A stretch of 64,000 nucleotides of DNA from Patescibacteria group bacterium. GTDB taxonomy: Bacteria; Patescibacteriota; Patescibacteriia; UBA11705; DATKZF01. The notes under the pieces were generated by a model, which searched no databases, had not been told where the DNA came from, and worked only from the letters and a program-made list of their open reading frames with translations. The position numbers and the translations under genes were made by a program. Below, in pieces: positions 1 through 64,000 of this stretch. Position 1 is the first letter of the stretch. Every line of letters begins with the position of its first letter. The stretch is taken from assembly GCA_049319825.1 (NCBI GenBank), contig JBMORT010000006.1, positions 80,012 through 144,011 on the forward strand. Reading direction: 5' to 3'.

Positions 1-1535
1 GAAAAGCATATATTTATAATGATGACCTGGGAGTCAATATTGAGCAGACGGAAGTTCCCGAAGACATGAAGACGAAAGTTGAAGAAGCGCGCAACGCTTT
101 GATTGAGGCGATTGTCGAGCATGATGAAAAACTGATGGATAAATATTTGGCCGGAGAAGAAATTCCGGTGGCTGATTTGAAAAAAACATTGCATAAAGCG
201 GTGGTGGAAAACAAGATCGTTCCGATTTTGGCCGGCAGCGCTTTAAAAAATAAAGGAGTCCAGCTGTTGCTCGATGCGGTTGTGGAATATTTGCCAAATC
301 CGCTCGAAGTGCCGCCAATCATCGGCAAGGACGCCAAAGATACGGAAAAAGACATTAATGTCACTTCATCGGACGCTGAACCTTTTGCCGCGCTGGCTTT
401 TAAAATCGCCACTGATCCGTATGTCGGCAAGCTGGCTTTCATCAGAGTTTATTCCGGAGTGCTCAAGAGCGGGTCTTATGTGCTCAATACCACCACCGGC
501 GAGAGAGAGAGAATCGGTCGATTGGTTCGAATGCACGCCAACCATCGTGAGGAAGTGGAGGAAGTTTACGCTGGAGAAATTGCGGCGGCGATCGGATTAA
601 AAAATACTTTTACCGGCCATACCTTGTGTGATGATTCTCGTCCGGTAGTTTTGGAGCAGATTACTTTCCCAGAGCCCGTAATTTCCGTGGCGATCGAACC
701 GAAAACGAAAGCCGATCAAGAAAAAATGGGTATTGCTTTACAAAAATTGGCGGAAGAAGATCCGACATTCAAAGTGCATACCGATGAAGAAACCATGCAG
801 ACCATCATCGGCGGCATGGGAGAGCTTCATTTGGAGGTTTTGGTGGAAAGAATGAGAAGAGAATTCCAAGTGGATGCCAATACCGGCAAACCGCAAGTCG
901 CTTACAAGGAAACTATTAAAAAGACGGCGGAAGCTGAAGGCAAATATGTCAGGCAATCCGGAGGCAGAGGTCAATATGGCCATTGCTGGCTTCGAGTTGA
1001 GCCGCAAGAGCGCGGTCAAGGTTTTGAATTTAAAGATGAGATCAAAGGCGGCGTCGTTCCAAGGGAATATTTGCCGGCCATTCAAAAAGGCGTTAAAGAG
1101 GCGCTCGATCGGGGAGTGTTGGCTGGATATCCGGTCATCGACGTTAAGGTTGCCTGCTATGACGGTTCCTATCATGAAGTCGATTCGTCCGAAGCCGCTT
1201 TTAAGATCGCTGGGTCAATGGCGTTGCAGGCCGCGGCCAAAAAAGCGGATTTGGTTTTGCTGGAACCGATCATGAAAGTCGAGGTGGTAACTCCGGAACA
1301 ATTCATGGGCGACGTGGTGGGAGATTTAAATTCCAAGAGAGCCCAAATCAACGAAATGAAAGATCGTGGTAATACCAAGGTGATCGATGCTCAGGTGCCG
1401 CTATCGGAGATGTTTGGTTATGCCACTCAGCTGAGGTCCATCACGCAGGGTCGGGCCAGCTACTCGATGGAATTCTTGAAATACGCCGATGTGCCCAATA
1501 ATGTTTTAGCCAAAATCATTGGCGAGAAAAAATAA
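1..1535 (+). CDS. fusA: Elongation factor G, 5'-truncated by the window edge (the gene begins upstream of position 1)
   Basis: Translation matches EF-G domains II-V (e.g. [26 protein letters not shown]). It sits immediately upstream of tuf in str-operon order. Confidence 0.93.
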
Positions 1536-1542
1536 TAATGAT

Positions 1543-1857
1543 ATGTCTGATAAATTCGAGAAAATACTAAAATTAATTGGACAGACGCACGACAAATGTA
1601 TTTTCTTTGATGATCGCACTGAGAATTGTTTTGTGATCATGCCCATAGACGAGTATGAAAAAATGTCTCTGGAGAAACAAAGTGATGTTTCGGATTTGAC
1701 ACAGGGAGAATTATTAGATAAAATTAATCAGGATATTGCAATTTGGAAAGAAAGTCGGATGGAAAATGATTTCGATTGGACGGGTGAAGATAAAGAAGAA
1801 TTTAGTGACAGCTCACAGGAAAACGATGAGCGATATTATCTCGAACCGGTCGAATAG
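1543..1857 (+). CDS. Small acidic hypothetical protein (~104 aa) inserted between fusA and tuf; weak Phd/YefM-antitoxin-like N-terminus
   Basis: Intact ORF with an in-frame ATG at 1543 (the ORF track begins at a TTG at 1519). It is Glu/Asp-rich. The segment FVIMPIDEYEKM resembles the YefM beta-strand/helix, but no partner toxin is present. Confidence 0.5.
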   Translation: MSDKFEKILKLIGQTHDKCIFFDDRTENCFVIMPIDEYEKMSLEKQSDVSDLTQGELLDKINQDIAIWKESRMENDFDWTGEDKEEFSDSSQENDERYYLEPVE

Positions 1858-1864
1858 CAAAAAC

Positions 1865-1893
1865 TTGCAATATTTTATTTTTTAAGGTATAAT
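1865..1893 (+). promoter_or_regulatory. Sigma70-like promoter for tuf
   Basis: TTGCAA, a 17-nt spacer, then a consensus TATAAT ending about 90 nt before the tuf ATG. An AAGGAGA RBS lies 8 nt before the start codon. Confidence 0.45.
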
Positions 1894-1983
1894 TTCAATA
1901 ATTTATTAATTTAAGTAAATTAAGCCAAAGCAGCTGGATTACAAAACCTATTTTCTAGGTGCTGCTCAAAGGAGATAAACAAC

Positions 1984-3174
1984 ATGGCAGAAACATTTGA
2001 TAGATCAAAACCACACGTCAATGTGGGCACTATCGGTCACGTCGACCACGGTAAAACTACTTTAACAGCGGCTATTTTAAAAGTATTGGCCGCTCGAGGA
2101 CTTGGCGCTCAGGAAATGAGCGTTGATGAAATCGATAAAGCGCCGGAAGAGAAAGAAAGGGGCATTACCATTTCCACCTCTCACGTCGAATATGAAACGG
2201 AAAAGAGGCACTATGCTCACGTCGACTGCCCGGGACATGCGGACTATGTTAAAAACATGATTACGGGCGCGGCTCAAATGGACGGAGCGATTTTGGTCGT
2301 TTCGGCCACTGATGGCCCGATGCCTCAGACTCGAGAGCACATTTTGCTGGCCAGACAGGTTGGCGTGCCTTACATTGTCGTCTTTTTGAACAAAGTTGAC
2401 ATGGTTCAAGAAAAGGAATTAATCGATTTGGTTGAGGAAGAAGTCAGAGATTTATTGAAAAAATATGAATTTCCAGGCGATGAGACTCCGATCATCCGCG
2501 GGTCAGCGTTAAAAGCGCTCGAGAATCCGGCAGATGAGGAAGCTTCCAAGCCGATCATGGAATTATTGAATGCTTTGGATACATACGTTCCGGTTCCTCA
2601 AAGAGATGTCGATAAACCGTTTTTGATGCCGATCGAAGATATTTTTACCATTGAAGGACGAGGCACGGTAGTGACCGGCAGAATCGAACGAGGCATGGTG
2701 AAAGTCAATGATGAAGTGGAAATTATCGGCTTAAAAGATACTCAAAAAACAGTTGTCACCGGCGTGGAAATGTTTAAGAAAACATTAAACGAGGGTCAGG
2801 CCGGCGATAATGCGGGTATCTTACTTCGAGGCTTAAAAAAGGAAGATGTGGAAAGAGGCCAAGTATTGGCCAAGCCGGGCAGTGTTACTCCTCATACCGA
2901 ATTTTCCGCGGAAGTGTATGTTTTGACCAAAGATGAAGGTGGACGACACAAACCGTTTTTTAAAGGTTATAAACCACAGTTTTATATCAGAACCACGGAT
3001 GTGACCGGAGAAGTGACTTTACCGGAAGGAACCGAAATGGTAATGCCGGGCGACACCGTCACTTTCCAGGTTAAATTGATTGTACCGGTTGCCCTTGAAG
3101 AGCAGCAGCGATTGGCCATTCGAGAAGGCGGCAAAACTATTGGCGCCGGAGTGGTAACGAAAATCATAAAGTAA
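1984..3174 (+). CDS. tuf: Elongation factor Tu
   Basis: [18 protein letters not shown] and NKVD GTPase motifs; 396 aa full length. Confidence 0.97.
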
Positions 3175-3178
3175 GATT

Positions 3179-3517
3179 ATGGTAGAAAAGAAAGACAAAG
3201 ATACAAAAGGGGGCGTCCAAAAGATTCGCATCAAGATAAAAGCGTACGATCATAAAATTATCGATCAATCCACTAAAACTATAATCGAAGCTGGCGAGCG
3301 GACAGGGGCTGCTATTCGCGGTCCTGTCCCGCTGCCGGTCGAAAAGAAAAAGTATACGGTTAACCGATCGACATTCGTTCATAAAAACGCTCGAGATCAG
3401 TATGAGATGAGAGTTCATAAAAGATTGATTGATATTTTAAGTCCCACGCCACAAACGATTGATGCTCTGATGAGTTTGAATTTGCCCGCGGGCGTGGATG
3501 TCGAGATCAAAATGTAA
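3179..3517 (+). CDS. rpsJ: 30S ribosomal protein S10
   Basis: Conserved S10 core ([11 protein letters not shown]...[24 protein letters not shown]); position follows tuf. Confidence 0.92.
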
Positions 3518-3677
3518 ATTCGCCTTTCCCTAAAGGTAACCGCCTGTTGGCGAAGTGTCTTATGGGAATGATGAATTTTACGGGAGAATTAAAAATTGAT
3601 TTAATTTCAAAAATAATTATAGCTAAAAGTCAGTACTGAAAAACCGGACCTTTAGTTCGGTTGTTTTATTCCCAAAT

Positions 3678-4442
3678 ATGAAATTTATTCTAGGACAAAA
3701 AAAGGAAATGACTCAGATTTACGATGATAGCGGAAACCTGGTGCCGGTAACCAAATTAGCTGCCGGTCCTTGCTTTGTGTCCCAGATAAAAACCATTGAA
3801 AAAGATGGTTATCAGGCGGTTCAAGTAGCTTTTTTGCCAAAGAAAAAGGGAACCAACAGCCAAAAAGGCCATTTTAAAAATATCGAAGGAGATTTTTATC
3901 AATTTGTCAGAGAATTTCGGGTGCCGGAAAAATCCGAACTGGAAAAAATGACACTTGGCCAAAAGATAACCGCCATTGAATTCGATAAGGGAGAAATCGT
4001 TAACGTAGCGGGGGTTTCTAAAGGAAAAGGATTTCAAGGCGTGGTAAAAAGACACGGTTTTGGTGGATCATTAGCTACTCACGGCCATAAAGATCAAAAA
4101 AGAATGCCCGGCTCGATCGCCGCTGGCGGTCCGGCGCGAGTTTTTAAAGGTACGCGGATGGGGGGGAGAACGGGAATGGATAATGTTACTGTAAAAAACG
4201 CTCAAGTTGTTGATATCGATGAAGCCAACGGTTATATTTATGTTAAAGGGGCTTTGCCGGGCGCTCGAAACGGTTTGATTATAATCACCAATAATTCGGA
4301 ATTTAAGGTATTAACAGAGGAAAAGTCAGCTCCCGCGGCCAAAGCAGAAAAATCAGAACCAGAAAAAGTTGAGGCCACGGCCGAGCCTAAAGTCGGAGCG
4401 CAAGCTGAAGCTAACAAACAGGCGGCCGAAGACAAAAAATAA
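3678..4442 (+). CDS. rplC: 50S ribosomal protein L3 with a C-terminal Ala/Lys/Glu-rich extension
   Basis: L3 signature (GVSKGKGFQGVVKRHGF, GSIAAGG); about 40 extra C-terminal residues. Confidence 0.92.
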   Translation: MKFILGQKKEMTQIYDDSGNLVPVTKLAAGPCFVSQIKTIEKDGYQAVQVAFLPKKKGTNSQKGHFKNIEGDFYQFVREFRVPEKSELEKMTLGQKITAIEFDKGEIVNVAGVSKGKGFQGVVKRHGFGGSLATHGHKDQKRMPGSIAAGGPARVFKGTRMGGRTGMDNVTVKNAQVVDIDEANGYIYVKGALPGARNGLIIITNNSEFKVLTEEKSAPAAKAEKSEPEKVEATAEPKVGAQAEANKQAAEDKK

Positions 4443-4445
4443 TGT

Positions 4446-5147
4446 ATGTTAAAAGGAAAAGTATACAATCAAAGTGGTAAGGAGTTGCGGACCATTGACC
4501 TGCCGGAATTTATATTTGGAGTGGAGACGAATATCGCCGTAATTCATCAGGCGGTCGCAGCGCAACTCGGCAACAGTCGACAGGTTTTAGCTCACGCCAA
4601 AACTCGAGCCGAAGTCCGAGGCGGCGGTCGCAAGCCATGGCGCCAGAAAGGCACGGGTCGCGCCAGACATGGTTCGACCAGATCCCCGATCTGGATCGGC
4701 GGCGGTATTACTTTCGGTCCGACTAAGGAAAGAAATTTTTCTAAAAGGATCAATAAGAAAATGCGCCGAAAAGCGATTTTTATGGTATTATCCGATCGCT
4801 TGGCCGCTGGTGATCTGAAATTTGTCGATAAAATTGATTTTCCTCAAATAAAAACGAAAAAAGCGGCGGATTTATTGAATGATTTGAGAATCAATAAGGC
4901 TTTATTCATTATAGATGAACATAACCGAAATTTTATCAAGTCATGCGCTAATTTGCCGAAAGCGGCAGTGATTGACGCTGATAGTTTAAATGTTATTGAT
5001 TTGTTAAATCATAAAGACGTTATCATGACGGAAAATTCGGTTGATAAAATTGTGAGCACTTATAAAATGTCTTCAAAAGATGACCAGCCAAAGGCAAGCG
5101 AAAAGGCGGAACCGAAAGTCAAGAAGACTGTTAAAAGCAAAAAGTAA
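4446..5147 (+). CDS. rplD: 50S ribosomal protein L4 with a C-terminal Lys-rich extension
   Basis: L4 core ([17 protein letters not shown]); operon position. Confidence 0.9.
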
Positions 5148-5150
5148 GAT

Positions 5151-5552
5151 ATGGCCAGTCTATTAAAAAAATTAAAAGGTTCAAAGAAAGAGAGCGGTCA
5201 GCGGGCTGAATCCAAGCCGGCTATGGTAGAAAAAAAAGATGTTAAGAAAGCATTAAAGAAAAAGGACAGTACCGCCTATAAAATAGTTTTTAAACCATTG
5301 ATTACGGAAAAAGCTACGGATTTAGGATATGCGCATCAATATTCATTTATTGTTTCCAAATATGCCAGCAAAGCGCAGATTGCCGATACGGTAAGAAATA
5401 TCTATGGCGTGAGGCCGGTAAAAGTTAGAACGATTAATTTTTCCGGCAAAAACGTTCGCTATGGTCGTTTCGCGGGCAAACGGCGCGCTTGGAAAAAAGC
5501 GATCATTTCGCTGCGCCCGGAAGATAAAATCGAAGTTTACGAAGGAGTTTAA
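5151..5552 (+). CDS. rplW: 50S ribosomal protein L23 with an N-terminal Lys-rich extension
   Basis: L23 core (KPLITEKA...YSFIVSKYASKAQI); about 40-aa basic N-terminal extension. Confidence 0.87.
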   Translation: MASLLKKLKGSKKESGQRAESKPAMVEKKDVKKALKKKDSTAYKIVFKPLITEKATDLGYAHQYSFIVSKYASKAQIADTVRNIYGVRPVKVRTINFSGKNVRYGRFAGKRRAWKKAIISLRPEDKIEVYEGV

Positions 5553-5557
5553 TAACT

Positions 5558-6400
5558 ATGGGAATAAGAAGAGTAAAACCAACAACCCCGGGTCGACGTC
5601 AGTTTTCAATTGACGATTTTTCCGATATCACCAAAGCGCATCCGGAAAAGACTTTAATTGCCATTAAGAAAAGTAAAGCCGGGCGGGGCATGTACGGTAA
5701 TATCACCGTCCGTCATCAAGGCGGCGGCGCTAAAAATTATTATCGTTTGATTGATTTTAAAAGAGACAAATTCGATATTCCCGGCAAAGTCGTGGCGATC
5801 GAATACGATCCCAATCGAAACGCCAGAATCGCTTTGGTTCATTACCCTGATGGCGATAAACGCTATGTCATCGCCCCGAAAGAGATGAAGGTTTCAGATC
5901 AAATTATTTCATCCAAATCAATGGTTGAGGTTCGATCGGGAAACGCTACTCTATTAAAGAATATTCCGATTGGCATGCCGGTGTTCAATATCGAGCTGAC
6001 GCCCGGCCGCGGCGGCGCCATGGTTCGTTCTGCTGGGCAGAGCGCCAAATTGATGGCGGTTGAAGGCGAGTACGCTCATCTTCGATTGCCTTCTGGAGAG
6101 GTCCGGCTGGTTCCGGACATCTGCATGGCCACGATTGGCGAGGTCAGCAACGCCGATTTTATGCATAAAAAAATCGGTAAGGCCGGAAGAGTTAGACATA
6201 TGGGAATAAAACCCACGGTCAGAGGAAAAGTTATGAATCCGGTTGATCATCCTCATGGCGGTGGTGAAGGATCAAATCCGATTGGCTTGAAGCATCCAAA
6301 GACCCCATGGGGTAAGCCGGCATTGGGAGTGAAAACAAGAAAGTTAAAAAAATATTCTGATAAATTAATCATAACTCGCAGAAAGAAGAAGAGACGTTAA
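5558..6400 (+). CDS. rplB: 50S ribosomal protein L2
   Basis: L2 motifs (GRRQFS, VMNPVDHPHGGGEG). Confidence 0.95.
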   Translation: MGIRRVKPTTPGRRQFSIDDFSDITKAHPEKTLIAIKKSKAGRGMYGNITVRHQGGGAKNYYRLIDFKRDKFDIPGKVVAIEYDPNRNARIALVHYPDGDKRYVIAPKEMKVSDQIISSKSMVEVRSGNATLLKNIPIGMPVFNIELTPGRGGAMVRSAGQSAKLMAVEGEYAHLRLPSGEVRLVPDICMATIGEVSNADFMHKKIGKAGRVRHMGIKPTVRGKVMNPVDHPHGGGEGSNPIGLKHPKTPWGKPALGVKTRKLKKYSDKLIITRRKKKRR

Positions 6401-6406
6401 AAAAAT

Positions 6407-6700
6407 ATGGCCAGAAGTCTGAAAAAAGGACCTTATATCGATGAAAAGCTCATGAAGAAAATTTCCAAGCTGAAGCCGACCGATAAAACGGTCATCAAAA
6501 CATGGGCTCGATATGCGACCATCACGCCGGAAATGGTTGGTTTTACTTTTGGCGTCCATAACGGCAAAGATCATATAGAGGTATTGGTCGAGGAGAATAT
6601 GGTCGGTCATAAGCTGGGCGAGTTCGCATTTTCGAAAAAGTTTAACAGACACGGCGGCCGGATGCAAAAAGAAATAGAAAAAGGCCAAGAAAGTAAATAA
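6407..6700 (+). CDS. rpsS: 30S ribosomal protein S19
   Basis: [12 protein letters not shown]...[23 protein letters not shown]. Confidence 0.93.
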
Positions 6701-6716
6701 ATTTTGTTAAATATTT

Positions 6717-7310
6717 ATGGAAGTCAGAGCAATAGCCAAACACATAAGAATCGCCCCGAGAAAGATCAGGCAAGTAGCCGACCTGATTCGAGGTTTAGAT
6801 ATCTCCAAGGCATACTCTCAGCTGGGCATCATTAATAAAGCGGCGGTGCGTCCGATTAGAAAACTGCTTGATTCTGCGTTGGCGAACGCTCATCACAATT
6901 TTGAAATTGAACCGGATAATTTATATATTAAACAGATTTTTGTTGACGAAGGCACACCGTATAAGCGCTGGACGCCAAAAGCGCACGGACGAGCCACACA
7001 GATTTTAAAGAGAACCAGCCATATCTCGGTAATTTTGGAAGAAAAGGTCCCTGGCGCCGGGAAAAAGGAAAGAAAATCTAAAAAGGTTGATAAATTGTCT
7101 CGAATGAATCCGGATCAGGTTAAAGGCGGCGTTGCCAATCCTTCGGTCAGTCAAAAAGTTCCATCGCCAAAGCAATCGGAAGAGTCGAAGGAGATATTTG
7201 ATGTCCGCGGTCGAGGTAAGCACCGAGAAGGATTAAGATTCGATAAAAAAGGCGGATTGAAGCAAAAAGGATTTTTAAAGAAAATATTTAACAGGAAATC
7301 AAGCACGTAA
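6717..7310 (+). CDS. rplV: 50S ribosomal protein L22 with a ~85-aa basic C-terminal extension
   Basis: L22 core (AIAKHIRIAPRKIRQVADLIRG...) followed by a long K/G/S-rich tail. Confidence 0.9.
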   Translation: MEVRAIAKHIRIAPRKIRQVADLIRGLDISKAYSQLGIINKAAVRPIRKLLDSALANAHHNFEIEPDNLYIKQIFVDEGTPYKRWTPKAHGRATQILKRTSHISVILEEKVPGAGKKERKSKKVDKLSRMNPDQVKGGVANPSVSQKVPSPKQSEESKEIFDVRGRGKHREGLRFDKKGGLKQKGFLKKIFNRKSST

Positions 7311-7311
7311 T

Positions 7312-7983
7312 ATGGGTAAAAAGATAAATCCAATCATTCACCGAATAAAGGGTGTCAGAAGCTGGAGCTCCCGTTGGTTTGCCAAGCCCGCGGATTACCG
7401 TAAATTTTTAAAGCAAGACACTCAAGTGAAAAAATATTTGAAGAAAAAATTAAAGGATGCGTTTTTGGCGGAAATTGAAATTGAGCGATCGTCCAAAGAG
7501 ATAAACATTTTTCTGTATTCAGCCAGACCGGGAGTGATTATCGGCAAAGGCGGCATGGGCATTGACGAGTTGAAAAAAGAGATTACTGGCCGTTTCTTTG
7601 AAAAAACCGACAAAGTCAATATCAACATCAAAGAAGTGACTCAGCCCAATCTTAACGCTAGCTTGATCGCTCAGGGTATTGTGGCCGATATCGAACGTCG
7701 CGTGCCTTTCCGCCGGGCAATGAAGCAGGCGATCGCCAAAGTGGAGCGCGCCGGAGCTAAGGGCATTAAGGTTGTCGTTTCCGGAAGGCTAAACGGCGCG
7801 GAAATCGCGCGAACGGAAAAGTTGGTTTCTGGCAGCTTGCCGCTGCAAACAATCAGAGCCGATATTGATTACGCGTTGGAAGAAGCCCAAACCACTTATG
7901 GAGTGATCGGCGTCAAGGTTTGGATTTTTAAAGGAGAAAAGTTTGATCGAGATAATAAGACAAGTGAATCAAAGTCTAAATAA
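7312..7983 (+). CDS. rpsC: 30S ribosomal protein S3
   Basis: KH domain and S3 C-terminal motifs ([18 protein letters not shown]). Confidence 0.93.
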
Positions 7984-7988
7984 TTAAT

Positions 7989-8405
7989 ATGCTGCTACCT
8001 AAAAAAGTAAAACATCGAAAATGGCATAAGGGACGAGGTCGAAACAGAGAGTTAAAGGCGAACCGTTTGACCGAAGTTTCTTTTGGCGATTATGGATTAA
8101 AGGCAACTTCAGCGGCCTGGATAGATTCACGGCAGATTGAAGCGGCCCGAAGAGCGATTACCCATCACATTAAAAGAGGTGGCAAAATTTGGATTCGCAT
8201 ATTTCCCGATAAACCGATAACTGCCAAAGGATCGCAATCGACCATGGGCGGCGGCAAGGGCGCTCCGGAAAAATTCGTCACTATCGTGAAACCAGGAGCG
8301 GTGCTTTTTGAGCTTTCCGGCATCGCCAAAGAAATTGCCCAGGAAGCGCTCAGATTAGCCGCGCATAAATTGCCGGTAACCACTAAATTTGTCATTAAAA
8401 AGTAA
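7989..8405 (+). CDS. rplP: 50S ribosomal protein L16
   Basis: [16 protein letters not shown]... is the L16 N-terminus. Confidence 0.93.
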
Positions 8406-8415
8406 TAGTTTTGAT

Positions 8416-8628
8416 ATGAAGTTAATAGAATTAAGAGCCAAATCAGACGATGAATTAAAGGAATTGTATAATGACCTGGCAGAAACTCGACGTGAGTTGT
8501 CATTTAGATTGGCCAATAACCAGTTAAAGAATGTCAGAGAATTCAGAAAAGTTAAACAAACCATGGCTCAGATTCTAACTCTGATGACAGAGCGAAAGCA
8601 ATCGATCGTCGAGAAAAATAACAAATAA
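8416..8628 (+). CDS. rpmC: 50S ribosomal protein L29
   Basis: MKLIELRAKSDDELKEL... The ATG at 8416 is preferred over the track start at 8389, which overlaps rplP. Confidence 0.85.
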   Translation: MKLIELRAKSDDELKELYNDLAETRRELSFRLANNQLKNVREFRKVKQTMAQILTLMTERKQSIVEKNNK

Positions 8629-8631
8629 TTT

Positions 8632-8883
8632 ATGGATAAGCAGGGAAAATTAATTCGAAAATTCACCGGTAAGGTGATTAGCAATAAAATGGCCAAGACC
8701 GTTACTGTTTTGGTGGTAAGGTCAAAGATGCATCCGCGTTATCATAAGCTTTTTAAGGTGAGCAATAAATACAAAGCCCATGATGAAAAGAATGAATGTC
8801 AGATCGGGGACCTGGTGATTATCGAACAGTGCCGGCCGATAAGCAAAGATAAAAAATGGCGAGTGGTAAAAATAGTGAAATAA
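8632..8883 (+). CDS. rpsQ: 30S ribosomal protein S17
   Basis: GKVISNKMAKTVTVLV...HDEKNECQIGDLVIIEQCRPISK. Confidence 0.9.
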   Translation: MDKQGKLIRKFTGKVISNKMAKTVTVLVVRSKMHPRYHKLFKVSNKYKAHDEKNECQIGDLVIIEQCRPISKDKKWRVVKIVK

Positions 8884-8904
8884 CTCCTAGCGTTTTAATT
8901 ATAT

Positions 8905-9276
8905 ATGATTCAACACAGAACAATGTTAACTTCAGCCGATAATACTGGTGCCAAAAAGCTTCAGTGTATTAAAGTCCGCGGTGGATATAAAAAAAGATAC
9001 GCTAGGCTGGGGGATATTATCGCCGTTTCCGTTAAAGAAGCAAAGCCGCATTCCTCGGTTAAAAAGGGGGAAGTGCTGCACGCGGTGGTTGTCAGAACCA
9101 GAAAAGAAACGCGCCGACCCGATGGCTCTTATATACGATTTGACGATAACGCGGTGATAATTATTGATAAGGACAGCAAAGAGCCAAAAGGCTCTCGTGT
9201 CTTTGGTCCAGTGGCCAGAGAACTGCGAAAGCAGGGTTTTGCCAAAATAGTATCGTTGGCTCCGGAAGTGTTATAA
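8905..9276 (+). CDS. rplN: 50S ribosomal protein L14
   Basis: [24 protein letters not shown]... is the canonical L14 sequence. Confidence 0.94.
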
Positions 9277-9298
9277 TTTTGCGAATAAATTGTAAAAT

Positions 9299-9664
9299 AT
9301 GAAACCTAATATTAAAAAAGGCGACAAAGTGCAGATCATCGCCGGCAAAGACAGAGTGAAGAAGACAAAGAAAGGCGAAAAGACTTACAAAGCGAATCAA
9401 GGCAAGGTTTTGCAGGTTTTGCCGTCTCGGGGTAAAGTCGTGGTCGAAGGCCTGAATATTAGAATTAAGCATGTCAAACCGAAGAGAGCCGGTGAAAAGG
9501 GACAAAAAATCGAAGTGCCGGCGCCAATTCAAATATCAAACGTAATGTTGCTTTGTCCGCGTTGCAGCAAATTAACGCGCGTTGGTTATAAGGTTTCTAA
9601 AAATGAAAAAGGCAAAGTAAAAAAAGTTCGATACTGTAAAAAATGTAAAGAATCCATTGATTAA
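9299..9664 (+). CDS. rplX: 50S ribosomal protein L24 (KOW) with a C-terminal CxxC...CxxC zinc-ribbon extension
   Basis: KOW motif (KKGDKVQIIAGKD) plus a C-terminal CPRCSKL...YCKKCKE. Confidence 0.88.
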   Translation: MKPNIKKGDKVQIIAGKDRVKKTKKGEKTYKANQGKVLQVLPSRGKVVVEGLNIRIKHVKPKRAGEKGQKIEVPAPIQISNVMLLCPRCSKLTRVGYKVSKNEKGKVKKVRYCKKCKESID

Positions 9665-9669
9665 TTTGT

Positions 9670-10221
9670 ATGAAAAGACTTTTTGAACAATATAAAGAAA
9701 AAGTAATACCTGCGCTTAAAGAAAAATTCGGTTATAAAAATGAAATGCAGGTTCCCAAATTGGCTAAAGTATCCATTAATGTTGGCATTGGCCGGGGATT
9801 AAAGGATAATGATTATTTGGAATCCGTGAAGAAATCGCTTCAGCGAATTACGGGCCAGCAGCCGGTGGAAACAAAAGCGAAAACATCCATTTCCAATTTT
9901 AAAATCAGGGAAGGCATGGTGGTGGGCGTTCGGGTAACTTTACGAGGTTGGCGCATGTATGATTTTATTGAAAAATTGGTTAATATCACTTTGCCGAGAG
10001 TACGCGATTTCCGCGGGCTTGATCCGGATAATTTCGATGGGCATGGTAATTACTCGATCGGATTTAAGGAGCATATTGCCTTTCCGGAAATCAGATCCGA
10101 TGAATTGGAAAATATTCACGGCCTGGAAGTCAATATCACCACTACCGCTGATACGGATGAAGAAGGTTACGAGTTATTGAAGTTAATGGGCTTCCCATTT
10201 AAAGAAAAAGATAATAAATAA
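9670..10221 (+). CDS. rplE: 50S ribosomal protein L5
   Basis: L5 conserved blocks ([31 protein letters not shown]). Confidence 0.93.
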
Positions 10222-10226
10222 TATAT

Positions 10227-10412
10227 ATGGCAACCAAAGCACAAGTTAATAAATCGAACAGAAAACCTAAATATTCTACACGCGTGGTCAGACGATGTTG
10301 GCGTTGCGGCCGGCCGAAAGGCTACATGCGAGATTTTGATTTGTGCCGAATTTGTTTTAGAGAATTAGCGGAAAAAGGCGAGCTGCCTGGAATCACCAGA
10401 AGCAGCTGGTAA
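10227..10412 (+). CDS. rpsZ: 30S ribosomal protein S14, zinc-binding type Z
   Basis: 61 aa with CWRCGRP...CRICFRE, the Zn-type S14 pattern. Confidence 0.9.
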
Positions 10413-10442
10413 GAATTTATCAGAAAATAATTTACATAATTT

Positions 10443-10832
10443 ATGCTTACAGATACAATAGCAGACATGTTAACCAGAATTAGAAACGCTTCGGCGGTTA
10501 AGAAAGCTGAGGTCACTATGCCTTATTCCAAGCTTAAGTTTGCTATCGCCCAGATTTTGAAGCAAGAAGGATACATTAAGGATGTCCAGAAAAAAGAAGA
10601 AAAATTCGGAGAAATATCTATCGCGCTCAAATATACGAATGGTCAACCGGCCATTAGAAATATTAAAAGAGTATCGAAAACCGGAAGACGGATTTATGTG
10701 GGCAAAGACCATATGCCTCGGGTGCTTAACAATTTGGGCATCGCCATTGTGTCTACTTCAAAAGGTATAATGACGAATAAACAAGCCCGAAAAGCAGGCG
10801 TGGGTGGAGAAGTAATTTGTGAAATATACTAA
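10443..10832 (+). CDS. rpsH: 30S ribosomal protein S8
   Basis: [16 protein letters not shown]... is the S8 N-terminus. Confidence 0.93.
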
Positions 10833-10833
10833 T

Positions 10834-11379
10834 ATGTCAAGAATCGGAAAAAAACCAATTAATATTCCAGCGGGTGTTTCCGCCACTATCGATGGCCATA
10901 CCGTGAAGATCAAAGGTCCAAAAGGGGAATTGAATCAGACAATTCATCCCAGCATTAAAGTTGAACAAAAAGACGGTCAATTGGTTTTTGAAATCTCACA
11001 GTTAGATAACAAAAAAGCCAATGCTTTTTGGGGATTATTCAGAAGCTTGGTGAATAACATGATCATTGGCGTGACTGAAGGTTTTGAAAAAAAATTGGAA
11101 ATCAACGGCGTCGGTTACAAAGCCAATGCCGGCGGCAAGAAGATCACTTTGAATGTCGGCTATTCTCATCCGGTTGAATTTGAATTGCCGGACGGAATTA
11201 CGGCCGCGGTTGATGCGAATGTTATCACTATCAGCGGTATTGATAAACAGTTGGTCGGAGAAGTGGCCGCCAATATTCGAAAAATCAGAAAACCAGAACC
11301 GTATAAAGGCAAAGGTATTAAATATGCGGATGAAGTGATTATTCGAAAAGCGGGTAAGACAGTTAAATCAGCCGAATAA
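10834..11379 (+). CDS. rplF: 50S ribosomal protein L6
   Basis: MSRIGKKPINIPAGV... The ATG at 10834 is preferred to the upstream GTG at 10819. Confidence 0.9.
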   Translation: MSRIGKKPINIPAGVSATIDGHTVKIKGPKGELNQTIHPSIKVEQKDGQLVFEISQLDNKKANAFWGLFRSLVNNMIIGVTEGFEKKLEINGVGYKANAGGKKITLNVGYSHPVEFELPDGITAAVDANVITISGIDKQLVGEVAANIRKIRKPEPYKGKGIKYADEVIIRKAGKTVKSAE

Positions 11380-11381
11380 TA

Positions 11382-11747
11382 TTGATTATAATAATTATGA
11401 CAAATAGGATGAAAATTAAAGATCAGAAAAGACAGCTGCGCAAACGCCGTGTCAGGGCGAAAGTTTTTGGTACGGCGAAAAGGCCGAGAATGAGCGTTTA
11501 TAAAAGTTTGAATAATTGCTATATTCAATTGATTGATGATGGAGCGAAAAAGACTTTGCTGGCGATGGATGATCGCCAATATAAGGGAGCCAAAGCCAAA
11601 AGAGCCGAACAGCTTGGTGATGCGCTGGCGAAAGCGGCGATTAAGGCCGGCATTGAAGTGGTTGTTTTTGACCGCGGCGGATTTAGGTATCATGGGAGAA
11701 TAAAAGCGCTTGCCGAAGCGGCTAGAGCGGCTGGATTAAAATTTTAA
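11382..11747 (+). CDS. rplR: 50S ribosomal protein L18
   Basis: RRVRAKVFGTAKRPRMSVYKSLNNCYIQLID is the L18 pattern. The exact start is uncertain (alternative ATGs at 11397 and 11409). Confidence 0.87.
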   Translation: MIIIIMTNRMKIKDQKRQLRKRRVRAKVFGTAKRPRMSVYKSLNNCYIQLIDDGAKKTLLAMDDRQYKGAKAKRAEQLGDALAKAAIKAGIEVVVFDRGGFRYHGRIKALAEAARAAGLKF

Positions 11748-11767
11748 CTTTTTATAAATTTTAAGAT

Positions 11768-12367
11768 ATGTTTAAAAATAGGAAAAATAGATTTGCCGAA
11801 AAGGAATATAACCAGCAGCTGATTCATTTAGCGAGAGTAACGCGAGTTATGGCCGGCGGTAAAAGGATGCGTTTCCGCGCGACAGTGGCGATCGGTGACG
11901 GCAATGGTCGGGTGGGATTCGCGGTGGCTAAAGGAGCCGACGTGACATTAGCGATCAATAAGGCGGTCAGAAAAGCGAAGAAAAATTTGATAGTCGTGCC
12001 GATTATCAATAAAACCATACCGCATGAGGTTCGCGTCAAATACAAATCAGGCAAGCTGCTGCTTAAACCGGCGCCGATCGGCACGGGTATTAAGGCGGGC
12101 AGCGTCGTCAGGCAAATTTTGGAACTGGGTGGAGTTCCGAATGTTATTGGTAAGATACTGGGAACCCGTAATAAATTGATAAACGCTCAAGCGGTGATCA
12201 TTGCGTTGTCCAGCTTTAAAACGGACGGTCTTAAGCTTGATAAAACTCAGCCGAAAAAAGCGGCTGACGAAAGATTTGGCAAATCATTCGCGAAACCCGC
12301 AAGAGCTAGGAAAGCGTCGGATCGACGGGGCAAAAAAATTGATGATAAATCAACAGATAAGAAATAA
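11768..12367 (+). CDS. rpsE: 30S ribosomal protein S5 with a C-terminal Lys-rich extension
   Basis: S5 dsRBD and C-terminal domain (RVTRVMAGGKRMRFRATVAIGDGNGRVGFA). Confidence 0.92.
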   Translation: MFKNRKNRFAEKEYNQQLIHLARVTRVMAGGKRMRFRATVAIGDGNGRVGFAVAKGADVTLAINKAVRKAKKNLIVVPIINKTIPHEVRVKYKSGKLLLKPAPIGTGIKAGSVVRQILELGGVPNVIGKILGTRNKLINAQAVIIALSSFKTDGLKLDKTQPKKAADERFGKSFAKPARARKASDRRGKKIDDKSTDKK

Positions 12368-12369
12368 TT

Positions 12370-12849
12370 ATGCCACTACATTTGCATACAATTAAAACAG
12401 CCAATAAAAAGCCGCGGAAACGGGTTGGCCGAGGCAGCGGTTCTGGGCGCGGCACCTATGCCGGCCGAGGACTCAAGGGTCAAAGAGCCAGATCCGGCGG
12501 AAAAAAAGGGCTGAAGATCAAGGGATTCAAATCCAATTTGCTTAGGATTCCCAAACTTCGCGGTTTTAACAGTCCAAAGCCCAAAAAGCAAATAGTAAAA
12601 CTGTCAATACTAAATAAATACTTCAATGACGGCGATTCCGTTAATCCTAGGGAATTAGCGGCTAAGGATTTAATCAAAGACGTGAAAATCGGCGTGAAGG
12701 TTTTATTGGATGCGAAAACATCCAAAAAATTGAATTTTCAGAATTGTTGGTTTTCAAAATCAGCTGAAAATGTTATCATTAAATCCGGAGGAAAAATTCA
12801 AAGGGAAGATTCACCGGCTACGGCCAAAGAGCAGCGCGAAAAAAAATAA
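12370..12849 (+). CDS. rplO: 50S ribosomal protein L15
   Basis: RVGRGSGSGRGTYAGRGLKGQ. It follows rpsE directly, so there is no L30 gene between them. Confidence 0.9.
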   Translation: MPLHLHTIKTANKKPRKRVGRGSGSGRGTYAGRGLKGQRARSGGKKGLKIKGFKSNLLRIPKLRGFNSPKPKKQIVKLSILNKYFNDGDSVNPRELAAKDLIKDVKIGVKVLLDAKTSKKLNFQNCWFSKSAENVIIKSGGKIQREDSPATAKEQREKK

Positions 12850-12900
12850 TTTTGTCTCTGCCCATCCTTCTTTTTTCCCTCTGCTTACCCCAATATCAAT

Positions 12901-14172
12901 ATGTGGCAAAAACTTGTCCAAATCTGGAAAATAAAAGATCTACGAAACAGCATAGTTTTTGTTTTAGCCATGTTGGCGGTTTTCCGATTGGCGGCGCACA
13001 TTCCCATTCCCGGAATAAATATTGAAAATTTAAGAGAATTTTTTTCATCAAATGACATTTTGGGTTTGATGAATATATTTTCCGGCGGCGGCATGCAAAA
13101 TTTTTCCATTGTGATGATGGGAGTGGCTCCATATATTACCGCTTCCATTATTTTTCAGCTGCTGGCGATGATCATTCCCAAATTGGAAGAAATGAATAAA
13201 GAAGAAGCTGGTCGTCAAAAAATAAACCAATATACGCGCATCGCCACTATCCCGATGGCGCTGCTTCAGGCTTATGGCATGATTCGTATTCTTTCAACGT
13301 CTCCCCAGCCGATCATTGAGGATTTGAATCCTTTTCGATTTGTCGCCATGTTGATTACCATTACCGCCGGCACCATGTTTTTGGTCTGGATCGGAGAATT
13401 GATATCGGAGAAAAAAATCGGTAATGGCATTTCACTTTTAATATTTGCCGGCATTATCGCCAGCATTCCGACAGCGCTTCAGCAGGTGGTGATAAACTTT
13501 GACCGTTCTCAATTGATCACGTTAGTCGTATTTGTGGCGATCGCCGTTGTGACGATTGTCGGTGTGGTAATTATCACCGAGGGGCAGCGAAAAATTCCGG
13601 TTTCTTACGCCCGAAGAGTGCGCGGCATGAAAATGTACGGCGGCACCAGCACTCATTTACCCCTCAGAGTTAACCAGGCCGGTGTTATTCCCATTATTTT
13701 CGCCATTTCCATTATTTTATTTCCACCCATGGTCGCTCAGTTTTTCGTGAACGCCCAAACCGCATTTATAGCCAGATTGGCGCAGTTTGTGATTGACGTT
13801 TTCCAGAATCAATGGTTTTACGGCATTATGTATTTTGTCTTGGTTTTCGGTTTCACATATTTTTACACGGCGGTTATCTTCCATCCGGGACAGATTGCCG
13901 AAAATTTACAAAAACAAGGCGGATTTATTCCCGGCATCAGGCCCGGCCAGCATACCGAACAATACTTGAATAACACGATCAAACGAATCACTTTTTTGGG
14001 AGCGCTATTTCTGGGAGTGATCGCCATACTGCCATTGGTGATGCAGCAAGCGACCGGCATGACATCTTTGGTCATCGGCGGCACCAGTTTGCTGATCGTC
14101 GTTAGCGTGGTCATCGAAACGGTCAAACAAATTGAAGCGCAGATGGTCATGCGAGATTACGACGGTTTTTAA
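12901..14172 (+). CDS. secY: Preprotein translocase subunit SecY
   Basis: 10-TM protein with SecY signatures (MMGVAPYITASIIFQLL, GGTSTHLPLRVNQAGVIPIIFA). Confidence 0.95.
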   Translation: MWQKLVQIWKIKDLRNSIVFVLAMLAVFRLAAHIPIPGINIENLREFFSSNDILGLMNIFSGGGMQNFSIVMMGVAPYITASIIFQLLAMIIPKLEEMNKEEAGRQKINQYTRIATIPMALLQAYGMIRILSTSPQPIIEDLNPFRFVAMLITITAGTMFLVWIGELISEKKIGNGISLLIFAGIIASIPTALQQVVINFDRSQLITLVVFVAIAVVTIVGVVIITEGQRKIPVSYARRVRGMKMYGGTSTHLPLRVNQAGVIPIIFAISIILFPPMVAQFFVNAQTAFIARLAQFVIDVFQNQWFYGIMYFVLVFGFTYFYTAVIFHPGQIAENLQKQGGFIPGIRPGQHTEQYLNNTIKRITFLGALFLGVIAILPLVMQQATGMTSLVIGGTSLLIVVSVVIETVKQIEAQMVMRDYDGF

Positions 14173-14206
14173 TTATAAATCAGTTACTGAATTAAATTAT
14201 AAATTG

Positions 14207-14233
14207 ATCCCGCACATTCTCGCGGGATTTTTA
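14207..14233 (+). terminator. Hairpin plus T-run (intrinsic terminator or attenuator) between secY and adk
   Basis: ATCCCGC-acattct-GCGGGAT followed by TTTTT. Confidence 0.5.
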
Positions 14234-14267
14234 ATAGACTTTTTGACCGGCTTACGTTACAATAAAA

Positions 14268-14918
14268 TTGAATATTATGAAAAACATTATTTTTATCGGC
14301 CCGCCCGGATCCGGCAAAGGCACTCAAACTCGGCAATTGGCCGCCGCGAGGCAGCTACCGCTAATATCAACCGGTGCGCTGCTGAGAAAAGAAGTTCAGC
14401 AAGAGACCCCGATCGGCCGAGATATAAAAAATGACCTGTATTCCGGGGAATTAGCGCCGGATGATATTGTCAATAAAATGATATTGCACATCTTAGACGA
14501 TACGGGGCCAAATTTCATATTGGATGGTTATCCGAGAAACATTAATCAGGCCAGGACAATTGTTGGTTTTTTAAAAGAGAAAAAGTGGTCGATGATCATA
14601 TTTGAATTGAAACTGCCTGATCGCATCGCCATCGAGCGCATCAGCGGCAGACGGACGTGCGGTTGCGGGCGCGTTTATCATTTGGTTTATGATCCACCCA
14701 AAAATGACGAGATTTGCGATGTCTGCGGCCGAAAATTGGCGATCCGTGATGATCAGCGGCCGTCGGTAGTTAAAAACAGATTGGACCTTTACCACGACAT
14801 TACCGAGCCGATGATAAAATATTTGCAAAGTCAGCATGATATTGACATTGAATATCACCAGATAGATTCAACTCGAGATATCAATGATGTATTTAAAGAC
14901 ATCACTTCTAAAATATGA
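14268..14918 (+). CDS. adk: Adenylate kinase with a Cys4 zinc lid
   Basis: P-loop GPPGSGKGTQ; lid CGCGRVYH...CDVCGRK. Confidence 0.93.
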   Translation: MNIMKNIIFIGPPGSGKGTQTRQLAAARQLPLISTGALLRKEVQQETPIGRDIKNDLYSGELAPDDIVNKMILHILDDTGPNFILDGYPRNINQARTIVGFLKEKKWSMIIFELKLPDRIAIERISGRRTCGCGRVYHLVYDPPKNDEICDVCGRKLAIRDDQRPSVVKNRLDLYHDITEPMIKYLQSQHDIDIEYHQIDSTRDINDVFKDITSKI

Positions 14919-15688
14919 TTATCATCAAAACTCCTCTGGAAATCGATACCATGAGAACCGGCGGTAAAATATTGGCTTCGGTTTTGTTTGAGGTCGAGAA
15001 AAATTTGGCGCCCGGAGTTAGCGCTCAGCAGCTTGATGAGTTAGCGGAAAAATTAATCAGGGCCAATGGCGGCCGGCCGTCGTTTAAAGGATATGGCTCA
15101 AAAAATAATCCGTATCCGGCGACTTTATGCGTGTCGGTCAATGATGAAGTTGTCCATGGCATACCCACCGGTGATAAAATATTTAAGACAGGCGATATTG
15201 TCAGTTTGGACATCGGCATGCAATACCCGGCCAAAGGCGGCACGTACACGGACATGGCGGTCACCGTCGGCGTGGGCAAAATAAGCAAGCCAGCCAAGCT
15301 TTTAATAAAAACTACCAAAAAAGCTTTGGAAAATGGCATAACTCAATGTCGCGGAGGCAATTTATTGTCGCAAGTATCGGCGGCAATATACCAAACGGCA
15401 AAAAAACAAGGTTTTTCAGTGGTCAGATCATTGGTCGGTCATGGCGTCGGGAAGCAGGTTCATGAAGATCCGCAGATTCCCAATTTCGTGTCTGACGATC
15501 GAGATATAATTTTAAAGCCGGGCATGACTTTGGCTTTGGAACCGATGGTGAATTTGGGGGATTATCAGGTGGAGCTGCTCAATGATGGTTGGACATTCTC
15601 CACAGCCGATGGCAAGCTTTCCGCTCATTTTGAGCATACGGTGCTGGTGACAGACGGTGAACCAGAAGTGCTGACGCGTTTATCGTAG
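14915..15688 (+). CDS. map: Methionine aminopeptidase type I
   Basis: MetAP metal-ligand context (VHGIP, GHGVGKQVHEDP, FEHTVLVT); overlaps the adk stop by 4 nt. Confidence 0.93.
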   Translation: MIIIKTPLEIDTMRTGGKILASVLFEVEKNLAPGVSAQQLDELAEKLIRANGGRPSFKGYGSKNNPYPATLCVSVNDEVVHGIPTGDKIFKTGDIVSLDIGMQYPAKGGTYTDMAVTVGVGKISKPAKLLIKTTKKALENGITQCRGGNLLSQVSAAIYQTAKKQGFSVVRSLVGHGVGKQVHEDPQIPNFVSDDRDIILKPGMTLALEPMVNLGDYQVELLNDGWTFSTADGKLSAHFEHTVLVTDGEPEVLTRLS

Positions 15689-15775
15689 CCAAAAACGATG
15701 AGTGAAAAAAGTAAAACGACTATTATACCAATACGCGATTTTTTCTTTCTCATTTTTAATTTTATTTTTAATTGT

Positions 15776-16174
15776 ATGCAGTTACTCGGCATTGATTACG
15801 GTAAAAGCAAAGTTGGATTGGCGCTGGGCGATGATATCACCAAGCTGGCTTTTGCATTGAAGACCATTAAAAACGAAGGCAACGATCGATTGGTTAAAAA
15901 TATAAAAGAATTAGTCAAAGAAGAAGCCGTTGAGTTAATAGTCATCGGTAAACCCATCAATCTGCAAGGTCAGTCCGAGGTTTCCAAGGATTTGCAGGAA
16001 TTTTTCGATGAGCTCGCAGCCGAATATTCGGTTGTTTGGCAAAACGAGCAGCTGACGACCAAACAAGCGGAAAGTCTGGCGAAAACAATTCCGGGCAAAC
16101 CGGTGGTGCTTAAAAAAGTTGATGATAAAATAGCGGCCATGATTATTTTACAGTCATATCTTGATACAGTTTAA
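15776..16174 (+). CDS. ruvX: Putative pre-16S rRNA nuclease / Holliday-junction resolvase-like YqgF (RuvX)
   Basis: LGIDYGKSKVGLALGD N-terminus is typical of YqgF. The ATG at 15776 is preferred over the track start at 15698. Confidence 0.8.
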   Translation: MQLLGIDYGKSKVGLALGDDITKLAFALKTIKNEGNDRLVKNIKELVKEEAVELIVIGKPINLQGQSEVSKDLQEFFDELAAEYSVVWQNEQLTTKQAESLAKTIPGKPVVLKKVDDKIAAMIILQSYLDTV

Positions 16175-16317
16175 GCACCAAACAACAAATTACAAAAAAA
16201 GTGACCAAATTTCAATTTTAAAATTTCAAATATTTAGTAGTTGGAGCTTGGATATTGGATATTGTGATTTATCCGTCGACTCTGCTCGGGACAGGTTTGT
16301 AGTTTGGTGCTTGTGAT

Positions 16318-17037
16318 TTGTTATTTCGCTTTTTTATGTATTCAAAAGACTTCGCCATAACATTAGCCAAAAGGAGCGCGGATGACGCCTCCAATTTTTA
16401 TATACTTTACAGCCAAAAAAATGGAATGCAGACCGTTAAAGTTCGCGGCGCGAAAAGATCGCTGAGCAAAATGGCCGGCCATCTAGAACCGCCGGCTTTG
16501 GTCGAAGTGTTTGTTGCCAGCGGCAGGAAAATAAATTATCTGGCCGGCGCCAATTTGATTAAAAGGTTTAATCTTAATTCACTGGAAAAATACCGCCAGC
16601 AATTTTGGCTGGTCAAAGTGATTATGGAATTATTCAAGGAAAATAGCGGCGATCTGACCATGTGGCTGCTGCTTAATGAATATTATCAGCAGCTGGATGT
16701 GATTCGCACCGATAAAGAGGCGGAGCTGCTAAAAAATATTTTTATCTGGCGGCTGGGCGCTGTCTTGGGCTTAAAACCGGATTTGATAAACTGCCATGAC
16801 TGCGGCCGTCAGGCGAGCGGATTTTATTTAAACATGAATAAAGGATCGCTGGTGTGCGAAAATTGTCACAGCGGAGGCGGATATTTGCTGTCCGGCCGGA
16901 TATTGGAGTCGTTGGGGCATATTTACGCTGTGGGTTTGGGTAGTATTTTTAATGAATTGGTCGGCAGCGATGAACTGTTCGCTTTTCACAATTTTACAAT
17001 AAAATATTGGCAGCATCGGCTGGAAACAAAACTGTAA
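16318..17037 (+). CDS. recO: DNA repair protein RecO-like (OB fold plus C-terminal Cys4 zinc motif)
   Basis: Length of about 240 aa; CHDCGR...CENCHSG zinc motif; the N-terminal region is consistent with RecO. The exact start is uncertain. Confidence 0.62.
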   Translation: MLFRFFMYSKDFAITLAKRSADDASNFYILYSQKNGMQTVKVRGAKRSLSKMAGHLEPPALVEVFVASGRKINYLAGANLIKRFNLNSLEKYRQQFWLVKVIMELFKENSGDLTMWLLLNEYYQQLDVIRTDKEAELLKNIFIWRLGAVLGLKPDLINCHDCGRQASGFYLNMNKGSLVCENCHSGGGYLLSGRILESLGHIYAVGLGSIFNELVGSDELFAFHNFTIKYWQHRLETKL

Positions 17038-17047
17038 ATCGCCGCGC

Positions 17048-17076
17048 TTGACTAAAAAAAAAATTCGTGATAAATT
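17048..17076 (+). promoter_or_regulatory. Sigma70-like promoter (TTGACT-17-TAAATT) for the small zinc-ribbon ORF
   Basis: -35/-10 spacing is 17 nt; an AAAGGAGGA RBS precedes the ATG at 17105. Confidence 0.45.
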
Positions 17077-17104
17077 GAACCATCAATCTTGAAAGGAGGA
17101 TTCC

Positions 17105-17311
17105 ATGACCCATCAGAACAACGCGACACCAACTCAGATTGATTGGCGACAGTTGCCCGAATGCGGAATATTTGACACGAAATGTCCGTGGTGCGGCAAT
17201 GAGGACGGTAATTTTTTTAAAAAGGCCGAAACAACGGCTGGAGAAAAAGATGTCTGGATTTGCAATAAGTGTTGTCGATTATTCAAACTGGGCAATATGA
17301 TCAGCTGGTAG
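17105..17311 (+). CDS. Small zinc-ribbon protein (68 aa), hypothetical
   Basis: CPWCG...CNKCC four-Cys arrangement; has its own promoter and a strong RBS. Confidence 0.55.
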   Translation: MTHQNNATPTQIDWRQLPECGIFDTKCPWCGNEDGNFFKKAETTAGEKDVWICNKCCRLFKLGNMISW

Positions 17312-17363
17312 ATCGATCTTAAAAAGGTCGATTTTTACGTAAAAAACGGGAAAAGATAGCTGT

Positions 17364-17392
17364 TTACAAAAATGAAATATTTTGATAAGATG
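17364..17392 (+). promoter_or_regulatory. Sigma70-like promoter (TTTACA-17-TAAGAT)
   Basis: Precedes the AGGAGG RBS and the ATG at 17449. Confidence 0.4.
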
Positions 17393-17448
17393 GGGCAAAT
17401 TGAAGGTTGTTGATCTTTGGAAAAAAGGAGAACAGGAGGTGATGCCCG

Positions 17449-17697
17449 ATGGCCAAGTCAGGAAAGTCAAGAAGCGAGCGCAAACATATTCGTTTGGTGA
17501 AATCCACTGATCGGCGATTGAAATTGGCGACCGTTTCTTTGAATGTCGAAGACTTGTCTTTTGGCAAAGGAGCGGATAATGCTTGTCCGTATTGCTACAA
17601 TGCCAGAGGCAATCAAACAAAAACGATTGGATATGACGGCCGCGTGTATTACATCACCAGCTGCAATCGGTGCGGTAGAGATTATCGAAGACTGTAA
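17449..17697 (+). CDS. Small zinc-ribbon protein (82 aa), hypothetical
   Basis: CPYC...CNRCG motif; an AGGAGG lies 8 nt upstream. Confidence 0.55.
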   Translation: MAKSGKSRSERKHIRLVKSTDRRLKLATVSLNVEDLSFGKGADNACPYCYNARGNQTKTIGYDGRVYYITSCNRCGRDYRRL

Positions 17698-17771
17698 ACG
17701 TCAATCATTGATTGGCGTTTTTAAGTTTGACGGCGGCAAACCAAAAATTCATGCGGCGCATGAATTTTTGG

Positions 17772-17848
17772 TGGTGGGTGTATCTGGACTCGAACCAGAG
17801 ACCTTTACGATGTCAACGTAACGCTCTAACCAGCTGAGCTATACACCC
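17772..17848 (-). tRNA. tRNA-Val (anticodon GAC)
   Basis: Cloverleaf on the reverse complement: GGGTGTA acceptor stem, anticodon loop TTGACAT, T-loop TTCGAGT, encoded CCA. Confidence 0.85.
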
Positions 17849-17947
17849 GCCTTCGCCCTTCGATAAACTCAGGGCTTCAACGGGCAGGCCCGGTAATTTG
17901 GCCTGCCAGCCGAAGCTCCGACGAGCAACGAGAGGAGGAGCGAAGGC

Positions 17948-18024
17948 TGGTGGGTGCGGATGGACTTGAACCATCGACCCCAACGTTATAAGCGTTGTGC
18001 TCTAACCAACTGAGCTACGCACCC
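17948..18024 (-). tRNA. tRNA with anticodon UAU (Ile, reading AUA)
   Basis: Reverse complement folds with acceptor GGGTGCG, anticodon stem CAACG/CGTTG, loop CTTATAA, T-loop TTCAAGT, encoded CCA. Confidence 0.72.
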
Positions 18025-18201
18025 ATCGGTATTGGAAATTGGTTATTGGTTTGGGGCAATGGGGATTGAAAGTTAGGATTCCAATGTTCATCTTTTCAAT
18101 TTTTACGGTGGCTTCATTCCCCTGATTCATGCTCCATGATAAAAAACGGTTCTTGCGATATTTTATCACAATTGAAATATTTTGTAAATAGCAATTATCA
18201 C

Positions 18202-18228
18202 AAAAGCCTTCGAAACGAAGGCTTTTTA
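18202..18228. terminator. Bidirectional intrinsic terminator
   Basis: AGCCTTCG-aaa-CGAAGGCT flanked by an A-run and a T-run; lies just downstream of the stop of the minus-strand 653-aa gene. Confidence 0.55.
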
Positions 18229-18242
18229 TGTTGCGGCTGGAA

Positions 18243-20204
18243 TTATTGTGTAAGCAGTAAATCTTGGCTGATATCGATCGCTTTTAAGGTTGCCAATGCC
18301 GGATTAAAATCATCTTTCGAGGTTATCGGATCTCCCAGGTTATAGTTAAAGAAATAAGAATCGGGCATGTCATCGACGAGTTTCGCCCAGTCGTTTCCGT
18401 ACAGCGCTTGCGCCACTTCTTCTGTCTCGATCCATCTGAGAACGCCGTGAGAATCAACGGCATAAACATTGGGGATGGAAATGATTTTTACCATTCTGAC
18501 CCCCGGCCTGTAGGTCACATTGCCGTCAAGTCTGATAGTGGCGAGGAGCGAGTCGCCGATTGTTTTGACATTGGAAAAATCGGGATACCAGGTCATGTAC
18601 GTATTTCGACTCGGAAAAACATGTCTTTTCTGATCTTCTCCGTAATAATAAACGGTATCTAAAGATCCTTTAAAAATGTCTCCGGGATTAAGATTCACAT
18701 CAGTGGCGCACATTTCCGGATAATCGGCAATATATAAAGTTTTGATTTGTTTAAGAGCGGTTTGGGAATCGGACCATAATAAAATGTCTTCTTTTTTTAT
18801 GCCGCCATAAAGCAGGCCCACTTTAATTTGGTGGTGCCATCCGGCGTCGAGTTTGACAACAGAAAAGTTTATGCTGGAGCAACCATATTTTTCGACTTTA
18901 ATCCAAACATCATCGTGATCCATGTCATTACCCTTGTCTTCAAATTGATAAGTCATGGATCCGTCGGCGGAAGATTCCGTCAGCGCGTAAGGCGTGTTTA
19001 TATGTCGCTCTGTCCCATCCGGGTTTACAATGTATAAGTCATATGACAACAAATCGCAGTCAATAACGCAAGGTATTACCGGAATGTTGGTTTCGCATAC
19101 TGATGAATAATTGGTTAAGGTGACCGTTTTCGATTGTTCAACCGCCAATTGTGAGTTTTCCCAGAGAGATATGGTTTCCTTAGCCATGCCCTGGTACAGT
19201 AATTTTACTTTTATTTGATGGGTCCAGCGGCCATTGACTTTAAATACGGTGAATTTGATGTTTTGGCAATCGTTTTGTTCGGCGATTATCCAGATGTCGT
19301 CAAAATCCATGTCCGCGCCTTTGTCTTCGAATTTATAAAGATAGGTGTTTTCATCAAGCGTCTCTTTGCGCACAAAGCTGGAATTTGAATGTCTTTCAGT
19401 GCCGTCCGGATTGATAATGTATAGATCGTACGAAATTTTTTCACAGTTTAGTGTGCATTCGGCCGGAGGGATGTTTTTATCGACGTAATTGATGGTGTCG
19501 CTGATGGCGCCGGAAGTGGCGCCGCTGGAATTTTTGAATTTGGCATACACGATTTTTGTTCCGAAATTTTCGGTCAACGTCCAACTTTTGCCAGATTGAT
19601 AAGCTTCCCACTGGGCGCCTGTAAAGCTCTGATCATTGGAGATCATCATTTGGTTGACATTACTGGCAATTAAGCTGAGACTGACCGTTCGGCTGTTTGT
19701 CTCGGCGGCATTGTTATTGATAACGATGGCGGTGTTGTATGGATATTGCGGAGTAAATACACCGCCGCCGCCACCACCACCGCCACCGCATCCCGGATTT
19801 ATTGAAGTTACTTCCAGCCGTAAAACAACTGTCGCCCCGGTGCCGTTCATGGTTACGGAATTGGTAATGCAAGCCGGGCTGGTAGTGTAAGCGTTTGATC
19901 CGGATTGTTTGGTTATTTTAAGATATTGAGACGAACTGCTGGTACTGAAAGCGATGCTGGATCCGGCATCGAGAGTAATATCAATATAATTGGACTGAAT
20001 GTCAATGTTTGTGGCCAGGCTGCCATTTTGGGCGATAACCGTCGCGAGGGTGGGCGAAGCGTCAATGGTATTGACCTCTAAATTGGTGTTTGAACTGAAT
20101 GATATGTCATTGATGCCAAAAACAGCAAACGGGTAGCCCAAAAGCAATGTAAATAAAAGAATCACCAACGTGTTTATCAAATTAAATTTATTTGATTTAT
20201 TCAT
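18243..20204 (-). CDS. Secreted repeat protein (653 aa) with a signal peptide, a Gly9 tract and a duplicated ~115-aa Cys-containing domain
   Basis: N-terminal hydrophobic signal. Two homologous blocks (C.L.C..ISYDLYI.NPDGTERH...FEDKG.DMD.DD.WI...). 9 nt separate it from the upstream gene. Confidence 0.8.
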   Translation of the reverse strand: MNKSNKFNLINTLVILLFTLLLGYPFAVFGINDISFSSNTNLEVNTIDASPTLATVIAQNGSLATNIDIQSNYIDITLDAGSSIAFSTSSSSQYLKITKQSGSNAYTTSPACITNSVTMNGTGATVVLRLEVTSINPGCGGGGGGGGGVFTPQYPYNTAIVINNNAAETNSRTVSLSLIASNVNQMMISNDQSFTGAQWEAYQSGKSWTLTENFGTKIVYAKFKNSSGATSGAISDTINYVDKNIPPAECTLNCEKISYDLYIINPDGTERHSNSSFVRKETLDENTYLYKFEDKGADMDFDDIWIIAEQNDCQNIKFTVFKVNGRWTHQIKVKLLYQGMAKETISLWENSQLAVEQSKTVTLTNYSSVCETNIPVIPCVIDCDLLSYDLYIVNPDGTERHINTPYALTESSADGSMTYQFEDKGNDMDHDDVWIKVEKYGCSSINFSVVKLDAGWHHQIKVGLLYGGIKKEDILLWSDSQTALKQIKTLYIADYPEMCATDVNLNPGDIFKGSLDTVYYYGEDQKRHVFPSRNTYMTWYPDFSNVKTIGDSLLATIRLDGNVTYRPGVRMVKIISIPNVYAVDSHGVLRWIETEEVAQALYGNDWAKLVDDMPDSYFFNYNLGDPITSKDDFNPALATLKAIDISQDLLLTQ

Positions 20205-20206
20205 AA

Positions 20207-23200
20207 TTATTGTTCAGACAAAGTCACGTATCCGCCATACACGCTATCGGCATTGCCGGTATTGACATAGATTGTCAAATAATTGGTGGTGCTGGAAGCG
20301 GTGTCGGTTATATTGATTTCAGTGCCGACAACTCCTGCCCCTAAATTCGTGGCGGTGGTGTTATTGGTGATGTCGTTGGCGTAAACGGTAACGGTGTTTG
20401 TTGTGTCCGAACCGTATACCATGGCCGCGGTCGCCTGAAATCCGGTGGGGATGGCAATGGTTGCCGCCATTTGCGTGGTACCGCTGCTGGCGGTGACCGA
20501 CGTGCCATCAGTGGCGATGGTGGCGTTATCGTCATTGTCATCGGAAATGAAATCCGCTGGTAATAATTTGAGCCGAGTGGTCGAGCCGAACCAGCCGTTT
20601 CGTACCCAGCTGAGATTACCATTGCCGTCAGTTTGCAAAAATTGTCCGGAATTGCCGTCATTCGCCGGCATGGTATATGTGGTATTTTGAGTCATGGCCG
20701 CCGGCGGCTGGAAAATGATTTCATAATCGGTCGGACCTTGCTCGGAATATATTCTTAATTGCCCGTCAGTGCCGTTGCGCCCTGTCCTGATGGCGCCGGT
20801 GGTATCTATTGCGTAGGCAGGAGCGTTGGTGCCGACGCCCAATCGCTTATTGGTATTATCCCAGAAAAAGTTGGTATTATCTTGTGTTATCAAGCCTGAC
20901 GTTCCCGTGAATACGACTGAGCCGGCAGTCAAATCAGAAATAGTTAATGTTTCTCCCGCATTCAGCAAGATATCGTCTCCGGCGGTTGCCGGTGATAAAT
21001 TGGTGCCGGTTCTGGACCAGTAGTTGGTGCCGGCCGAGCTAACACAATCAGTCCAGGCGCCGGATTGATAGCATCTGAATTTATTGGTATTGGTATTGTA
21101 ATAAATCGCACCGTTAGTGCCGGCCGGATCACCGGCATCGCTTTTTTTATCCAAAATCAAAAGATCGGGAGTGGTTGAACCGGCGCCGCCGGCGCCGATT
21201 TGAACATAAGCTGTAGTGCCGGTGCCGGCCGGTTGCAGCGTGATATTTCCGGTAGTGGTGGAAAAGCTGGAGGCGGCGCCGCCTTGCATGGCCAGCGCTG
21301 AAGCCGATGTTAAATTAAGGTTGCCCGATGAAGTTGACCAGGTTGAGGTGGCGCCGGCGGTGAGTGTCAGCGCGCCGGAAGAAGTAAATTGCGAGGCGGA
21401 TGTCGGGGTGAGATTGACCGCCCCTGATCCAGTGGCGTTGAAGTTTCCCGATGTCAGATTAAAAACTATCGGTATGCCCGCGGCGGTGGTGATTGACGCG
21501 CCGTTATCGTACGCGGTTTGCAAGGTGGCGGAAGCCCCGGTGGTATCGCAGTCTTTCCAGGCGCCGCTTTCATAGCAGCGGAATTTATTGGTGGTTGAGT
21601 TATAATAGGTGAGCCCGTTTGAACCGGCCGGATCAGCGCCAATTGAGCCAAGCAATAATTCGCCGGTTATCGTGGTCCTGTCAGTGCTGCCATTGCCCAA
21701 ATTTGAATTGCCTTGAACACCAAGATCGCCGGTTAGCGTTAATCCGGTAAATTGGGGGCTGTCCGCTGTGCCCAATCCGAGAGATGTTCTGGCGGTGTTG
21801 CCGGATTCTGCGACCCAAGTGGTGCCATTGCCGACTATAAAGTCGCTATCAGCGGATGATAATCCAGCAATGGCGGCCAAGGCGCCACTGAGAGAAAAAT
21901 TAATTGTGTCTGTGCCCGCGTTTCCGGTGACGTACATCCCTGTTCCCGCGGTTAAAGCTAAAGTGTCTGTCGACGCGTCCGCTACCGGGTTTGTTCCCAG
22001 CGGAGTGGAAATCGTTTCAAAAAGATTTTGAGCAGCGGCAGAAACAGTGGCCCACTGAGGGTCTGCCCCGGCGCCCTGAGTTTGCAGGACTTGGCCGCTG
22101 GTTCCCGGAGACAGAGTCACCCAATCAGATCCGTCAAAGTAAAGGACTTCGCCCTGAGCGGCGGTAATTGAGGCGATATCATCGAGGTAAGAATCCCAAG
22201 CCTGAACATTGGAGCCGATAGCTAATCCCAAGTTTGATCGAGCGGTGGTGGCGTCGGTGGCGCCAGTGCCGCCTTTGGCGATGCTCAGAGTGCCGCCCAA
22301 ATTGTCCAATGTTAAATTAGCTTCAGTGATATCAATATCGATTTCATTATTGATGGCGTCGTTCGAAACGTTGACTTTGCTTGATCCGGCATTGATATTC
22401 TTAAATTCCAAGTCAGCGCCGGTTTTTTGTAAAAATGGTCCGACCCCGCCAACACCTTGATTCGAGGCGGTATTAGTTTCTCCGCCGCCGCCTGCCGCCC
22501 ACTGCGGATTGGCGCCGGCGCCTTGCGTTTGCAAAAATTGTCCGGAGGTGCCGGCGGCGAGCCTGACCCAGTTGGTGCCGTTAAAGTAAAGGACATCGCC
22601 CTGAGCTTCGCCGGATATCGTTAAATCGGTTACGGTGGTTGAACTATAAGATCCGGAAACGTCCCCGCTGAAAGAAGTGGCAGTGGTCAAGTCATCAGTG
22701 CTGACCTTGTCCCAATTGGCAGTGCTTGTCTGCTGCCAGTTGGCGCCGTCGCCGATAATAATGTTGTTGTTTGTCGGAGTTAAACCGGCGATGTCATCGA
22801 GCTGGACATCCCAAGCCTGAACGCTAGTACCAATGTTCGCATCGAGAAGCAAAGTTCCGGTTGCAGCAGGAATAGTGACAGTAACATCGGCGCCGGGATC
22901 GGCAGCGGTTAACTGAACTTCATTGCCGTCAGCGGAAGTGCCTTCAAACCAGAGAGAATTGCCGTCGTTTCCCGCGGTAGCGGTAAATGCCGCTCCTGAA
23001 GCGACATCGCCAACATCTGTAACATCACCTGAGCCTGCGGCAGCCGCCCACTGCGGATTGGCGCCGGCGCCTTGCGTTTGCAAAAATTGTCCGGAGGTGC
23101 CGGCGGCGAGCCTGACCCAGTTGGTGCCGTTAAAGTAAAGGACATCGCCCTGAGCTTCGCCGGATATCGTTAAATCGGTTACGGTGGTTGAACTATAAGA

Positions 23201-23482
23201 TCCGGAAACGTCCCCGCTGAAAACGGTGCTGGTCGTTAAATCGTCAGCATTGTTTTTATCCCAGGCGGCGGCGTTTAGCCAGGTGGCATTGCCGAGGGCA
23301 TCGGATTGAAGAATAAAACCGGCTCCGGCCCCGTTTGAAAACAATAAATTACCCTGAACGCTGAGATTTCCGCCGGTGGTGATGTTATTGCCAATAGTGG
23401 TGGCTGCCAAAGTGGATGGGCAAATCACTAAATTTAATAAAAGGATTATTCCAAAGGCCTTTAATTTTTTTTTGATGTTCAT
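20207..23482 (-). CDS. Large secreted Gly/Thr/Ser-rich repetitive surface protein (1091 aa)
   Basis: Signal peptide. Three copies of the motif LYF(N/D)G(T/S)(N/D)WV.L..GTSGQ.LQTQGAGA.PQWA. Forms an operon with the 653-aa gene. Confidence 0.85.
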   Translation of the reverse strand: MNIKKKLKAFGIILLLNLVICPSTLAATTIGNNITTGGNLSVQGNLLFSNGAGAGFILQSDALGNATWLNAAAWDKNNADDLTTSTVFSGDVSGSYSSTTVTDLTISGEAQGDVLYFNGTNWVRLAAGTSGQFLQTQGAGANPQWAAAAGSGDVTDVGDVASGAAFTATAGNDGNSLWFEGTSADGNEVQLTAADPGADVTVTIPAATGTLLLDANIGTSVQAWDVQLDDIAGLTPTNNNIIIGDGANWQQTSTANWDKVSTDDLTTATSFSGDVSGSYSSTTVTDLTISGEAQGDVLYFNGTNWVRLAAGTSGQFLQTQGAGANPQWAAGGGGETNTASNQGVGGVGPFLQKTGADLEFKNINAGSSKVNVSNDAINNEIDIDITEANLTLDNLGGTLSIAKGGTGATDATTARSNLGLAIGSNVQAWDSYLDDIASITAAQGEVLYFDGSDWVTLSPGTSGQVLQTQGAGADPQWATVSAAAQNLFETISTPLGTNPVADASTDTLALTAGTGMYVTGNAGTDTINFSLSGALAAIAGLSSADSDFIVGNGTTWVAESGNTARTSLGLGTADSPQFTGLTLTGDLGVQGNSNLGNGSTDRTTITGELLLGSIGADPAGSNGLTYYNSTTNKFRCYESGAWKDCDTTGASATLQTAYDNGASITTAAGIPIVFNLTSGNFNATGSGAVNLTPTSASQFTSSGALTLTAGATSTWSTSSGNLNLTSASALAMQGGAASSFSTTTGNITLQPAGTGTTAYVQIGAGGAGSTTPDLLILDKKSDAGDPAGTNGAIYYNTNTNKFRCYQSGAWTDCVSSAGTNYWSRTGTNLSPATAGDDILLNAGETLTISDLTAGSVVFTGTSGLITQDNTNFFWDNTNKRLGVGTNAPAYAIDTTGAIRTGRNGTDGQLRIYSEQGPTDYEIIFQPPAAMTQNTTYTMPANDGNSGQFLQTDGNGNLSWVRNGWFGSTTRLKLLPADFISDDNDDNATIATDGTSVTASSGTTQMAATIAIPTGFQATAAMVYGSDTTNTVTVYANDITNNTTATNLGAGVVGTEINITDTASSTTNYLTIYVNTGNADSVYGGYVTLSEQ
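22494..22673. repeat. ~180-bp direct repeat, copy 1, inside the 1091-aa gene
   Basis: Identical to 23044-23222 at the nucleotide level (both spurious minus ORFs translate to MSFTLTAPTGSGSPPAPPDNFCKRKAPAPIRSGR). Confidence 0.85.
23044..23222. repeat. ~180-bp direct repeat, copy 2
   Basis: See copy 1. Confidence 0.85.
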
Positions 23483-23695
23483 AAATAAAAATTTGATTTA
23501 TTCAAGAAATATAAATAAATTTATTTCATTTGGTTGAATAAATTATACCATAAATAGCAGTTTAAGAAAATGTGGACAATTATACTTTCCGTGTGGTAGC
23601 AATATAAAAGCGATATGGCGCTGCGATTTGACAAATTTGTATCCGAAGTTTAATATATTGTGTTGTTCGTTCTTTTTAAAAAGATAGGAGGTGCA

Positions 23696-24889
23696 ATGAG
23701 AGATTTCATCCATCTGGTTACGCCGCCGGATTTGCTGCTGCGCTATGCCATGGATAAAGAAAAGATAGCTCGAGAATACCCCAAAGGGTTTGAACATGCT
23801 CAAAGCATGGATCGTTTATTTCGAGCCATTGCCTCGCAGGAAGTATCCGATGCCAGGATGGCGATATCAGGCTGGCTTGAACAAACGGTCGGCGATGCGT
23901 TCCCTGCCGATATTTTATACGACATATTCACTGAAGCGATTCAGGAGGCCAAGGGGTTTCGCGAGGAATTGCTCAGAGAATTCGTGCCGGAGAAGGTGCG
24001 GTTTGTTTTCACGTCAGAAGGAATTTGCCGACCGACGAACGATCCCATCAATTTGCTTCGAATCATGCATGATCCCCCGGGAAATTCAATATATAGAAGG
24101 ATCAGATCATTTGAGGCGAATTTGTTTTTCAGCTTGGGGATGAGGTATTTGATTATGTTGATGAAAAATAAAAGTCGGGAAGCTTTTCTTTCTGATCTGA
24201 CAGAAATATTGGAAAGTGATTTTTTCTCCCGCGATTGCCACGGCGAATTCAGAAGAATTCTGGAAATCGTATATGATAAAAACAACTATCACCGATTCGT
24301 GAAATTTTTGGAAGCGGGCGAAAGCGCCAAACACATTTTTCGCTGGCCGTTATGGTTTAGAAAAATCAGTGTTTACGGCCGTGATATGTATGTTTTATAT
24401 GATAGCCGCGATAAGCGTATGCAGGACGTTTTTAGAAAAACATTGCTTGATTCAACCGCCGCCAATCCGATTGCCGCCGATGTAAACGCAATTACTTTCG
24501 TGTTCCTATCGGAGGAAGACCTAAAACAAGCTTTTGAATTGTTGACATCCAAAATATTCACTAATTTTGTCGGTGTAGTCAAGTATCGCATCGATGGAGA
24601 TGGCGATACCAATGGATACTCGGCGCGGACAAACGCTCCCAACAGACATTTTAAGGTCTGGCACCGGGGGAGATTGGTCGAGGTTCAAATGTTTTTATTC
24701 GGAAATTATTTTAATCGAAAATTTTCCATTGACGAGTCCAACCATCATCTTTATCGATTGCGCCAGGTTTGCGATGTCCTGCCGATGCTGGCGCCCCAAG
24801 ACGTTTATAATGTCGATTGGAAAGATGAGGAGCTTCTGCGCCAAATGCATCAATTGCAGATCTATCGTTCTTTGGCCAATTTTAATTAA
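23696..24889 (+). CDS. Hypothetical protein (397 aa); possible divergent RelA/SpoT-like nucleotidyltransferase fold
   Basis: AGGAGG RBS before the ATG at 23696. The C-terminal region KYRIDGDGDTNGYSARTN...LVEVQMF...HHLYR loosely matches RSH synthetase motifs (NGYxSxH, ExQIRT, HxxYK). Confidence 0.6.
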   Translation: MRDFIHLVTPPDLLLRYAMDKEKIAREYPKGFEHAQSMDRLFRAIASQEVSDARMAISGWLEQTVGDAFPADILYDIFTEAIQEAKGFREELLREFVPEKVRFVFTSEGICRPTNDPINLLRIMHDPPGNSIYRRIRSFEANLFFSLGMRYLIMLMKNKSREAFLSDLTEILESDFFSRDCHGEFRRILEIVYDKNNYHRFVKFLEAGESAKHIFRWPLWFRKISVYGRDMYVLYDSRDKRMQDVFRKTLLDSTAANPIAADVNAITFVFLSEEDLKQAFELLTSKIFTNFVGVVKYRIDGDGDTNGYSARTNAPNRHFKVWHRGRLVEVQMFLFGNYFNRKFSIDESNHHLYRLRQVCDVLPMLAPQDVYNVDWKDEELLRQMHQLQIYRSLANFN

Positions 24890-25010
24890 AAACCGCTTTT
24901 CATAAAAGCGGGTTTTTTTATACAAGTAAAGATAATACATCCGGAAAATAGAAATAAAAGAAGTTAAATAATAGATTTTGTTTAGCGACCTCATTTTCGA
25001 AATTTGAAAT

Positions 25011-25086
25011 TGGTCGGGGTAGTGAGACTTGAACTCACGACCTCATGCACCCCATGCATGCGCGCTACCAACTGCGCTATACCCCG
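25011..25086 (-). tRNA. tRNA-Pro (anticodon GGG)
   Basis: Reverse complement CGGGGTA...anticodon loop ATGGGGT...T-loop TTCAAGT...TACCCCG-A-CCA. Confidence 0.82.
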
Positions 25087-25087
25087 A

Positions 25088-25185
25088 CATCATGGATCAT
25101 GGATCATGGATCATGGATCATGGATCATGGATCATGGATCATGGATCATGGATCATGGATCATGGATCATGAATCATGGATCAAT
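25088..25185. repeat. Heptanucleotide tandem array (GATCATG/CATGGAT), ~13.5 copies
   Basis: 12 perfect units plus 1 variant from 25091 to 25181, abutting the tRNA-Pro 5' end. Each unit contains GATC and CATG. Confidence 0.95.
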
Positions 25186-25241
25186 GAAACCTGGAATACG
25201 AATTGATTTTAACAAAAAAATTCGTTTTTGTAAACGCTATT

Positions 25242-26372
25242 TTAGATTAAATTTTTTAAGTATTCCAGCACCTGTTCTTTGGCTGAAGCGAAATTGGCAG
25301 TGTCAATCTTGACCCGAATTAAGTCAGCGGCGCCGGTCGGATTGAATTCCGAAAAATTTTTAAGAAGATCGATGTCTTTTTCCGTTTTAATGATGCAGTG
25401 AGTGGCACTAGCATCGGTTTGAAAAAAAATGGCGGTGTGCTGAATCGAGGGTATGCTGCTGATCAGCTCATCGATAACTTCCACCAAATCTTTGCTGGAG
25501 CTGTTGTTGGACTTGAAATCTTCGGCGGTTACGCGTGACCAGGCGATTTTTTGATCGGGATCCGTCTCCAGATGGCTGAGTACCGTGCCCCAGAGTTTAA
25601 GTGTGCCGACAGATTTTGTTTGATAAAGGTTTTTAATAATTAAATCGCGCTGAGCACCGCTGGCGATCAGCTGGGAGGCGATGTTTAGCGAACGCGGAGT
25701 GACTTTTTTATGTCGAAAGCTTTTGGTCTTGTCGATCATGCCGGTCAATAGATAGGTGGCGATGGTTTCATCGATCAGGCTGTCATCGATCGAAGTGAAC
25801 AGTTCGTATAAAATTTCAGCAACGGAAACGGCGGTGACATTAACCATGTTGGTGTGGCCGAAATGTTCATTCTCCGGCAGATTGCAAATGTTAATGATCG
25901 GTGTGTTATAAAAAAAATCAGGATTGTTTTCGTAGATTTTGTCGAGCGATTCGAGATCCGGCGTGTTGAGAGTGAAAATTAAATCATGACGGTATTCTGA
26001 ATTGGAGCAGCTGACGCGATCTTTGGTGAGCTCGCCATTTTTGGGAGTGATAAATATTTTGAGACGATCATCAATGACTTTATAGCTGAATTTATCAACT
26101 TGAGAATTTTGCAGATCAAGATCGATAACCAATTTTCGGAGATTAGTCAAGTCTGGTTTGATGGTATCGGTTCGCGGTAAAAAACTGATATTGGTGGGGA
26201 TTTTAAAATTAGGGCAGACAATATCTCCCTGTTTATCGAGCTTTTTCAGCCAGAAAGCCAGCGCCAAGCTGGAAGCGATCACGTCGGTGCCGTTATTGTT
26301 TCTGAAGGTTATCAGCGGGCTCCGACTTCTTTTGACTGATTCGTAAATTTGTTGCGTGACATTAAGAGCCAT
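25242..26372 (-). CDS. DHH/DHHA1 phosphoesterase-like protein (NrnA-like) with degenerate catalytic motifs
   Basis: DHH-family architecture with degenerate metal-ligand positions (NLPENEHFGH where DHH is expected). The ATG at 26372 is preferred; the track start at 26456 is a TTG. Confidence 0.5.
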   Translation of the reverse strand: MALNVTQQIYESVKRSRSPLITFRNNNGTDVIASSLALAFWLKKLDKQGDIVCPNFKIPTNISFLPRTDTIKPDLTNLRKLVIDLDLQNSQVDKFSYKVIDDRLKIFITPKNGELTKDRVSCSNSEYRHDLIFTLNTPDLESLDKIYENNPDFFYNTPIINICNLPENEHFGHTNMVNVTAVSVAEILYELFTSIDDSLIDETIATYLLTGMIDKTKSFRHKKVTPRSLNIASQLIASGAQRDLIIKNLYQTKSVGTLKLWGTVLSHLETDPDQKIAWSRVTAEDFKSNNSSSKDLVEVIDELISSIPSIQHTAIFFQTDASATHCIIKTEKDIDLLKNFSEFNPTGAADLIRVKIDTANFASAKEQVLEYLKNLI

Positions 26373-26472
26373 AAACAATGGTTGAAGTTTTAGTTTATTG
26401 TTTTTTTTATCGAAAGTCAAGGTTTGAGTTTTTGTGTTTGTTTTGATAAAATACAATCATAATTTATAAATA

Positions 26473-26545
26473 CAAGCGATGCTAATATACCTGCCTGCCG
26501 CCTGCCTGACGGCAGTCAGGGCAGGCAGGTATATTAGCATCGATG
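26473..26545. promoter_or_regulatory. Large palindromic element with two outward-facing promoter-like arms, between the DHH-like gene and valS
   Basis: A 23-bp perfect inverted repeat (CGATGCTAATATACCTGCCTGCC / GGCAGGCAGGTATATTAGCATCG). The right arm abuts the valS ATG. Confidence 0.5.
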
Positions 26546-29182
26546 TTTATGGAAAAGGCATACGAACCCCAAAAATTCGAGGATGAAATTTATAAAAAAT
26601 GGGAAGTAAAAGAATTATTCAATCCCGATAAAGTAAAAGAGCTCCGTGCTGTCGGCAGGGATTCTTTTTCGATCGTGCTGCCGCCGCCGAATGTCACCGG
26701 CACGCTTCATTTGGGCCACGCGGCCATGCTGGCGATCGAAGACCTGATGATCCGCTATCACCGCATGAAAGGATTTGATACGGTTTGGATCCCGGGAACT
26801 GATCACGCGGCCATTGCCACGCAAAATGTTGTGGAAAAGAAAATTTTGAAAGAAACCGGAAAAACCAGGCATGACCTGGGCCGGGAAAGATTTTTGGCGG
26901 AAGTTGAAAAATTTGTCATTCAGTCAAAGGATACCATTCATAAGCAAGTCCGCAAAATGGGCTCGAGCCTGGATTGGTCGAGAGAGGGTTATACCCTGGA
27001 CGAGACGCGAAGCCGGGCAGTGCGCAAAGTTTTTAAAATGATGTATGATGACGGTTTGATTTACCGCGGCTACAGAATTGTGAATTGGTGCCCGCGCTGC
27101 CAGTCCACTCTGGCTGACGATGAAGTTGAATATAAAGATGAGTCGACTAAGCTTTATTATTTCAAATACGATAAGAATTTTCCGATCACCATTGCCACCA
27201 CCAGACCGGAAACCAAGCTGGGTGACACGGCAGTGGCGGTCAATCCCGACGATGAGCGATATAAAAAATATGTCGGCCAGACTTTTGACGTTGATTTTGT
27301 CGGCGTGCCTTTGAAAATAAAAGTCATTGCCGATAAAGCAGTCGATCCGGCCTTCGGCACCGGAGCGCTCGGCGTGACGCCGGCTCACAGCATGGTTGAT
27401 TATGAAATGGCGCAAAAAAATAATTTGCCAATCATCAAGGTAATTGATGAAGAGGGCAAAATGACAGACAAAGTCGGAGATTTTTCCGGCATGACCGCGA
27501 TTGAAGCCAGAGAAGCGGTGGTTAAGGCCTTAGAAAAAGCCGGACTGCAGGAAAAAGTCGAGGACGCGGAGCACAAACTGTCCAGCTGCTACCGCTGCGG
27601 CACCGCGGTCGAGCCTCTGCCTTCAGAGCAATGGTTTGTCAGCGTGGATAAAAAAGTCAAGCGGATCGGCGGCCAGAGCTTAAAGGAAAAAGCGATTGAA
27701 GTGATTAAAAATAAAAAAATTGAAATCATTCCGGAAAGATTTGAAAAAGTATATTTAAACTGGATGGAAAATCTGCATGATTGGTGCATTTCGCGTCAGA
27801 TTTGGTTCGGCCATCGTATTCCTGTTTGGTATAAAGGCGAGGCAAGAGGCAAGAGGCAAGAGGCAGAAGTGTATGTGGGTGAAGAAGCGCCGGAGGGAGC
27901 AGGATGGGTTCAGGATGAAGATACGCTGGACACTTGGTTTTCTTCAGGTTTATGGACATTCACCACTTTGCTGAAAAAAGATTTTAAGGATTTTGAAAAA
28001 AAACATAATTCTGACCTAAAAAGATTTCATCCGATTTCGGTGATGGAAACAGCTTATGATATTTTGTTTTTCTGGGTGGCGCGAATGATTTTGATGACAA
28101 ATTATGTAATGGAAGAAATTCCATTTGAAAAAGTATATTTTCACGGCCTTGTCCGCGACAAGGAAGGCAAGAAGATGTCAAAATCCAGGCCGGAAACAGC
28201 CATTGACCCGATAATCGTCGGCGATAAATACGGCTATGACGCGGTGCGCCTGAGCTTTTTGATCGGCGCCACCCCGGGAAACGATGTCAGATTGTATGAA
28301 GAGAAAATCGAAGGTTTTCGAAACTTCGTCAATAAGCTTTGGAATATTTCTCGATTTATCATTTCTCAAACACAAGGAAAGACAGAAGTTAAGAAAGTGA
28401 AGCCAAAGACCTTGGCGGATAAATGGATTTTGTCGCGACTTAATACGGTTATCAAAGAAGTTACCGAGTCCTTAGATAGTTATCAGTTTTCCGCGGCCGG
28501 CGAAAAGCTGAGAGATTTCACGTATAATGAATTGGCTGACTGGTATCTGGAAGTCGCTAAAGTGGAAAAAGGCAAAGACGAAATCTTGGCGCATATTTTG
28601 GATAGCGTTCTGCGGCTCTGGCATCCGTTCGTGCCGTTTGTGACCGAAGCTATTTTCAGCGAGACAAGCAAGACAAGTATTATGATTCAGGATTGGCCGA
28701 AAGTAAGTAAGAGACTGATTGATGATCAGGCGGAAAAAGAATTTGTCAAAATAAAAGAAGTGATTACGGCCATCAGAAATTTGCGAGCTGAAAACAATGT
28801 CGAACCGGCCAAAAAAATCAAAGCGCAATTTGTTTGCCAGAAAAAGCTTAAAGAAGACGAAGCAATAATTAAAGCTTTGGCTCGATTAGATTCTATTGAG
28901 TATGTTGATGTGGCTGAAAAGCCCGCTGCTTCTGGCGTGGTTGAAGATATTGAAATTTATCTGCCGCTAAAGGGACTGATTGATATTGAAAAAGAAAAAT
29001 CCAGACTTGAAAAGGAAATTGAAAATGTAAAAAAGTACGTTGATTCACAGGAAAAGAAATTGGGTAATGATGAATTTGTCAAAAACGCGCCGGCAAATGT
29101 TGTGGAGGGCGAGAAAGCGAAGCTGGCGGAGGCAAAGGAAAAATTAGAAAAATTAAATAATCAATTAGAAGGATTAAAATAA
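26543..29182 (+). CDS. valS: Valyl-tRNA synthetase
   Basis: HIGH-type PPPNVTGTLHLGHA; KMSKS; C-terminal coiled coil; 879 aa. Confidence 0.95.
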   Translation: MFMEKAYEPQKFEDEIYKKWEVKELFNPDKVKELRAVGRDSFSIVLPPPNVTGTLHLGHAAMLAIEDLMIRYHRMKGFDTVWIPGTDHAAIATQNVVEKKILKETGKTRHDLGRERFLAEVEKFVIQSKDTIHKQVRKMGSSLDWSREGYTLDETRSRAVRKVFKMMYDDGLIYRGYRIVNWCPRCQSTLADDEVEYKDESTKLYYFKYDKNFPITIATTRPETKLGDTAVAVNPDDERYKKYVGQTFDVDFVGVPLKIKVIADKAVDPAFGTGALGVTPAHSMVDYEMAQKNNLPIIKVIDEEGKMTDKVGDFSGMTAIEAREAVVKALEKAGLQEKVEDAEHKLSSCYRCGTAVEPLPSEQWFVSVDKKVKRIGGQSLKEKAIEVIKNKKIEIIPERFEKVYLNWMENLHDWCISRQIWFGHRIPVWYKGEARGKRQEAEVYVGEEAPEGAGWVQDEDTLDTWFSSGLWTFTTLLKKDFKDFEKKHNSDLKRFHPISVMETAYDILFFWVARMILMTNYVMEEIPFEKVYFHGLVRDKEGKKMSKSRPETAIDPIIVGDKYGYDAVRLSFLIGATPGNDVRLYEEKIEGFRNFVNKLWNISRFIISQTQGKTEVKKVKPKTLADKWILSRLNTVIKEVTESLDSYQFSAAGEKLRDFTYNELADWYLEVAKVEKGKDEILAHILDSVLRLWHPFVPFVTEAIFSETSKTSIMIQDWPKVSKRLIDDQAEKEFVKIKEVITAIRNLRAENNVEPAKKIKAQFVCQKKLKEDEAIIKALARLDSIEYVDVAEKPAASGVVEDIEIYLPLKGLIDIEKEKSRLEKEIENVKKYVDSQEKKLGNDEFVKNAPANVVEGEKAKLAEAKEKLEKLNNQLEGLK

Positions 29183-29245
29183 ATTTCTACCCGACTTTGG
29201 CCGGCTCATTTCGAGCCCACTAAAAGTGGGGTGGAATTTGACAAT

Positions 29246-30439
29246 ATGCCTATCGATACCAACGAACAACTTATCGAAGAATTACTTTCCCGCGGCGTGG
29301 AGAATATTTATCCGTCCAGAGAATTTTTGGAAGAAAAATTAAAAAGCGGCCAGAAGCTGACTCTGTATTTGGGAATCGATCCCACCGGACCGACCTTGCA
29401 TCTGGGGCACGCCATCCCATTACTTAAATTAAGGCAATTCCAGCAGCTCGGACATCAGGTTATCATGCTGATCGGCGACTTCACCGGCATGATCGGCGAC
29501 CCGACTGATAAAAGCGCCACCCGCGTCCGCCTGACCCGCGAGCAAGTTTTGGCAAATTGCAAAAATTATAAAAAGCAGGCGTCAAAAATTTTGGATTTCA
29601 CAGGCAAAAATAAAGTCGAAGTGAAATATAATTCCAAATGGCTGGCGAAAATGAGCTTTGCGGACATCGTTGAGCTTTCCGCTCATTTTACAGTGCAGCG
29701 GCTGCTCGAACGCGACATGTTTGAAAAAAGAATGAAGGAAGGGAAGCCTATTTATCTCCATGAATTCATGTATCCGCTGATGCAGGGGTATGATTCGGTG
29801 GCCATGAATGTGGACGGCGAGGTCGGCGGCAATGACCAGACTTATAATATGTTAGCCGGTAGAGATTTGATGAAATCTTTAACCGACAAAGATAAATTTG
29901 TGATCACCATGAAGCTTTTGGCCGATCCGACCGGAAAGAAAATGGGCAAGACCGAAGGCAATATGGTCGCTTTAAGCGACTCGGCTGAAGAAATGTTCGG
30001 TAAAGTGATGGCTTGGCCCGATGAACTGATTATTCCGGGTCTGGCGCTGGTCACCAGAGCGCCGCTTGAAAAAATCGAGGAAGTGGCGGCCCGGCTCGAT
30101 GCCGGTGAAAATCCCAGAAATTTCAAATTGGAATTGGCCAAGGAAGTGGTCAGGACTTTTGTCGGTACTGAGGAAGCGGAATCGGCTGAGCAAAATTTCG
30201 TCAAAGTCTTTTCGAAAAAAGAAAAGCCGGAAGAAATCAGTGAGGTGCCTGTCAGCTCTTACAATATTATTGACGCGCTGCTTGAAACGAAATCGGTGCC
30301 TTCCCGGTCAGAAGCGAAAAGGGCGATTGATCAAAAAGGCGTAAAGGTTAATGATACAATAGTTGAAGGCTATGATTTTGAATTGAAGTCCGGGGATTTG
30401 ATTCAGAAGGGGAAGCGGTTTTTTGTGAAGATAAAATAG
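29246..30439 (+). CDS. tyrS: Tyrosyl-tRNA synthetase with a C-terminal S4 domain
   Basis: HLGH, KMGKT, S4-like C-terminus. The ATG at 29246 is preferred over the GTG at 29231. Confidence 0.9.
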   Translation: MPIDTNEQLIEELLSRGVENIYPSREFLEEKLKSGQKLTLYLGIDPTGPTLHLGHAIPLLKLRQFQQLGHQVIMLIGDFTGMIGDPTDKSATRVRLTREQVLANCKNYKKQASKILDFTGKNKVEVKYNSKWLAKMSFADIVELSAHFTVQRLLERDMFEKRMKEGKPIYLHEFMYPLMQGYDSVAMNVDGEVGGNDQTYNMLAGRDLMKSLTDKDKFVITMKLLADPTGKKMGKTEGNMVALSDSAEEMFGKVMAWPDELIIPGLALVTRAPLEKIEEVAARLDAGENPRNFKLELAKEVVRTFVGTEEAESAEQNFVKVFSKKEKPEEISEVPVSSYNIIDALLETKSVPSRSEAKRAIDQKGVKVNDTIVEGYDFELKSGDLIQKGKRFFVKIK

Positions 30440-30517
30440 AGTTTACGGATTATTACGGATATTACGGAAAAAAAATTAGTATAATTAGTATTCATTCGTA
30501 TATTAGCATCGATACAT

Positions 30518-32182
30518 ATGTATCAAAGCATTCTCAAAAAAATAATCCTAAAATTAATTGACACGGGTCCGGTTTTTAAAAACGTAAAGCCGGAAAATTT
30601 TACTTTTCCGCCAATGGTTGAACTGGGGGACCTGAGCTTGCCGGTTTTTGATTTGGCCGACGGCAATCCGGCTGAGTTTGCCGCGAGCCTGGCCGAAAAG
30701 CTCGGCTCAAATGAAGTTTGGGAAAAGGTTGAAGCTAAGGGGCCGTATCTGAATTTCTACTTTAAAGCAGAAGTTTGGGCGAAAGATTTCATTGAGGCAG
30801 CAGGTAAAAGGCAGCAGGCAGCTGGTCAGAAAGTGATGATTGAATATTCACAGCCCAATACGCATAAGGAATTTCATGTCGGGCATCTTAGAAACGCCTG
30901 TTTGGGCGCGGCCATTGTCAATTTGTATCGGTTCGCCGGCAATAAAGTGATTGCCGCCACCTATGTCAATGATGTCGGCCTGCATGTGGCCAAATGCCTG
31001 TGGGCGTATTTGAAATTTCATCAAGGCGAAGAGCCGGCCAGCGAGCAGACTAGGTTCCTCGGCAAAATTTATACTGAAGCGGTACAAAAAATGGAAAAGG
31101 ACGAGACTATTAAAAGCGAGGTTGATGAAATTTTAAAAAAGCTTGAGCGAAAAGACAAAGACATAATGAAATCATGGAAAAAAACTCAGAAGTGGAGCGT
31201 TGAAGATTTTAAGAGAATTTATAAACTGCTGGGAGTGAAATTCGACGAATGGTATTTTGAGAGCGATATTTTAGAAAACGGCAGAAAGATAGTCGGTGAC
31301 CTTTTGAAAAAAGGCATTGCCAAAAAAGACCAGGGCGCGGTTATTGTTGATTTGAAAAAATACAATCTTGACGTGCTGTTGATACTAAAGTCTGACGGCA
31401 CGACCTTGTACTCGACCAGTGACCTGGCCTTGGCCTACAAAAAAGCGAAAAAGAAAGTTGATGTCAGCATCTATGTTGTTGACAACCGGCAGACATTGTA
31501 TTTAAAACAAATATTCAAAACTTTAGCGCTGGCCGGATTTGAAGAAAAGATGGTTCATATCCCTTATGATTTTGTGAATTTGCCCGCAGGCGCGCTATCG
31601 TCTCGAAAGGGAAATATTGTTTCTTTTGACGAGCTTTTTAATAAGATGATGGAAAAAAGCATGGCCGAGACCCAGAAGAGACACAGCGATTGGCATGGCA
31701 AAAAGATAAAAGAAGTTGCTGAAAAGATTTCCTTAGCTGCCATAAAAATCGGAATGTTAAAGTATGGCAATAATAAAGTCATTACTTTTGACATGGATGA
31801 AGCGCTCAGCTTTGACGGCAAGACCGGCCCTTATCTTTTATATACATCCGCTCGAATCAATTCGATAAAGGAAAAATTGAAAACCGTCGGCGCTGCGGAT
31901 TACAGTTTGCTTGAGAAAACCGAGGAAAGAGAGCTGCTTAAATTACTGGCGAATAATGAAAATGAGATTGAAAGAGCATGCAGGGAAAATGATCCGTCGG
32001 TTCTGTGCAATTATTTATTTGATCTGGCCCAGGCTTTCAATGATTTTTACCAAAAGCATTCGATCATTCGCGCTGAGGATAAAAAACTGCGGGCAGCCAG
32101 ATTTAATCTGGCGCAGGCGGTGGGGAAAAAACTTCGTCAGGGATTGGGCCTGCTTAATGTGGAGTGGTTGGCGAAGATGTAG
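30518..32182 (+). CDS. argS: Arginyl-tRNA synthetase
   Basis: HVGHLRNA class-I motif and a DALR-like C-terminus; 554 aa. Confidence 0.9.
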   Translation: MYQSILKKIILKLIDTGPVFKNVKPENFTFPPMVELGDLSLPVFDLADGNPAEFAASLAEKLGSNEVWEKVEAKGPYLNFYFKAEVWAKDFIEAAGKRQQAAGQKVMIEYSQPNTHKEFHVGHLRNACLGAAIVNLYRFAGNKVIAATYVNDVGLHVAKCLWAYLKFHQGEEPASEQTRFLGKIYTEAVQKMEKDETIKSEVDEILKKLERKDKDIMKSWKKTQKWSVEDFKRIYKLLGVKFDEWYFESDILENGRKIVGDLLKKGIAKKDQGAVIVDLKKYNLDVLLILKSDGTTLYSTSDLALAYKKAKKKVDVSIYVVDNRQTLYLKQIFKTLALAGFEEKMVHIPYDFVNLPAGALSSRKGNIVSFDELFNKMMEKSMAETQKRHSDWHGKKIKEVAEKISLAAIKIGMLKYGNNKVITFDMDEALSFDGKTGPYLLYTSARINSIKEKLKTVGAADYSLLEKTEERELLKLLANNENEIERACRENDPSVLCNYLFDLAQAFNDFYQKHSIIRAEDKKLRAARFNLAQAVGKKLRQGLGLLNVEWLAKM

Positions 32183-32281
32183 AGTTTTTCACTGCTGTTT
32201 AGAGTGGATTCCCGCTTGCGCGGGAATGACAGCCGGGGCAGTGGAATAAAGCTCAGATTAAAAACTTGTTAATAAAAAAAT

Positions 32282-32303
32282 AGCCAGCCGGCTGTTTTTT
32301 TTG
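32282..32303. terminator. Intrinsic terminator after argS
   Basis: CAGCCGGCTG palindrome followed by T8, preceded by an A-run (bidirectional). Confidence 0.6.
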
Positions 32304-32434
32304 TATAATAAAAAAAGAAACTGGAAATTGTCCGCCAGAGGCGGATACGCCTTCGGCGGAGAAACCGGAAATTTGAAATTAGGGATTGGAATGTTTCCAA
32401 ATCGTTACGAATTGATATTAATCTCACTAAGTTT

Positions 32435-33118
32435 ATGAAGCTTAGAATTTTTGTATATTTTATTGTATTATTTTTACTGCCGGGCTCGGCGCTGGCCGTG
32501 GGCATGAGCGGCACGAATTACGAAATACCTTTCGACTCAATCAATATCGGCGGCAGTGATTTTTCCGGCTCTGCCAATTATTTGATGTTTGATACCATGG
32601 GCGAAGCCGGGACCGATTTTTCCAGCTCCGCAAATTATCAAATGAACGTGGCCGGTTATCGCCAAAAGGATTTGGTGACGACTTTAAGTTTATCGCTGAA
32701 CACCAGCAATTTGAATTTGGGTCAAATTAAGCCGTCTGAAAACGCCAGCGGATCGATCACCGCCACGGTGACCACCAATGCGGCCAACGGCTATGACCTT
32801 TATATTAAAAAAAATCAATTACTGACTTCGGCCGGGCACAGCATATCGGATTTCAGCGGCACGATCGCCGCGCCGATCGCTTGGAGCGGCGTTGGTTTCG
32901 GCTTCACGCTGATCAGCGGCACCGGTCTGGACATCAAATGGGGCAGCGGCGCCAATTTCGCCGCCGTTCCCGGAGCTTCAACTTTGACTCACACCAAACC
33001 GGCCCTGTCTTTGATCCCCGATGACACGCAATTCGGATTTAAGGTCGAACTTGATTCAAATCAATCGTCGGGCATATATTCAAACACCATTACTTTTACC
33101 GCCTTGCCGAAATTATGA
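32435..33118 (+). CDS. Secreted protein (227 aa) with internal repeats; possibly WxL-like
   Basis: Signal peptide MKLRIFVYFIVLFLLPGSALA. The C-terminus ...TITFTALPKL resembles a WxL tail. Its stop overlaps the next ATG (ATGA). Confidence 0.75.
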   Translation: MKLRIFVYFIVLFLLPGSALAVGMSGTNYEIPFDSINIGGSDFSGSANYLMFDTMGEAGTDFSSSANYQMNVAGYRQKDLVTTLSLSLNTSNLNLGQIKPSENASGSITATVTTNAANGYDLYIKKNQLLTSAGHSISDFSGTIAAPIAWSGVGFGFTLISGTGLDIKWGSGANFAAVPGASTLTHTKPALSLIPDDTQFGFKVELDSNQSSGIYSNTITFTALPKL

Positions 33119-33978
33119 TGCGCGTTTCCAAAAAGATATTATTAATCAGCTTGATGCTATCGATATTAACGCCGCTATCGAGTATCGCCCAAACGCAAAT
33201 TTCATTGGCAGTGACGCCGCTCAAGCACGTTTTCAGCATCGAGCCCGGGCAAAGTCAGCAGGGAGAAATTTTTTTAAAGAATAATTCGACAGTCGCGTTA
33301 AAGGTCGTTCCCCGAGTGGTGGCTTTTCGGACGATCGACGATCAAGGCACTTTGGAGATCATCGAAGGCGATTTCACCGACTATGTTTCCTTGCCGGTGA
33401 GCGTGTTTGAGCTGATCCCCGGGGAAAGAAGACAAATAAATTTTAACGTTTTCGCTCCCGCCAATGAGAGTGGCGGACGTTATTTCGCCATATTATTCGC
33501 CGCCGATACTGTCGATCAGACAGCGGGGGCGTCTTTTTCGGGCGAGGTCGGCAGTTTGGTTTTTATGGAGATCCTTGGAGATATTTGGCATCAGACCGAA
33601 ATAAAGGATGTTCGATCAAAAAAAATTTACTGGAGTCAGCCGGAATTGTCGATCACTTTGGAAAATAAAGGCAATACGCACAGCGCGCCGTTTGGAGAAA
33701 TAAAATTTTTTAATCTATTCGGTCAGAAAAAAGAAACCGTCACCGCATTTTGGCCCCAGATATTGCCGGGCGGCGAACGGCAGCTGCATATTTCTCCGCG
33801 TGGAAATTTTTTCGGGTACTATAAAGCCCAAATCGGGCTAGTTGATAGCGAATGGAATTATTTAACCGAGGAAATCGATTTTTGGGTCTTGCCGAAAATT
33901 TATATTTTTGAAATTTTAATATTGCTGGCGGCGGCAATTTTTACAGCCGCGTTCATCAAGAAAAAATCCCATGCTTAA
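33115..33978 (+). CDS. DUF916/DUF3324-like cell-surface protein (signal peptide plus C-terminal TM and basic tail)
   Basis: FSIEPGQSQQGEIFLKNNSTVALKV matches the DUF916 N-terminal pattern. C-terminal hydrophobic helix followed by KKKSHA. Confidence 0.7.
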   Translation: MMRVSKKILLISLMLSILTPLSSIAQTQISLAVTPLKHVFSIEPGQSQQGEIFLKNNSTVALKVVPRVVAFRTIDDQGTLEIIEGDFTDYVSLPVSVFELIPGERRQINFNVFAPANESGGRYFAILFAADTVDQTAGASFSGEVGSLVFMEILGDIWHQTEIKDVRSKKIYWSQPELSITLENKGNTHSAPFGEIKFFNLFGQKKETVTAFWPQILPGGERQLHISPRGNFFGYYKAQIGLVDSEWNYLTEEIDFWVLPKIYIFEILILLAAAIFTAAFIKKKSHA

Positions 33979-36697
33979 AGGAGGAAAATTAATCTTTGGC
34001 TTGATTCTGTGCGCCGCGTCATTGCTTGGCGGTGCGGTTTTTGGTTTGGCGGCTTCTTCGGATTCGACCGTTCAGGTCGAGGTGCTGCCGACGGGCGGCA
34101 ATATCACGCCGCCGCCGGATCAAGACCGAACCGCGCCGATTATTTCCAACATTCAAGTTATAAATATCACTGGCGATTCGGCCACCATCACTTGGGACAC
34201 GAGCGAGCCGGCGTCGTCGCTTATTTATTTCGGTGAAACCGCGGCCTACGGCCAATCCGTTGTTGACGGCAATTTATTAACCAGCCATTCTTTAAATATT
34301 TTCGGTTTGAACCCGGCAACGCTTTATCATTTTAACATCGTGGCCACCGACGCGGCGGCCAATTCAGCACAGTCCGGAGATTATACGTTCACGACCGCCT
34401 CAGCCGCCGGGTTATACGCGCCCGGTCCGCCGATTTTGGATGCCTGGTCCGCTTCGGTGATAAATTTGACAATCGATACCAACGGTAATGCCGGCGACGT
34501 GCTTTACGCGATCAACGAAACGACCACCGGCCGCTATCTGTCGCCGAGCGGCGCTCTGGTCGTGTCTCCGACTTGGCAAACATTCACCAGCTGGGGCAGC
34601 GCGTTTGGCAAAAACGTCATTGGTTTATCGGAAAACACCAGATATACTTTTCGCGTTAGAGCCAAAAACGATGCCGGCGAATCAGCTTGGTCGGAATCAT
34701 CATCGGCCTACACTTTAATCAATAAACCGACCAGTTTGATGTTGATCGATGCCGGTTTATATAATTTAATAATCCGCGCGCAGGGCACATTGCCCAATAT
34801 TGGGGCCGGGTCAACGGCTTTGCGGTTTGAAAATGTTTCGACCGGGCAGGTTTCCGGCTGGATCCCCAATTTAAGCTGGAATAACCTCGGTCTTAATCCC
34901 GGTAGTCCTTATTCTTTCCGGGTGAAAGCCAGAAACGGCGATGGGCGAGAGACCGATTATACCGAATTGTTCGTGTTCTCGACTCATTCCCAGCTGCCGC
35001 AGTGTAGCGACGGCCGCGACAATGATAACGATAATTTTATCGATTATCCGGCCGACTCGGGTTGTGACAGCCCCAATGACAACAATGAAGAAAATTTGGT
35101 TGAAATTCCCCGCCAATGCTCGGATGGTATTGATAATGACAGTGATGGATTTACGGATTATCCTACAGATCAGGGTTGTGTTAGCCCGGAGGATGATAAT
35201 GAGCAAGATGAAGAAATAATCGAACCCTTGCCCCAGTGCGCTGATGGCATTGATAATGATAACGACGGCTTTGTCGATTATCCGGCCGACCTGGGCTGCG
35301 TCAGCGCGACAGACGACAGCGAGCTTGAGCCGCCGGTGGTTTTACCGGCCTGCGCCGACGGCATTGATAATGACGGCGACGGTTTAATCGATTATCCGGC
35401 TGACCCGGGTTGCGCTTCCCAGCTTGACAATGACGAAGTTGACGTGATTTATGAAGAAGCGATCACGCCGTCCGTTTCCGAGCGCGTCTCGGAAAATATT
35501 GGGCAAGCGCTCGAGGTCATTAAGCGCAACGCGGCCGTGGCTTTCATGCTCGATAATTTTTTTAACGATCCGGCAGTGGAAGCCGTGACGGAAAAAGTCG
35601 GGTTTCCGGCGATCGCCGCCGTAACCGCCCTAAACATCATCTCTATTTTTTCATTGGCGGGAATATTGCCATACCTGCTGTTCGTTTTCAGTGAACCGAT
35701 TTTGATTTTATTCAAGAAAAAACGAAAGAAATTCGGGGTGGTTTATGATTCAATTACCAAAAAACCTGTTGATTTAGCGATTTTAAGACTTTATGAACAA
35801 AACACCAATAAACTGATTCAAACTCGAGTATCGGATAAAGACGGGCGATTCGCTTTCATCGTTGATCCGGGAACATATTATATCAAAGCGTTTAAAAAGG
35901 AATATCTTTTCCCGACAGTGGTTTTGCAAAATCAAAAAGAGGATGTTTTTTACATTGATTTGTATCACGGAGAAAATATCAGCGTCACAGAAAAAGTGAC
36001 GATTACTCCAAATATTCCGCTTGATCCGGAAAAAGCGACTGAGCCGGCGAAAAAAGTTTTGGTGGTTCACGCGCTACGTAAATTTCAGAAAGTCCTGGCG
36101 CTGCTTGGGCCGCTGGCCACGCTGGTTATTTTAATGATAAAGCCGAGCTGGATTTGGGTGTTGCTTTTGGCGTTGCACATTTTACTGTATATCATATTTC
36201 GGCGGCTGGCCATGCCCGGCAAACCAAAAAGTTGGGGCATTGTCGCGGATAATATCGATAAAAAGCCGTTGAACCGCGCCGTTGTGCGATTGTACGACAG
36301 TAAGTATAATAAATTGTTGGAAACCCAAGTGACTGATAATCAAGGCAGATACGGTTTTATCGCAGGAAAAAACATTTATTACATCACCGCGGAGCGCCGC
36401 GGCTATCAGCCGGAAAAAACCAATAACATCGAACAAAATAAGATTGAGGGAGAGGCGGTTACCAGAAATTTATTTATGCAGCCGGCGGGAAAAACGGTCA
36501 CGACGCAAACCGCGACCGCGCCGGCCGCGCCGGTGTCTCCGTCGCCGGCAATTCAGTCGCGCCCCGCGGTTAGAAATTTACCGCATCAGTGGCGCGGTGA
36601 GGAATCAGCACAGGAAATTAAAGAAGAAACAGCCGGTGAAGATTTTGAATTCAAGGAAAGGGCCAAGGATATAAATATTCCTTGGAGCCAGCAATGA
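33971..36697 (+). CDS. Large membrane-anchored surface protein (908 aa): signal peptide, FN3-like domains, 4x Cys-bracketed Asp-rich repeats, 2x carboxypeptidase-regulatory-like domains separated by TM segments
   Basis: Repeats C.DG.DND.D.F.DYP.D.GC occur four times. VYDSITKKPVDLAILRLYEQ and VADNIDKKPLNRAVVRLYDS are paired beta-sandwich units. Confidence 0.85.
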   Translation: MLKGGKLIFGLILCAASLLGGAVFGLAASSDSTVQVEVLPTGGNITPPPDQDRTAPIISNIQVINITGDSATITWDTSEPASSLIYFGETAAYGQSVVDGNLLTSHSLNIFGLNPATLYHFNIVATDAAANSAQSGDYTFTTASAAGLYAPGPPILDAWSASVINLTIDTNGNAGDVLYAINETTTGRYLSPSGALVVSPTWQTFTSWGSAFGKNVIGLSENTRYTFRVRAKNDAGESAWSESSSAYTLINKPTSLMLIDAGLYNLIIRAQGTLPNIGAGSTALRFENVSTGQVSGWIPNLSWNNLGLNPGSPYSFRVKARNGDGRETDYTELFVFSTHSQLPQCSDGRDNDNDNFIDYPADSGCDSPNDNNEENLVEIPRQCSDGIDNDSDGFTDYPTDQGCVSPEDDNEQDEEIIEPLPQCADGIDNDNDGFVDYPADLGCVSATDDSELEPPVVLPACADGIDNDGDGLIDYPADPGCASQLDNDEVDVIYEEAITPSVSERVSENIGQALEVIKRNAAVAFMLDNFFNDPAVEAVTEKVGFPAIAAVTALNIISIFSLAGILPYLLFVFSEPILILFKKKRKKFGVVYDSITKKPVDLAILRLYEQNTNKLIQTRVSDKDGRFAFIVDPGTYYIKAFKKEYLFPTVVLQNQKEDVFYIDLYHGENISVTEKVTITPNIPLDPEKATEPAKKVLVVHALRKFQKVLALLGPLATLVILMIKPSWIWVLLLALHILLYIIFRRLAMPGKPKSWGIVADNIDKKPLNRAVVRLYDSKYNKLLETQVTDNQGRYGFIAGKNIYYITAERRGYQPEKTNNIEQNKIEGEAVTRNLFMQPAGKTVTTQTATAPAAPVSPSPAIQSRPAVRNLPHQWRGEESAQEIKEETAGEDFEFKERAKDINIPWSQQ

Positions 36698-36809
36698 GCG
36701 GATTGGTAAATCAGGAGGCGAGTATGGACAGACTGCTGCCGCCTCGTTTCCATTTTCCAGTTTTCAATTCCTCGTTTGTGAATAACTTTTTAATTTAATC
36801 ATATAATTT

Positions 36810-39800
36810 GTGGTAAAATATAAATCAGTAAATAATTTATCGTTTGTGAACGCTGGTAAAAAGAAAAGCTGGGTATTTTCAATTTTATTATTAGTGGCGC
36901 TGATTGCGGTTTCCGCCAATGTTTTTGTTTTTGAATCTAAGGCGGCAGTTACCAAGTATATCAACTATCAGGGGAAATTGACGGACAATTTGGGAAATCC
37001 GGTAGTCGACGGACCTTATACCATTCGTTTTCGAATATATAATCACGCGACCAACGACGCTGCCAATCCCTGCAATCCGGGAGTAAACTCATGCTTGTGG
37101 GAGGAAACTAAGGTGGTGACCACCACGAGCGGTTTGTTCACCAGCTATCTTGGCGATTCGACTGGGTTTGTCGATACCAATTTGTTAAATTATAACGGCG
37201 CTTCATATTACCTCGGGGTATTGGTAACCGGCGATACGGAAATGACTCCCAGAAAAAGAATATCGGGCGCTTTGTACGCTTTGAACTCCGATCGTTTGGG
37301 CGGCAAGCAGGAATCGGCATTTGCCGATTTAGGCGAAGCGGAGTCAATCAGCGGACACTGGACTTTTGCCAACGCATCCACTGACATTCAAAATACTTTA
37401 TATACCGATCAAGTTTTTGTGGACGTGGGCGGCACCAATGTTGATTTGGAGTCAACGGCCACGCCCACGACATCCGGCGCTTTTGCGATTGGCGTCAATG
37501 ATGAATTCACCCATTCAAATAGCCTAAACGTTCAAGATGTGCTGGATGATTTGGACGCGGCCATTCCGGCCGGCGGAGTGGCGCCCGCAAACGCGACATA
37601 TTTGGTGAATAGCGCGGATCCGACTTTAACCAATGAAGTGGTGGTTTCGGCTTTAACGGCGAATTTGGCCATTCAGGGCGATGATGCCGCGTCCAGAACC
37701 ATCACCTTGGGTCAGACCGGTGCTTTTAATGACTTGGTTGTCATTGATGCCGGCAATTGGTCGGTGGACGCGGCGGGCAATTCGTCATTTTCCGGCAATT
37801 TGACCACGACAGCGGGTGATTTGATAGTCGGCACGACCGGTTTAAGCGAGACTACCGCGCCAAATGACAGCGGAGCTTATTTGGTGGGAGCATTCGATGA
37901 ATTTACTTATTCCGCTTCGACTAACGTTCAGGCGGTGCTTAATGACTTGGACGCGGCGCTTGGCGCGATCGATTTGTTTACCGACGGCGGCGCCACGACT
38001 TATCGGACCGACACGGCAGACAATTTCGCGATTGGCGCGGCGAGCTTAGCAGCGCCGTTTAGCGTCAATGTGGGTCAAAATACGGTCCGGCTGGGATCCG
38101 GTGCGGGTACAAATTCTCATTTAATCATGTATGATAACGCCGGCGCATCCGGAGACATGGCTTATGGATCTGACGCGTGGACTTACAGCGGCGGATCGAT
38201 AAATTATTTGTTCGGCGCCACTCAGCGATTAAATATTGACGCGTCCAGCACCACTCATACCGATACTCAAGGAGTGATCAATATCGATCTGACTTCAGAT
38301 ACTTCATTTGTATCCGCGATTGACGTTAAGACCAAGTCAAGCGCGGGTTTGTCGGCCGGCGCCTATCCGTTCGGATTTAAATCTCACTTGGTGCCCAACA
38401 GCGGCGACAGCGGATCGGCGGCCAGAATCGGATTTTATTCCGACGTGGCCAGCGACGAAGCTTTGGTGGCCGGAGATTTTAAGTCTCAATTGATCGGCTA
38501 CATGTTCTTGGCGGATCCGGCGTTCAGCAATCAAATTTTGGGCACTTCACCGGTGATCGGCTATTTATCCCAGATCAATTCAGCGTCCACGGGGCTGGCG
38601 ACCGGCTTTAGCGCGCAAATGTCGAAATCAAACGTGGGCAATGTTTTTGGAATCGATAATTCGGTCAATACTTCGGCTCTCGGCAGCGGGACCGGCATAA
38701 ACAATAATATCTATCATACCGGCACCGGCAATGCTTTTGGCATCAATTCTTCCGTTCAAAGCGCATCGACGGTCGGTTCCCTGTACGGTGAAGATTATTC
38801 GGTAACGGCTAATGCGGGATTTGGCGGTACAATTTTTGGCTCCAGCACCACAATGGTCAATAATTCAGCGGCCGCGGCCGGCGACCTGACCGGGTCATAT
38901 ATCAGCATCACCAATTCCGGCGGCAGTTCAATCAATGATATTTACGGCGCTCATATTGTCATTGACGATTCAGGCACCTCGGCATTGTCTTACGGAGTCA
39001 GTATTGGCAATGTCGGAGCCAATTATTTGGATTATTTGATGTATTTGGGGGGAAATGCTCATATTGGCGTCGAATTGATATCCAATATCGGCATTGGCAT
39101 TGATTTGGACAATGCCACGATCGCCACTGCCGATGTCCGGTTAAGTCAGGGCACGCAATTGATTGATCTGGGCGCGAGCACGCTGTCTTTTAACTCCCGC
39201 TTGGTTCCAGCCACTCCTAACACCTATGATATCGGCGCCAGTCCGGATAAATGGCGAAACGGATATTTTTCCGGCACGGTTTACGCGGGCAGCACCTTGC
39301 AGCTCTCGGATAGCGGCATTACCGACACCAACAGCAATTTGATTTTAACGGCGTCCGGATCCAATTACGTGGATATTCAAGACACATTATATGTTGACGG
39401 CTTGCAATCCGACGGTGATGCGCTGATTAACGGTGATTTGACAGGCACCGGCGACCTCGGGACAGCGGTTTCACCATGGCCCGCAGCCTACGTGACGACG
39501 CTCAACAGCGCTAATGGCATCAATTCCACCGGTGACACGACTTTTGTGCTGGGAGCGACCGATAAAGTTTTAATCGATGCCAGCTCTGATTTGCATGCCG
39601 CCGCTGGTTCCGGAGCGCTGCAGATAAATTACCGAAGTAATACTTCCAGCGGCGACGCCTTGCTAGTTAACGTGGACACGGCCGGAACTTCGGGACAGCT
39701 GGTTCATGGCGTCAGCACTAATATTAATACTCGAACAGGCGATAATACTCAGGTCAGGGGATATGAACTTCAGTTTACCGATAATGCGGCCACTTCCGAT

Positions 39801-41987
39801 TTGATCGGTATGATACTTTTGGGAAATAAAACCAATAGCGGCCCGTTTTATGGAGTACAATCGAACGTCACACATTCCGGATCTGGAGATTTAGCCGGAT
39901 CGAATCAAACTTTAACTCATTCCGGCACCGGAGATATTTATGGAGAGGATTTTTCGATCAATCAATCGGGTACCGGGTTACTTTACGGATCGCTCAGAGA
40001 TTTGAATTCAGGCGCGTCATCAGTCAATGATTCATTTGATCAATACGTGACGATGACTCATTCCGGTTCCTTTGCCGATTTTACCGGTTACTATTTGGAT
40101 ATGACTCACGATACCACCGCCGCCGGCACTGGCACCGTCAGCGGTTTGGATATTACCATTAGAAATCAAGCTACGGTGCAGGATGCTTTTGGAATAAATT
40201 TGACCATGAATAACTCCAGCAATCCGACCGGCGATGAAATCGGCATGAAAATAACGGCCTCTTCGGCCATAGACAGCTTTATCGCTTTGAGCAATGCCGC
40301 CCAGTTTGGCATTGATATGGATAATGCCAGTTTTTCCAGCTATGATATTCGCTTATCCGACGGAGAATATATAAAAAATGACGCCAACGACACGATTGAA
40401 CTTGGCGGCCGGGTAAATATCCCTGCTTACACCGCCAATCCATTGTATGAATTGAAAATAAATCATACCAACAGTTCAAACGGTGTCGGCGGCATTCAAG
40501 TTGATTTAACCAATACCACCGGCGTTACTTACGGCATTTATTCTGAAAGTGATTCCGCCGATACAGGATCCGCAGCCGGATTATTTAACGCCACCAGTTC
40601 GGGCCGAGGCTTAATGGCCACCAGTTCCAGCGGCTGGGCCGCGTATTTCAGCGGTGGCGAGGGCGTGTATGTGAGCAAGCTTAGCGTCGGCGATACGGCT
40701 TCGCCGGATTATAACACTATCGGCACGGGCGCCGCTTCGCACACCGCGGCCGGTGAAATTGAGGATACCTCAGATTTGTTCATCGCCGACGACCTTGAGG
40801 TCAACGGTTACGCTTGGCTTGATGGCGGTTATACTGATGTCGCTGAATACATTATTGTCACTGAAAACGGGGTTGATCGCCATGTGCAGCACGTGCAGGA
40901 CGGATCAATTCGGAAAACCGATTTGGCTGGCGCCATCATTATTGCTGATTCCACTCATCCGGATAAAGCGACATTGTCATCAACTCCTTACGATAAAAGA
41001 ATAATCGGCATTATCGCCACCAATCCGAGCTTGATTATCAGCGGCGGCATTGATGACGATTATGGATACCCGTTGGTTTTAGCCGGCAGAATTCATACCA
41101 ATGTTTGCGGAGAAAACGGTGACATCGAAATCGGTGATTTTATCACCACTTCGTCAAAGCCCGGATTCGGCATGAAGGCCACGGAGCCGGGTATGGTTGT
41201 CGGCCAGGCGTTGGAATCGTTTAGCGGCGCGCCCGGCGATTGCGCACAGATTTTGGTATTTCAAAATATCGGCTGGTACCATAACGCGGCCGGCTTCGTT
41301 TCCAATAGTGTTACTTTTGGTTTGGAAAGCGTTAGCGAAGGTGATTTCTCGGCAACGCCGGTTTATGGCGGCGGCGATTTGCGCTTGTCCGGATCGTTAT
41401 ACGGTCCTAATAATAAATGGATGATTGATGAAGACGGCGCGTTTACGGTCAAGCAGGCTTTGCCCGGCGGCGCCATCATGGATTTGTATGCTCTAATGTC
41501 GCCTCAGCAGGAAATGATGTTCAGCGGCCAGGGCCGATTAATCGACGGCCGTTCGTCAGTTAATTTCGATCAAAACATCAGTCAGATAATTGAGGATGGT
41601 TATAAAGTGGTGGTTACCCCCACCAATGAGTGCGAAGGGTTGATGGTGCTGGAAAAGTCGGTCGACGGATTTTTGGTCAAAGAATTGAATCAGGGCACTT
41701 CCAGCGCGACTTTTGATTGGCTGGTGATGGCGTCACGATCGTCGTCCGTCGCGCCGTTAATCGAACCGGAAGAATTGGATCTGATCCAGCCCGACCATGA
41801 TGAACCGGCCAGCGACGATGCTGATCCGTCTGAATTATCAGAACCCGAAGCTGAACCGGATATGCCCGATGACCAGGCGATCGCCAGCGGCGATTGGCAA
41901 CCGCTTGTCGAACCAATCATTGAAGACGAAAATCCGGCCAGCGACGACGAGTCCATGGTGGCCAGCGACGATGCCAATCCGATATAG
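36810..41987 (+). CDS. Giant surface protein (1725 aa), Gly/Ser/Thr/Asn/Asp-rich with an N-terminal signal anchor and an acidic C-terminal tail
   Basis: Single long ORF with an N-terminal hydrophobic segment, low-complexity beta-rich composition, and an Asp/Glu/Pro-rich C-terminus. Confidence 0.85.
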   Translation: MVKYKSVNNLSFVNAGKKKSWVFSILLLVALIAVSANVFVFESKAAVTKYINYQGKLTDNLGNPVVDGPYTIRFRIYNHATNDAANPCNPGVNSCLWEETKVVTTTSGLFTSYLGDSTGFVDTNLLNYNGASYYLGVLVTGDTEMTPRKRISGALYALNSDRLGGKQESAFADLGEAESISGHWTFANASTDIQNTLYTDQVFVDVGGTNVDLESTATPTTSGAFAIGVNDEFTHSNSLNVQDVLDDLDAAIPAGGVAPANATYLVNSADPTLTNEVVVSALTANLAIQGDDAASRTITLGQTGAFNDLVVIDAGNWSVDAAGNSSFSGNLTTTAGDLIVGTTGLSETTAPNDSGAYLVGAFDEFTYSASTNVQAVLNDLDAALGAIDLFTDGGATTYRTDTADNFAIGAASLAAPFSVNVGQNTVRLGSGAGTNSHLIMYDNAGASGDMAYGSDAWTYSGGSINYLFGATQRLNIDASSTTHTDTQGVINIDLTSDTSFVSAIDVKTKSSAGLSAGAYPFGFKSHLVPNSGDSGSAARIGFYSDVASDEALVAGDFKSQLIGYMFLADPAFSNQILGTSPVIGYLSQINSASTGLATGFSAQMSKSNVGNVFGIDNSVNTSALGSGTGINNNIYHTGTGNAFGINSSVQSASTVGSLYGEDYSVTANAGFGGTIFGSSTTMVNNSAAAAGDLTGSYISITNSGGSSINDIYGAHIVIDDSGTSALSYGVSIGNVGANYLDYLMYLGGNAHIGVELISNIGIGIDLDNATIATADVRLSQGTQLIDLGASTLSFNSRLVPATPNTYDIGASPDKWRNGYFSGTVYAGSTLQLSDSGITDTNSNLILTASGSNYVDIQDTLYVDGLQSDGDALINGDLTGTGDLGTAVSPWPAAYVTTLNSANGINSTGDTTFVLGATDKVLIDASSDLHAAAGSGALQINYRSNTSSGDALLVNVDTAGTSGQLVHGVSTNINTRTGDNTQVRGYELQFTDNAATSDLIGMILLGNKTNSGPFYGVQSNVTHSGSGDLAGSNQTLTHSGTGDIYGEDFSINQSGTGLLYGSLRDLNSGASSVNDSFDQYVTMTHSGSFADFTGYYLDMTHDTTAAGTGTVSGLDITIRNQATVQDAFGINLTMNNSSNPTGDEIGMKITASSAIDSFIALSNAAQFGIDMDNASFSSYDIRLSDGEYIKNDANDTIELGGRVNIPAYTANPLYELKINHTNSSNGVGGIQVDLTNTTGVTYGIYSESDSADTGSAAGLFNATSSGRGLMATSSSGWAAYFSGGEGVYVSKLSVGDTASPDYNTIGTGAASHTAAGEIEDTSDLFIADDLEVNGYAWLDGGYTDVAEYIIVTENGVDRHVQHVQDGSIRKTDLAGAIIIADSTHPDKATLSSTPYDKRIIGIIATNPSLIISGGIDDDYGYPLVLAGRIHTNVCGENGDIEIGDFITTSSKPGFGMKATEPGMVVGQALESFSGAPGDCAQILVFQNIGWYHNAAGFVSNSVTFGLESVSEGDFSATPVYGGGDLRLSGSLYGPNNKWMIDEDGAFTVKQALPGGAIMDLYALMSPQQEMMFSGQGRLIDGRSSVNFDQNISQIIEDGYKVVVTPTNECEGLMVLEKSVDGFLVKELNQGTSSATFDWLVMASRSSSVAPLIEPEELDLIQPDHDEPASDDADPSELSEPEAEPDMPDDQAIASGDWQPLVEPIIEDENPASDDESMVASDDANPI

Positions 41988-42016
41988 CGTCCACTGATCA
42001 AATTTGATATAATAAA

Positions 42017-42047
42017 AGCAGTTTAAACGAATATAAACTGCTTTTTA
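42017..42047 (+). terminator. Intrinsic terminator after the giant gene
   Basis: AGCAGTTTAAAC-gaatat-AAACTGCT followed by TTTTT. Confidence 0.6.
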
Positions 42048-42051
42048 TTTT

Positions 42052-44364
42052 ATGAAATTCAAGGAAGTTTTAATCGATTTTTTCAGCAATTTCATTTTTA
42101 TTTTTATTTTGCTGACAGCGCTTTCCGTATTGTTTTTTTTACCCCCAAATCTGTTCATTATATTGAGCAAACAGCATTTAACATTGGTCTTATCCGCGCT
42201 GCTGTCATTGTTTTATATAGCGTTTGTATTATTGACCAAAAAGCATGATTTTGTCGGCAATAAAATGATTTACATCGCTCCGTTGGCTTTTTTTATGGGC
42301 GGGCTGATATCAGCGATTTTTTCGACATACCGCTACGCCAGCTTTTGGGGGGTGGAAACATGGGGTCTGAGTTTATGCAGTATCGGCGCTATTCTGGCCA
42401 TATTTTTCATTGTCATCAATTATTTGAATAGAAAAAGATACGACTGGCTGCTATTTTCTTTTCTCGCGGTGTTGGCCGTGGCGCAAGTGATATTCATCAT
42501 GACAGTGGCCGGGGCGCTGAATGTTAATTGGTTGCCGGCGAATTTGGCCGGTCAGAATCAAGGATTGGCTCAGCTATCATTGATCAGTACTTTGATTATT
42601 GGCGGGTTACTGAGCACGGATTTGAATAAAAAGAAGCTGGTAAAAATAACGGCGCTAGTCGGTCTAGCATTGTTAAACCTGATGTCATTGATGATAATCA
42701 ACTCATTGGCCGCATGGTTGGTATTGATGGTCGGCTTGATCGTTTTCGGCGGATTAAATTACTGGCAGCGCCGGGATAAATTCCCCAAAGCGGCCATCAC
42801 GGCGGTGGCGCTGATTGCGGCAACGGCCGCTGCTTGGCTGCTCAGCAGCGCATCGGCTATCCCCAAAGTGCCGCTGGAAATTTTGCCCAACGCCAAAACA
42901 TCTTATCATATCGCCTGGCAGGCCGTTAAAGAGCGGCCGCTGCCGGGCGTTGGCCTGAATAATTATCAGCGGGCTTATAATTTGTATCGGCCGGCGGCCA
43001 TCAATCAAACAGCATTTTGGTCGGAAACTTTTTATTATTCATATTCAAAATTCTCCGATATTTTGACTGGCGGCGGGCTGGTGGCCACAGCCGGGTTTTT
43101 GTTTTTTATCGGATATTTTTCATATTTTTCCCTGCGGCGGTCGCTCAAGCGCCGGCCGGACATTTATGTGTTGGGCTTGACAACCGCCTGGCTGGCTTGG
43201 GTGGTCGGAGCTTTTCTTTTTATTCCCAATTTGGCGGTTGATCTGATGGCCATGATTGTTTTGGCGGGTATTGTCGTTTCTTCCAGCGCAGGAGCCCGTC
43301 CTAAAAGAATCAAGAATAATATTCGCGTCATATTAATTTTCAGTCTGATCGCGCTTTTTATCGCTTCAGCGACATTCCTTCTTTTCGCCGTAAAAAGATT
43401 TGTGGCGGCGCAGGCTTTTTTTCAGGGCATTAAATTTTACAATGAAGAGGCCAGGCAAGAACAGGTGGAAAAGTGGTTGGTTTTGGCGGCCGATTGGGAT
43501 AAAAATAATGATCTTTATCAGCGGCAACTAGCACACTTTTACGCGGCCAAATTGCAGAACCGGATATTGAAAATCGATCAAAACGATTTAAACTCCGAAG
43601 CCGGCTTATCGGAAATTACGGCCATCAGCCAGCAAGCCAATGAATTTGCCACCGCCGCTGTTTCCGTTAATAATGACAATTATTTAAATCATTTGGCTCT
43701 TTATAATTTTTATGAGGTTTCCGGCCGGCTGGCGGCGAATGCCGGGCAGTGGCAAGAAAAAAGTTTGCTTAACGCTTTGGCCACTTACCCGACCAATGTA
43801 TATATTCTTCACCAACTGGCCAAGACAGAATTGTCTCAGGCAGATTTGCTCGTTGGCTTAATCGCTCAAGGCGGGCAGGACGAAGCGGTCTTGGGTGATT
43901 TGAAACTGCAAGCCACGAAAAAGGTTGGTCTGGCCAAGGAATATTCCCAGCGGGCTATCGGTTTAAAGCCGGATTATTTGCCCGCATACTTTTCACTGGG
44001 TGTCGCTCAGTGGCTCGGTGGCGAATTTGAACCGGCTCGGGAGTTAATGTTGCTGCTTGATCAGCAGAACCCGAATGATATTGGGGTAAAATATTATTTG
44101 GCATTGATTATGGAAGCAAACAAAGATACGGCGGCGGCTGTAGAATATTTACAGCAAGCCATTGATTTGGCGCCGACATTTTCCGAAGGGCGGTTAATTT
44201 TAGCCAGATTATATCTGAAACAGAAACAAACCAAGCTCGCTAGACAAACGCTGGAAAAAATTTTAGAATATGATCCGCAAAATGAGCAAGTATTACAAAT
44301 TCTAAGTAATTTTTCAGAAAGTAATATTGCCACGCCATTATCTTTACCGAGCAATATTGATTAA
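42052..44364 (+). CDS. Polytopic membrane protein with an O-antigen ligase/polymerase-like domain and C-terminal TPR repeats
   Basis: More than 10 TM helices in the N-terminal ~450 aa; the C-terminal ~300 aa contain TPR-like helical repeats. Confidence 0.7.
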   Translation: MKFKEVLIDFFSNFIFIFILLTALSVLFFLPPNLFIILSKQHLTLVLSALLSLFYIAFVLLTKKHDFVGNKMIYIAPLAFFMGGLISAIFSTYRYASFWGVETWGLSLCSIGAILAIFFIVINYLNRKRYDWLLFSFLAVLAVAQVIFIMTVAGALNVNWLPANLAGQNQGLAQLSLISTLIIGGLLSTDLNKKKLVKITALVGLALLNLMSLMIINSLAAWLVLMVGLIVFGGLNYWQRRDKFPKAAITAVALIAATAAAWLLSSASAIPKVPLEILPNAKTSYHIAWQAVKERPLPGVGLNNYQRAYNLYRPAAINQTAFWSETFYYSYSKFSDILTGGGLVATAGFLFFIGYFSYFSLRRSLKRRPDIYVLGLTTAWLAWVVGAFLFIPNLAVDLMAMIVLAGIVVSSSAGARPKRIKNNIRVILIFSLIALFIASATFLLFAVKRFVAAQAFFQGIKFYNEEARQEQVEKWLVLAADWDKNNDLYQRQLAHFYAAKLQNRILKIDQNDLNSEAGLSEITAISQQANEFATAAVSVNNDNYLNHLALYNFYEVSGRLAANAGQWQEKSLLNALATYPTNVYILHQLAKTELSQADLLVGLIAQGGQDEAVLGDLKLQATKKVGLAKEYSQRAIGLKPDYLPAYFSLGVAQWLGGEFEPARELMLLLDQQNPNDIGVKYYLALIMEANKDTAAAVEYLQQAIDLAPTFSEGRLILARLYLKQKQTKLARQTLEKILEYDPQNEQVLQILSNFSESNIATPLSLPSNID

Positions 44365-44377
44365 TATTTTATTTCGT

Positions 44378-44406
44378 TTGACGGCTGGCCGAGCATATAT
44401 TAAGAT
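44378..44406 (+). promoter_or_regulatory. Sigma70-like promoter (TTGACG-17-TAAGAT) upstream of bactofilin
   Basis: Same -10 hexamer as the promoter at 17364; followed by AGGAGG. Confidence 0.35.
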
Positions 44407-44449
44407 ATAGATACTTTAAAAAGGAGGTAAAATTATTAAAGAAAAACCT

Positions 44450-44878
44450 ATGTTTAAAGATCATGATGATGAAAATTTTTCTCACCAAGAAGGCGACACG
44501 GTCATCGGCCATTCGATTAAAATCGAAGGTGACTTAACCAGCCAAGGAAACATTGTCGTCGAAGGGCAGGTTGTTGGCTCGGTAAAAACTGATAAGCACC
44601 TGAGCGTCGGCCAGCAGGCGAAAGTGGACGCCCAAGTTTCCGCCGGGGAAGCGACCGTTTCAGGCGAGGTCAACGGAAATATTACCGTTACCGGCAAGCT
44701 GGAATTGGCCGGCTCCGCCCGAGTCAACGGGGATATCACAGTGAAAGTATTAAAGGTGGAAGAAGGGGCGTCGATTAACGGCAAGGTGGAAATGGAAGGC
44801 GGACGCGTGCCTGTTTCTCAGCTTGAGAATAGCAAAGAAAAAAATCAAAAAAAGGAAGACGAGGAAGTGGATTTCTAG
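44450..44878 (+). CDS. Bactofilin (DUF583) cytoskeletal protein
   Basis: Beta-helical repeats (GxxV.G.V.T.G.V.V...). Confidence 0.85.
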   Translation: MFKDHDDENFSHQEGDTVIGHSIKIEGDLTSQGNIVVEGQVVGSVKTDKHLSVGQQAKVDAQVSAGEATVSGEVNGNITVTGKLELAGSARVNGDITVKVLKVEEGASINGKVEMEGGRVPVSQLENSKEKNQKKEDEEVDF

Positions 44879-44896
44879 CATTCATTTATTGAGCGC

Positions 44897-45682
44897 ATGT
44901 ATTATTATTTATACGATTCGTTTTTGAGTGATTCAAAATACGAAAAGACAATAGACAAAATACGTACGCGATTTTTGGATTTGGAAATCCAGGGCCGGCC
45001 CGGACATCTATCCCTGCTCAAAAGCGCCCGCGAGTTAATCGAGGATGAGATTCGAAACGGCGTCAATACCGTGATTGTCGTGGGCAACGACAATACATTT
45101 CTTAAGGTGATTAATGTCATCGCCAAACATGATTTGACATTGGGTATAATTCCCATCGGCGATAATAATAAAATCGCCGAGAGCTTGGGGATTCCGCCGG
45201 AGGAATTGGCCTGCGACACGCTGGCCGCTCGCAAAGTGGAAAAAGTCGATTTGGGCGTAGCCAATGACGTGTATTTTTTTTCCGATTTGAAAATAGAGAA
45301 GGATCTTGGCCGCATTTCTCTGAAAAGAGACGGATTTAAAATCGTGCCGCAGCGCAGCTGCCAATCGGTTCAAATTTACAATTTTTGTTATGAACAGGAA
45401 CACATCGTCAATAATCGCGTGCTCAAAAAGATTAATCCGGCCGACGGCCTGCTTGATTTGGTAGTTGTGGAAAAGAGCATATTGCCTTCGGGTATTTTTC
45501 GTAAAAAAAACGGGTCGCAAAAATTCAGCAATACCATTATGCCGGCCAAACATTTTGAGATAGCCAGCTTCGAATACCTTCCCGTTAAATTGGATAAATA
45601 TTATGTTTTAAAGACGCCGGTTAAAGTATCGGTCGCTGAAAAAAAACTTAAAATCATCGTTGGCAAAAACAGAAAGTTTTAA
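44897..45682 (+). CDS. Diacylglycerol-kinase catalytic-domain family protein (YegS/BmrU-like) with a degenerate GGDGT motif (GNDNT)
   Basis: VIVVGNDNTFLKVINVI...LGIIPIGDNNKIAESLGIP aligns to DAGK_cat GGDGT...PLGTGNDFAR. Confidence 0.65.
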   Translation: MYYYLYDSFLSDSKYEKTIDKIRTRFLDLEIQGRPGHLSLLKSARELIEDEIRNGVNTVIVVGNDNTFLKVINVIAKHDLTLGIIPIGDNNKIAESLGIPPEELACDTLAARKVEKVDLGVANDVYFFSDLKIEKDLGRISLKRDGFKIVPQRSCQSVQIYNFCYEQEHIVNNRVLKKINPADGLLDLVVVEKSILPSGIFRKKNGSQKFSNTIMPAKHFEIASFEYLPVKLDKYYVLKTPVKVSVAEKKLKIIVGKNRKF

Positions 45683-45701
45683 TTGATTAAATAAAAAAAT
45701 T

Positions 45702-45890
45702 ATGATGCCCAAAGTTGATCAGGAAAAATGCATCGGCTGCGGCTTTTGCTCGGGCGTGGCGTCTGAAGTTTTTCGCCTGAATGAAGAGGGAAAGTCGGAA
45801 GTGATTTCAGGCGTTGATTTTAGCCAGCATGAAGAAAAAATAAAAACAGCTGCCCAAGGCTGCCCTGTTGCCGCGATAACGATTGAATAG
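45702..45890 (+). CDS. Small 4Fe-4S single-cluster ferredoxin
   Basis: CIGCGFC...CP motif; 62 aa. Confidence 0.8.
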   Translation: MMPKVDQEKCIGCGFCSGVASEVFRLNEEGKSEVISGVDFSQHEEKIKTAAQGCPVAAITIE

Positions 45891-46078
45891 CTCGATTTTT
45901 TGGAAGGCAGGTAAAATAACGGATTGACATTTCGGTATTTTTGTTATATTATTATTTAATCCGCGGTATTTGTTATGTGCGGCAGATTCGTTCACTACAT
46001 TAAAAATTGCCAGTTGTCTGTTGTAAAATTGGTTATCTTTTGACTTTGATTTTTAACTGTAACTTTAACGTATTTTCG

Positions 46079-46166
46079 GCCGGGGTGGTGAAATTTGGTA
46101 TACACGCTACCTTGAGGTGGTAGTGGGCGCAAGCCCGTGCAGGTTCAAATCCTGTCCCCGGCACCA
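46079..46166 (+). tRNA. tRNA-Leu (anticodon GAG) with a long variable arm
   Basis: GCCGGGG acceptor, anticodon loop TTGAGGT, long variable arm, T-loop TTCAAAT, encoded CCA. Confidence 0.85.
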
Positions 46167-46611
46167 GCCTTCGCGCCAGCGAAGGCTGTCGTCCGAAGCT
46201 TTATGCGAAGGACGACATCTTGATTAGCAGTAAACGTAATAATTGGCTGGCGCTTCGGCTGGCAGGCCATTCTTCTCTCGCTTGAGCGAAGAATGTCCTC
46301 CGGAGCTGTCCTTCATTAAAATTTCGGACAGCGAAGGAGGGCAGGTAGATACGCTCATACCGTTTTTATTGACGCGAGCTTCGAACGGCACAGCCGGTTT
46401 CCAGCGTCCATTCCCATATTTTTATTCCCAGCGTGCGGCGCGGCCATATAGATTAGAAAGTAATCATCGCGAAAAATGGGGAGTCAATAACAATCAAGTC
46501 TTCAAAATGCCGATGTCCGTTGGGACATTTTTTTTGTTTACAAGCGATTGTTTATAAAATTTTGCTCGAAAGTTGAGTTTTTGATATAATTAAAATCAAA
46601 TAGATTCATAT

Positions 46612-46851
46612 ATGATAGGCAGAGTTATCATTGGTATTTTAATTTCCGTGTCCGGTTTTTTAATAGTTTGGAAAACGGAATTCGTTTACCGCGCCGTGGG
46701 ACGGATTCCGACCGGAGAAAAGCTTTTCGGCAGCGGTGGTACCAGATTTTTTCTAAAGCTGCTGGGTATTATTATTATTTTCGTTGGTTTTTTCGTGATC
46801 ACCAATTATCATGAAAAAATATTAAACGCGATTTTTGGCAAGATTTTTTAA
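46612..46851 (+). CDS. Small 2-TM membrane protein, hypothetical
   Basis: Two hydrophobic helices; 79 aa. Confidence 0.55.
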   Translation: MIGRVIIGILISVSGFLIVWKTEFVYRAVGRIPTGEKLFGSGGTRFFLKLLGIIIIFVGFFVITNYHEKILNAIFGKIF

Positions 46852-46922
46852 TCTCGATGTTTGAGATTATTAAGTTAAAATCGCAATATTAAAGATTTTA
46901 AATTTTCCCTCCATATTTTCCT

Positions 46923-47492
46923 TTGTGTCTATTTATTTTTATGGCTTACAGTTTTCTTACCAATCATCATTTCTACGATTTCAACCAGTTGCTTGATCAC
47001 CTTGAGGTCAGACCGGGGCATGCTGTTTTGGATTTGGGGTGTGGTCACCACGGCTACTGGACTTTTCCGATGGCCAAAATGGTGGGACGTTCCGGACAAG
47101 TGCACGCGCTCGATATCATGCCCAGCGCGGTTGACATGATTAAGAGAAAAAGCGCGGAATTGAAGCTCCCTCAAATCAATCCGATTTGGGCGGATATGGA
47201 AAATTTAAAAAAATTCAAGCTGCCCACCGCTGACTTGGCGCTGATCGTGAATGTGATGCATCAGATCAAGAATCAAAAGAAATTATTGACTGAATTAAAA
47301 GGTTTGCTTCGGCCGAAGGCGAAGTTGTTGATCATCGACTGGCGTCAAGCGGGTAACCAATACGGCCCGCCGCTGGAACAGCGAGTGGCCGAACAAGAGT
47401 TGATCGGTTGGGGAAAAAAAGCCCGGCTGGACCTGGCGAAGGAATTTTATCTCGATAATGATCATTTCGCCAAAATTTTCATCAATAATTAA
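46923..47492 (+). CDS. Class I SAM-dependent methyltransferase
   Basis: VLDLGCGHHGY motif I and downstream acidic motif II. Confidence 0.75.
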   Translation: MCLFIFMAYSFLTNHHFYDFNQLLDHLEVRPGHAVLDLGCGHHGYWTFPMAKMVGRSGQVHALDIMPSAVDMIKRKSAELKLPQINPIWADMENLKKFKLPTADLALIVNVMHQIKNQKKLLTELKGLLRPKAKLLIIDWRQAGNQYGPPLEQRVAEQELIGWGKKARLDLAKEFYLDNDHFAKIFINN

Positions 47493-47494
47493 CT

Positions 47495-47860
47495 ATGTCG
47501 GATCGAGCTTTAACCGGCAAAAAGGGAGAGGCGGCAGCTGTTGAATTTTTGGAAAAGAAAGGTTATAAAATCATTTGCCGGAATTTTAAGCGGTTCGGCG
47601 GTGAAATTGATTTGATTGCCGAGGTCGGCCAAAGCTTGGTTTTGTGTGAGGTGAAAAGCAAACGGCACGGATCATTTTTTTCGCCGCAAGAAAACATCAG
47701 CAATAAAAAAATCGAAAAAATGCTCAAAGTCTTAGATCGGTTTTTATCGGAGTATCCGGAATTTGAAAAATTTAATCCGCAAATCGATTTGGTCTTCGTG
47801 GAATTAAACGACTCGTTCCCGCCAATTATAGAACATTTTGAAAATATCATGATTGAATAA
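47495..47860 (+). CDS. yraN: YraN-family (UPF0102) endonuclease-like protein
   Basis: GKKGEAAAVEFLEKKGYKII...GEIDLIA...VLCEVKSKR. Confidence 0.8.
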   Translation: MSDRALTGKKGEAAAVEFLEKKGYKIICRNFKRFGGEIDLIAEVGQSLVLCEVKSKRHGSFFSPQENISNKKIEKMLKVLDRFLSEYPEFEKFNPQIDLVFVELNDSFPPIIEHFENIMIE

Positions 47861-47895
47861 ATTACAAATGATTACAAAATTTATCTATTCGTAAT

Positions 47896-48267
47896 TTGAA
47901 ATTTATGGAAACACACAATCCCAACCAATCTCAAGCGTCTTCTTCAAACGCCCCCAAGGACAAAGACATCGAAGAGAACAAAACCGTAGCCATGCTCAGC
48001 TACATCTGGATTTTATTTTTAATTCCGCTGTTTTCCAAAAAGGACAGTAAATTCTGCCAGTTCCATGCCAAGCAAGGATTGGTGCTGTTTATCGCTTCTT
48101 TGGTAATTAGTTTGATCGGCATTATTCCCATCCTCGGCTGGATAACCGGTTTTATTTTGGGAATTTTATTGCTGATATTGGCCATCATGGGCATTGTTAA
48201 AGCTCTTCAGGGAGAATACTGGGAAATGCCGGTTTTGGGGCAGTACGCGAAAAAGTTTAATTTATAG
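47896..48267 (+). CDS. DUF4870-like small membrane protein
   Basis: MLSYIWILFLIPLF...FHAKQGLVLF pattern; 2-3 TM helices. Confidence 0.65.
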   Translation: MKFMETHNPNQSQASSSNAPKDKDIEENKTVAMLSYIWILFLIPLFSKKDSKFCQFHAKQGLVLFIASLVISLIGIIPILGWITGFILGILLLILAIMGIVKALQGEYWEMPVLGQYAKKFNL

Positions 48268-48389
48268 GTTACAAGATTATTAGATTCATATACGAGATTA
48301 TACAGATCGCTTAAGGCGTGAGATATAATGATCTTGTAATATCTGTATATAATCTGTAATCTCGTAGATTCAATCCTTGTAACCAAAAT

Positions 48390-49829
48390 ATGCGCAGAAC
48401 CAAAATTGTCTGCACGCTCGGTCCGGCGTCAGAGAAAATAGAAATAATACAACAAATGGTCGATTCAGGCATGAATGTGGCCAGGCTTAATTTTTCTCAT
48501 GGTACGCACGCCTACCACAAAAAGTTGATGAGCGCGGTCAGAAAGATTTCCAAAAAAGAAAACATCGCCGTGGGCATATTGCAAGATTTGCAAGGGCCGA
48601 AAATCAGGGTGGGCAATATGCCCGAGAAGGGAATCAATATTACGAGCGGTTCAGAAATTATTGTGACCACGAAAAAAATCAGAACAGGCAGCGAAGAAAT
48701 GATTTCTATTGACTACCCTCATTTGCATGAGGATGTGAAAACCGGCGATCATATTTTGATTGATGACGGACTGTTGGATTTGGAGGTGAAAAAGACCGAA
48801 GGTAATAATATTCATTGCCAAGCGATTAACGGAGGTTTGTTGACCTCGCATAAAGGAGTTAATTTGCCCGGAGTCAAGCTGAGCGTTTCCGCCCTGACCG
48901 CCAAGGATAAAAAAGATTTATTATTCGGAGTTAAAAACGGCGTGGATTTCGTGGCCTTGTCTTTTGTCAGTTCGGCTAAGGACATTTTCGATTTACGATA
49001 TCTGATCAAGGAATATGAAAAGAAATTAAAGCTGAAAAATAATCAGCCGATCAGAATAGTGGCAAAAATCGAACGCCGCGAAGCGATCGGCAATATCGAT
49101 GAAATCATTGACGCCGCCGACGCGATCATGGTGGCCAGAGGCGATCTGGGAGTGGAGCTGCCCGCAGAGGACGTACCATTGCGCCAGAAAGAAATTATTG
49201 ATAAATGCCTGGAAGCGGCCAAGCCGGTAATCGTAGCCACGCAAATGCTCGATTCGATGATTAGAAATCCGCGGCCGACCAGAGCCGAGGTTAGCGATGT
49301 GGCCAATGCGGTCATTGATCATACCGATGCGGTCATGCTTTCCGGAGAGACTGCTTCCGGAAAATATCCGGTCAAATCCGTAGAAACCATGGCCAAGATT
49401 GTTACTAAAACCGAGGATTCGACCTATGATGACCTAGTGCTGCAGGAAAAGGTCAGGCAAATCGAAGCCACTGACAGGGCGATCGCCAGAGTGGCGAAAA
49501 TGTTGGTGGAGCATGTGGACGCCAAGGCGATTTTGGTGGCGTCATTATCAGGGTACACGGCCAGAGTGGTGTCCCGCTACCGGCCGGAATTACCGATATT
49601 AGCGTCCTGCGACAATGATCGGGTGATGAGGCAAATGATACTGTCTTGGGGAGTGATCCCTTTTGTCATCGCCACTTCAAGGAGCGTGGAAGAATTAATC
49701 GACCGCTCGCTGTCATACGGCAAAAAAGCCAAGCAGCTGAAAATAGACGATAAAATTATTCTGGTCGCCGGTGAGCCCGTAGGTAAAAGCGGACATGTTA
49801 ATTTCGTGGAGATTAAAGAAGTGAATTAA
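48390..49829 (+). CDS. pyk: Pyruvate kinase
   Basis: MRRTKIVCTLGPAS, MVARGDLG, and catalytic Lys/Thr context; 479 aa. Confidence 0.95.
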   Translation: MRRTKIVCTLGPASEKIEIIQQMVDSGMNVARLNFSHGTHAYHKKLMSAVRKISKKENIAVGILQDLQGPKIRVGNMPEKGINITSGSEIIVTTKKIRTGSEEMISIDYPHLHEDVKTGDHILIDDGLLDLEVKKTEGNNIHCQAINGGLLTSHKGVNLPGVKLSVSALTAKDKKDLLFGVKNGVDFVALSFVSSAKDIFDLRYLIKEYEKKLKLKNNQPIRIVAKIERREAIGNIDEIIDAADAIMVARGDLGVELPAEDVPLRQKEIIDKCLEAAKPVIVATQMLDSMIRNPRPTRAEVSDVANAVIDHTDAVMLSGETASGKYPVKSVETMAKIVTKTEDSTYDDLVLQEKVRQIEATDRAIARVAKMLVEHVDAKAILVASLSGYTARVVSRYRPELPILASCDNDRVMRQMILSWGVIPFVIATSRSVEELIDRSLSYGKKAKQLKIDDKIILVAGEPVGKSGHVNFVEIKEVN

Positions 49830-49935
49830 AGTTGACCCCGATGCTAATATACGAATTGATACTAATGATACTAATGATACTAATATCGCTTTATTCGTAT
49901 AATTCGCATGCATTCGTATATTCGCATCGCTTGCT

Positions 49936-50406
49936 ATGTGCGCCGGATTTGCAATCTATTATGAAAAATTAAAAAAAGCTCAGGTGAAAAAGTGCTTTAC
50001 TGACACCGAGCTTGAGAAATTCAAAAAGGGCGATGAGCTCGAATTTTATTTTTGGCAGAAAAAGCCCTGCGTGCCGATCGAGGAAAACGGCAAAGTTAAT
50101 CTATATGAATGGGGCAATAGAAACAATAAAGAATTGAAAATGCCAAAGACCGGCTGGTGCCGCGCCGAGAGCTTGGCTTCCGGAAAGTGGGATTGGCTCA
50201 AGCCAAAAATTGTGCATGTGCCGGCCACGCGCGGATTTGAAAAGAAAAAGTGGTTCAGGACGCCCAAAGGAATCGAGGCGGTCCTGGCCCGGCAGGGCAA
50301 AGAGAAAAAAGTATATATTTTGACTGAGCCGTCATCCGGTTTTTATTCAAAGTTGACTGGGCATGATAGAATGCCGGTTGGTGATATTAAAGAGATTATA
50401 GAGTGA
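49936..50406 (+). CDS. SOS-response-associated peptidase (SRAP/YedK/HMCES) family protein, short form
   Basis: Begins MC(A)GF (Cys2 nucleophile position) and carries a C-terminal HDRMPV motif. Confidence 0.65.
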   Translation: MCAGFAIYYEKLKKAQVKKCFTDTELEKFKKGDELEFYFWQKKPCVPIEENGKVNLYEWGNRNNKELKMPKTGWCRAESLASGKWDWLKPKIVHVPATRGFEKKKWFRTPKGIEAVLARQGKEKKVYILTEPSSGFYSKLTGHDRMPVGDIKEIIE

Positions 50407-50438
50407 AAAATATACGTCAAGCGTTTTATTTAATAAAG

Positions 50439-50466
50439 CTCGGCCCAAGGCCGAGTTGTTCTTTTT
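50439..50466 (+). terminator. Intrinsic terminator after the SRAP-like gene
   Basis: CTCGGCC-caag-GCCGAG followed by a T-rich run. Confidence 0.5.
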
Positions 50467-50730
50467 GTAACCAAAAAGAACCAAAAAGTTTTGGGGGGCC
50501 TCGAATGCGTGGCGACGTTTGAGTTTATATATCGCGCCTTGGGCAACGATGCCCCCCAACCCCTCGGTGCTTGTGGATTTTTTGTAGCGATGATGTTATA
50601 CCGCACGATCGGATGCCGGTGGGCGAGGCTGAGTGTTATAGGCAGTAGGCAATAGGCAGTAGCCTGTTGCGTTACTTTTGCCTTGTGCCCGCTGCCTCAG
50701 AATGAGTTGAATTTTCAGCTTTTTTTTAGT

Positions 50731-50759
50731 TTGACAAAAGTTAATTTTAAGGGTAAACT
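50731..50759 (+). promoter_or_regulatory. Sigma70-like promoter (TTGACA-17-TAAACT)
   Basis: Consensus -35, 17-nt spacer, followed by an AAGGAGGG RBS and the ATG at 50798. Confidence 0.5.
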
Positions 50760-50797
50760 CCAATATCCGCAACAACAATGGCAAGGAGGGCGTTGTT

Positions 50798-51526
50798 ATG
50801 GATGCTCCGCTTCCGTTGAAGATTTTAGCCGCGGCATTGCTTATATCGCTTTTTATTGGGTTCATGCTGCTTTCCATTAAGGAACAAAGAAAAAAGGATG
50901 CCCAGGCAGTTGAACAGAGTTCTGATGCTGGTCGGGCAGACGTTGTCAGCCAAGGCCCTGCCGATAATCCGATCGATTACGGCATGACGTATCCGCGGCC
51001 AACAGAGGAAAACATCAAAGCTGCCGAGGCCAGGGCTCGTCGTGTAGCGGCCGCGATCGAATACACGCGCCAGCACGGGGGAGAGGTTCCTCGCGGTGTA
51101 AACGACAACGACTATAGCCCATTGGCGGCCTATCCAATACCGCCTGACGTCAGCTCTATGGATCCGGAAGTCAGTTATGGCACGAATCTGGCCGGCAAGG
51201 TGATCCATGGTCCAAGAGAGTTCGATGGAAGTTTGCTCGGTCTGCGCTATCTTGTAGTGCAGCGACTGGATAATCAGGAAAAGGTAGCGGTTCTCTGCGA
51301 TGATTCGTACAAAGTTCCCTACAACAACCTGCTGGAATTCCAGGTGATTTTCATCAGCAACCGTCAGGCCACGATCTACATCGTCATCAACGATGACCCG
51401 AGTCTGCCGACCGAGGCGTTGGCCGGGCCCGGGCAGATTCTGCGGCCGCCTCCGCCGGACATTCAGTATCCGACCGAGGCCATGCCCGACGTCGTACAAC
51501 CCAAAGACGTACAAAGCGCGGAATAA
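50798..51526 (+). CDS. Membrane-anchored hypothetical protein (242 aa); high-GC gene
   Basis: N-terminal TM helix, Pro-rich C-terminus. The GC content is markedly above that of the surrounding genes. Confidence 0.7.
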   Translation: MDAPLPLKILAAALLISLFIGFMLLSIKEQRKKDAQAVEQSSDAGRADVVSQGPADNPIDYGMTYPRPTEENIKAAEARARRVAAAIEYTRQHGGEVPRGVNDNDYSPLAAYPIPPDVSSMDPEVSYGTNLAGKVIHGPREFDGSLLGLRYLVVQRLDNQEKVAVLCDDSYKVPYNNLLEFQVIFISNRQATIYIVINDDPSLPTEALAGPGQILRPPPPDIQYPTEAMPDVVQPKDVQSAE

Positions 51527-51539
51527 AGTTCTTGCGCTT

Positions 51540-51577
51540 GCCGTCCGTAGTTTTATAAAAAAGGACGGCTTTTTTTA
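51540..51577 (+). terminator. Intrinsic terminator
   Basis: GCCGTCC...GGACGGC stem followed by T7. Confidence 0.6.
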
Positions 51578-51722
51578 TTTTTCAAAAAAGGAAAAATATG
51601 GTAAAATAATATTTAAGAAGGCTTAAGGAGGCGTAAGAGGTAAAGAAGGCAAATGGGGCAGAGAAGGCTTTCTTATAATATTTTTTTTATGGCGAAGAAA
51701 TTGAAATTTTTGAATCTCGTTA

Positions 51723-51778
51723 TTGACTTACTTTGACAGCGAAGTTAACATATGTTAACATTAAATTAGTGAGTTAAC
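51723..51778 (+). promoter_or_regulatory. Promoter with a 16-bp perfect palindromic operator (GTTAACATATGTTAAC) upstream of the HTH-Doc pair
   Basis: TTGACT/TTGACA -35 candidates; the palindrome overlaps the -10 region; a third GTTAAC half-site at 51773. Confidence 0.5.
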
Positions 51779-51785
51779 GGAAAAT

Positions 51786-52058
51786 ATGCCTCCAAAAACA
51801 ATAATAACCAAGGATTTTTATTCTGTCAGTGAGTTGGCTGATTTATTGGGAATCAGTCGGATTGCCGTATTTAAAAAAATTCAAAAAGGCCAAATTAAAG
51901 CATTTAAAATTGGCAGAAATTATGTAATTCCCAAAAAGGAATTAGGAGCGGTGCTTGGAGTTGTTCTTAGTGAGAAGGATAAGGCAATGATCGATAAAGC
52001 AATAATGAAGACCATTAAAGAATATGGAGAAACTCTAAAATTATTGGGGGCTGAATAA
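51786..52058 (+). CDS. Excisionase-family (HTH_17) DNA-binding protein, putative antitoxin
   Basis: YSVSELADLLGISRIAVFKKIQKG HTH; its stop abuts the start of the Doc-family gene. Confidence 0.75.
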   Translation: MPPKTIITKDFYSVSELADLLGISRIAVFKKIQKGQIKAFKIGRNYVIPKKELGAVLGVVLSEKDKAMIDKAIMKTIKEYGETLKLLGAE

Positions 52059-52490
52059 ATGATTCATATGAGAAAGATTACCATCGCTGAAGTTAAATAC
52101 CTATCGTTTAAATTGGCAAAAGAGTCAATGAGCTTTAATGAACCGATCCCTGATTTTTCAACCCGTTTTCCGGAAGTTCTTGAAAGTTGTTTGATTACTC
52201 CGTTTCAGACTTTTCAAAAAAAATCGATGTATCGAGGGCAAATTAAAAAGGCCGCCGTTTTATTTTACCTAATGGTTAAAAATCATCCGTTCCAGAACGG
52301 AAACAAAAGAATAGCGACAACAACCTTGCTTGTTTTTTTGTATATGAATAATAAATGGTTAAAAGTTGACAGCAGAGAGTTGTATAATTTTGCCGTTTGG
52401 GTGGCCGAAAGCCCGGCTTCATTAAAAGACGAGGTTGTGTTAGCGGTAGAGAAATTCGTTAAAAAAAATATTGTTGTTATGAAAAAATAA
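52059..52490 (+). CDS. doc: Fic/Doc-family toxin (death-on-curing type)
   Basis: HPFQNGNKR matches the Doc variant of the Fic motif HxFx(D/N)GNKR. Confidence 0.8.
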   Translation: MIHMRKITIAEVKYLSFKLAKESMSFNEPIPDFSTRFPEVLESCLITPFQTFQKKSMYRGQIKKAAVLFYLMVKNHPFQNGNKRIATTTLLVFLYMNNKWLKVDSRELYNFAVWVAESPASLKDEVVLAVEKFVKKNIVVMKK

Positions 52491-52492
52491 AT

Positions 52493-54841
52493 ATGAAATT
52501 CAAATTCGTTAAATTTTTTAATGAAATTACAAAAAAGCACCAGCCACTCGTCGGCGGCAAGAACGCCATGCTGGGTGATATGTACAATAAATTAAAAAGC
52601 GCGGGCATTCCCGTGCCTGACGGCTTTGTTTTCACTGCCAAGGGTTATCAGGAATTTTTGAAATTTAATAAGCTTGAAAATAAAATCAAAAAAACTTTGC
52701 GCGGGCTTGACGTTGAAAACGCGCAGGATCTCGAGACTCGGGGAAAAGCCGTTCGCGAGCTGATCGAAGGCGGAAATTTTTCCGAAAAAATAAAAGAAGA
52801 GATAAAAGTCGCTTATCAGAAGCTGAGCAAGCATTATCAGCAAACGGCAACCGATGTGGCGGTTCGATCTTCGGCGACCGCGGAAGATTTGCCGACCGCT
52901 TCTTTTGCCGGCCAGCTCGAATCATATTTAAACGTTCGAGGAATTGAAAATCTTTTGTGGACAATAAAAAAATGCATGGCTTCTTTATATACTGACCGCG
53001 CGATTTCATACAGGAAAGACAAAGGCTTTCCCATGGCCGGCATTTCAATTTCAGTCGGGATACAGAAGATGGTCAGAAGCGACAAAGCCGCATCAGGAGT
53101 AATGTTTACCCTGGAAACGGAAAGCGGATTTAGAAATTTGGTAACGATCAATGCCGGGCTAGGGCTGGGTGAGAACGTGGTTAAGGGCAGGATCGATCCG
53201 GATGAATATTATATTTTCAAATCAACTTTGGAAAAAGGATTCAGGCCCATTATCAAAAAGAAGCTGGGATTAAAGCAGCTGAAGCTGGTTTATAAAGGAG
53301 ATCGCACCGTTAATCTTAGGACGCCGGCCAATGAGAAAAATCAGCTGGCCCTGAGCGACGCGGAAATTTTGAAATTGGCCAGATGGGGAATGATTATTGA
53401 AAAGCAGTATAAAATGCCCATGGACATGGAATGGGCCAAAGACGGCATTCAAAATAAGCTTTATATTGTCCAGGCCAGGCCGGAAACAGTGCATTCGGCT
53501 GAGAATAGAAATGTTTTATATCAATATCGCCTGAAAGCGATTCCGGCCAAGCAGTTGCTTTACGGCATTGCCATTGGCAATAATATCGGCCAGGGACCGG
53601 TTAAAGTGATTGAAAACGTCAGCCAGCTCAAAAAGTTGAAGCAAGGCGATGTACTGGTGACTAAAATGACAGATCCAGCCTGGGAGCCGGCCATGAAAAT
53701 AGCATCGGCCATCGTCACTGACAGCGGCGGCCGCACCTGCCATGCGGCGATCGTAGCTCGCGAGCTGGGGATCCCGGCATTGGTTGGTACAAAAAATTCA
53801 ACAAAAGTTTTAAATACAGGCAGAAAAGTTACGGTTGATTGCTCGCAAGGAGTTGAGGGCTTTGTTTATCAGGGATTATTGCCTTATAAAAAGATAAAAG
53901 TCAGTTTGGAAAAGACGAAAATGCCAAGAACTCAGGTAATGATGAACGTTGGCAATCCGGATATTGTTTTTGCTTCTTCTTTTATTCCCAATCAAGGCGT
54001 TGGCCTCGCGCGTGAGGAGTTTATTATCAGCGATTATATAAAGATCCATCCGCTGGCGTTGATTAATTTTGGAAAGCTCGAACCGGACTTGAAAAATAAA
54101 ATCGAGAAATTAACTCCGCATTATTCGAATAAAAAACAATTTTATGTTGACAAGCTGGCAGAGGGGATCGGCCAGATAGCGGCGGCTTTCTATCCGAAAG
54201 AAGTCATTGTCCGTTTCTCAGACTTCAAGACAAATGAATACCGGTCGCTGGTCGGCGGAGAGCGATATGAGCCGCATGAGGCGAATCCAATGCTCGGCTG
54301 GCGCGGCGCGGCGCGATACTATGATCCTAAATTCAAGCCGGCGTTTATTCTGGAATGCCGGGCGATAAAAAAGGTAATTAAAGAATTTGGTTTGAATAAT
54401 ATTAAAGTAATGGTCCCATTTTGCCGGACAGCAGGGGAGGGGCGAAAAGTTTTACAAATAATTAAAGAACAGGGCTTGAAAAAATTGCGAGTCGAAGTTT
54501 ATGTCATGGTGGAAATTCCGAGCAATGTTTTAGAAGCCGCTGAATTCGCCAAAATTTTTGACGGCTTCAGCATCGGCTCGAATGATTTGACGCAATTGAT
54601 TTTGGGCGTTGACCGCGATTCAGAGTTTGTTCAGCATGTTTATAATGAAAAAGATCCCGCGGTTTTAAAAATGATCGGCGAGGTGATTAAAGTCGCCAAG
54701 TCGAAAAAGAAGAAAATCGGCATTTGCGGCCAAGCGCCGAGCGATTTTCCGGATTTCGCCCGCTGGCTGGTGAAAAATAAAATTGACAGCATGTCTTTGA
54801 ATCCGGATTCGGTGACGAAGACAATCGAAAGGTTGAAATAA
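52493..54841 (+). CDS. ppsA: Phosphoenolpyruvate synthase (pyruvate, water dikinase)
   Basis: N-terminal PPDK_N ATP-grasp, mobile phospho-His domain (GGRTCHAAIVARELGIPALVG), C-terminal PEP-utilizing TIM barrel; 782 aa. Confidence 0.9.
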   Translation: MKFKFVKFFNEITKKHQPLVGGKNAMLGDMYNKLKSAGIPVPDGFVFTAKGYQEFLKFNKLENKIKKTLRGLDVENAQDLETRGKAVRELIEGGNFSEKIKEEIKVAYQKLSKHYQQTATDVAVRSSATAEDLPTASFAGQLESYLNVRGIENLLWTIKKCMASLYTDRAISYRKDKGFPMAGISISVGIQKMVRSDKAASGVMFTLETESGFRNLVTINAGLGLGENVVKGRIDPDEYYIFKSTLEKGFRPIIKKKLGLKQLKLVYKGDRTVNLRTPANEKNQLALSDAEILKLARWGMIIEKQYKMPMDMEWAKDGIQNKLYIVQARPETVHSAENRNVLYQYRLKAIPAKQLLYGIAIGNNIGQGPVKVIENVSQLKKLKQGDVLVTKMTDPAWEPAMKIASAIVTDSGGRTCHAAIVARELGIPALVGTKNSTKVLNTGRKVTVDCSQGVEGFVYQGLLPYKKIKVSLEKTKMPRTQVMMNVGNPDIVFASSFIPNQGVGLAREEFIISDYIKIHPLALINFGKLEPDLKNKIEKLTPHYSNKKQFYVDKLAEGIGQIAAAFYPKEVIVRFSDFKTNEYRSLVGGERYEPHEANPMLGWRGAARYYDPKFKPAFILECRAIKKVIKEFGLNNIKVMVPFCRTAGEGRKVLQIIKEQGLKKLRVEVYVMVEIPSNVLEAAEFAKIFDGFSIGSNDLTQLILGVDRDSEFVQHVYNEKDPAVLKMIGEVIKVAKSKKKKIGICGQAPSDFPDFARWLVKNKIDSMSLNPDSVTKTIERLK

Positions 54842-54883
54842 CAAAATAAGATCCGAATAACAAATAGCAAAAATTTGGAATTT

Positions 54884-56668
54884 ATGAAAATAAATAACCT
54901 TGTAATTCTTTTAAGTATTATATTGTGTGCCTTTTTTTTAGTTTTAATTAAGCCTAGCTCAGCGTTTTCATTGATAGAGCATGTTAAAGGTAAAATTTTA
55001 CTTCAAGTTCAAAGCAAAGGCGAAGCTTGGTATGTTTATCCCGACGAATTGAAAAGATATTATCTGGGGAGACCAGATGATGCGTTTAATATAATGAGAA
55101 ATTTGGGGCTGGGAATAACAAATGCGGATCTCAAAAAGATCCCAATAGGATACATCCCATCGACAGGGATTGATAGCGATGGAGATGGACTGTCAGATGC
55201 ATTTGAATATGCCTATGGGAGCGATATTAATAATGCGGATTCTGATGGAGACGGATATGATGATAAAACAGAGGTAATAAATGATTATTCTCCGCTTAAT
55301 CCAAGTCCTCAAAAATTAAATTTTGATTCAATATTGCGAAATAGATTATCAGGCAAGATTTTATTGCAGGTGGAAAGTAAAGGGGAAGCTTGGTATGTTT
55401 CACCTGATAATTTGAGGCGTTACTATTTGGGGCGGCCACACGACGCTTTTAATATAATGAGAGAATTGGGATTAGGAATTACAGAATCGGATTTAAATCA
55501 AATCGCAATATCTCCGAGTTCAGCGTCTGTTTCTTCTGCTCCTACTCCTACTCCTACTCAAACCAATCAGCCCAATCAGTCGCAACAGCCCGAGATTCCA
55601 GTTTTACAGGCTCCAAGCAGCCAAAGCATTGAAGACACCGGATCGGGAAATTCTCTTCGTATAAATTGGGTAAATTCTACTGCAAGTAATTTCTCTCATG
55701 TAAATATTTATCGCTCATTAATCAACGGACAGCTCGGTCAATTGATTTCAAGCACTCAGAGTAGTCCTTACCTTGATACTGGATTAACAAATTACGCGGT
55801 TTATTACTATACCATTCGTTCCGTTGATTCTTTTGGGAAGGAATCGACAAATATAGAACAGCTCAGTGAGATGCCAACTAAAAATTACGGGACGCCTCCA
55901 GCAGTCAATTTGGATTATGATTATAAGCACAATGGTGTTTTGGATGTTGATATAATTGTAGATGATGATTCTGGATATAATATAAACAGTGGAGAAATAG
56001 CAACGTTTTTTACGATTGCTAGAAATGAATTATATAAAAGGACAGGCCGGGTTATGGAAAAAAGAAATATTGATTTTCTTCCATTGGGCAACGGTACGGA
56101 ATCCGACATGGTAAGAGAACATCTAAGTAAGCAATTGATGATCCCTGAAGCTATTATCATTTTTACGTTTGGGAATGGTAATTCCGCTAAAATATTTGGC
56201 GGCTATTCCGCGCATTATTTTCTGGATACACAATTTTGTTCCGAATTTAGAGGCACTTCAAATGTTATTCCGCTTATAATCACGGATTGGCATCATTGGT
56301 ACGCTAGATGCGGGTATGATGATAATTTAAATAGAATCAGTGACGTTTCCATTGAGGGAGAATGTGGCAATATCCGGGGCACGACCTGTGTCCTGCGAGA
56401 CGATAAAGAATATTACATGTGTGAAAATTACATGAATGATTTGTATTCTAATCTGAATTTTGAAACCGCGGCTTTAGTGATTCATGAATTATTGCATCAA
56501 TATCAAGCGGGGGGAGTTTCAATGCACTATGGTACAGCCGAATGCATTGAAACTCTTAATTCAAATTTATTACAAGATCCAAATTTTCGTATAAACTCTC
56601 AGAAAAATTACGGGATGTGCCCAACTTCATATGAATTTTTACGAAATTCCTTTATAGCATGCCCCTAA
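54884..56668 (+). CDS. Secreted protein with a duplicated ~60-aa domain, DxDGDG calcium-binding-like repeats, an FN3-like segment and a C-terminal HExxH zinc-metalloprotease motif
   Basis: Signal peptide; repeats KILLQV.SKGEAWYV.PD.L.RYYLGRP.DAFNIMR.LGLGIT x2; HELLH. The ATG at 54884 is preferred over the TTG at 54875. Confidence 0.75.
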   Translation: MKINNLVILLSIILCAFFLVLIKPSSAFSLIEHVKGKILLQVQSKGEAWYVYPDELKRYYLGRPDDAFNIMRNLGLGITNADLKKIPIGYIPSTGIDSDGDGLSDAFEYAYGSDINNADSDGDGYDDKTEVINDYSPLNPSPQKLNFDSILRNRLSGKILLQVESKGEAWYVSPDNLRRYYLGRPHDAFNIMRELGLGITESDLNQIAISPSSASVSSAPTPTPTQTNQPNQSQQPEIPVLQAPSSQSIEDTGSGNSLRINWVNSTASNFSHVNIYRSLINGQLGQLISSTQSSPYLDTGLTNYAVYYYTIRSVDSFGKESTNIEQLSEMPTKNYGTPPAVNLDYDYKHNGVLDVDIIVDDDSGYNINSGEIATFFTIARNELYKRTGRVMEKRNIDFLPLGNGTESDMVREHLSKQLMIPEAIIIFTFGNGNSAKIFGGYSAHYFLDTQFCSEFRGTSNVIPLIITDWHHWYARCGYDDNLNRISDVSIEGECGNIRGTTCVLRDDKEYYMCENYMNDLYSNLNFETAALVIHELLHQYQAGGVSMHYGTAECIETLNSNLLQDPNFRINSQKNYGMCPTSYEFLRNSFIACP

Positions 56669-56693
56669 TTCGTCTGGTGTTTATTAAATAAAT

Positions 56694-57830
56694 ATGAAAA
56701 CAAAAATAAATTATCCTTACTGGCAAGCGGTGGCCGTTTTGGTCGGCACCATTGTCGGCGCCGGCATTTTGGGAATCCCATACGCGATTTCCAGATTTGG
56801 GTTTTGGCCGGGATTGGCGATGCTTGTAATATTGGGCTTGGCCGTGATGCTGATAAATTTGATGATGGGCGAAATAATTTTAAGAACCAAATTGCGGCAC
56901 CAGCTGATGGGCTATGCCCGAAAATATTTGGGCCGATGGGCGGGTCGCGTGGAAGGATTTGCCATGCTCTTTGCCAATTTCGGCGCGCTGGTGGCGTATA
57001 TTATCGGCATCAGCATCTCCAGCAGCGCGATTTTCGGCGGATCGGCGTTGTGGTACGGTTTGGGAGCGGCGTTCATCGGATCGTTGTTTATCTGGGTGGG
57101 TTTGGCGTTGGTAAAAAAAGTTGAGTTGGTCATGACATTGTTTTTATTTCTGGCGGTCATGATCATCGCGGCCATAATCTGGCCGGGTATCGAATATTCG
57201 AATTTGAATTACCTTGATTTAAGCAAATTCTTCGTGCCCTATGGCGTGCTTTTGTTTGCTTACGGAGGAATATATTCGATTTATTCGGTTCGAAAAATAT
57301 TGGAGAGAAAAGAAAGGCAAATAAAAAGCGCGATTATCGCCGCCTGCATCATTCCGATAATTTTATACGGTTTATTTGCTTTTTTAGTGATAGGGTTAAG
57401 CGGTATTGATTCAACTGAAGTGGCTACGGTCGGTTTGGGCGAGGCGCTTGGCCCGAAAATACTTTTATTGGCCAATATTTTTGCGATCATTTCCATGTTT
57501 ACCAGTTTTTTAACTATCGGAGTTTCGCTCTGGCAGCTGTTTCATTTTGACTTCAAATGGAACAAATTTTATTCATGGCTAACCGTCAGCGCCATTCCGA
57601 TCTCCGTTTTTTTATTAGGAAATCGATTTTTTATCAAGACATTGGCAATCGTTGGCAGCGTGGCTGTCGGATTAACCGGACTGATAATTATTTTGACATA
57701 TTGGCGGGCAAAATATTCCCGGGAGCGCAAACCCGAATACACATTGCCCAAATTTAAAATATTGGGCTGGGGCTTGATTTTAATGTTTGTTTTGGGTATA
57801 ATAATTACCTTGGTGGAAGAATTGGTATAG
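56694..57830 (+). CDS. Aromatic/hydroxy amino-acid permease family transporter (HAAAP, ~11 TM)
   Basis: N-terminal VGTIVGAGILGIPYA motif and overall topology. Confidence 0.75.
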   Translation: MKTKINYPYWQAVAVLVGTIVGAGILGIPYAISRFGFWPGLAMLVILGLAVMLINLMMGEIILRTKLRHQLMGYARKYLGRWAGRVEGFAMLFANFGALVAYIIGISISSSAIFGGSALWYGLGAAFIGSLFIWVGLALVKKVELVMTLFLFLAVMIIAAIIWPGIEYSNLNYLDLSKFFVPYGVLLFAYGGIYSIYSVRKILERKERQIKSAIIAACIIPIILYGLFAFLVIGLSGIDSTEVATVGLGEALGPKILLLANIFAIISMFTSFLTIGVSLWQLFHFDFKWNKFYSWLTVSAIPISVFLLGNRFFIKTLAIVGSVAVGLTGLIIILTYWRAKYSRERKPEYTLPKFKILGWGLILMFVLGIIITLVEELV

Positions 57831-57909
57831 TCCTAAGGCGGCAGGCGGGTACATCAGCATCGCTTGCTTCATGCTTCAGCAATAAGTATTCCAGCTGACA
57901 TATAATTTC

Positions 57910-59409
57910 ATGGCCCATAATCCTCCAAAAACCAAATATTATCGCTTTCTGGAAATGATTCCGGGAACTTTGATTTGGGCCACTTTTATCGGCGCTATCG
58001 TTTTATCGTTTTTTAAGCCCATTTGGGCCATTTATTTTATCATCGCGTTTGATTTGTATTGGGTTTTTCGGGTTTCATATTTCATTTTTTATGTCGCGCT
58101 GGCCTGGCGACGGTATAAAAAGGATGTCAATCATGATTGGGTGGCGGACATTAAGAAAATCAATGATTGGGAACGAATTTATCATTTGGTTTTTTTGCCG
58201 ACGTACAATGAACCTTATGAGGTTTTAGATACCACTTTTAAAAATTTGACTCAGTCCACCTACCCGCTCGATAAAATGATCGTGGTACTGGCCGGAGAAG
58301 AGCGGGCCAAGGAGCATTTTGAAAAAGTTTCGAGGCAAGTCAAGGAAAAGTACGGCCATAAATTTTTTAAATTCGTAATCACTCTGCATCCGGACAATGT
58401 TGAAGGCGAAATGAAAGCCAAAGGCGCCAACGCCGCTTACGCGGGCAGGGAAGTAAAAAAACTGATAGATAATGAATGGAAAATTCCTTATCAAGATATA
58501 ATCGTTTCTTATTTCGATTGCGACACGGTCGTCCATCCTAAATATTTCGCCTGCTTGGCTTACAAATATTTAACCAGCCCGAATCCGACGCGCACGTCTT
58601 ACCAGCCGGCGGTTTTGTACAATAATAATATTTGGGACGCACCGATCATTACCCGGGTGACTGCGTTCGGCACCATATTCTGGCTGATGACCGATTTGCT
58701 CAGGCCGGAGCGGCTGTTCACCTTTTCTTCGCACAGCATGAGCTGGCAGGCTTTGGTTGACGTTGACTTCTGGCAGTCGGATATTGTCACTGACGATTCG
58801 AGAATTTTTTTGCAGTGTTTTATGCGTTATGACGGCGATTATTCGGTTACGCCGATTTATGTGCCGGTGTCCATGGATGCGGTGTTGGCCGACAATTATT
58901 GGGATAATTTTAAAAATTTATACAAGCAGCAGCGGCGCTGGGGCTATGGCGTGGAGCATTTCCCATACATGGTTTGGAATTTTAAACATAAAAAGGATAA
59001 AATTACTTTTGGGAAAAGATTTAAGTATCTATTCAATATCACTGAGGGCATGTATTCCTGGGTGACAGCTCCGATTTTGATTTTTATTTTAGGTCGTTTG
59101 CCGTTGTGGTGGGTTCAGTTTGGAGCGGAATCGACCAACGTACTGGTACAAAACGCGCCATTCGTTTTAGAAAAATTAATGGCGGTGGCCATGTCCGGAA
59201 TTTTTATTTCTGCCATCTTGAGCATTTTATTATTACCGCCTAGACCAAAAACACATAGCCCGTTAAAATATTTGGCCATGTTTCTTCAATGGCTGCTGCT
59301 GCCGATAACCTTGATCGTTTTCGGATCGATTCCGGCCGCCGAAGCGCAGACAAGGCTGATGTTGGGGAAATACTTGGGTTTCTTTGTTACCCCAAAGGTG
59401 CGGAAGTAA
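57910..59409 (+). CDS. Processive family-2 glycosyltransferase (cellulose-synthase-like) membrane protein
   Basis: QQRRW (QxxRW) motif and flanking TM helices. Confidence 0.75.
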   Translation: MAHNPPKTKYYRFLEMIPGTLIWATFIGAIVLSFFKPIWAIYFIIAFDLYWVFRVSYFIFYVALAWRRYKKDVNHDWVADIKKINDWERIYHLVFLPTYNEPYEVLDTTFKNLTQSTYPLDKMIVVLAGEERAKEHFEKVSRQVKEKYGHKFFKFVITLHPDNVEGEMKAKGANAAYAGREVKKLIDNEWKIPYQDIIVSYFDCDTVVHPKYFACLAYKYLTSPNPTRTSYQPAVLYNNNIWDAPIITRVTAFGTIFWLMTDLLRPERLFTFSSHSMSWQALVDVDFWQSDIVTDDSRIFLQCFMRYDGDYSVTPIYVPVSMDAVLADNYWDNFKNLYKQQRRWGYGVEHFPYMVWNFKHKKDKITFGKRFKYLFNITEGMYSWVTAPILIFILGRLPLWWVQFGAESTNVLVQNAPFVLEKLMAVAMSGIFISAILSILLLPPRPKTHSPLKYLAMFLQWLLLPITLIVFGSIPAAEAQTRLMLGKYLGFFVTPKVRK

Positions 59410-59568
59410 ACATATAGGAAATTTTAAATCCGAATATCTAAATTTTAAACAAATGCAAATATCAAAATTCCAAATTCCCAACTTCGAATACTAATAATTT
59501 AAGACATTGGGGCATTTGAATTTAGATATTGTTTAGGATTTAGAAATTATTGCTTAGAATTTTAAATT

Positions 59569-60546
59569 ATGGCAAAAGTTTCCGTCAACTTAGTCACCTG
59601 GAACGGCTCCAAATATATTTTGGATTGCTTGAAATATTTATTCAATCAGAGTTTTCGTGATTTCAGCTTATTAATTATCGATAATGGCTCGACCGACGAC
59701 ACGCTGAGTTTAATCAAAGAAAAATATCCGCATTTAAAAATCGTCACCCACAGCGATAATCAAGGTTTCGCCAAAGCGCACAATCAAGCCATCCACTGGA
59801 CAAAAAGCGATTACGTGCTGACGCTTAACCAGGATATTGTTTTGGAACCTGATTTTTTGGAAAGACTGGTGGATTTTATGGAGAATCATCCGGAATCGGG
59901 TTCGGTCACCGGCAAGCTTCGACGCTGGCAGGCGAATCAGAAAACCAAATATATAGATTCCATCGGATTCCAAATATATAAAAATCATCGGGTGGTGGAT
60001 TTGGGCAGCGGCGAGCTGGACGAAGGGCAATATGATGACGTGTCGGAGATTTTTGGCGTTTCGGGCGCGGCGCCGCTGTATCGTCGGTCGGCGCTTGAAG
60101 AAGTGATGGAAAACAGTCAGTTTTTTGATGAAGATTTTTTTAGCTATAAGGAGGATGTTGATTTGGCCTATCGTTTGCAATGGCAAGGCTGGAAATCTTA
60201 TAAAGTGCCTCAAGCCGTCGCCTACCATGATCGCTCCGTATCCGGACCGGTAAATCAAATGTCTAAGGGTCAGATCGCCAAAAATCGAAGATTGAAGTCT
60301 AAATTCGCCAATTATCATTCGTACAGAAATCATCTGTATATGTTGACGAAAAACGCTCCGCGGCTGACAGGCAGAATATTTTTTTATGAATTGATTAAGA
60401 TTTTATACATCTCGTTTGCCGAACCGGGCACGCTTAAAGCGTTCGGAGAATATTGGCGCAATCGTAAAAGATTTTTGGAAAAGCGGCGGGTGATTATGGC
60501 CGGAAAAAAGGTTGAATTTACCGAAGTTCAAAAGTGGCTGGTCTAA
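59569..60546 (+). CDS. Family-2 glycosyltransferase
   Basis: GT-A fold N-terminus (VNLVTWNG...IIDNGSTDDT). Confidence 0.8.
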   Translation: MAKVSVNLVTWNGSKYILDCLKYLFNQSFRDFSLLIIDNGSTDDTLSLIKEKYPHLKIVTHSDNQGFAKAHNQAIHWTKSDYVLTLNQDIVLEPDFLERLVDFMENHPESGSVTGKLRRWQANQKTKYIDSIGFQIYKNHRVVDLGSGELDEGQYDDVSEIFGVSGAAPLYRRSALEEVMENSQFFDEDFFSYKEDVDLAYRLQWQGWKSYKVPQAVAYHDRSVSGPVNQMSKGQIAKNRRLKSKFANYHSYRNHLYMLTKNAPRLTGRIFFYELIKILYISFAEPGTLKAFGEYWRNRKRFLEKRRVIMAGKKVEFTEVQKWLV

Positions 60547-60597
60547 AATTATGCGTTGCCGCTTGTTGTCGCATAATAATTGGGGGAGATTGAATAT

Positions 60598-61398
60598 ATG
60601 GAATTGTCAATAATAATTTTAACTTATAAAAGCAAAAATCTGGTTCGATTCGCGCTTAAGGATCTGTTCGAGAGCGATTTACCGAGTGAGACTGAAGTTA
60701 TTGTTGTTGATAATGATTCCCAGGACGGTATTGAAGAAATGGTTAAAAATGAATATCCGCAAGTACGATTCATTCAGTCGGGCTCCAATCTGGGATTTGC
60801 CGGCGGAAACAATGTCGGCATTCGTGCGGCGCGGGGTAAATATGTTTTGATAATGAATCCGGATATATTCGTGCAAGACAATACCATTCGAAAATTGTAT
60901 AATTATATTAAAGACAGGGAAAATGATTGTATCGGTTTGGTCGCGCCCAGACTGAATAATCCGGATGGCTCGCTCCAGAATACGGCTTATCGATTTCATA
61001 AGTGGTTCACTCCGATTTATCGGCGCACCTTTTTAGGCAAAATAAAAAGAGGAAAAAAGCATCTTGATGATTTTTTGATGTCGGACTGGGGGCACGACAC
61101 GGTTAAAGAAGTGGATTGGGTTCAAGGCTCATGCTTTATCTCCCCGAAAAAATTGATTGAGGACATAAATTTTTTTGATGAGCGCTACTTCATGTATATG
61201 GAAGATATGGATCTTTGCCGAAAAATTAAAATGGCCGGAGAGAAAGTAATTTATTATCCGGAAAGTCAGGCTGTTCATCTGCACCGGAAAGAATCAGCCG
61301 AAGGCCGCTGGCATCAGATTTTCACCAATAAAATGACGCGCACCCACATCCAAAGCTGGTTGAAGTATATGTGGAAGTTTAGAAAAATGAAACTGTAA
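60598..61398 (+). CDS. Family-2 glycosyltransferase
   Basis: LSIIILTYKS...VVDNDSQDG. The ATG at 60598 with a GGGGGAG RBS is preferred over the TTG at 60580. Confidence 0.8.
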   Translation: MELSIIILTYKSKNLVRFALKDLFESDLPSETEVIVVDNDSQDGIEEMVKNEYPQVRFIQSGSNLGFAGGNNVGIRAARGKYVLIMNPDIFVQDNTIRKLYNYIKDRENDCIGLVAPRLNNPDGSLQNTAYRFHKWFTPIYRRTFLGKIKRGKKHLDDFLMSDWGHDTVKEVDWVQGSCFISPKKLIEDINFFDERYFMYMEDMDLCRKIKMAGEKVIYYPESQAVHLHRKESAEGRWHQIFTNKMTRTHIQSWLKYMWKFRKMKL

Positions 61399-61534
61399 AT
61401 TATCCGCCGGAGCCGAATTCGCCCTTGGCGGAGAAATCGGGGATTGGAAAATGGAAATTAATCTGAATTTAATTTTATAAAATCGTTCCCTAATTTCCAT
61501 TTTCTTATTTCCAATCTCTAATTTCCCAAACCCC

Positions 61535-63505
61535 ATGCTTGTCGACCAATTGAAAAATTTAAATTCGGAGCCTGATGGCAAGAAAAAAATCGCCACCGCG
61601 CTCGGACGAGCGGTTATTGGTTTTATTCGAGTTTTGCCAACTTTTTTTGTCGTACTAGCCATCTCGTTGGTAATGGCGATCGTGACCGTGGCTGTTTTAT
61701 TATTGCCTTATTTTTCCAGCATAAAATCAATATACACGGACACGCACGCGGCCGTGGAAAATTTAAAATTGGCTCAGATTGAATTATTGAATCGCGACTT
61801 CACCGAGGCCAAGGCTCCGCTAGAGCAGGCTAAGTCCAGATTTGAAAGAGCGCAAAAAACTTTGGCGCCGCTTAAAAACAGTTATTATTCCAGAATTTAC
61901 TATATTGATCAGCAGCTTTTGGGAATTGACGATTTGCTGGAGATCGGAATTCAAATATCAGATTCATTGATCGCCGCCAATCAGCTTGGTTTGGAATTTA
62001 CCGATATTATTGAAAATCAAAATTTAAAATTTTCTCAGCTGTCACGGGCGGATAAACATGAAATTTTGGGCGCGCTCTATGATGCCGGACCGCAGCTGGA
62101 AAAAATACAGAGTAATTTGAATATCGCCACGACCCGGTTAAAAGATTTTAATGACCGGCCCATGTTTGCTCTAATTAAAAACGCGGCTCAACCGATTGAA
62201 GAAAATTTGCCCAAATTCCAGCCGATTTTTGAAAATATCGCCGTATACGGCAAGGCGTTGCCTGAGCTGGCCGGTTATCAAAAACAAATGAACTATTTGT
62301 TTTTGCTTCAAAACAATGATGAATTGCGACCGGGTGGCGGATTTATCGGTACGTATGGCGTGATTCAAGTAAAAGACGCGGATTTTGTGGATTTTTTCAC
62401 AGATAATATTTATAAACTTGACCGACTGGCAGAAGGCGTTTTGAAGGTCGAACCGCCAAAGCCCGTAAAAGAAGAGCTTAAGCAAAATTATTGGTATATG
62501 CGCGATGCCAATTGGTGGCATGATTTTCCAAGGTCAGCGGCCAATGTCGAGTGGTTCTACCAGGCTGAAAACGGACCGATTAAGCAAATTGACGGAGTGA
62601 TCGCCATCACTCAGACTTTCATCGAAAGTTTGATTTCCGTCACCGGCCCGATAACGGTTGACGGCATAACATTTACCAGAGAAAATTTTACCGATCAGCT
62701 TCAATTTGAAGTGGAAAAAGGGTATGAGCTGGCCGGAATCGAGGAAGAACAAAGAAAAGAAATAATCAGACCGTTGGCTGAACAGATCATTTCGAAAATT
62801 ATGTCTCTGCCGAGGTCAGAGTGGTTAAAATTGTTTGATTTGATCGATCAAAATATTGATGAAAAGCAAGTATTGTTTTACGCGAAAGATAAAAATTTGC
62901 AATCGGAGTTATCCAATATCGGCTGGACCGGGGAAGCGTACATGGGCGATGACGATTATTTGGCTGTAGTCGATGCCAATCTAGCGGCCTTGAAGACTGA
63001 TTCGGTGATGGTCAGAGATTATGAATATCGGCTCGAAGAAAAAAATGACGGGCTTTATGCCAATGTCCATCTGACATATGAGAATCTCGGACTGTTCACC
63101 TGGAAAACGACACGCTATCGCACCTATAATCGAATATATGTTCCGGCCGGCAGCCAGCTGATCAGCTATCGACAAGGTGGACGATTATTGGATATCAATA
63201 AAATTGAGGTTTTCGAAGAGCTGGGTAAACAAGTTTTTGGGCATTTTTTCATGATTGAGCCCAAGGCGACGGAAACGATTGATGTCGCTTATAAGCTGCC
63301 GGATAAGGTGGCCCAGCAGCTCCGAGAGGATGAATATCAATTGGTAATTCAAAAGCAACCGGGTTTGGATCATGCCGGCTTGAAAGTGGAAATGATTTTT
63401 ATCAAGCCGATATCAGCGGTCAATGAAAATTTGGAAAAATTCGGCCAGACAGTGAAGTCTGCCGGCGAGCTGAGAGAAGATATGGAGTTTAAAGTGGAAT
63501 TTTAG
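61535..63505 (+). CDS. DUF4012 domain-containing membrane protein
   Basis: N-terminal TM; LRPGGGFIGTYG signature of DUF4012. Confidence 0.75.
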   Translation: MLVDQLKNLNSEPDGKKKIATALGRAVIGFIRVLPTFFVVLAISLVMAIVTVAVLLLPYFSSIKSIYTDTHAAVENLKLAQIELLNRDFTEAKAPLEQAKSRFERAQKTLAPLKNSYYSRIYYIDQQLLGIDDLLEIGIQISDSLIAANQLGLEFTDIIENQNLKFSQLSRADKHEILGALYDAGPQLEKIQSNLNIATTRLKDFNDRPMFALIKNAAQPIEENLPKFQPIFENIAVYGKALPELAGYQKQMNYLFLLQNNDELRPGGGFIGTYGVIQVKDADFVDFFTDNIYKLDRLAEGVLKVEPPKPVKEELKQNYWYMRDANWWHDFPRSAANVEWFYQAENGPIKQIDGVIAITQTFIESLISVTGPITVDGITFTRENFTDQLQFEVEKGYELAGIEEEQRKEIIRPLAEQIISKIMSLPRSEWLKLFDLIDQNIDEKQVLFYAKDKNLQSELSNIGWTGEAYMGDDDYLAVVDANLAALKTDSVMVRDYEYRLEEKNDGLYANVHLTYENLGLFTWKTTRYRTYNRIYVPAGSQLISYRQGGRLLDINKIEVFEELGKQVFGHFFMIEPKATETIDVAYKLPDKVAQQLREDEYQLVIQKQPGLDHAGLKVEMIFIKPISAVNENLEKFGQTVKSAGELREDMEFKVEF

Positions 63506-63554
63506 TCGAATGAAAAAGAAATGATGAAATAAACAGGATAATGATCAAAATATG

Positions 63555-63579
63555 CGTCCCCGTCAGGGGACGTTTTTTA
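63555..63579 (+). terminator. Intrinsic terminator
   Basis: CGTCCCCG-tca-GGGGACG followed by T6. Confidence 0.65.
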
Positions 63580-63580
63580 T

Positions 63581-63665
63581 GCCGGCCATGGGCGCGCGGT
63601 GCGCGCGTAGGGGCAGGTCGCGACCGGCCCCTACCATCCGCCGCGGCGGATGCGCCATGGCCGGC
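63581..63665. repeat. GC-rich (~80% GC) nested palindromic element
   Basis: Outer 11-bp inverted repeat GCCGGCCATGG/CCATGGCCGGC encloses three internal perfect palindromes. Confidence 0.8.
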
Positions 63666-63705
63666 AATTTGTGAATTGCACGGGAATTTGATAAAATCTT
63701 TTTGT

Positions 63706-64000
63706 ATGAAGTTCACCCACCTCCACGTCCACAGCCACTACAGCCTGCTCGACGGATTGGCGAAAATCGACGATCTGATCGAAAAGGCGAAAAATGACGG
63801 CATGACCGCCCTGGCTTTGACAGATCACGGCGTCATGTACGGCGCCATTGAATTTTATCAAAAGTGCTCGGCCGCTGGCATTAAACCCATTATCGGTGTT
63901 GAGGCTTATATCGCTTCCAATGGTCGAAAAGATAAAAATTCCGTTAGCGGCAATCAGCGTTACCATGTGATATTGCTGGCGCAAAATGAGGCCGGTTACA
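63706..64000 (+). CDS. dnaE: DNA polymerase III alpha subunit, N-terminal PHP domain (3'-truncated by the window edge)
   Basis: MKFTHLHVHSHYSLLDG...LALTDHGVMYGAIEFY. Confidence 0.85.
   Translation, partial: MKFTHLHVHSHYSLLDGLAKIDDLIEKAKNDGMTALALTDHGVMYGAIEFYQKCSAAGIKPIIGVEAYIASNGRKDKNSVSGNQRYHVILLAQNEAGY

Follow-up and report, generated by a model that had tools for sequence, protein, structure and literature searches.

The Pam pilus, encoded by an operon of Ca. Mycosynbacter amalyticus (Saccharimonadia), is assembled by donor-strand exchange (Troman et al., bioRxiv 10.64898/2026.03.03.709456). As described in that preprint, its major pilins, PamA and PamB, consist of a nine-strand N-domain, a donated linker strand and a C-domain, while PamC and PamD are PapD/FimC-like proteins with a C-terminal transmembrane (TM) helix. 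PamR combines FN3 with a TM helix and has a strand at its N-terminus, and PamT is a tip subunit in the model only. A tail-fibre-like protein is conserved near the pam genes, and ATP synthase genes are reported as conserved neighbours of pam operons (bioRxiv 10.64898/2026.03.03.709456).

A second point of comparison is provided by the WxL/WxLIP (Csc) clusters of the Lactobacillales and Listeria (PMC10599100; PMC1534035). Hassan et al. (2023) defined a WxL cluster as at least one WxLIP and at least two WxL proteins within four genes, and in an AF2 prediction a strand of DUF916 inserts into the WxL protein (PMC10599100). The locus described here was originally likened to such complexes, and an equivalent CPR locus was believed to be undescribed; that belief has been superseded by the 2026 Pam preprint, which sets out the same logic. 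The preprint contains no mention of WxL or DUF916, and the WxL analogy is therefore still a useful lead. A link between Pam and WxLIP is absent from the searchable literature.

The window (the whole 64-kb stretch of DNA analyzed) contains four co-directional genes at 32435-41987, all on the + strand and encoding proteins of 227, 287, 908 and 1725 aa: gene 1 (32435-33118), gene 2 (33115-33978), gene 3 (33971-36697) and gene 4 (36810-41987, with a GTG start). Genes 1 and 2 meet in an ATGA junction, and genes 2 and 3 overlap by 8 nt (ATGCTTAA). Gene 1 is separated from argS by 252 nt, within which lies a promoter-like site, TAGCCA-17-TATAAT (32281-32309, + strand; a consensus match only, at 10 of 12 positions). 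A terminator-like hairpin, comprising a 12-bp stem and then a T-run (42014-42045, + strand; a pattern match only), lies 27 nt past the gene 4 stop codon, and these two elements bracket all four genes. The set is flanked by aminoacyl-tRNA synthetase and housekeeping genes, and its chromosomal position is kept in relatives, where homologues of all four genes are found in the same order at 46-59% identity. The module was found again in distant CPR genomes. Given these ordered homologues and this recurrence, the four genes are not chance open reading frames. The original prediction of a four-gene operon was borne out in its coordinates, sizes and overlaps, and the overlaps, together with the synteny found in both close relatives and distant CPR loci, argue for a single conserved, translationally coupled surface-protein unit. 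The locus is probably a stripped-down relative of the CPR Pam pilus. It is interpreted here, with a probability of roughly 0.6, as a compact, usher-less chaperone/donor-strand surface-assembly module of the Pam kind, tied to the Firmicute WxL/WxLIP systems through its chaperone-like gene.

Gene 1 encodes a candidate secreted, pilin-like subunit resembling PamT. Behind the signal peptide (aa 1-22) lies a conserved N-terminal extension (aa 23-78) with three S/T-x-N-Y-type repeats, and an Ig-like domain (aa 79-227) completes the protein at its C-terminus. Gene 1 matched the NCBIfam PamT model NF058579 with an E-value of 1.4e-13 and 50.8 bits, below the cutoff of 240, in an alignment limited to positions 9-144 of the 241 in the model; judged by this score, gene 1 is a remote relative of PamT and not an equivalog. 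The match to the NCBIfam model Pam_pilin_C (NF058581; E 7e-6 and 26.2 bits, below the curated cutoff of 55) was near full-length, pairing aa 89-223 with model positions 2-144 of 148, and relatives of gene 1 scored 17-37 bits against the same model. In the AF2 model the pLDDT was about 90 at aa 79-227 and below 50 at aa 16-78, the N-terminal extension being modelled as disordered. The best fold matches to the C-domain model were the PapG pilin domain, TasA, FimA/F/G, CfaB, CsuA/B and archaeal bundling pili, all of them low in sequence identity (8-16% over the gene 1 and gene 2 matches). The 56-residue extension, which stands where PamA/PamB-type pilins have a full N-domain, is the most conserved segment of the gene 1 family: 20 of its 56 columns are at least 90% conserved, compared with 24 of 149 in the folded domain. 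The C-terminal end falls at an identical alignment column in 109 of the 119 family members, and one column later in the other 10. A conserved disordered extension combined with coinciding C-termini is typical of donor-strand subunits.

The C-terminus of gene 1, which reads TITFTALPKL, had been described as WxL-like. No WxL match was obtained in Pfam for gene 1 or any of its 118 relatives, and hhalign comparison of gene 1 with alignments of 12 genuine WxL domains gave a probability of about 1%, no better than cross-controls or shuffles. The Trp-x-Leu motif is absent from both expected positions, where GYDL and TFTAL are found instead. Identification of gene 1 as a WxL protein was not supported by these searches; what it matched instead were the models of Pam pilins and the folds of donor-strand pilins. 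A representative WxL protein had no related PDB chain by sequence search.

Gene 2 encodes a candidate membrane-anchored chaperone, PapD-like and WxLIP-like, in which a signal peptide precedes two beta-sandwich domains, and a TM helix (aa 262-280) and a basic tail (KKKSHA) form the C-terminus. Its AF2 model was a confident two-domain PapD-like chaperone fold followed by the TM helix, and two-domain chaperones matched it over 150-187 residues at the low identities given above. A PapD/FimC-like fold with a C-terminal TM helix is the PamC/PamD trait, and gene 2 resembles these proteins in architecture and gene context. Gene 2 itself had no Pfam match; PF06030 (DUF916) was matched by 6 of 13 close and 82 of 95 wider members of its family. 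The family profile retrieved EfmWxLIP1 as its only PDB sequences, and in the same sequence search none of the chaperone-usher chaperones in the PDB was retrieved at E<=10. When compared by hhalign with a reference set of seven genuine Firmicute WxLIPs, the family scored 98.6% (E 1.4e-15), or 96.0% (E 4.2e-9) once the signal peptide and TM helix were removed, and domain 1 alone scored 95.7% (E 9.7e-9). Domain 2 aligned colinearly with the DUF3324 region, with an E-value alone (0.012) that is not significant. Profile comparison thus places gene 2 as a distant homologue of the Firmicute WxLIPs (DUF916), and its earlier assignment to the DUF916/DUF3324 pattern stands at family level for DUF916 and holds only weakly for DUF3324.

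This homology is an argument for a WxL/Csc-type complex, in which gene 2, as a WxLIP, would hold gene 1 and partners non-covalently on the cell wall for adhesion or substrate capture, with no polymerisation. Gene 2 shares with the WxLIPs its signal peptide, DUF916-like domain, second Ig domain and TM helix, and possibly also the chaperone-like strand insertion into a partner that is predicted for WxLIP; as in csc clusters, it adjoins a small secreted beta-sandwich protein and large surface proteins. Parcubacteria-type modules, in which one gene 2-like gene lies between two small gene 1-family proteins, likewise echo the arrangement of one WxLIP with two WxL (PMC10599100). However, the window locus lacks a detectable WxL domain and the dual Trp-x-Leu motifs, an LPXTG protein was not found by NCBIfam search, the second domain of gene 2 is not recognisably DUF3324, the partner gene 1 relates to Pam pilins, and the host is a CPR bacterium and not a Firmicute. 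A WxL/Csc-type complex is consequently considered unlikely, and it may be no true alternative but another view of one and the same mechanism.

The Pam-kind chaperone/donor-strand module was also considered against a comparison set of 29 other loci, whose MAG labels include Saccharibacteria, Paceibacterota, WWE3 and Kerfeldbacteria. Gene 2-like genes were found in all of these loci but L026, in most of them with a gene 1-like gene alongside. In the distant modules, homologues of genes 3 and 4 come next, in the form of FN3 proteins and giant proteins. The larger loci L010, L012 and L017 contain two gene 2-like genes together with two-domain proteins of 355-380 aa that match Pam_pilin_C, and have the full Pam layout. 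Conservation of the four-gene module extends across lineages of the CPR. Folds of the Ig-like and FN3 types occur widely among surface proteins, the fold matches all lie at 8-16% identity, and genes 3 and 4 have membrane anchors of their own, as might be seen if the four products were co-expressed but mechanistically independent envelope proteins with generic Ig-like folds and no chaperone-client relationship. Such independence is quite improbable: even in CPR lineages that diverged deeply, gene 1-like genes stay next to gene 2-like ones, their start and stop codons overlapping, gene 2 resembles two-domain chaperones in fold and WxLIP in sequence, and the gene 1 family has its conserved extension, modelled as disordered, and its nearly always coinciding C-termini.

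Gene 3 encodes a candidate FN3-bearing polytopic membrane protein that, by analogy, could be a PamR-like anchor. From the N-terminus, it comprises a signal peptide, a short alternating-hydrophobic strand (aa 32-40), a Pro-rich linker and three FN3 domains. The next region (aa 345-481) is made up of four acidic repeats of the double-disulfide type (NF033662), with Cys pairs at 345/365, 383/403, 423/443 and 461/481. In the C-terminal part, one CarboxypepD_reg domain lies between a TM segment (548-580) and a TM hairpin (705-743), and another follows the hairpin, ahead of a low-complexity tail. Pfam returned three fn3 and two CarboxypepD_reg matches, and every feature first noted in this protein (FN3-like domains, four Cys-bracketed Asp-rich repeats, two CarbopepD_reg-like domains and TM segments) is present. 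The position of gene 3 is held by FN3 proteins in the distant modules, and all FN3 proteins of these modules have a donor-strand-like motif at the N-terminus, followed by a Pro/Thr linker, a start described for PamR as well. The C-terminal module of gene 3 was seen again beside gene 2-like genes in a Kerfeldbacteria genome (L023).

Gene 4 encodes a candidate giant fibre or adhesin, in which the N-terminal membrane anchor (aa 22-40) is followed by two conserved regions, an N-domain (INYQGKLT..., aa ~48-180) and a C-domain (aa 1385-1494). Its description as a Gly/Ser/Thr-rich protein of 1725 aa with an acidic tail was accurate: Gly, Ser and Thr make up 31% of the residues, and Asp and Glu 27% of the last ~110. 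It had no match in Pfam, NCBIfam, PHROGs or PDB sequences, and its N- and C-domains are common to the giant proteins of L001, L004, L006-L008, L012, L017 and L029. Relatives of gene 4 bear Peptidase_S74 (weak), Peptidase_G2 (weak), collagen, H-lectin or SH3 domains. The first two are tail-fibre chaperone signals, and with the weak matches of the gene 3 FN3 domains to PHROG tail-protein families they could point to a remnant or domesticated phage tail-fibre module. That origin is highly improbable in view of the aminoacyl-tRNA synthetase and housekeeping surroundings, the constant chromosomal position in relatives, the absence of other phage genes, the lack of a PHROG match for gene 4 and the generic nature of the FN3 matches.

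In common with the Pam system, the locus is CPR-specific, each of its components is predicted to be Sec-exported, and it encodes neither an usher nor any other trans-envelope machine. The parts also correspond: a small PamT-like protein with a pilin-type C-domain, a PamC/D-like protein of two beta-sandwich domains and a C-terminal TM helix, an FN3 membrane protein with an N-terminal strand that resembles PamR in architecture, and a giant tail-fibre-like neighbour (the weak Peptidase_S74/G2 signals sitting in the relatives of gene 4). In contrast to Pam, there is a single pilin-like and a single chaperone-like gene and no PamA/B/E-type two-domain major pilin in the 64-kb window, from which the gene 1 family profile retrieved gene 1 alone. 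Without a PamA/B-type pilin in the window a filament is therefore not assured, and the product may be a short fibre or a tip complex. Gene 1 also scores well under the NCBIfam cutoffs (50.8 vs 240 and 26.2 vs 55 bits), gene 3 is far larger than PamR, with its three FN3 domains, four disulfide-bearing acidic repeats, additional TM segments and pair of CarboxypepD_reg domains, and no ATP synthase genes were found near the locus among the ORFs scanned.

The proposed mechanism would begin with export or insertion of all four proteins by Sec, for which the sequence shows the signal peptides and anchors. Through its C-terminal helix, gene 2 would stay fixed in the cytoplasmic membrane, and its DUF916/PapD-like N-domain would donate a beta-strand that completes and stabilises the incomplete Ig fold of gene 1. 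Gene 1 would next be passed to the donor strand of a partner, either the N-terminal extension of another gene 1 copy, yielding a homopolymer fibre, or the alternating-hydrophobic N-terminal strand of gene 3, yielding a capped stalk. Gene 3 would be the membrane anchor, its FN3 domains and disulfide-stapled acidic repeats raising the assembly off the cell, and gene 4 a co-expressed giant fibre for adhesion to a host cell. As there is no outer membrane, no usher would be needed.

A broader proposal is that a single ancient chaperone/donor-strand system, belonging to bacteria that lack an outer membrane, has the CPR Pam-type pili and the Firmicute WxL/WxLIP clusters as its two branches. The hallmark of this system would be the membrane-tethered DUF916/PapD-like chaperone, and a pilin-like subunit, chaperone, FN3 donor-strand anchor and giant fibre would form a minimal core, spread across much of the CPR. 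Taken jointly, these statements are put forward tentatively, with the odds somewhat against them. If they are true, WxL proteins would be donor-strand clients or polymers and not simple peptidoglycan binders, and the gene 2 family, which comprises about 17,000 clusters at 50% identity, would be among the commonest CPR surface-assembly devices.

Unlike chaperone-usher pili, the locus has no usher and belongs to a cell with no outer membrane, and gene 2 is membrane-anchored rather than soluble and has no sequence similarity to PapD_N/PapD_C; no Pfam match to usher, PapD_N or PapD_C was obtained among the four operon and four flanking genes. The gene 1 model matched the TasA fibre, TLP, bundling pili and CanX about as well as it matched chaperone-usher pilins. 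Chaperone-free donor-strand fibres (TasA, archaeal bundling pili, threads and cannulae) also occur without an outer membrane, but they have no dedicated two-domain chaperone gene, whereas translation of the subunit gene in this locus is coupled to that of a chaperone-like gene.

The four genes were found on the forward strand exactly where the original prediction had placed them: gene 1 (32435-33118, 227 aa), gene 2 (33115-33978, 287 aa), gene 3 (33971-36697, 908 aa) and gene 4 (36810-41987, 1725 aa, GTG start). Both predicted overlaps are present, with ATGA common to the gene 1 stop and the gene 2 start, and 8 nt shared by genes 2 and 3. The unit is enclosed by a promoter-like site (32281-32309, in the 252-nt gap after argS) and a terminator-like hairpin with a 12-bp stem and T-run (42014-42045, 3' of the gene 4 stop), both of which are pattern matches only. 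By Pfam and NCBIfam it sits among housekeeping genes, with valS, tyrS and argS on the upstream side and, downstream, bactofilin, pyruvate kinase and PPDK beyond a Wzy_C-like/TPR membrane protein. The GC content of the operon (window 32000-42000) is 0.46-0.50, compared with 0.42-0.45 in the flanks, which could reflect products rich in Gly, Ala, Ser, Thr and Asp, or a foreign origin.

How CPR bacteria attach to the other cells on which they live is largely unknown. The Pam pilus has so far been characterised in one cultured Saccharimonadia species, Ca. Mycosynbacter amalyticus, the pili of which were solved in a 2026 preprint (10.64898/2026.03.03.709456); its PDB entries, 25PZ and 25QA, were not among the PDB matches obtained here. 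In these pili, PamA and PamB form the polymer by donor-strand exchange; the chaperones, PamC and PamD, resemble PapD/FimC and have a TM helix at the C-terminus; PamT, a putative tip subunit, consists of a single domain; and the FN3 protein PamR, which has a TM helix and an additional strand at its N-terminus, is modelled as pilus terminator and anchor (10.64898/2026.03.03.709456). The system needs no trans-envelope machine, a tail-fibre-like protein is conserved nearby, and homologues are reported mainly in Saccharimonadia and Microgenomatia (10.64898/2026.03.03.709456). The window operon, compared with the Pam proteins through their published description and the NCBIfam models, has the same logic pared down to a single subunit, chaperone, anchor and giant fibre. 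The module is Pam-like, minimal and divergent, and on sequence evidence its chaperone-like gene is homologous to WxLIP, the Firmicute membrane protein that partners WxL proteins; the locus shows a reduced, widely conserved four-gene version of the Pam logic in other CPR lineages.

Gene 1 encodes a signal peptide (hydropathy and motif checks) and belongs to a family with more than 570 matches among 8,000 candidates scored. It matched the NCBIfam model for PamT, a CPR-type pilus protein, significantly and below the cutoff of 240 (E 1.4e-13, 50.8 bits), and the Pam pilus pilin C-domain over nearly the whole domain, below the cutoff of 55 (E 7e-6, 26.2 bits). In an AF2 model, residues 79-227 were confident (pLDDT ~90) and residues 16-78 disordered. 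The best fold matches of the folded domain were donor-strand subunits, Foldseek returning the PapG pilin domain (E 7.8e-4), the TasA fibre (9.7e-4) and then FimA/F/G, CfaB, CsuE and bundling pili; for this predicted structure the scores were modest and the enrichment for donor-strand pilins was clear. Conservation within the family is highest in the segment modelled as disordered: in a 119-member alignment, 20 of its 56 columns were at least 90% conserved, compared with 24 of the 149 columns of the folded domain. The C-termini fell in the same column in 109 of the 119 sequences and one column later in the other 10. Subunits that fold against a partner typically show both a conserved disordered segment and coincident C-termini.

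The main rival reading is the original prediction itself, a WxL/DUF916 surface complex of the Csc type with gene 1 as its WxL protein. The two do look alike by eye (GYDL and GWxL; ...Y..TITFTALP and ...Y..TLTWxL..P). Pfam gave no WxL match in gene 1 or its 118 relatives, and otherwise nothing meaningful. The gene 1 family was aligned by hhalign with twelve WxL domains which, like the seven genuine DUF916/DUF3324 genes used for gene 2, came from annotated Enterococcus, Lactococcus and Lactobacillaceae plasmids. The probability was ~1%, whole or trimmed and in local, greedy and global modes, and the score was no better than those of cross-controls or column-shuffled targets. Because these values lie within the control range, the visual resemblance is not evidence of homology, and gene 1 as a WxL protein was rejected as unsupported. 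With a WxL protein as query, no PDB chain related by sequence was found.

The DUF916 half of the same prediction fared better. Gene 2 encodes a signal peptide, a C-terminal TM helix (262-280) and the tail KKKSHA (hydropathy and motif checks). The window protein itself had no match in Pfam, NCBIfam or PHROGs, and PF06030 (formerly DUF916, now WxLIP_PGBD) was matched by 6 of 13 close homologues and, in the wider family, by 82 of 95 representatives, with a best E-value of 3.5e-10. Searched against the whole PDB, the close-family profile found two sequences only, both EfmWxLIP1 (E ~2e-3), and no chaperone-usher chaperone. The broad 95-sequence profile lost the WxLIP match and found a LytR_C domain instead, because the LytR_C subfamily dominates its alignment. 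By hhalign, the family aligned with WxLIP at 98.6% probability over 248 columns (E 1.4e-15), and at 96.0% with signal peptide and TM helix removed (E 4.2e-9, score 66.5; shuffled targets 13.1±2.0, maximum 18.5). Domain 1 alone gave 95.7% (E 9.7e-9) and domain 2 alone 3.5% (E 0.012), the latter alignment falling on the DUF3324 region. Fold-match scores were 13.4 for CfaA, 12.8 for both EfmWxLIP1 and SafB, 12.7 for FimC, 11.8 for CsuC and 11.6 for PapD. These matches to WxLIP and to PapD-like structures indicate, therefore, that gene 2 is a membrane-tethered PapD-like protein with an N-domain of the DUF916 lineage.

The DUF916 assignment was thus correct at family level, the WxL assignment is unsupported, and the claim that such a locus was undescribed in CPR is out of date since the Pam preprint (10.64898/2026.03.03.709456). 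That preprint mentions neither WxL nor DUF916 (10.64898/2026.03.03.709456), and no paper in the literature library searched links either to CPR. Hassan et al. defined WxLIP as DUF916, DUF3324 and a TM helix, and their AF2 models insert a DUF916 strand into WxL (PMC10599100). The WxL/Csc reading may be the same mechanism viewed from the Firmicute side. Since the chaperone-like component is homologous to the WxLIP/DUF916 proteins found in lactic acid bacteria, enterococci and Listeria, the mechanism could be tested in tractable Gram-positive models; the homology also suggests a new view of WxL virulence and adhesion clusters.

The gene 2 family comprises 16,857 clusters (50% identity) at E≤1e-3 and 2,096 at E≤1e-30. 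LytR_C occurs in 56 of 95 wider family members (P0137-P0230), most of which have 430-570 aa, whereas the window protein has 287. This long form appears to be more common than the short, and in the few such proteins inspected the extra C-terminal region comes after the TM helix. At one other locus (L010, 4726-6069), a 447-aa gene 2-like ORF has a C-terminal stretch matching IS481/IS630 transposase N-terminal regions, which suggests an insertion or fusion artefact.

All features anticipated for genes 3 and 4 were found. Gene 3 has three fn3 and two CarboxypepD_reg matches (Pfam), hydrophobic segments at 548-580 and 705-743, and four Cys-bracketed Asp-rich repeats (Cys 345/365, 383/403, 423/443 and 461/481), named acidic double-disulfide repeats in NCBIfam. 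Every FN3 protein of the modules has a short alternating-hydrophobic strand right after the signal peptide and then a Pro/Thr-rich linker (STVQVEVLP-TGGNITPPP in the window). Gene 4, of which 31% is Gly+Ser+Thr, has an anchor at the N-terminus and an acidic tail at the other end, and nothing was matched in Pfam, NCBIfam, PHROGs or, by phmmer, PDB sequences. Its N-domain (INYQGKLT...) and C-domain (aa 1385-1494) are common to the giant proteins of distant modules, and in some of these there are weak signals of the Peptidase_S74/G2 tail-fibre chaperones, collagen repeats, or an H-type lectin or SH3 domain. A phage-module reading of the locus was rejected on genomic context.

The synteny search suggested with the original prediction recovered the module in close and distant genomes. 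The order argS, genes 1 to 4, TPR protein is identical in relatives at 46-59% identity. Distant CPR genomes have a recurring five-gene module in set order: a small gene 1 paralogue of 225-250 aa, which locus L007 lacks, comes first; next are proteins like those of gene 2 (320-345 aa) and gene 1 (250-260 aa), followed by an FN3 protein of 460-545 aa and a giant protein of 1,643-4,020 aa. The small upstream paralogues have a similar alternating-hydrophobic strand directly before the Ig domain, the classic pilin layout. Among 29 other loci examined, all but one have a gene 2-like gene, and in most it adjoins a gene 1-like gene; record titles cover Saccharibacteria, Paceibacterota, WWE3, Kerfeldbacteria and Patescibacteria. 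Three larger loci (L010, L012, L017) each contain a pair of gene 2-like genes, together with two-domain proteins of 355-380 aa matching Pam_pilin_C. In the 64-kb window, the gene 1 family profile found no PamA/B-type major pilin.

Overall, the window operon is probably a reduced Pam-like chaperone/donor-strand system (probability about 0.6). Parts of this mechanism are supported: in gene 1 by the pilin-type fold, the conserved extension and the similarity to the Pam models, in gene 2 by the chaperone fold and the homology to WxLIP, and in the operon by the conserved coupled gene order and the signals for secretion and anchoring. Gene 2 would complement gene 1 by strand donation; gene 1 would polymerise through its own extension or cap the gene 3 N-terminal strand; gene 3 would anchor the assembly and gene 4 would serve as adhesin. 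As a PamA/B-type major pilin is absent from the 64 kb, the product may be a short fibre or tip complex and not a long pilus.

Directly downstream of gene 4 lies a 770-aa polytopic membrane protein (42052-44364, +) with C-terminal TPRs and a sub-threshold Wzy_C/O-antigen-ligase match (E 4.8e-5), kept at this place in 46%-identity relatives and not in distant modules. PglL/PilO-type pilin O-glycosyltransferases contain a Wzy_C domain. By this analogy, and as PamA carries a glycan (10.64898/2026.03.03.709456), the protein is a candidate glycosyltransferase for the Ser/Thr-rich products of gene 1 or gene 4. Elsewhere in the window, two large ORFs of 653 and 1091 aa (18243-23482, -; GC 0.49-0.52, flanks 0.42-0.44) had no family match except a weak DUF3344 and may be another two surface proteins. 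A CorB-like gene is conserved near pam operons (10.64898/2026.03.03.709456). Such a CNNM/CBS gene lies just upstream of the module, between valS and tyrS, in two close relatives (L001, 5158-6150; L002, 4501-5493), and the window is without one. In Parcubacteria-type loci, the module is immediately preceded by proteins with an excisionase/HTH_17-like N-terminus (motif GYTSDYVGQLCREGK; L006, 7190-8212; L007, 7097-7936 and 8152-8904; L008, 7010-8050), which may be dedicated regulators. Many module-bearing MAG contigs have the record title 'uncultured Gammaproteobacteria' or 'uncultured Pseudomonadales bacterium' (L009-L011, L015-L019, L022, L024, L029); one of these, CAYPKD010000001.1, is syntenic with the window, and the titles look like placeholders or mislabels.

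Follow-up and report, generated by a model that had tools for sequence, protein, structure and literature searches.

The pair of genes directly upstream of ppsA in the window (the whole stretch of 64,000 nucleotides analysed here, from an uncultured Patescibacteria bacterium) appears to be a mobile type II toxin-antitoxin (TA) module, in which a Doc toxin is preceded by an HTH_17-type antitoxin, that is controlled from a GTTAAC operator and has inserted into ppsA, leaving ppsA as the third gene of the cassette. We put the probability of this account as a whole at about three in four. The sequence features listed for the HTH-Doc pair in a preliminary description were all found in place, and we read the pair as a member of a widespread mobile subfamily that joins a known kind of toxin to an undescribed type of antitoxin and operator.

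No concept is overturned, as the shuffling of domains among antitoxins and the insertion of TA modules into chromosomes are familiar phenomena. Nevertheless, the case would define a TA subfamily that is large and whose toxins show unusual conservation, and the operator, which can be read from comparative data, amounts to a precise DNA-binding prediction for a domain of the Xis/BldC-like type. The window also retains the two junctions at which the TA genes entered a coding sequence, along with the promoter and start codon that were left orphaned and the gene in its repaired form. On this sequence record it looks like a clear case of operon capture, and the ppsA locus would provide a clean natural record of a selfish cassette rewiring a housekeeping gene and becoming fixed.

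The toxin, the antitoxin and their family

The toxin gene (52059-52490, + strand) predicts a Doc-family protein of 143 aa when read from the ATG at 52059, or of 140 aa from the ATG at 52068 (M4), which is the start preferred by NCBI and by the family alignment. The 143 aa product matches Pfam Fic (PF02661; E 1.2e-9, 39.4 bits, cutoff 24) and TIGR01550 DOC_P1 (E 4e-13, 49.5 bits, cutoff 38.65). Doc-type proteins carry the motif HxFx(D/N)(A/G)NKR, with Lys before Arg, which is HIFNDANKR in P1 Doc. Here the catalytic motif is HPFQNGNKR at residues 76-84 (nt 52284-52310), and H76, F78, N80, G81, N82, K83 and R84 are invariant in 25 relatives. A profile of the toxin family detects the Enterococcus faecalis Doc (9vzc) with E 7.5e-10; the match is weak (E 3e-4) in a single-sequence phmmer comparison. 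The top five PDB fold matches of the toxin model found with Foldseek are all P1 Doc (probability 0.99-1.0, TM 0.52-0.61), and the fold match is only moderate because the model is of low confidence, with a pLDDT of 66, residues 23-57 below 50 and an unreliable N-terminal third. With both profile scores above their cutoffs, the motif present and an all-helical Doc/Fic fold, the ORF belongs to the Doc toxin family. An exact look-up of the toxin sequence returned no gene on record.

As a Doc-type kinase with a Fic fold, the toxin would presumably act on EF-Tu by phosphorylating its conserved Thr, and the EF-Tu encoded in the window at 1984-3174 retains this Thr in GGKTIGAG. The occurrence of tuf in the same window, which had been offered as a hint, carries no information because EF-Tu is universal.

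The antitoxin gene (51786-52058, + strand) predicts a 90 aa protein of the HTH_17/excisionase type, and its TAA stop codon (52056-52058) adjoins the ATG at 52059. The protein matches Pfam HTH_17 (PF12728; E 8e-9, 36.1 bits, cutoff 27) and TIGR01764 'excise' (E 3e-9, 37 bits, cutoff 28.8). Pfam hits to Fic/DOC and HTH_17, on which the preliminary description had staked its assignment, are therefore both above the curated cutoffs. A MerR/Xis-like winged HTH (residues 11-49) is followed by a short helix (50-57) and a long C-terminal helix (63-89), which finishes in KEYGETLKLLG, a stretch that is near-invariant. The AF2 model (pLDDT 81) likewise has a winged HTH and a long C-terminal helix, and the elements E11-13, H14-21, H25-33, E40-42 and E45-49 form a beta-alpha-alpha-beta-beta winged helix. 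Its closest structural neighbours are BldC, Pukovnik Xis, a phage P2 DNA-binding protein and NmlR. Profile, PDB sequence and PDB profile searches with the 90 aa protein gave no match to Phd/YefM. By analogy with Phd, the conserved C-terminal helix would be expected to bind and neutralise Doc.

An antitoxin homolog is located directly upstream of the Doc gene in all 85 loci with upstream sequence, which come from many phyla, and 0-24 nt separate the aligned antitoxin and toxin segments. The two genes thus form a conserved unit on the same strand with the small antitoxin gene first, as in type II TA systems, and the gene calls at individual loci agree with this. The toxin family extends to at least 581 species-representative genomes from many phyla (60-71% toxin identity) and at least 5,700 protein clusters. 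Patescibacteria, Omnitrophota, Planctomycetota, Acidobacteriota, Desulfobacterota and Clostridia are among the hosts, with a toxin identity of 63-76% across these groups; members are found almost only in uncultured lineages, and the top-ranked genome matches are all MAGs or single-cell assemblies. Module neighbourhoods are unrelated between loci, and the distribution is mobile and patchy. The downstream gene is co-oriented with the module in 33 cases and opposite in 30 (10 with a gap of ≤30 nt), and general co-orientation was accordingly discarded as a family trait. No sequence conservation was seen across the family loci downstream of the toxin stop codon. Plasmid and phage collections yielded only Doc homologs of <37% identity, partnered with Phd or AbrB, and no link of the HTH_17-Doc subfamily to known plasmids or phages; a scan of IMG/VR with the toxin alignment gave no relative. 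No description of an HTH_17, excisionase or MerR protein paired with Doc was found in the literature.

A predicted four-box operator over the cassette promoter

The predicted cassette promoter (51733-51761, + strand) is sigma-70-like, with a -35 element TTGACA (51733-51738), a 17-nt spacer and a TG-extended -10 element TAACAT (51756-51761). It scored 10/12 matches plus TG in the promoter scan, and the geometry TTGAC-N17-TAAC(A/C)T recurs in other Patescibacteria loci. A perfect 16-bp palindrome, GTTAACATATGTTAAC (51744-51759), lies over the spacer and the -10 element, and a further GTTAAC (51773-51778) lies 8 nt ahead of the antitoxin ATG. Together they overlap the cassette promoter. The palindrome with an extra GTTAAC had been put forward earlier as the operator. 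These elements are indeed conserved across phyla and positioned over the -10 element, but the palindrome is only the central pair of what are four boxes.

The full operator consists of four conserved boxes, TATGTTAACy or rGTTAACAT, with centre spacings of 19-10-19. Position matrices show that box orientation alternates, boxes 1 and 3 being TATGTTAACy and boxes 2 and 4 its reverse complement rGTTAACAT. In the window box 1 is missing, boxes 2 and 3 form the palindrome with the -10 hexamer inside box 3, and box 4 is the additional GTTAAC, 19 bp past box 3. GTTAAC-N4-GTTAAC with ≤1 mismatch is present in 66 of 81 distinct upstream regions, the dominant box spacings are 10 and 19, and 53 of the 58 loci that have a central pair carry box 4 at +28 to +30. 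Across the 80 other distinct loci, GTTAAC reaches a density of 16.6 per kb within the 160 nt that precede the antitoxin gene, compared with 0.12 per kb elsewhere, an enrichment of ∼140-fold. Three of the 10 GTTAAC sites of the window are clustered within 35 bp. Taken alone, a perfect palindrome of 16 bp has no significance in a sequence of 64 kb, the window containing 2 against a shuffle mean of 1.07.

The winged HTH of the antitoxin is predicted to bind the GTTAAC box array. Because the predicted boxes span the -10 element and the transcript start, binding should repress the cassette promoter. A DNA-binding domain with a cognate operator over its own promoter, and hence predicted autoregulation, is the configuration of a type II TA system.

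Insertion of the cassette into ppsA

The region between the upstream ORF (50798-51526) and the cassette retains parts that originally belonged to ppsA. The upstream ORF ends with an intrinsic terminator (51540-51583, + strand), in which the stem GCCGTCC...GGACGGC precedes a T-run (fold -13.5 kcal/mol, stem then U7). It is followed by the putative native ppsA promoter (51597-51607, + strand), an extended -10 element TATGGTAAAAT that was scored in the scan as TTTTCA-17-TAAAAT with TG and is now ∼890 nt upstream of ppsA. The identical 11-mer is found ahead of ppsA in L096 and L094, two relatives that lack the TA genes, and ahead of the cassette in L002 and L099, two that carry them. The native 5' leader (51608-51688, + strand) is purine-rich with repeated AAGGCTTAAGG-like units and can be aligned with the leaders of L002, L099 and L094. 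Folding of this leader in three lineages gave no significant or common structure, and Rfam on 51300-52700 gave only a sub-threshold match to lysM-TM7 (24.9 bits against 61.5, E 0.059); a riboswitch was dropped from consideration on these grounds.

A remnant of the original ppsA start follows (51689-51736, + strand). It reads ATGGCGAA..., of which ATGGCGAAGAAATTGAAATT (51689-51708) encodes MAKKLKF before the frame continues in cassette DNA to a TGA at 51734-51736. The corresponding sequence in relatives that lack the TA genes, ATGGCGAAA(AAA/AGG)TT(G/A)AAATTCGTTAAATTTTTTAATGAA, encodes an uninterrupted MAK(K/R)LKFVKFF. The junction alignments place the inserted cassette (∼793 bp, + strand) at approximately 51709-52501, and its GC content is 30-37%, compared with 45-55% for the flanking DNA. 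AAATT(T/C) repeats border the cassette at 51704-51709 on the left and 52502-52507 on the right, and L099 has kept AAATTCG at its left junction. The present ppsA (52493-54841, + strand) predicts a PEP synthase of 782 aa that matches NF005057 at 1124 bits. Its replacement start codon, ATGAAATTC, joins the original frame at 52502, and its ATG lies 2 nt past the Doc stop codon, confirming the gap given previously.

Taken together, the junctions indicate that the cassette is inserted into codon ∼7 of ppsA. The insertion, in the ancestor of this lineage, came with a short AAATTC(G) duplication, a new ATG for ppsA arose 2 nt past the Doc stop, and ppsA is therefore severed from its native promoter, leader and start codon. 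A stretch of 12-nt identity between the 3' end of doc and the 5' end of ppsA was also considered as a recombination substrate and rejected, as doc is complete and L002 does not have the identity.

No terminator or stable hairpin was found on the + strand between doc and ppsA by terminator scan or folding, and ppsA is predicted to share the cassette transcript in third position. Two promoters would contribute, the repressible one of the cassette and the former one of ppsA, from which transcription would run on through the operator, and ppsA expression would thus be tied to TA autoregulation. The possibility of co-transcription, raised from adjacency in the preliminary description, is strengthened because the cassette now stands between ppsA and the promoter, leader and start codon that it originally used.

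A possible though considerably less probable arrangement is that the TA cassette is real but ppsA is independent of it, being expressed constitutively from a promoter internal to doc (TTAAAA-18-TATAAT, 52359-52388), so that adjacency is only a scar. This candidate lies ∼105 nt ahead of the ppsA ATG and scores 10/12 matches, L002 has the same TATAAT, and the strong purifying selection on ppsA requires reliable expression. However, the TATAAT falls within the codons for the invariant toxin residues L-Y-N-F and would therefore be expected in any AT-rich member, making its conservation uninformative. Even if active, it would place the ppsA promoter inside the cassette, and with no terminator between doc and ppsA read-through transcripts must include ppsA.

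Co-transcription from the cassette leads to a further proposal, put forward tentatively and with low confidence, that ppsA has been captured, PEP synthase being gated by the toxin:antitoxin ratio and ppsA in turn anchoring the cassette, and that HTH_17-Doc is a new architecture. If so, ppsA would be repressed while the complex occupies the operator and derepressed once the antitoxin is degraded; as ppsA has no start of its own and lies behind the GTTAAC operator, its output would follow the ratio. A TA autoregulatory circuit would then have been co-opted to control gluconeogenic flux in a reduced-genome symbiont. Anchoring of a mobile cassette by selection on ppsA would also explain its intact persistence past the saturation of silent sites, and HTH_17-Doc with a four-box operator would represent a TA architecture that is new, very widespread and conserved to an unusual degree.

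The biological role of the module is a separate question, and an alternative here is compatible with the TA mechanism favoured above. The module might serve mainly in anti-phage abortive infection, with the Doc domain triggered by infection and not part of a stress or addiction response, which is considered unlikely. The toxin matches the C-terminal domain of the PADLOC candidate PDC-S23 (E 1e-18) and also PDC-S05 and PDC-M59B, the antitoxin weakly matches the MADS Mad1 HTH, and the introduction of a recent paper (PMC13034048) places many TA systems in defence. However, the PDC-S23 models are 312-331 residues long and the toxin covers only the C-terminal ∼100-140, so the architecture differs, and there was no defence-island context in the neighbourhoods examined.

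The insertion is common to three related lineages, the window, L002 and L099, and the latter two have the same junctions. Close relatives without the TA genes (L094, L096 and L097) have kept pyk-ppsA synteny and an intact ppsA start, and ppsA was next to the module at none of 80 loci from genome contigs. The ppsA relatives were obtained by protein search and contig look-ups; a metagenome scan gave only 51-52% matches. Conservation of the TA-ppsA arrangement, suggested previously as a check, therefore extends to the three lineages but not to L094, L096, L097 or any of the 80 contig loci, and the arrangement is best read as one insertion event, not a conserved family operon. Between the window and L002 dS is saturated, and dN is 0.20 for the antitoxin, 0.23 for the toxin and 0.11 for ppsA; all three have stayed under purifying selection despite the saturated silent sites.

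The ppsA tree complicates a single event. L096, which lacks the TA genes, nests in the TA-bearing clade as sister to L002 (200/200 bootstraps), with the window outside, and a single insertion therefore needs later precise loss or allele replacement. In the identity ranking, the TA genes of the window are slightly closer to those of another locus, L090 (72%), than to those of L002 (68%). Both observations would fit independent insertions at the same ppsA site by site-specific targeting of AAATTCGTTAAA, as would a GTTAA half-box within this target and the excisionase-like nature of the antitoxin. However, the window and L002 have in common the non-coding right junction AAATAAATATGAAAT(TC/CT), the left region TTTGAC..AAGTTAACATATGTTAAC and the box offsets (-42, -32, -13). 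In addition, the TA of the window is the closest to that of L002 within the sample, the cassette encodes no recombinase, and ppsA is at none of the 80 other loci. Repeated insertion is accordingly unlikely, and one ancestral insertion is preferred.

PpsA is phosphorylated by PSRP/DUF299 in other bacteria and Doc-type Fic proteins are protein kinases, so that the pair might be a dedicated PEP synthase regulator in which a Doc-like kinase phosphorylates PpsA and the HTH protein controls the operon, in keeping with the tight ppsA linkage held in three lineages over long divergence; however, this very improbable reading is largely refuted by distribution, as the same module, at 63-76% toxin identity, occurs without ppsA at >80 further loci that span many phyla, have unrelated genes around them and show random downstream orientation (33 against 30), close relatives have ppsA without the module, and the junctions are those of an insertion disrupting ppsA.

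Relationship to known systems

The closest characterised system is Phd-Doc of bacteriophage P1 (PDB 3k33, 3kh2, 3dd7) and Enterococcus faecalis (9vzc), whose toxins belong to the same Fic-fold Doc family and have the kinase-type HxFx(D/N)(A/G)NKR motif in common with the toxin described here. Both are two-gene operons in which the antitoxin comes first and its stop codon lies beside the start of the toxin gene, and in both the promoter contains a palindromic operator; P1 has two operator sites with cooperative binding bridged by Doc (PMC13034048). However, the antitoxin here combines an HTH_17 (MerR/Xis-like) winged helix with a C-terminal helix and does not belong to Phd/YefM, and the predicted operator is a four-box GTTAAC array. 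In fold alignments the toxin shares only 20-22% identity with P1 Doc, and it has its own conserved N-terminal signature, EPIPDFSTRFPNILESC.

TA pairs of a MerR-like protein (truncated HTH) with a PIN toxin were predicted by Makarova, Wolf and Koonin in 2009 (PMC2701414). Their antitoxin likewise uses for DNA binding a MerR-superfamily HTH that is truncated and lacks the dimerisation helix, and a small additional segment was suggested to touch the toxin, as it would here, but the toxin there is PIN and here is Doc. The Doc partners in the same survey are Phd, AbrB/MazE and YhfG, and MerR/HTH_17 is absent.

For the DNA-binding domain of the antitoxin, the best folds are BldC (PDB 6amk, 6ama) and Pukovnik Xis (4j2n), with a TM to target of 0.65-0.82 over ∼50 residues. 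Proteins of the BldC/Xis type bind closely spaced repeat arrays as cooperative multimers, and these arrays resemble the multi-box operator in helical phase predicted here. However, BldC and Xis bind direct repeats, whereas the boxes here alternate in orientation, and they have neither a toxin-binding C-terminal helix nor a toxin partner.

Class I Fic TA systems (VbhT-VbhA and FicT-FicA) are alike in pairing a Fic-fold enzyme with a small, separately encoded inhibitor, as predicted here, and 3shg and 5jfz are among the weaker fold matches of the toxin. Their antitoxins, VbhA and FicA, have an (S/T)xxxE(G/N) inhibitory motif and no DNA-binding domain, and this motif is absent from the translation of the 90 aa antitoxin. 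The toxins differ as well, the one described here carrying the Doc-type NKR in place of the AMPylating GNGR.

Composition and distribution of the predicted antitoxin-toxin pair

The 143 aa protein predicted from the second gene of the cassette (52059-52490) scores above the cutoffs of two profiles, with 39.4 bits on Pfam Fic (cutoff 24, E 1.2e-9) and 49.5 bits on TIGR01550, 'death-on-curing family toxin' (cutoff 38.65, E 4.2e-13). The Doc-type Fic motif HPFQNGNKR, pointed out in the preliminary description, forms residues 76-84, and H76, F78, N80, G81, N82, K83 and R84 are invariant in the family alignment. The toxin start is put at the second ATG (52068) by NCBI and by the family alignment, although translation could also begin at 52059, where an ATG follows immediately on the antitoxin stop. 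The five best PDB fold matches of the predicted toxin structure are all P1 Doc (probability 0.99-1.0), for a model with pLDDT 66 that is weaker than the antitoxin model, and the toxin family profile matches E. faecalis Doc [PDB 9vzc] with an E-value of 7.5e-10. The toxin belongs to the Doc family by every testable criterion, and 'death-on-curing family toxin' is already its name in the public annotation. EF-Tu of this organism retains the Thr in GGKTIGAG; that tuf also lies in the window, as mentioned in the preliminary description, is irrelevant. The HPFQNGN codons make up an imperfect palindrome, TCCGTTCCAGAACGGA (52286-52301), which a terminator scan flagged on the minus strand and which probably arises from conservation of the motif itself.

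The 90 aa upstream protein (51786-52058) had been assigned an HTH_17 domain, and it scores above the cutoff of 27 for that Pfam family (E 8.1e-9, 36.1 bits) as well as matching NCBIfam TIGR01764, 'excisionase family DNA-binding protein' (E 3.1e-9). Its public annotation is 'helix-turn-helix domain-containing protein'. In the predicted structure (pLDDT 81), residues 11-49 form a beta-alpha-alpha-beta-beta winged helix, which is followed by a short helix at 50-57 and, at the C-terminus, a long one at 63-89. The best fold matches of the DNA-binding part are BldC (6amk, 6ama) and Xis of mycobacteriophage Pukovnik (4j2n), with a phage P2 DNA-binding protein (4lhf) and the MerR-family NmlR also among the top matches. 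The C-terminal sequence KEYGETLKLLG is nearly invariant in 41 relatives and is predicted to bind the toxin, as the C-terminal helix of Phd does. The Fic-inhibitory motif (S/T)xxxE(G/N) is not present in the 90 aa.

A protein search with the toxin matched 5,710 protein clusters, the best 120 of which are all 138-154 aa long, 65-76% identical and drawn from many phyla. Toxin relatives are encoded by at least 581 species-representative genomes, and those among the matches listed span Patescibacteria, Omnitrophota, Planctomycetota, Acidobacteriota, delta- and gammaproteobacteria, Clostridia, Elusimicrobia and others. The 80 loci retained from the genome scan all come from MAGs or single-cell assemblies. 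An antitoxin homolog (43-69% identity) lies directly upstream of the toxin in all 85 loci with upstream sequence, the gap between the aligned segments being 0-24 nt; in the sole locus without one, the contig ends 36 nt from the toxin. Surrounding genes vary between loci, the gene 3′ of the toxin is co-oriented in 33 and opposite in 30, and no conserved sequence was seen past the toxin stop across the family loci. IMG/VR yielded no toxin relatives, and plasmid and phage collections only Doc homologs of <37% identity with Phd or AbrB as partners. The pair is a conserved, mobile module. Downstream of a related copy in L087, a GTP cyclohydrolase I gene (2490-4067 of that locus) is interrupted by an intein, as indicated by Intein_splicing, Hint and LAGLIDADG matches.

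The predicted operator and cassette promoter

The perfect 16-bp palindrome and extra GTTAAC half-site reported in the promoter were found as GTTAACATATGTTAAC at 51744-51759 (boxes 2 and 3) and at 51773-51778 (box 4). The palindrome is overlapped by a sigma-70-like promoter composed of TTGACA (51733-38), a 17 nt spacer and a TG-extended TAACAT (51756-61). Two perfect 16-bp palindromes occur in the 64 kb, against a shuffle mean of 1.07; one per 64 kb is the chance level, and the significance of the palindrome must therefore rest elsewhere. The other is the GC-rich ATCCGCCGCGGCGGAT (63636-63651), and there is no third.

Over the 160 nt that precede the antitoxin gene at 80 distinct loci, GTTAAC reaches a density of 16.6 per kb; the other 600 kb of these loci have 0.12 per kb. 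Consecutive boxes are spaced by 10 nt (42 cases), 19 nt (59) or 18 nt (15), and GTTAAC-N4-GTTAAC with at most one mismatch is present in 66 of 81 distinct upstream regions. Where there was enough flanking sequence, a further box lies ∼19 bp upstream in 44 of 58 loci and ∼19 bp downstream in 53 of 58. Position matrices give TATGTTAACy for boxes 1 and 3 and the reverse complement, rGTTAACAT, for boxes 2 and 4, and the alternating orientations make the whole array two-fold symmetric, on one helix face. In Patescibacteria loci, boxes 1 and 2 flank a TTGAC(A) -35, and the -10 (TAACaT) forms part of box 3. The window has boxes 2, 3 and 4, and box 1 is missing. Judged from the sequence comparison, the conserved array is a phylogenetic footprint of a predicted repressor site. 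The antitoxin closest to that of the window (79% identity; L101, 1-175) is on a 525-bp contig of 1.15x coverage and has no GTTAAC boxes upstream at all; L101 may be a chimeric contig or carry a replaced promoter.

Insertion of the cassette into ppsA

As noted previously, ppsA (52493-54841; NF005057, 1124 bits) starts 2 nt past the doc stop at 52490, and no terminator or stable hairpin was found between the two genes. The contexts of the closest ppsA relatives give the ancestral order pyk-ppsA-permease-glycosyltransferases, and in L097, whose ppsA is 62% identical, 2 nt separate the end of pyk from ppsA. L094 (76%) and L096 (81-83%) contain no antitoxin-toxin genes; their ppsA begins ATGGCGAAA(AAA/AGG)TT(G/A)AAATTCGTTAAATTTTTTAATGAA, encoding MAK(K/R)LKFVKFFNE, with a conserved extended -10, TATGGTAAAAT, upstream of the gene. 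In the window, that -10 (51597-51607), the native leader and the original start ATGGCGAAGAAATTGAAATT (51689-51708) are upstream of the cassette, behind an intrinsic terminator closing the upstream gene (51540-51583). The original start runs into unrelated sequence and a stop at 51734-36. In alignments of both junctions with ppsA genes lacking the cassette, homology resumes at 52502 (AAATTCGTTAAATTTTTTAATG...); just before it stands a new ATGAAATTC, which starts 2 nt past the doc stop. The cassette of ∼793 bp (51709-52501; 30-37% GC against 45-55% around it) was therefore inserted at about codon 7 of ppsA. Both junctions carry an AAATT(C/T) repeat, and the AAATTCG retained at the left junction of L099 suggests a 6-7 bp target duplication. 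A 12-mer, AAATTCGTTAAA, occurs near the doc 3′ end (52452-52463, EKFVK) and in the resumed ppsA (52502-52513, KFVK), probably by coincidence, as the doc copy is missing in L002.

These junctions recur in L001-L004 (ppsA 82%) and L099/L100. Conservation of the arrangement in related genomes thus extends to three lineages, to which, from the junction sequences, the insertion is common, and stops short of L094 and L096. Silent sites are saturated between the window and L002 (pS 0.70-0.85). Divergence at non-synonymous sites is 0.11 in ppsA, 0.20 and 0.23 in the antitoxin and toxin genes, respectively, and 0.21 in the gene of the neighbouring permease. The antitoxin, toxin and ppsA genes and the operator have thus long been kept functional in this arrangement. 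In the ppsA tree, L096 is sister to L002 (200/200 bootstraps) with the window outside both (199/200); a single insertion therefore needs later precise loss or allele replacement in L096, and recombination between the flanking repeats could be the route to loss. Independent insertion at the same site in different lineages would fit the greater identity of the window's pair to that of L090 (72%) than to that of L002 (68%). However, the pair closest to that of L002 in the sample is the window's, and the cassette-bearing lineages share non-coding junction sequences and identical box offsets. On balance, a single insertion is probably the better reading.

The pyk-ppsA junction (49830-51530) is an insertion hot spot, which in the window contains two additional ORFs (49936-50406 and 50798-51526) with no Pfam match; the 156 aa ORF is frameshifted in L094, and the 242 aa ORF is GC-rich (∼55%) and has the 3′ end alone in common with a 122 aa ORF of L002. 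The orphaned ppsA leader (within 51536-51688) is purine-rich with repeated AAGGCTTAAGG-like units and is conserved in L002, L099 and partly L094, not in L096, whose leader is only ∼15 nt. Folding of this leader gave nothing significant, and Rfam only a sub-threshold lysM-TM7 RNA match (24.9 bits vs 61.5, E 0.059). ppsA of L096 (2261-4532, on a 4.7-kb contig) was called as two overlapping ORFs of 203 and 567 aa, either a frameshift or an assembly error. Elsewhere, the window encodes a tRNA-Ile with anticodon TAT (UAU) on the minus strand (17948-18024); AUA is not commonly read in this way in bacteria, which usually rely on a lysidine-modified CAU tRNA.

Predicted regulation and relation to known systems

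Motif, fold and footprint together suggest that the Xis/BldC-like domain of the antitoxin binds the GTTAAC boxes, probably as a multimer and possibly toxin-bridged as in P1 Phd-Doc, and that binding would turn the cassette promoter off. The C-terminal helix would neutralise the Doc kinase, which would otherwise phosphorylate EF-Tu. On the sequence evidence, ppsA no longer has its own promoter, leader or start codon in place, and would be co-transcribed with the cassette from the repressible promoter, with the old ppsA promoter, reading through the operator, as a second possible source of transcript. The main rival is that an internal promoter-like site in doc (52359-52388) drives ppsA; the invariant LYNF codons fix its TATAAT sequence, and conservation of this element is for that reason uninformative. 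A defence role, to which the match of the toxin to the C-terminal part of PADLOC PDC-S23 points, is an alternative compatible with the mechanism above. That the pair is a dedicated regulator of PpsA is contradicted by the family's distribution.

The toxin is of the Doc family, as in Phd-Doc, but the antitoxin does not belong to Phd and the module is therefore not Phd-Doc. Doc partners in one survey are Phd, AbrB/MazE and YhfG, with MerR-like HTH proteins listed with PIN only (PMC2701414), and a second account gives three antitoxin super-families for Doc, with neither 'MerR' nor 'excisionase' in its text (PMC3141249). No description of an HTH_17-Doc pair was found in the literature searched. 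The toxin and the toxin-antitoxin logic are of a familiar kind. Neither the antitoxin class nor the operator architecture has been described in that literature, and the capture of ppsA is well documented by sequence, yet specific to the lineage.

Follow-up and report, generated by a model that had tools for sequence, protein, structure and literature searches.

A REP-centred nested palindrome between a terminator and the dnaE promoter in a Patescibacteria genome

GTAG-tagged REPs are palindromic units of 20–40 bp that lie 3' of coding regions, between co-directional ORFs (Di Nocera et al. 2013, PMC3733652). The units occur in composites that fold into larger structures, their stems contain G-T pairs, and some copies are intragenic and in frame (PMC3733652). 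The element described here, in which one REP (the core) is combined with two side hairpins and a pair of outer arms (together, the composite), resembles the GTAG REPs in these features, as does the family to which its core belongs. However, the tag of classical GTAG REPs is unpaired at one end, whereas that of our core is mirrored, and classical REPs occur in more than 100 copies per genome compared with one copy in the 64-kb window (the whole stretch of DNA analyzed here). Enterobacterial BIMEs combine several REPs, alternately oriented and joined by defined linkers, whereas only one of the three hairpins here is a REP. The side hairpins, GCGCGC..GCGCGC and CATCCGCC..GGCGGATG, have no GTAG foot. 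The composite is not a classical REP cluster or BIME, because its side hairpins and arms lack GTAG feet and were found nowhere else in the sequences searched. The element also resembles very small dispersed palindromic repeats such as the cyanobacterial SDRs reported by Elhai et al. in 2008, units of ~20–30 nt found in unrelated contexts, within genes and nested in other repeats. These belong to a different sequence family and are not known to have been linked to a RAYT.

In double-foot REPs, those of TnpA_REP subclass 2.4 (RAYT group 4), the 5' GT[AG]G at the foot of the stem-loop is matched on the 3' side by the reverse-complementary C[TC]AC (Quentin et al. 2018, BMC Genomics 19:475, PMC6006769). 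The core described here has the same feet and a similarly long GC-rich hairpin. Its family shares with subclass 2.4 a dispersed, phylum-scattered distribution, apparently at low copy number per genome, and protein signatures (NH[IFV]H, WQ and YIxNNP in ~180–195 aa). Cyanobacteria, Bacteroidetes and 'various phyla' are named for these REPs, and Patescibacteria are not mentioned (PMC6006769). RAYT group 4 is typically associated with low copy numbers, the flanking 16-mers occurring ~14 times per replicon (PMC5581495). On single-stranded DNA, the RAYT of E. coli binds hairpin and GTAG foot together and cuts at a CT to either side (PMC3479197). Our element differs from subclass 2.4 in that its REP is the middle arm of a four-way junction with non-REP hairpins and terminal repeats, and in that no RAYT gene is seen in the 64 kb of the window.

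The element is also similar to REPINs, non-autonomous hairpin units that are tied to a single-copy RAYT, are inherited vertically, and persist for long periods at orthologous positions (Bertels & Rainey 2011, PMC3116915). However, a REPIN consists of two inverted REPs at the ends of a spacer, whereas here a single symmetric REP occupies the center between unrelated arms. With MITEs the element shares its small size, lack of coding capacity, terminal inverted repeats of 11–13 bp, AT-rich intergenic target, filled and empty orthologous sites, and a possible short duplication. Unlike MITEs, the composite shows no evidence of being multicopy and has no known parent transposase, and its target duplication is ambiguous.

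Architecture and position of the element

The element is a nested palindrome at positions 63580–63666 of the window, consisting of a 12-bp perfect inverted repeat around three abutting hairpins (Table 1). Its neighbors are glycosyltransferase genes, a DUF4012 gene and dnaE, and it contains the highest-GC 60-mer stretch of the window (0.83 compared with 0.443 overall). An earlier sequence-only reading had described a GC-rich nested palindrome between a terminator and dnaE, and all of the repeats it listed are present. The outer repeat, given there as 11 bp (GCCGGCCATGG at 63581–63591 and CCATGGCCGGC at 63655–63665), is in fact perfect over 12 bp. The CGCGCG-gtg-CGCGCG hairpin of that reading is the same stretch as side hairpin 1 shifted by one base, and the 18-bp palindrome is perfect as claimed. 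The central palindrome was also located correctly, but it is not fully perfect, as 13 of its 14 positions pair and one is an A/G mismatch.

Table 1. Features of the element and its flanks, in window coordinates
Feature	Position	Strand	Sequence and remarks
Intrinsic terminator of upstream DUF4012 gene	63554..63579	+	Stem GCGTCCCC/GGGGACGT, loop GTCA, TTTTTT; terminator scan
Left outer arm	63580..63591	.	TGCCGGCCATGG; contains GCCGGC, found once in the collapsed/empty site of L218
Side hairpin 1	63592..63606	.	GCGCGC-ggt-GCGCGC
Core REP (hairpin 2)	63607..63634	.	28 bp, GTAGGGGCaGGTCGCGACCgGCCCCTAC; = GTAGGGGC-aGGTCGCGACCg-GCCCCTAC
Side hairpin 3	63635..63652	.	Perfect 18-bp palindrome CATCCGCCGCGGCGGATG
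Right outer arm	63655..63666	.	CCATGGCCGGCA; diverged remnant in L213 = CATGATAGCCGGG
dnaE promoter-like site	63669..63697	+	TTGTGA, 17 nt, TAAAAT, upstream TG; promoter scan (predicted)
dnaE start (PHP domain)	63706..64000	+	ATG 63706, 8 nt past -10; Pfam PHP E 6.8e-34

The linkers between the hairpins are only 0–2 nt, and since the hairpins abut, the minimum free energy (MFE) fold is a four-way junction. RNA folding, which had been proposed as a check, gives -68.4 kcal/mol on either strand, far more stable than shuffled sequences (z -5.3 and -6.1); none of 200 shuffles reached this stability. The corresponding DNA fold has an energy of -43.4 kcal/mol (z -6.1).

Both boundaries of the insertion site lie outside the element. 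On the left is the terminator hairpin (63554–63573) followed by TTTTTT, and on the right is the predicted dnaE promoter, whose -35 begins three positions past the last nucleotide of the element. The element is therefore outside the dnaE transcription unit, 3' of the terminator T-run and 5' of the predicted promoter. The dnaE mRNA is probably leaderless, because the predicted -10 ends only 8 nt ahead of the ATG.

This position bears directly on whether the element could be a structured RNA, either a dnaE leader of the riboswitch type, a small RNA, or a tRNA-like cloverleaf. The fold is indeed cloverleaf-like and very stable, and both mismatches in the copy of a relative (L079, see below) are G-T pairs on the gene-sense strand. 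However, two G-T pairs would fall on the same strand by chance with a probability of ~0.25, and the element lies downstream of the terminator T-run and upstream of a conserved -35 and -10, the latter with its 8-nt distance to the start codon. No tRNA or family match was found in the region with ARAGORN or with Rfam at gathering score. The best sub-threshold Rfam matches are Fungi_SRP (21 bits) and the REP325-derived naRNA4 (17 bits, E 0.95), both at noise level. In addition, the flip between orthologs described below turns any such RNA into its complement. We consider a structured RNA exceedingly improbable, and the earlier proposal of a stable RNA in the dnaE leader is not supported, given the placement of the element upstream of the conserved -35 and its occurrence among relatives in either orientation or not at all.

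The element is not an assembly artifact, as independent assemblies agree. A contig of the independent Logan assembly L001 runs from the upstream gene into the element, and in four independent assemblies of one relative (L079–L082) the homologous composite is contiguous with dnaE. A protein search using the concatenated open-frame translations of the element, meant to reveal spurious ORFs annotated over further composite copies, returned nothing at E <= 1. A role as oriC or dif was considered and rejected, given a monotonic rise of cumulative GC skew over the window and the lack of a supporting motif. A second small inverted-repeat family is also present in the window.

The core REP family and its RAYT-like transposases

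The core reads GTAG-GGGCaGGTCG/CGACCgGCCC-CTAC, with feet GTAG (5') and CTAC (3') on a GC-rich stem, and it is a double-foot GTAG REP of the subclass 2.4 type by the definition given above. The family consensus is GTAGGG-N-C-N-GGTCGCGACC-N-G-N-CC-N-TAC. The search pattern GTAGGGNCNGGTCGCGACCNGNCCNTAC matched in at least 120 metagenome contigs and 7 viral contigs, and in total we identified at least 137 copies of the family in at least 127 metagenomic or viral contigs with unrelated flanks. The contigs with listed copies range in GC content from 0.32 to 0.66 and carry up to three copies each, several of them two or three. Two contigs of a single MAG, MKWU01, both carry copies. For our element there is one copy in the 64-kb window and one per 22-kb relative locus, and a scan for GTRG-footed and GC-rich palindromes revealed no second copy in the window or in ~65 kb of the relatives' loci.

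Pairing of the hairpin is maintained across the family by compensatory changes in the stem, with three to four pair types at the free positions. Of the 135 listed copies, 130 have a Watson-Crick pair at positions 7/22, compared with a shuffle mean of 90.5 and a maximum of 105, and 132 have one at positions 9/20 (shuffle maximum 104), where all four pair types occur. Pairing is less frequent at the foot position 4/25 (109 of 135).

Inverted repeats specific to the locus often surround the listed REP copies. One that is perfect, non-adjacent and at least 9 bp long encloses 20 of 119 listed copies compared with 1.9% of control positions, approximately nine times the control rate. These perfect-inverted-repeat tests were used in place of a count of enclosing base pairs from MFE folds, which did not separate REP sites from shuffled controls. 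Four-way-junction folds also occur at two further loci, L086 and L098, with unrelated arm sequences. Adjacent side hairpins were rejected as a general feature of the family (8 of 122 listed copies versus 3% of controls), and the three-hairpin form is rare.

A gene for a RAYT-like Y1 transposase lies at or beside the REP in ~19 loci among the matches listed (tblastn). Fourteen listed REP copies are in frame, 34–90 nt past the PNHxH motif, in two different reading frames. This agrees with the association expected of subclass 2.4, whose REPs flank a tnpA_REP gene or lie in frame within it, between HuH and Y. The RAYT-like proteins at REP loci are ~180–195 aa in length and carry the motifs NH[FIV]H, WQ and YIxNNP. 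Their best match is NCBIfam NF047646 (REP-associated tyrosine transposase) with E 7.7e-19, which is below the curated cut-off, and Pfam Y1_Tnp is weak or absent. A PDB sequence search with one of these proteins gave no match. The proteins have 1120 homologues and, among those that are named, many are labeled Patescibacteria or RayT. Our literature search found no paper linking Patescibacteria with the RAYT-like proteins of these REPs, and a literal sequence search in papers returned nothing relevant. No RAYT gene was found by tblastn in the 64-kb window or in ~65 kb of the relatives' loci, and the REP copy in the window may be an orphan.

The core thus belongs to a described kind of REP, dispersed and linked as a family to RAYT-like transposases. 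The suggestion of a selfish MITE- or REP-like element holds for this core, but the 85-bp composite was not found in multiple copies. As to the multicopy distribution that had been proposed for checking, the core REP has at least 137 copies in metagenomic and viral contigs, whereas the composite is single-copy across the ~130 kb of related DNA covered. The composite occurs once in the 64-kb window, in which searches for the outer arm, hairpin 2, and hairpin 3 turned up nothing more, and it is absent beside the at least 137 REP copies listed elsewhere. Neither side hairpins nor outer arms were found singly beside other listed REP copies.

Filled, decayed, flipped and empty orthologous loci

Two relatives with ~60% protein identity, L079 (L079–L082) and L217, carry the entire composite at the orthologous position, so that the locus is filled in three lineages including that of the window. 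The composite is flipped relative to its colinear flanks. Aligned with L079, the reverse complement of the window copy has 71 of 90 identical columns (score 95), compared with 66 of 95 (score 63) in the same orientation. With the flanks as reference, the L079 homologues of hairpin 1 (GCGCTGCG/CGCAGCGC) and hairpin 3 (CATCCGC-tgatg-GCGGAT) have each changed sides of the REP compared with the window, as has the L217 homologue of hairpin 3 (ACATCCGCC-att-GGCGGATGT). The outer arms in L079 extend over 13 bp with one G-T pair.

Other relatives lack the composite. L213 is decayed and retains only an arm remnant. L218 has a solo GCCGGC between duplicated ATTTG, reading T-run-ATTTG-CCGGC-ATTTGTG. L085 and L215 are uninserted, and the T-run leads directly into the promoter, reading T-run-ATTTGAG. 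By sequence comparison, then, the composite is present, absent, or inverted at orthologous loci. The surroundings are more constant. A hairpin and T-run are found at the same place in every orthologous locus, with differing stem sequences; the promoter is conserved in seven related lineages, with the block ATTTG[TA]G...TTTG[ACG]TAAAAT kept in the window and in five orthologous loci (L079, L213, L218, L085 and L215); and a full-length DnaE is called at the orthologous loci. Although terminator stems and promoter spacers have diverged completely between these genomes, the composite is still ~79% identical. This level of identity fits either sequence-specific constraint (function) or recent independent insertion better than plain neutral inheritance.

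Some of these observations would suit an 85-bp MITE moved by a DDE-type transposase acting on the 11–13-bp terminal repeats and producing a short target duplication. The central REP would then be a passenger or a later nested insertion, and the oppositely oriented copies in the window and L079 would have inserted independently into a shared AT-rich hot spot. Both copies have perfect terminal inverted repeats (GCCGGCCATGG in the window, GCCGGCCATCATG in L079). Possible duplications fit the filled and uninserted sites, as GCCGGC lies at either end of the element but occurs a single time in L218, and ATTTG flanks the L218 and L213 remnants but occurs a single time in L085 and L215. Other palindromic inserts occupy the same spacer in L085 and L215, and the second small inverted-repeat family of the window also agrees with this reading. 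A check for target-site duplications had been proposed, and short flanking repeats (GCCGGC or ATTTG) do exist. However, in the filled sites the left copy is degenerate (TTATG, TTTTG or ATATG rather than ATTTG), which makes the duplication uncertain. The arms and side hairpins were also not found a second time in the window, in the relatives' loci, or beside the at least 137 REPs, and no transposase is known with matching (GCCGGCCAT-type) ends. The pattern GCCGGCCATGG-N45-75-CCATGGCCGGC gave 77 matches in GTDB representative genomes, all in high-GC Proteobacteria, Actinobacteria and similar groups with unrelated and mostly coding interiors, which we deem to be chance matches. A MITE of this kind is unlikely.

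The inversion of the interior between orthologous loci with colinear flanks could instead indicate a substrate for site-specific recombination, an invertible switch, or an att- or dif-like site, with the outer repeats serving as recombinase sites. In addition, two Logan contigs stop exactly at the REP, one of them bearing a hybrid perfect hairpin, which could hint at heterogeneity within the population. However, assembly commonly breaks contigs at perfect palindromes, and two further contigs are whole fold-backs centered on this REP. An interior of 63 bp is very short for inversion by a recombinase and contains no promoter-like site. The L079-type assemblies all have the same orientation (4/4), inversion being seen only between species. 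We found no recombinase gene within ~6 kb upstream, and the element bears no resemblance to attachment or dif-like sites, which leaves the protein-binding site of this type proposed from the sequence without support. This explanation is very unlikely.

A third possibility is that the host has domesticated the element and keeps it as cruciform or four-way-junction DNA or as read-through RNA. It could act as an insulator, a back-up terminator, a 3' stabilizer of the upstream mRNA, or a site for nucleoid or junction proteins. In E. coli, REPs and BIMEs bind IHF, gyrase, and HU/naRNA. Consistent with such a role, the composite is ~79% identical across genomes that share ~60% protein identity in the neighboring gene, the sequences of the adjacent terminator stem and promoter spacer not being conserved, and the same locus is filled in three lineages. 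Orientation independence suits a symmetric DNA structure, the fold is very stable on both strands, and there is the noise-level match to REP325-derived naRNA4. However, this match is far under the gathering score, and the element is absent, decayed, or was never present in four related lineages with the same gene order and promoter. Every ortholog already has an ordinary intrinsic terminator ahead of the site, and the stem mismatches in the window and L079 copies are what decay would give. Domestication is thus doubtful.

Origin and significance

The element is probably a REP-centered nested palindrome that arose as a small selfish or neutral insertion, and not a regulatory device of dnaE. Since the core is a REP of known kind, the composite is better regarded as a further example of that kind than as a new regulatory device. 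A REP, two GC-rich hairpins, and terminal inverted repeats of 11–13 bp would have been assembled in an ancestor of a small Patescibacteria clade. The insertion would have landed in the sole dispensable DNA between two co-directional genes, after the T-run and before the dnaE -35. The comparison of loci shows that the composite was subsequently kept in the window, L079 and L217, flipped end-for-end in one branch, and decayed to arm remnants in L213 and to a solo GCCGGC in L218. By analogy with the E. coli enzyme, the hairpins would extrude when the DNA is single-stranded at the replication fork, and a RAYT would bind the hairpin with its GTAG foot and cut or religate at a neighboring CT. In a double-foot REP this CT would come in cis from the 3' CTAC, on one strand as on the other. 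Recombination or replication template-switching between the perfect outer arms would most simply account for the inverted 63-bp interior. We infer that the element has no host function.

To our knowledge, RAYT- or IS200-type transposition is not expected to yield terminal inverted repeats or target duplications. The possible GCCGGC or ATTTG duplications at the site count against the preferred reading.

Because L086 and L098 share the architecture, REPs are often enclosed by inverted repeats, and the composite is better conserved than the terminator, we leave some room for a more general reading, distinctly improbable in our judgment, in which the four-way-junction composite is a recurrent, structure-defined unit in this Patescibacteria clade, a REP-nucleated mobile or domesticated cruciform. 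In the mobile version, a new class of REP-nucleated elements would grow by inverted copying of their flanks through template switching at the hairpin. In the domesticated version, a cruciform able to flip would be kept just upstream of the leaderless dnaE promoter.

For annotation, the preferred reading of a selfish or neutral insertion means that a GC-rich oddity in an AT-rich Patescibacteria genome is a REP-type repeat and not a dnaE regulator or RNA gene. The perfect 28-bp palindrome breaks or folds back metagenome assemblies, which matters for the reading of MAGs at such sites. The finding also bears on the range of the family, as a Patescibacteria genome carries a REP whose family's RAYT-like homologues are often labeled Patescibacteria. 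Finally, the flipped composite, the filled, decayed and uninserted states, and the enclosing repeats bear on how REPs insert and how palindromes grow around them.

The composite palindrome and its genomic context

We confirmed a nested, GC-rich palindrome between a terminator-like hairpin and dnaE. As the sequence-only reading had described, an outer inverted repeat encloses three hairpins; this repeat is indeed perfect, but it is 12 bp long, with the 11-bp repeat reported earlier contained within it. The hairpins are separated by linkers of 0–2 nt, and both strands of the composite are predicted to fold into the same four-way junction. The element has the highest GC content of any 60-mer stretch in the window (0.83, compared with 0.443 overall).

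Features at and around the composite palindrome (window positions)
Feature	Position	Details
DUF4012 protein gene	61535-63505	preceded by glycosyltransferase genes
Terminator-like hairpin and T-run	63554-63579	3' of DUF4012 gene
Composite	63580-63666	bounded by TGCCGGCCATGG/CCATGGCCGGCA, 12 bp
Hairpin 1	63592-63606	GCGCGC-ggt-GCGCGC
Hairpin 2 (core)	63607-63634	GTAGGGGCaGGTCG/CGACCgGCCCCTAC, single A/G mismatch
Hairpin 3	63635-63652	perfect 18-mer palindrome CATCCGCCGCGGCGGATG
Promoter-like site	63669-63697	TTGTGA, 17 nt, TAAAAT, upstream TG; directly right of composite
dnaE ATG	63706	PHP domain, E 6.8e-34

Folded as RNA, the composite reaches -68.4 kcal/mol (z -5.3 and -6.1), and none of 200 shuffles is equally stable; folded as DNA it reaches -43.4 kcal/mol (z -6.1). 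A stable RNA structure in the dnaE leader had been suggested from the sequence. However, with a terminator on its left and a predicted promoter on its right, the element would lie in the gap separating two transcription units, outside any leader. The block ATTTG[T/A]G...TTTG[A/C/G]TAAAAT is kept in five orthologous dnaE loci, and in the four lineages with the ATTTGTG form (the window and relatives L079, L213 and L218) the -10 hexamer ends only 8 nt before the ATG, so the dnaE mRNA is probably leaderless in this clade. The same four starts carry no Shine-Dalgarno sequence (window 63669-63708; L079 12114-12154). No tRNA or Rfam family is found in the element region at gathering score. The leader proposal is not supported, and we give almost no credence to an RNA element.

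An assembly artefact was ruled out: an independent Logan assembly runs from the upstream gene into the element, and a homologous structure is joined to dnaE in four independent assemblies of one relative. Two Logan contigs, L001 (4093-4119) and L217 (2177-2204), break off precisely where the core ends on its 3' side. In L001 (SRR32167788), whose upstream gene is identical to that of the window, the hairpin is perfect, with A..T in place of the A..G mismatch; strain variation, heterogeneity within the population or an artefact caused by the hairpin could each account for this difference.

A dispersed REP family and its RAYT-like genes

The exact outer arms gave chance matches only, in high-GC genomes, when compared with GTDB representative genomes. 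The orthologous locus L079 contains the same kind of element with its middle hairpin almost unchanged, and with its help we derived the degenerate pattern GTAGGGNCNGGTCGCGACCNGNCCNTAC. This pattern matches at least 120 metagenome contigs and seven viral contigs, giving at least 137 copies with unrelated flanks on contigs of GC 0.32–0.66, and at most three copies per contig among the matches listed. The commonest form, with 83 copies among these matches, is the perfect palindrome GTAGGGACAGGTCGCGACCTGTCCCTAC. Covariation is found at positions that the pattern leaves free: across 135 of the copies listed, Watson-Crick pairs form at positions 7/22 in 130 (three pair types; shuffle maximum 105) and at positions 9/20 in 132 (four pair types; shuffle maximum 104). 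Foot position 4/25 is paired in just 109. We are highly confident that the core belongs to a known family of REP sequences; the earlier proposal of a REP- or MITE-like element is supported for the core hairpin.

Among the matches listed, a gene resembling a REP-associated tyrosine transposase (RAYT) lies at or adjoins the REP in approximately 19 loci (tblastn), and 14 copies are in frame 34–90 nt past a PNHxH motif, in two different reading frames. In L125, L108, L093 and L124, REP copies also flank the gene in a REPtron-like arrangement. The proteins (~180–195 aa; motifs NH[FIV]H, WQ and YIxNNP) best match NCBIfam NF047646, REP-associated tyrosine transposase (E 7.7e-19, under the curated cut-off), and match Pfam Y1_Tnp weakly. 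Many of the named proteins among their 1120 homologues are labelled Patescibacteria or RayT. One gene, in L112 (316-343), contains a second in-frame REP near its N-terminus (…CFGEIVGTGRDLSLPKMVLNEFG…) besides the usual position in the HuH-Y loop, so intragenic insertion is not limited to one site.

The core and these proteins fit the description of TnpA_REP subclass 2.4, or RAYT group 4, with 'double foot' REPs carrying 5' GT[AG]G and 3' C[TC]AC (Quentin et al. 2018, PMC6006769). Copy number is low in group 4, whose flanking 16-mers recur ~14 times in a replicon (PMC5581495). The E. coli RAYT requires a hairpin and GTAG foot on single-stranded DNA for binding and cleaves at CT on either side (PMC3479197). 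If this enzyme is a guide, the 3' CTAC of a double-foot REP would supply the CT in cis on both strands. A second GTAG-footed palindrome, GTAGGGTGGATAAGCGGTCACGCATCCACCCTAC, occurs near the 28-mer in L126 (~870-905), L132 (~1090-1125) and L180 (~3400); its stem and loop are similar to those of the E. coli REP (GGATAAGGCGTTCACGCCGCATCC).

Orthologous dnaE loci

Relatives were located through the DUF4012 protein and are about equidistant from one another (51–66% identity). In what follows, percentages give the identity of the DUF4012 protein to that of the window. Four loci, L079-L082 (59–60%), are filled in the order GCCGGCCATCATG, CATCC hairpin, REP, GCGC hairpin, CATGATGGCTGGC; L217 (62%) shares this order as far as the REP, where its contig stops. 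A remnant is present in L213 (58%; ...ATTTG-ATATCATGATAGCCGGG-ATTTGTG...), and a remnant or collapsed form in L218-L220 (59%; ...ATTTG-CCGGC-ATTTGTG...). L085 (60–61%) and L215 (51–52%) are uninserted, the T-run leading directly into ATTTGAG.... These two loci carry AT-rich palindromic inserts between the -10 hexamer and the dnaE ATG (ATTACGAATA... and ATACGAGATTACAGAT...; L085 6895-7105, L215 12635-12750), which suggests that the spacer is a hot spot for palindromic insertions. The block is otherwise syntenic; small PF05635 genes (23S rRNA intervening-sequence protein / bAvd type) sit among the glycosyltransferase genes of L085 (2304-2663) and L213 (9708-9911) and are absent from the window.

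The hairpin order in the window is opposite to that in L079, yet the flanks are colinear. The reverse complement of the window aligns better with L079 (71/90 identical columns, score 95) than does the same orientation (66/95, score 63), as does the interior alone (52/66 compared with 46/70). The two composites therefore have one origin, or belong to one family, with a flip between them. A recombination switch would also involve inversion; we regard it as very improbable, and the proposed att- or dif-like site is not supported.

Composite ends and enclosing inverted repeats

The side hairpins and arms do not occur in the data examined beyond the orthologous loci. Neither a second copy of the composite nor a RAYT gene is present in the window or in ~65 kb of relatives' DNA. 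Overall, we moderately favor reading the composite as an insertion centered on a REP, selfish or neutral, in a spacer that tolerates such DNA. Two features are not readily explained. The composite is ~79% identical between genomes whose terminator stem and promoter spacer have drifted completely, which would follow either from constraint on the sequence itself or from insertions that were repeated and more recent; a domesticated structural element is nevertheless unlikely. In addition, the ends resemble those of a MITE: they are terminal inverted repeats, and ATTTG or GCCGGC may be duplicated. Such ends are not predicted by RAYT-type transposition. A DDE-type MITE with a REP aboard is a doubtful reading, somewhat more so than domestication.

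A second small inverted-repeat family, which looks MITE-like, has ends CGATGCTAATATAC (window 26477-26542, 49839-49929 and 30498-30511; six pattern matches compared with 0.41 expected). One copy has perfect 23-bp arms and a 20-nt spacer just 5' of a gene start, another has 37-nt arms with 81% complementarity, and there is one solo end.

Among the copies listed, REPs of the core's family lie inside larger, locus-specific inverted repeats far above chance: 8% have an adjacent perfect flanking repeat of at least 8 bp (0.04% of controls), and 20/119 a non-adjacent one of at least 9 bp (1.9% of controls). Several of these look like REPs within terminator loops. L086 and L098 share the four-way junction fold with different arms; the complete three-hairpin form is rare among the copies listed. 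Two metagenome contigs, L116 and L196, fold back on themselves over their whole length around the 28-bp REP, as perfect inverted repeats (1949 and 2659 nt); these are most likely chimeras that the palindrome seeded during assembly or amplification.

The REP family itself is already known; the aspects that may be new are its occurrence in a Patescibacteria host, the inversion between orthologous loci and the composite's four-way junction.
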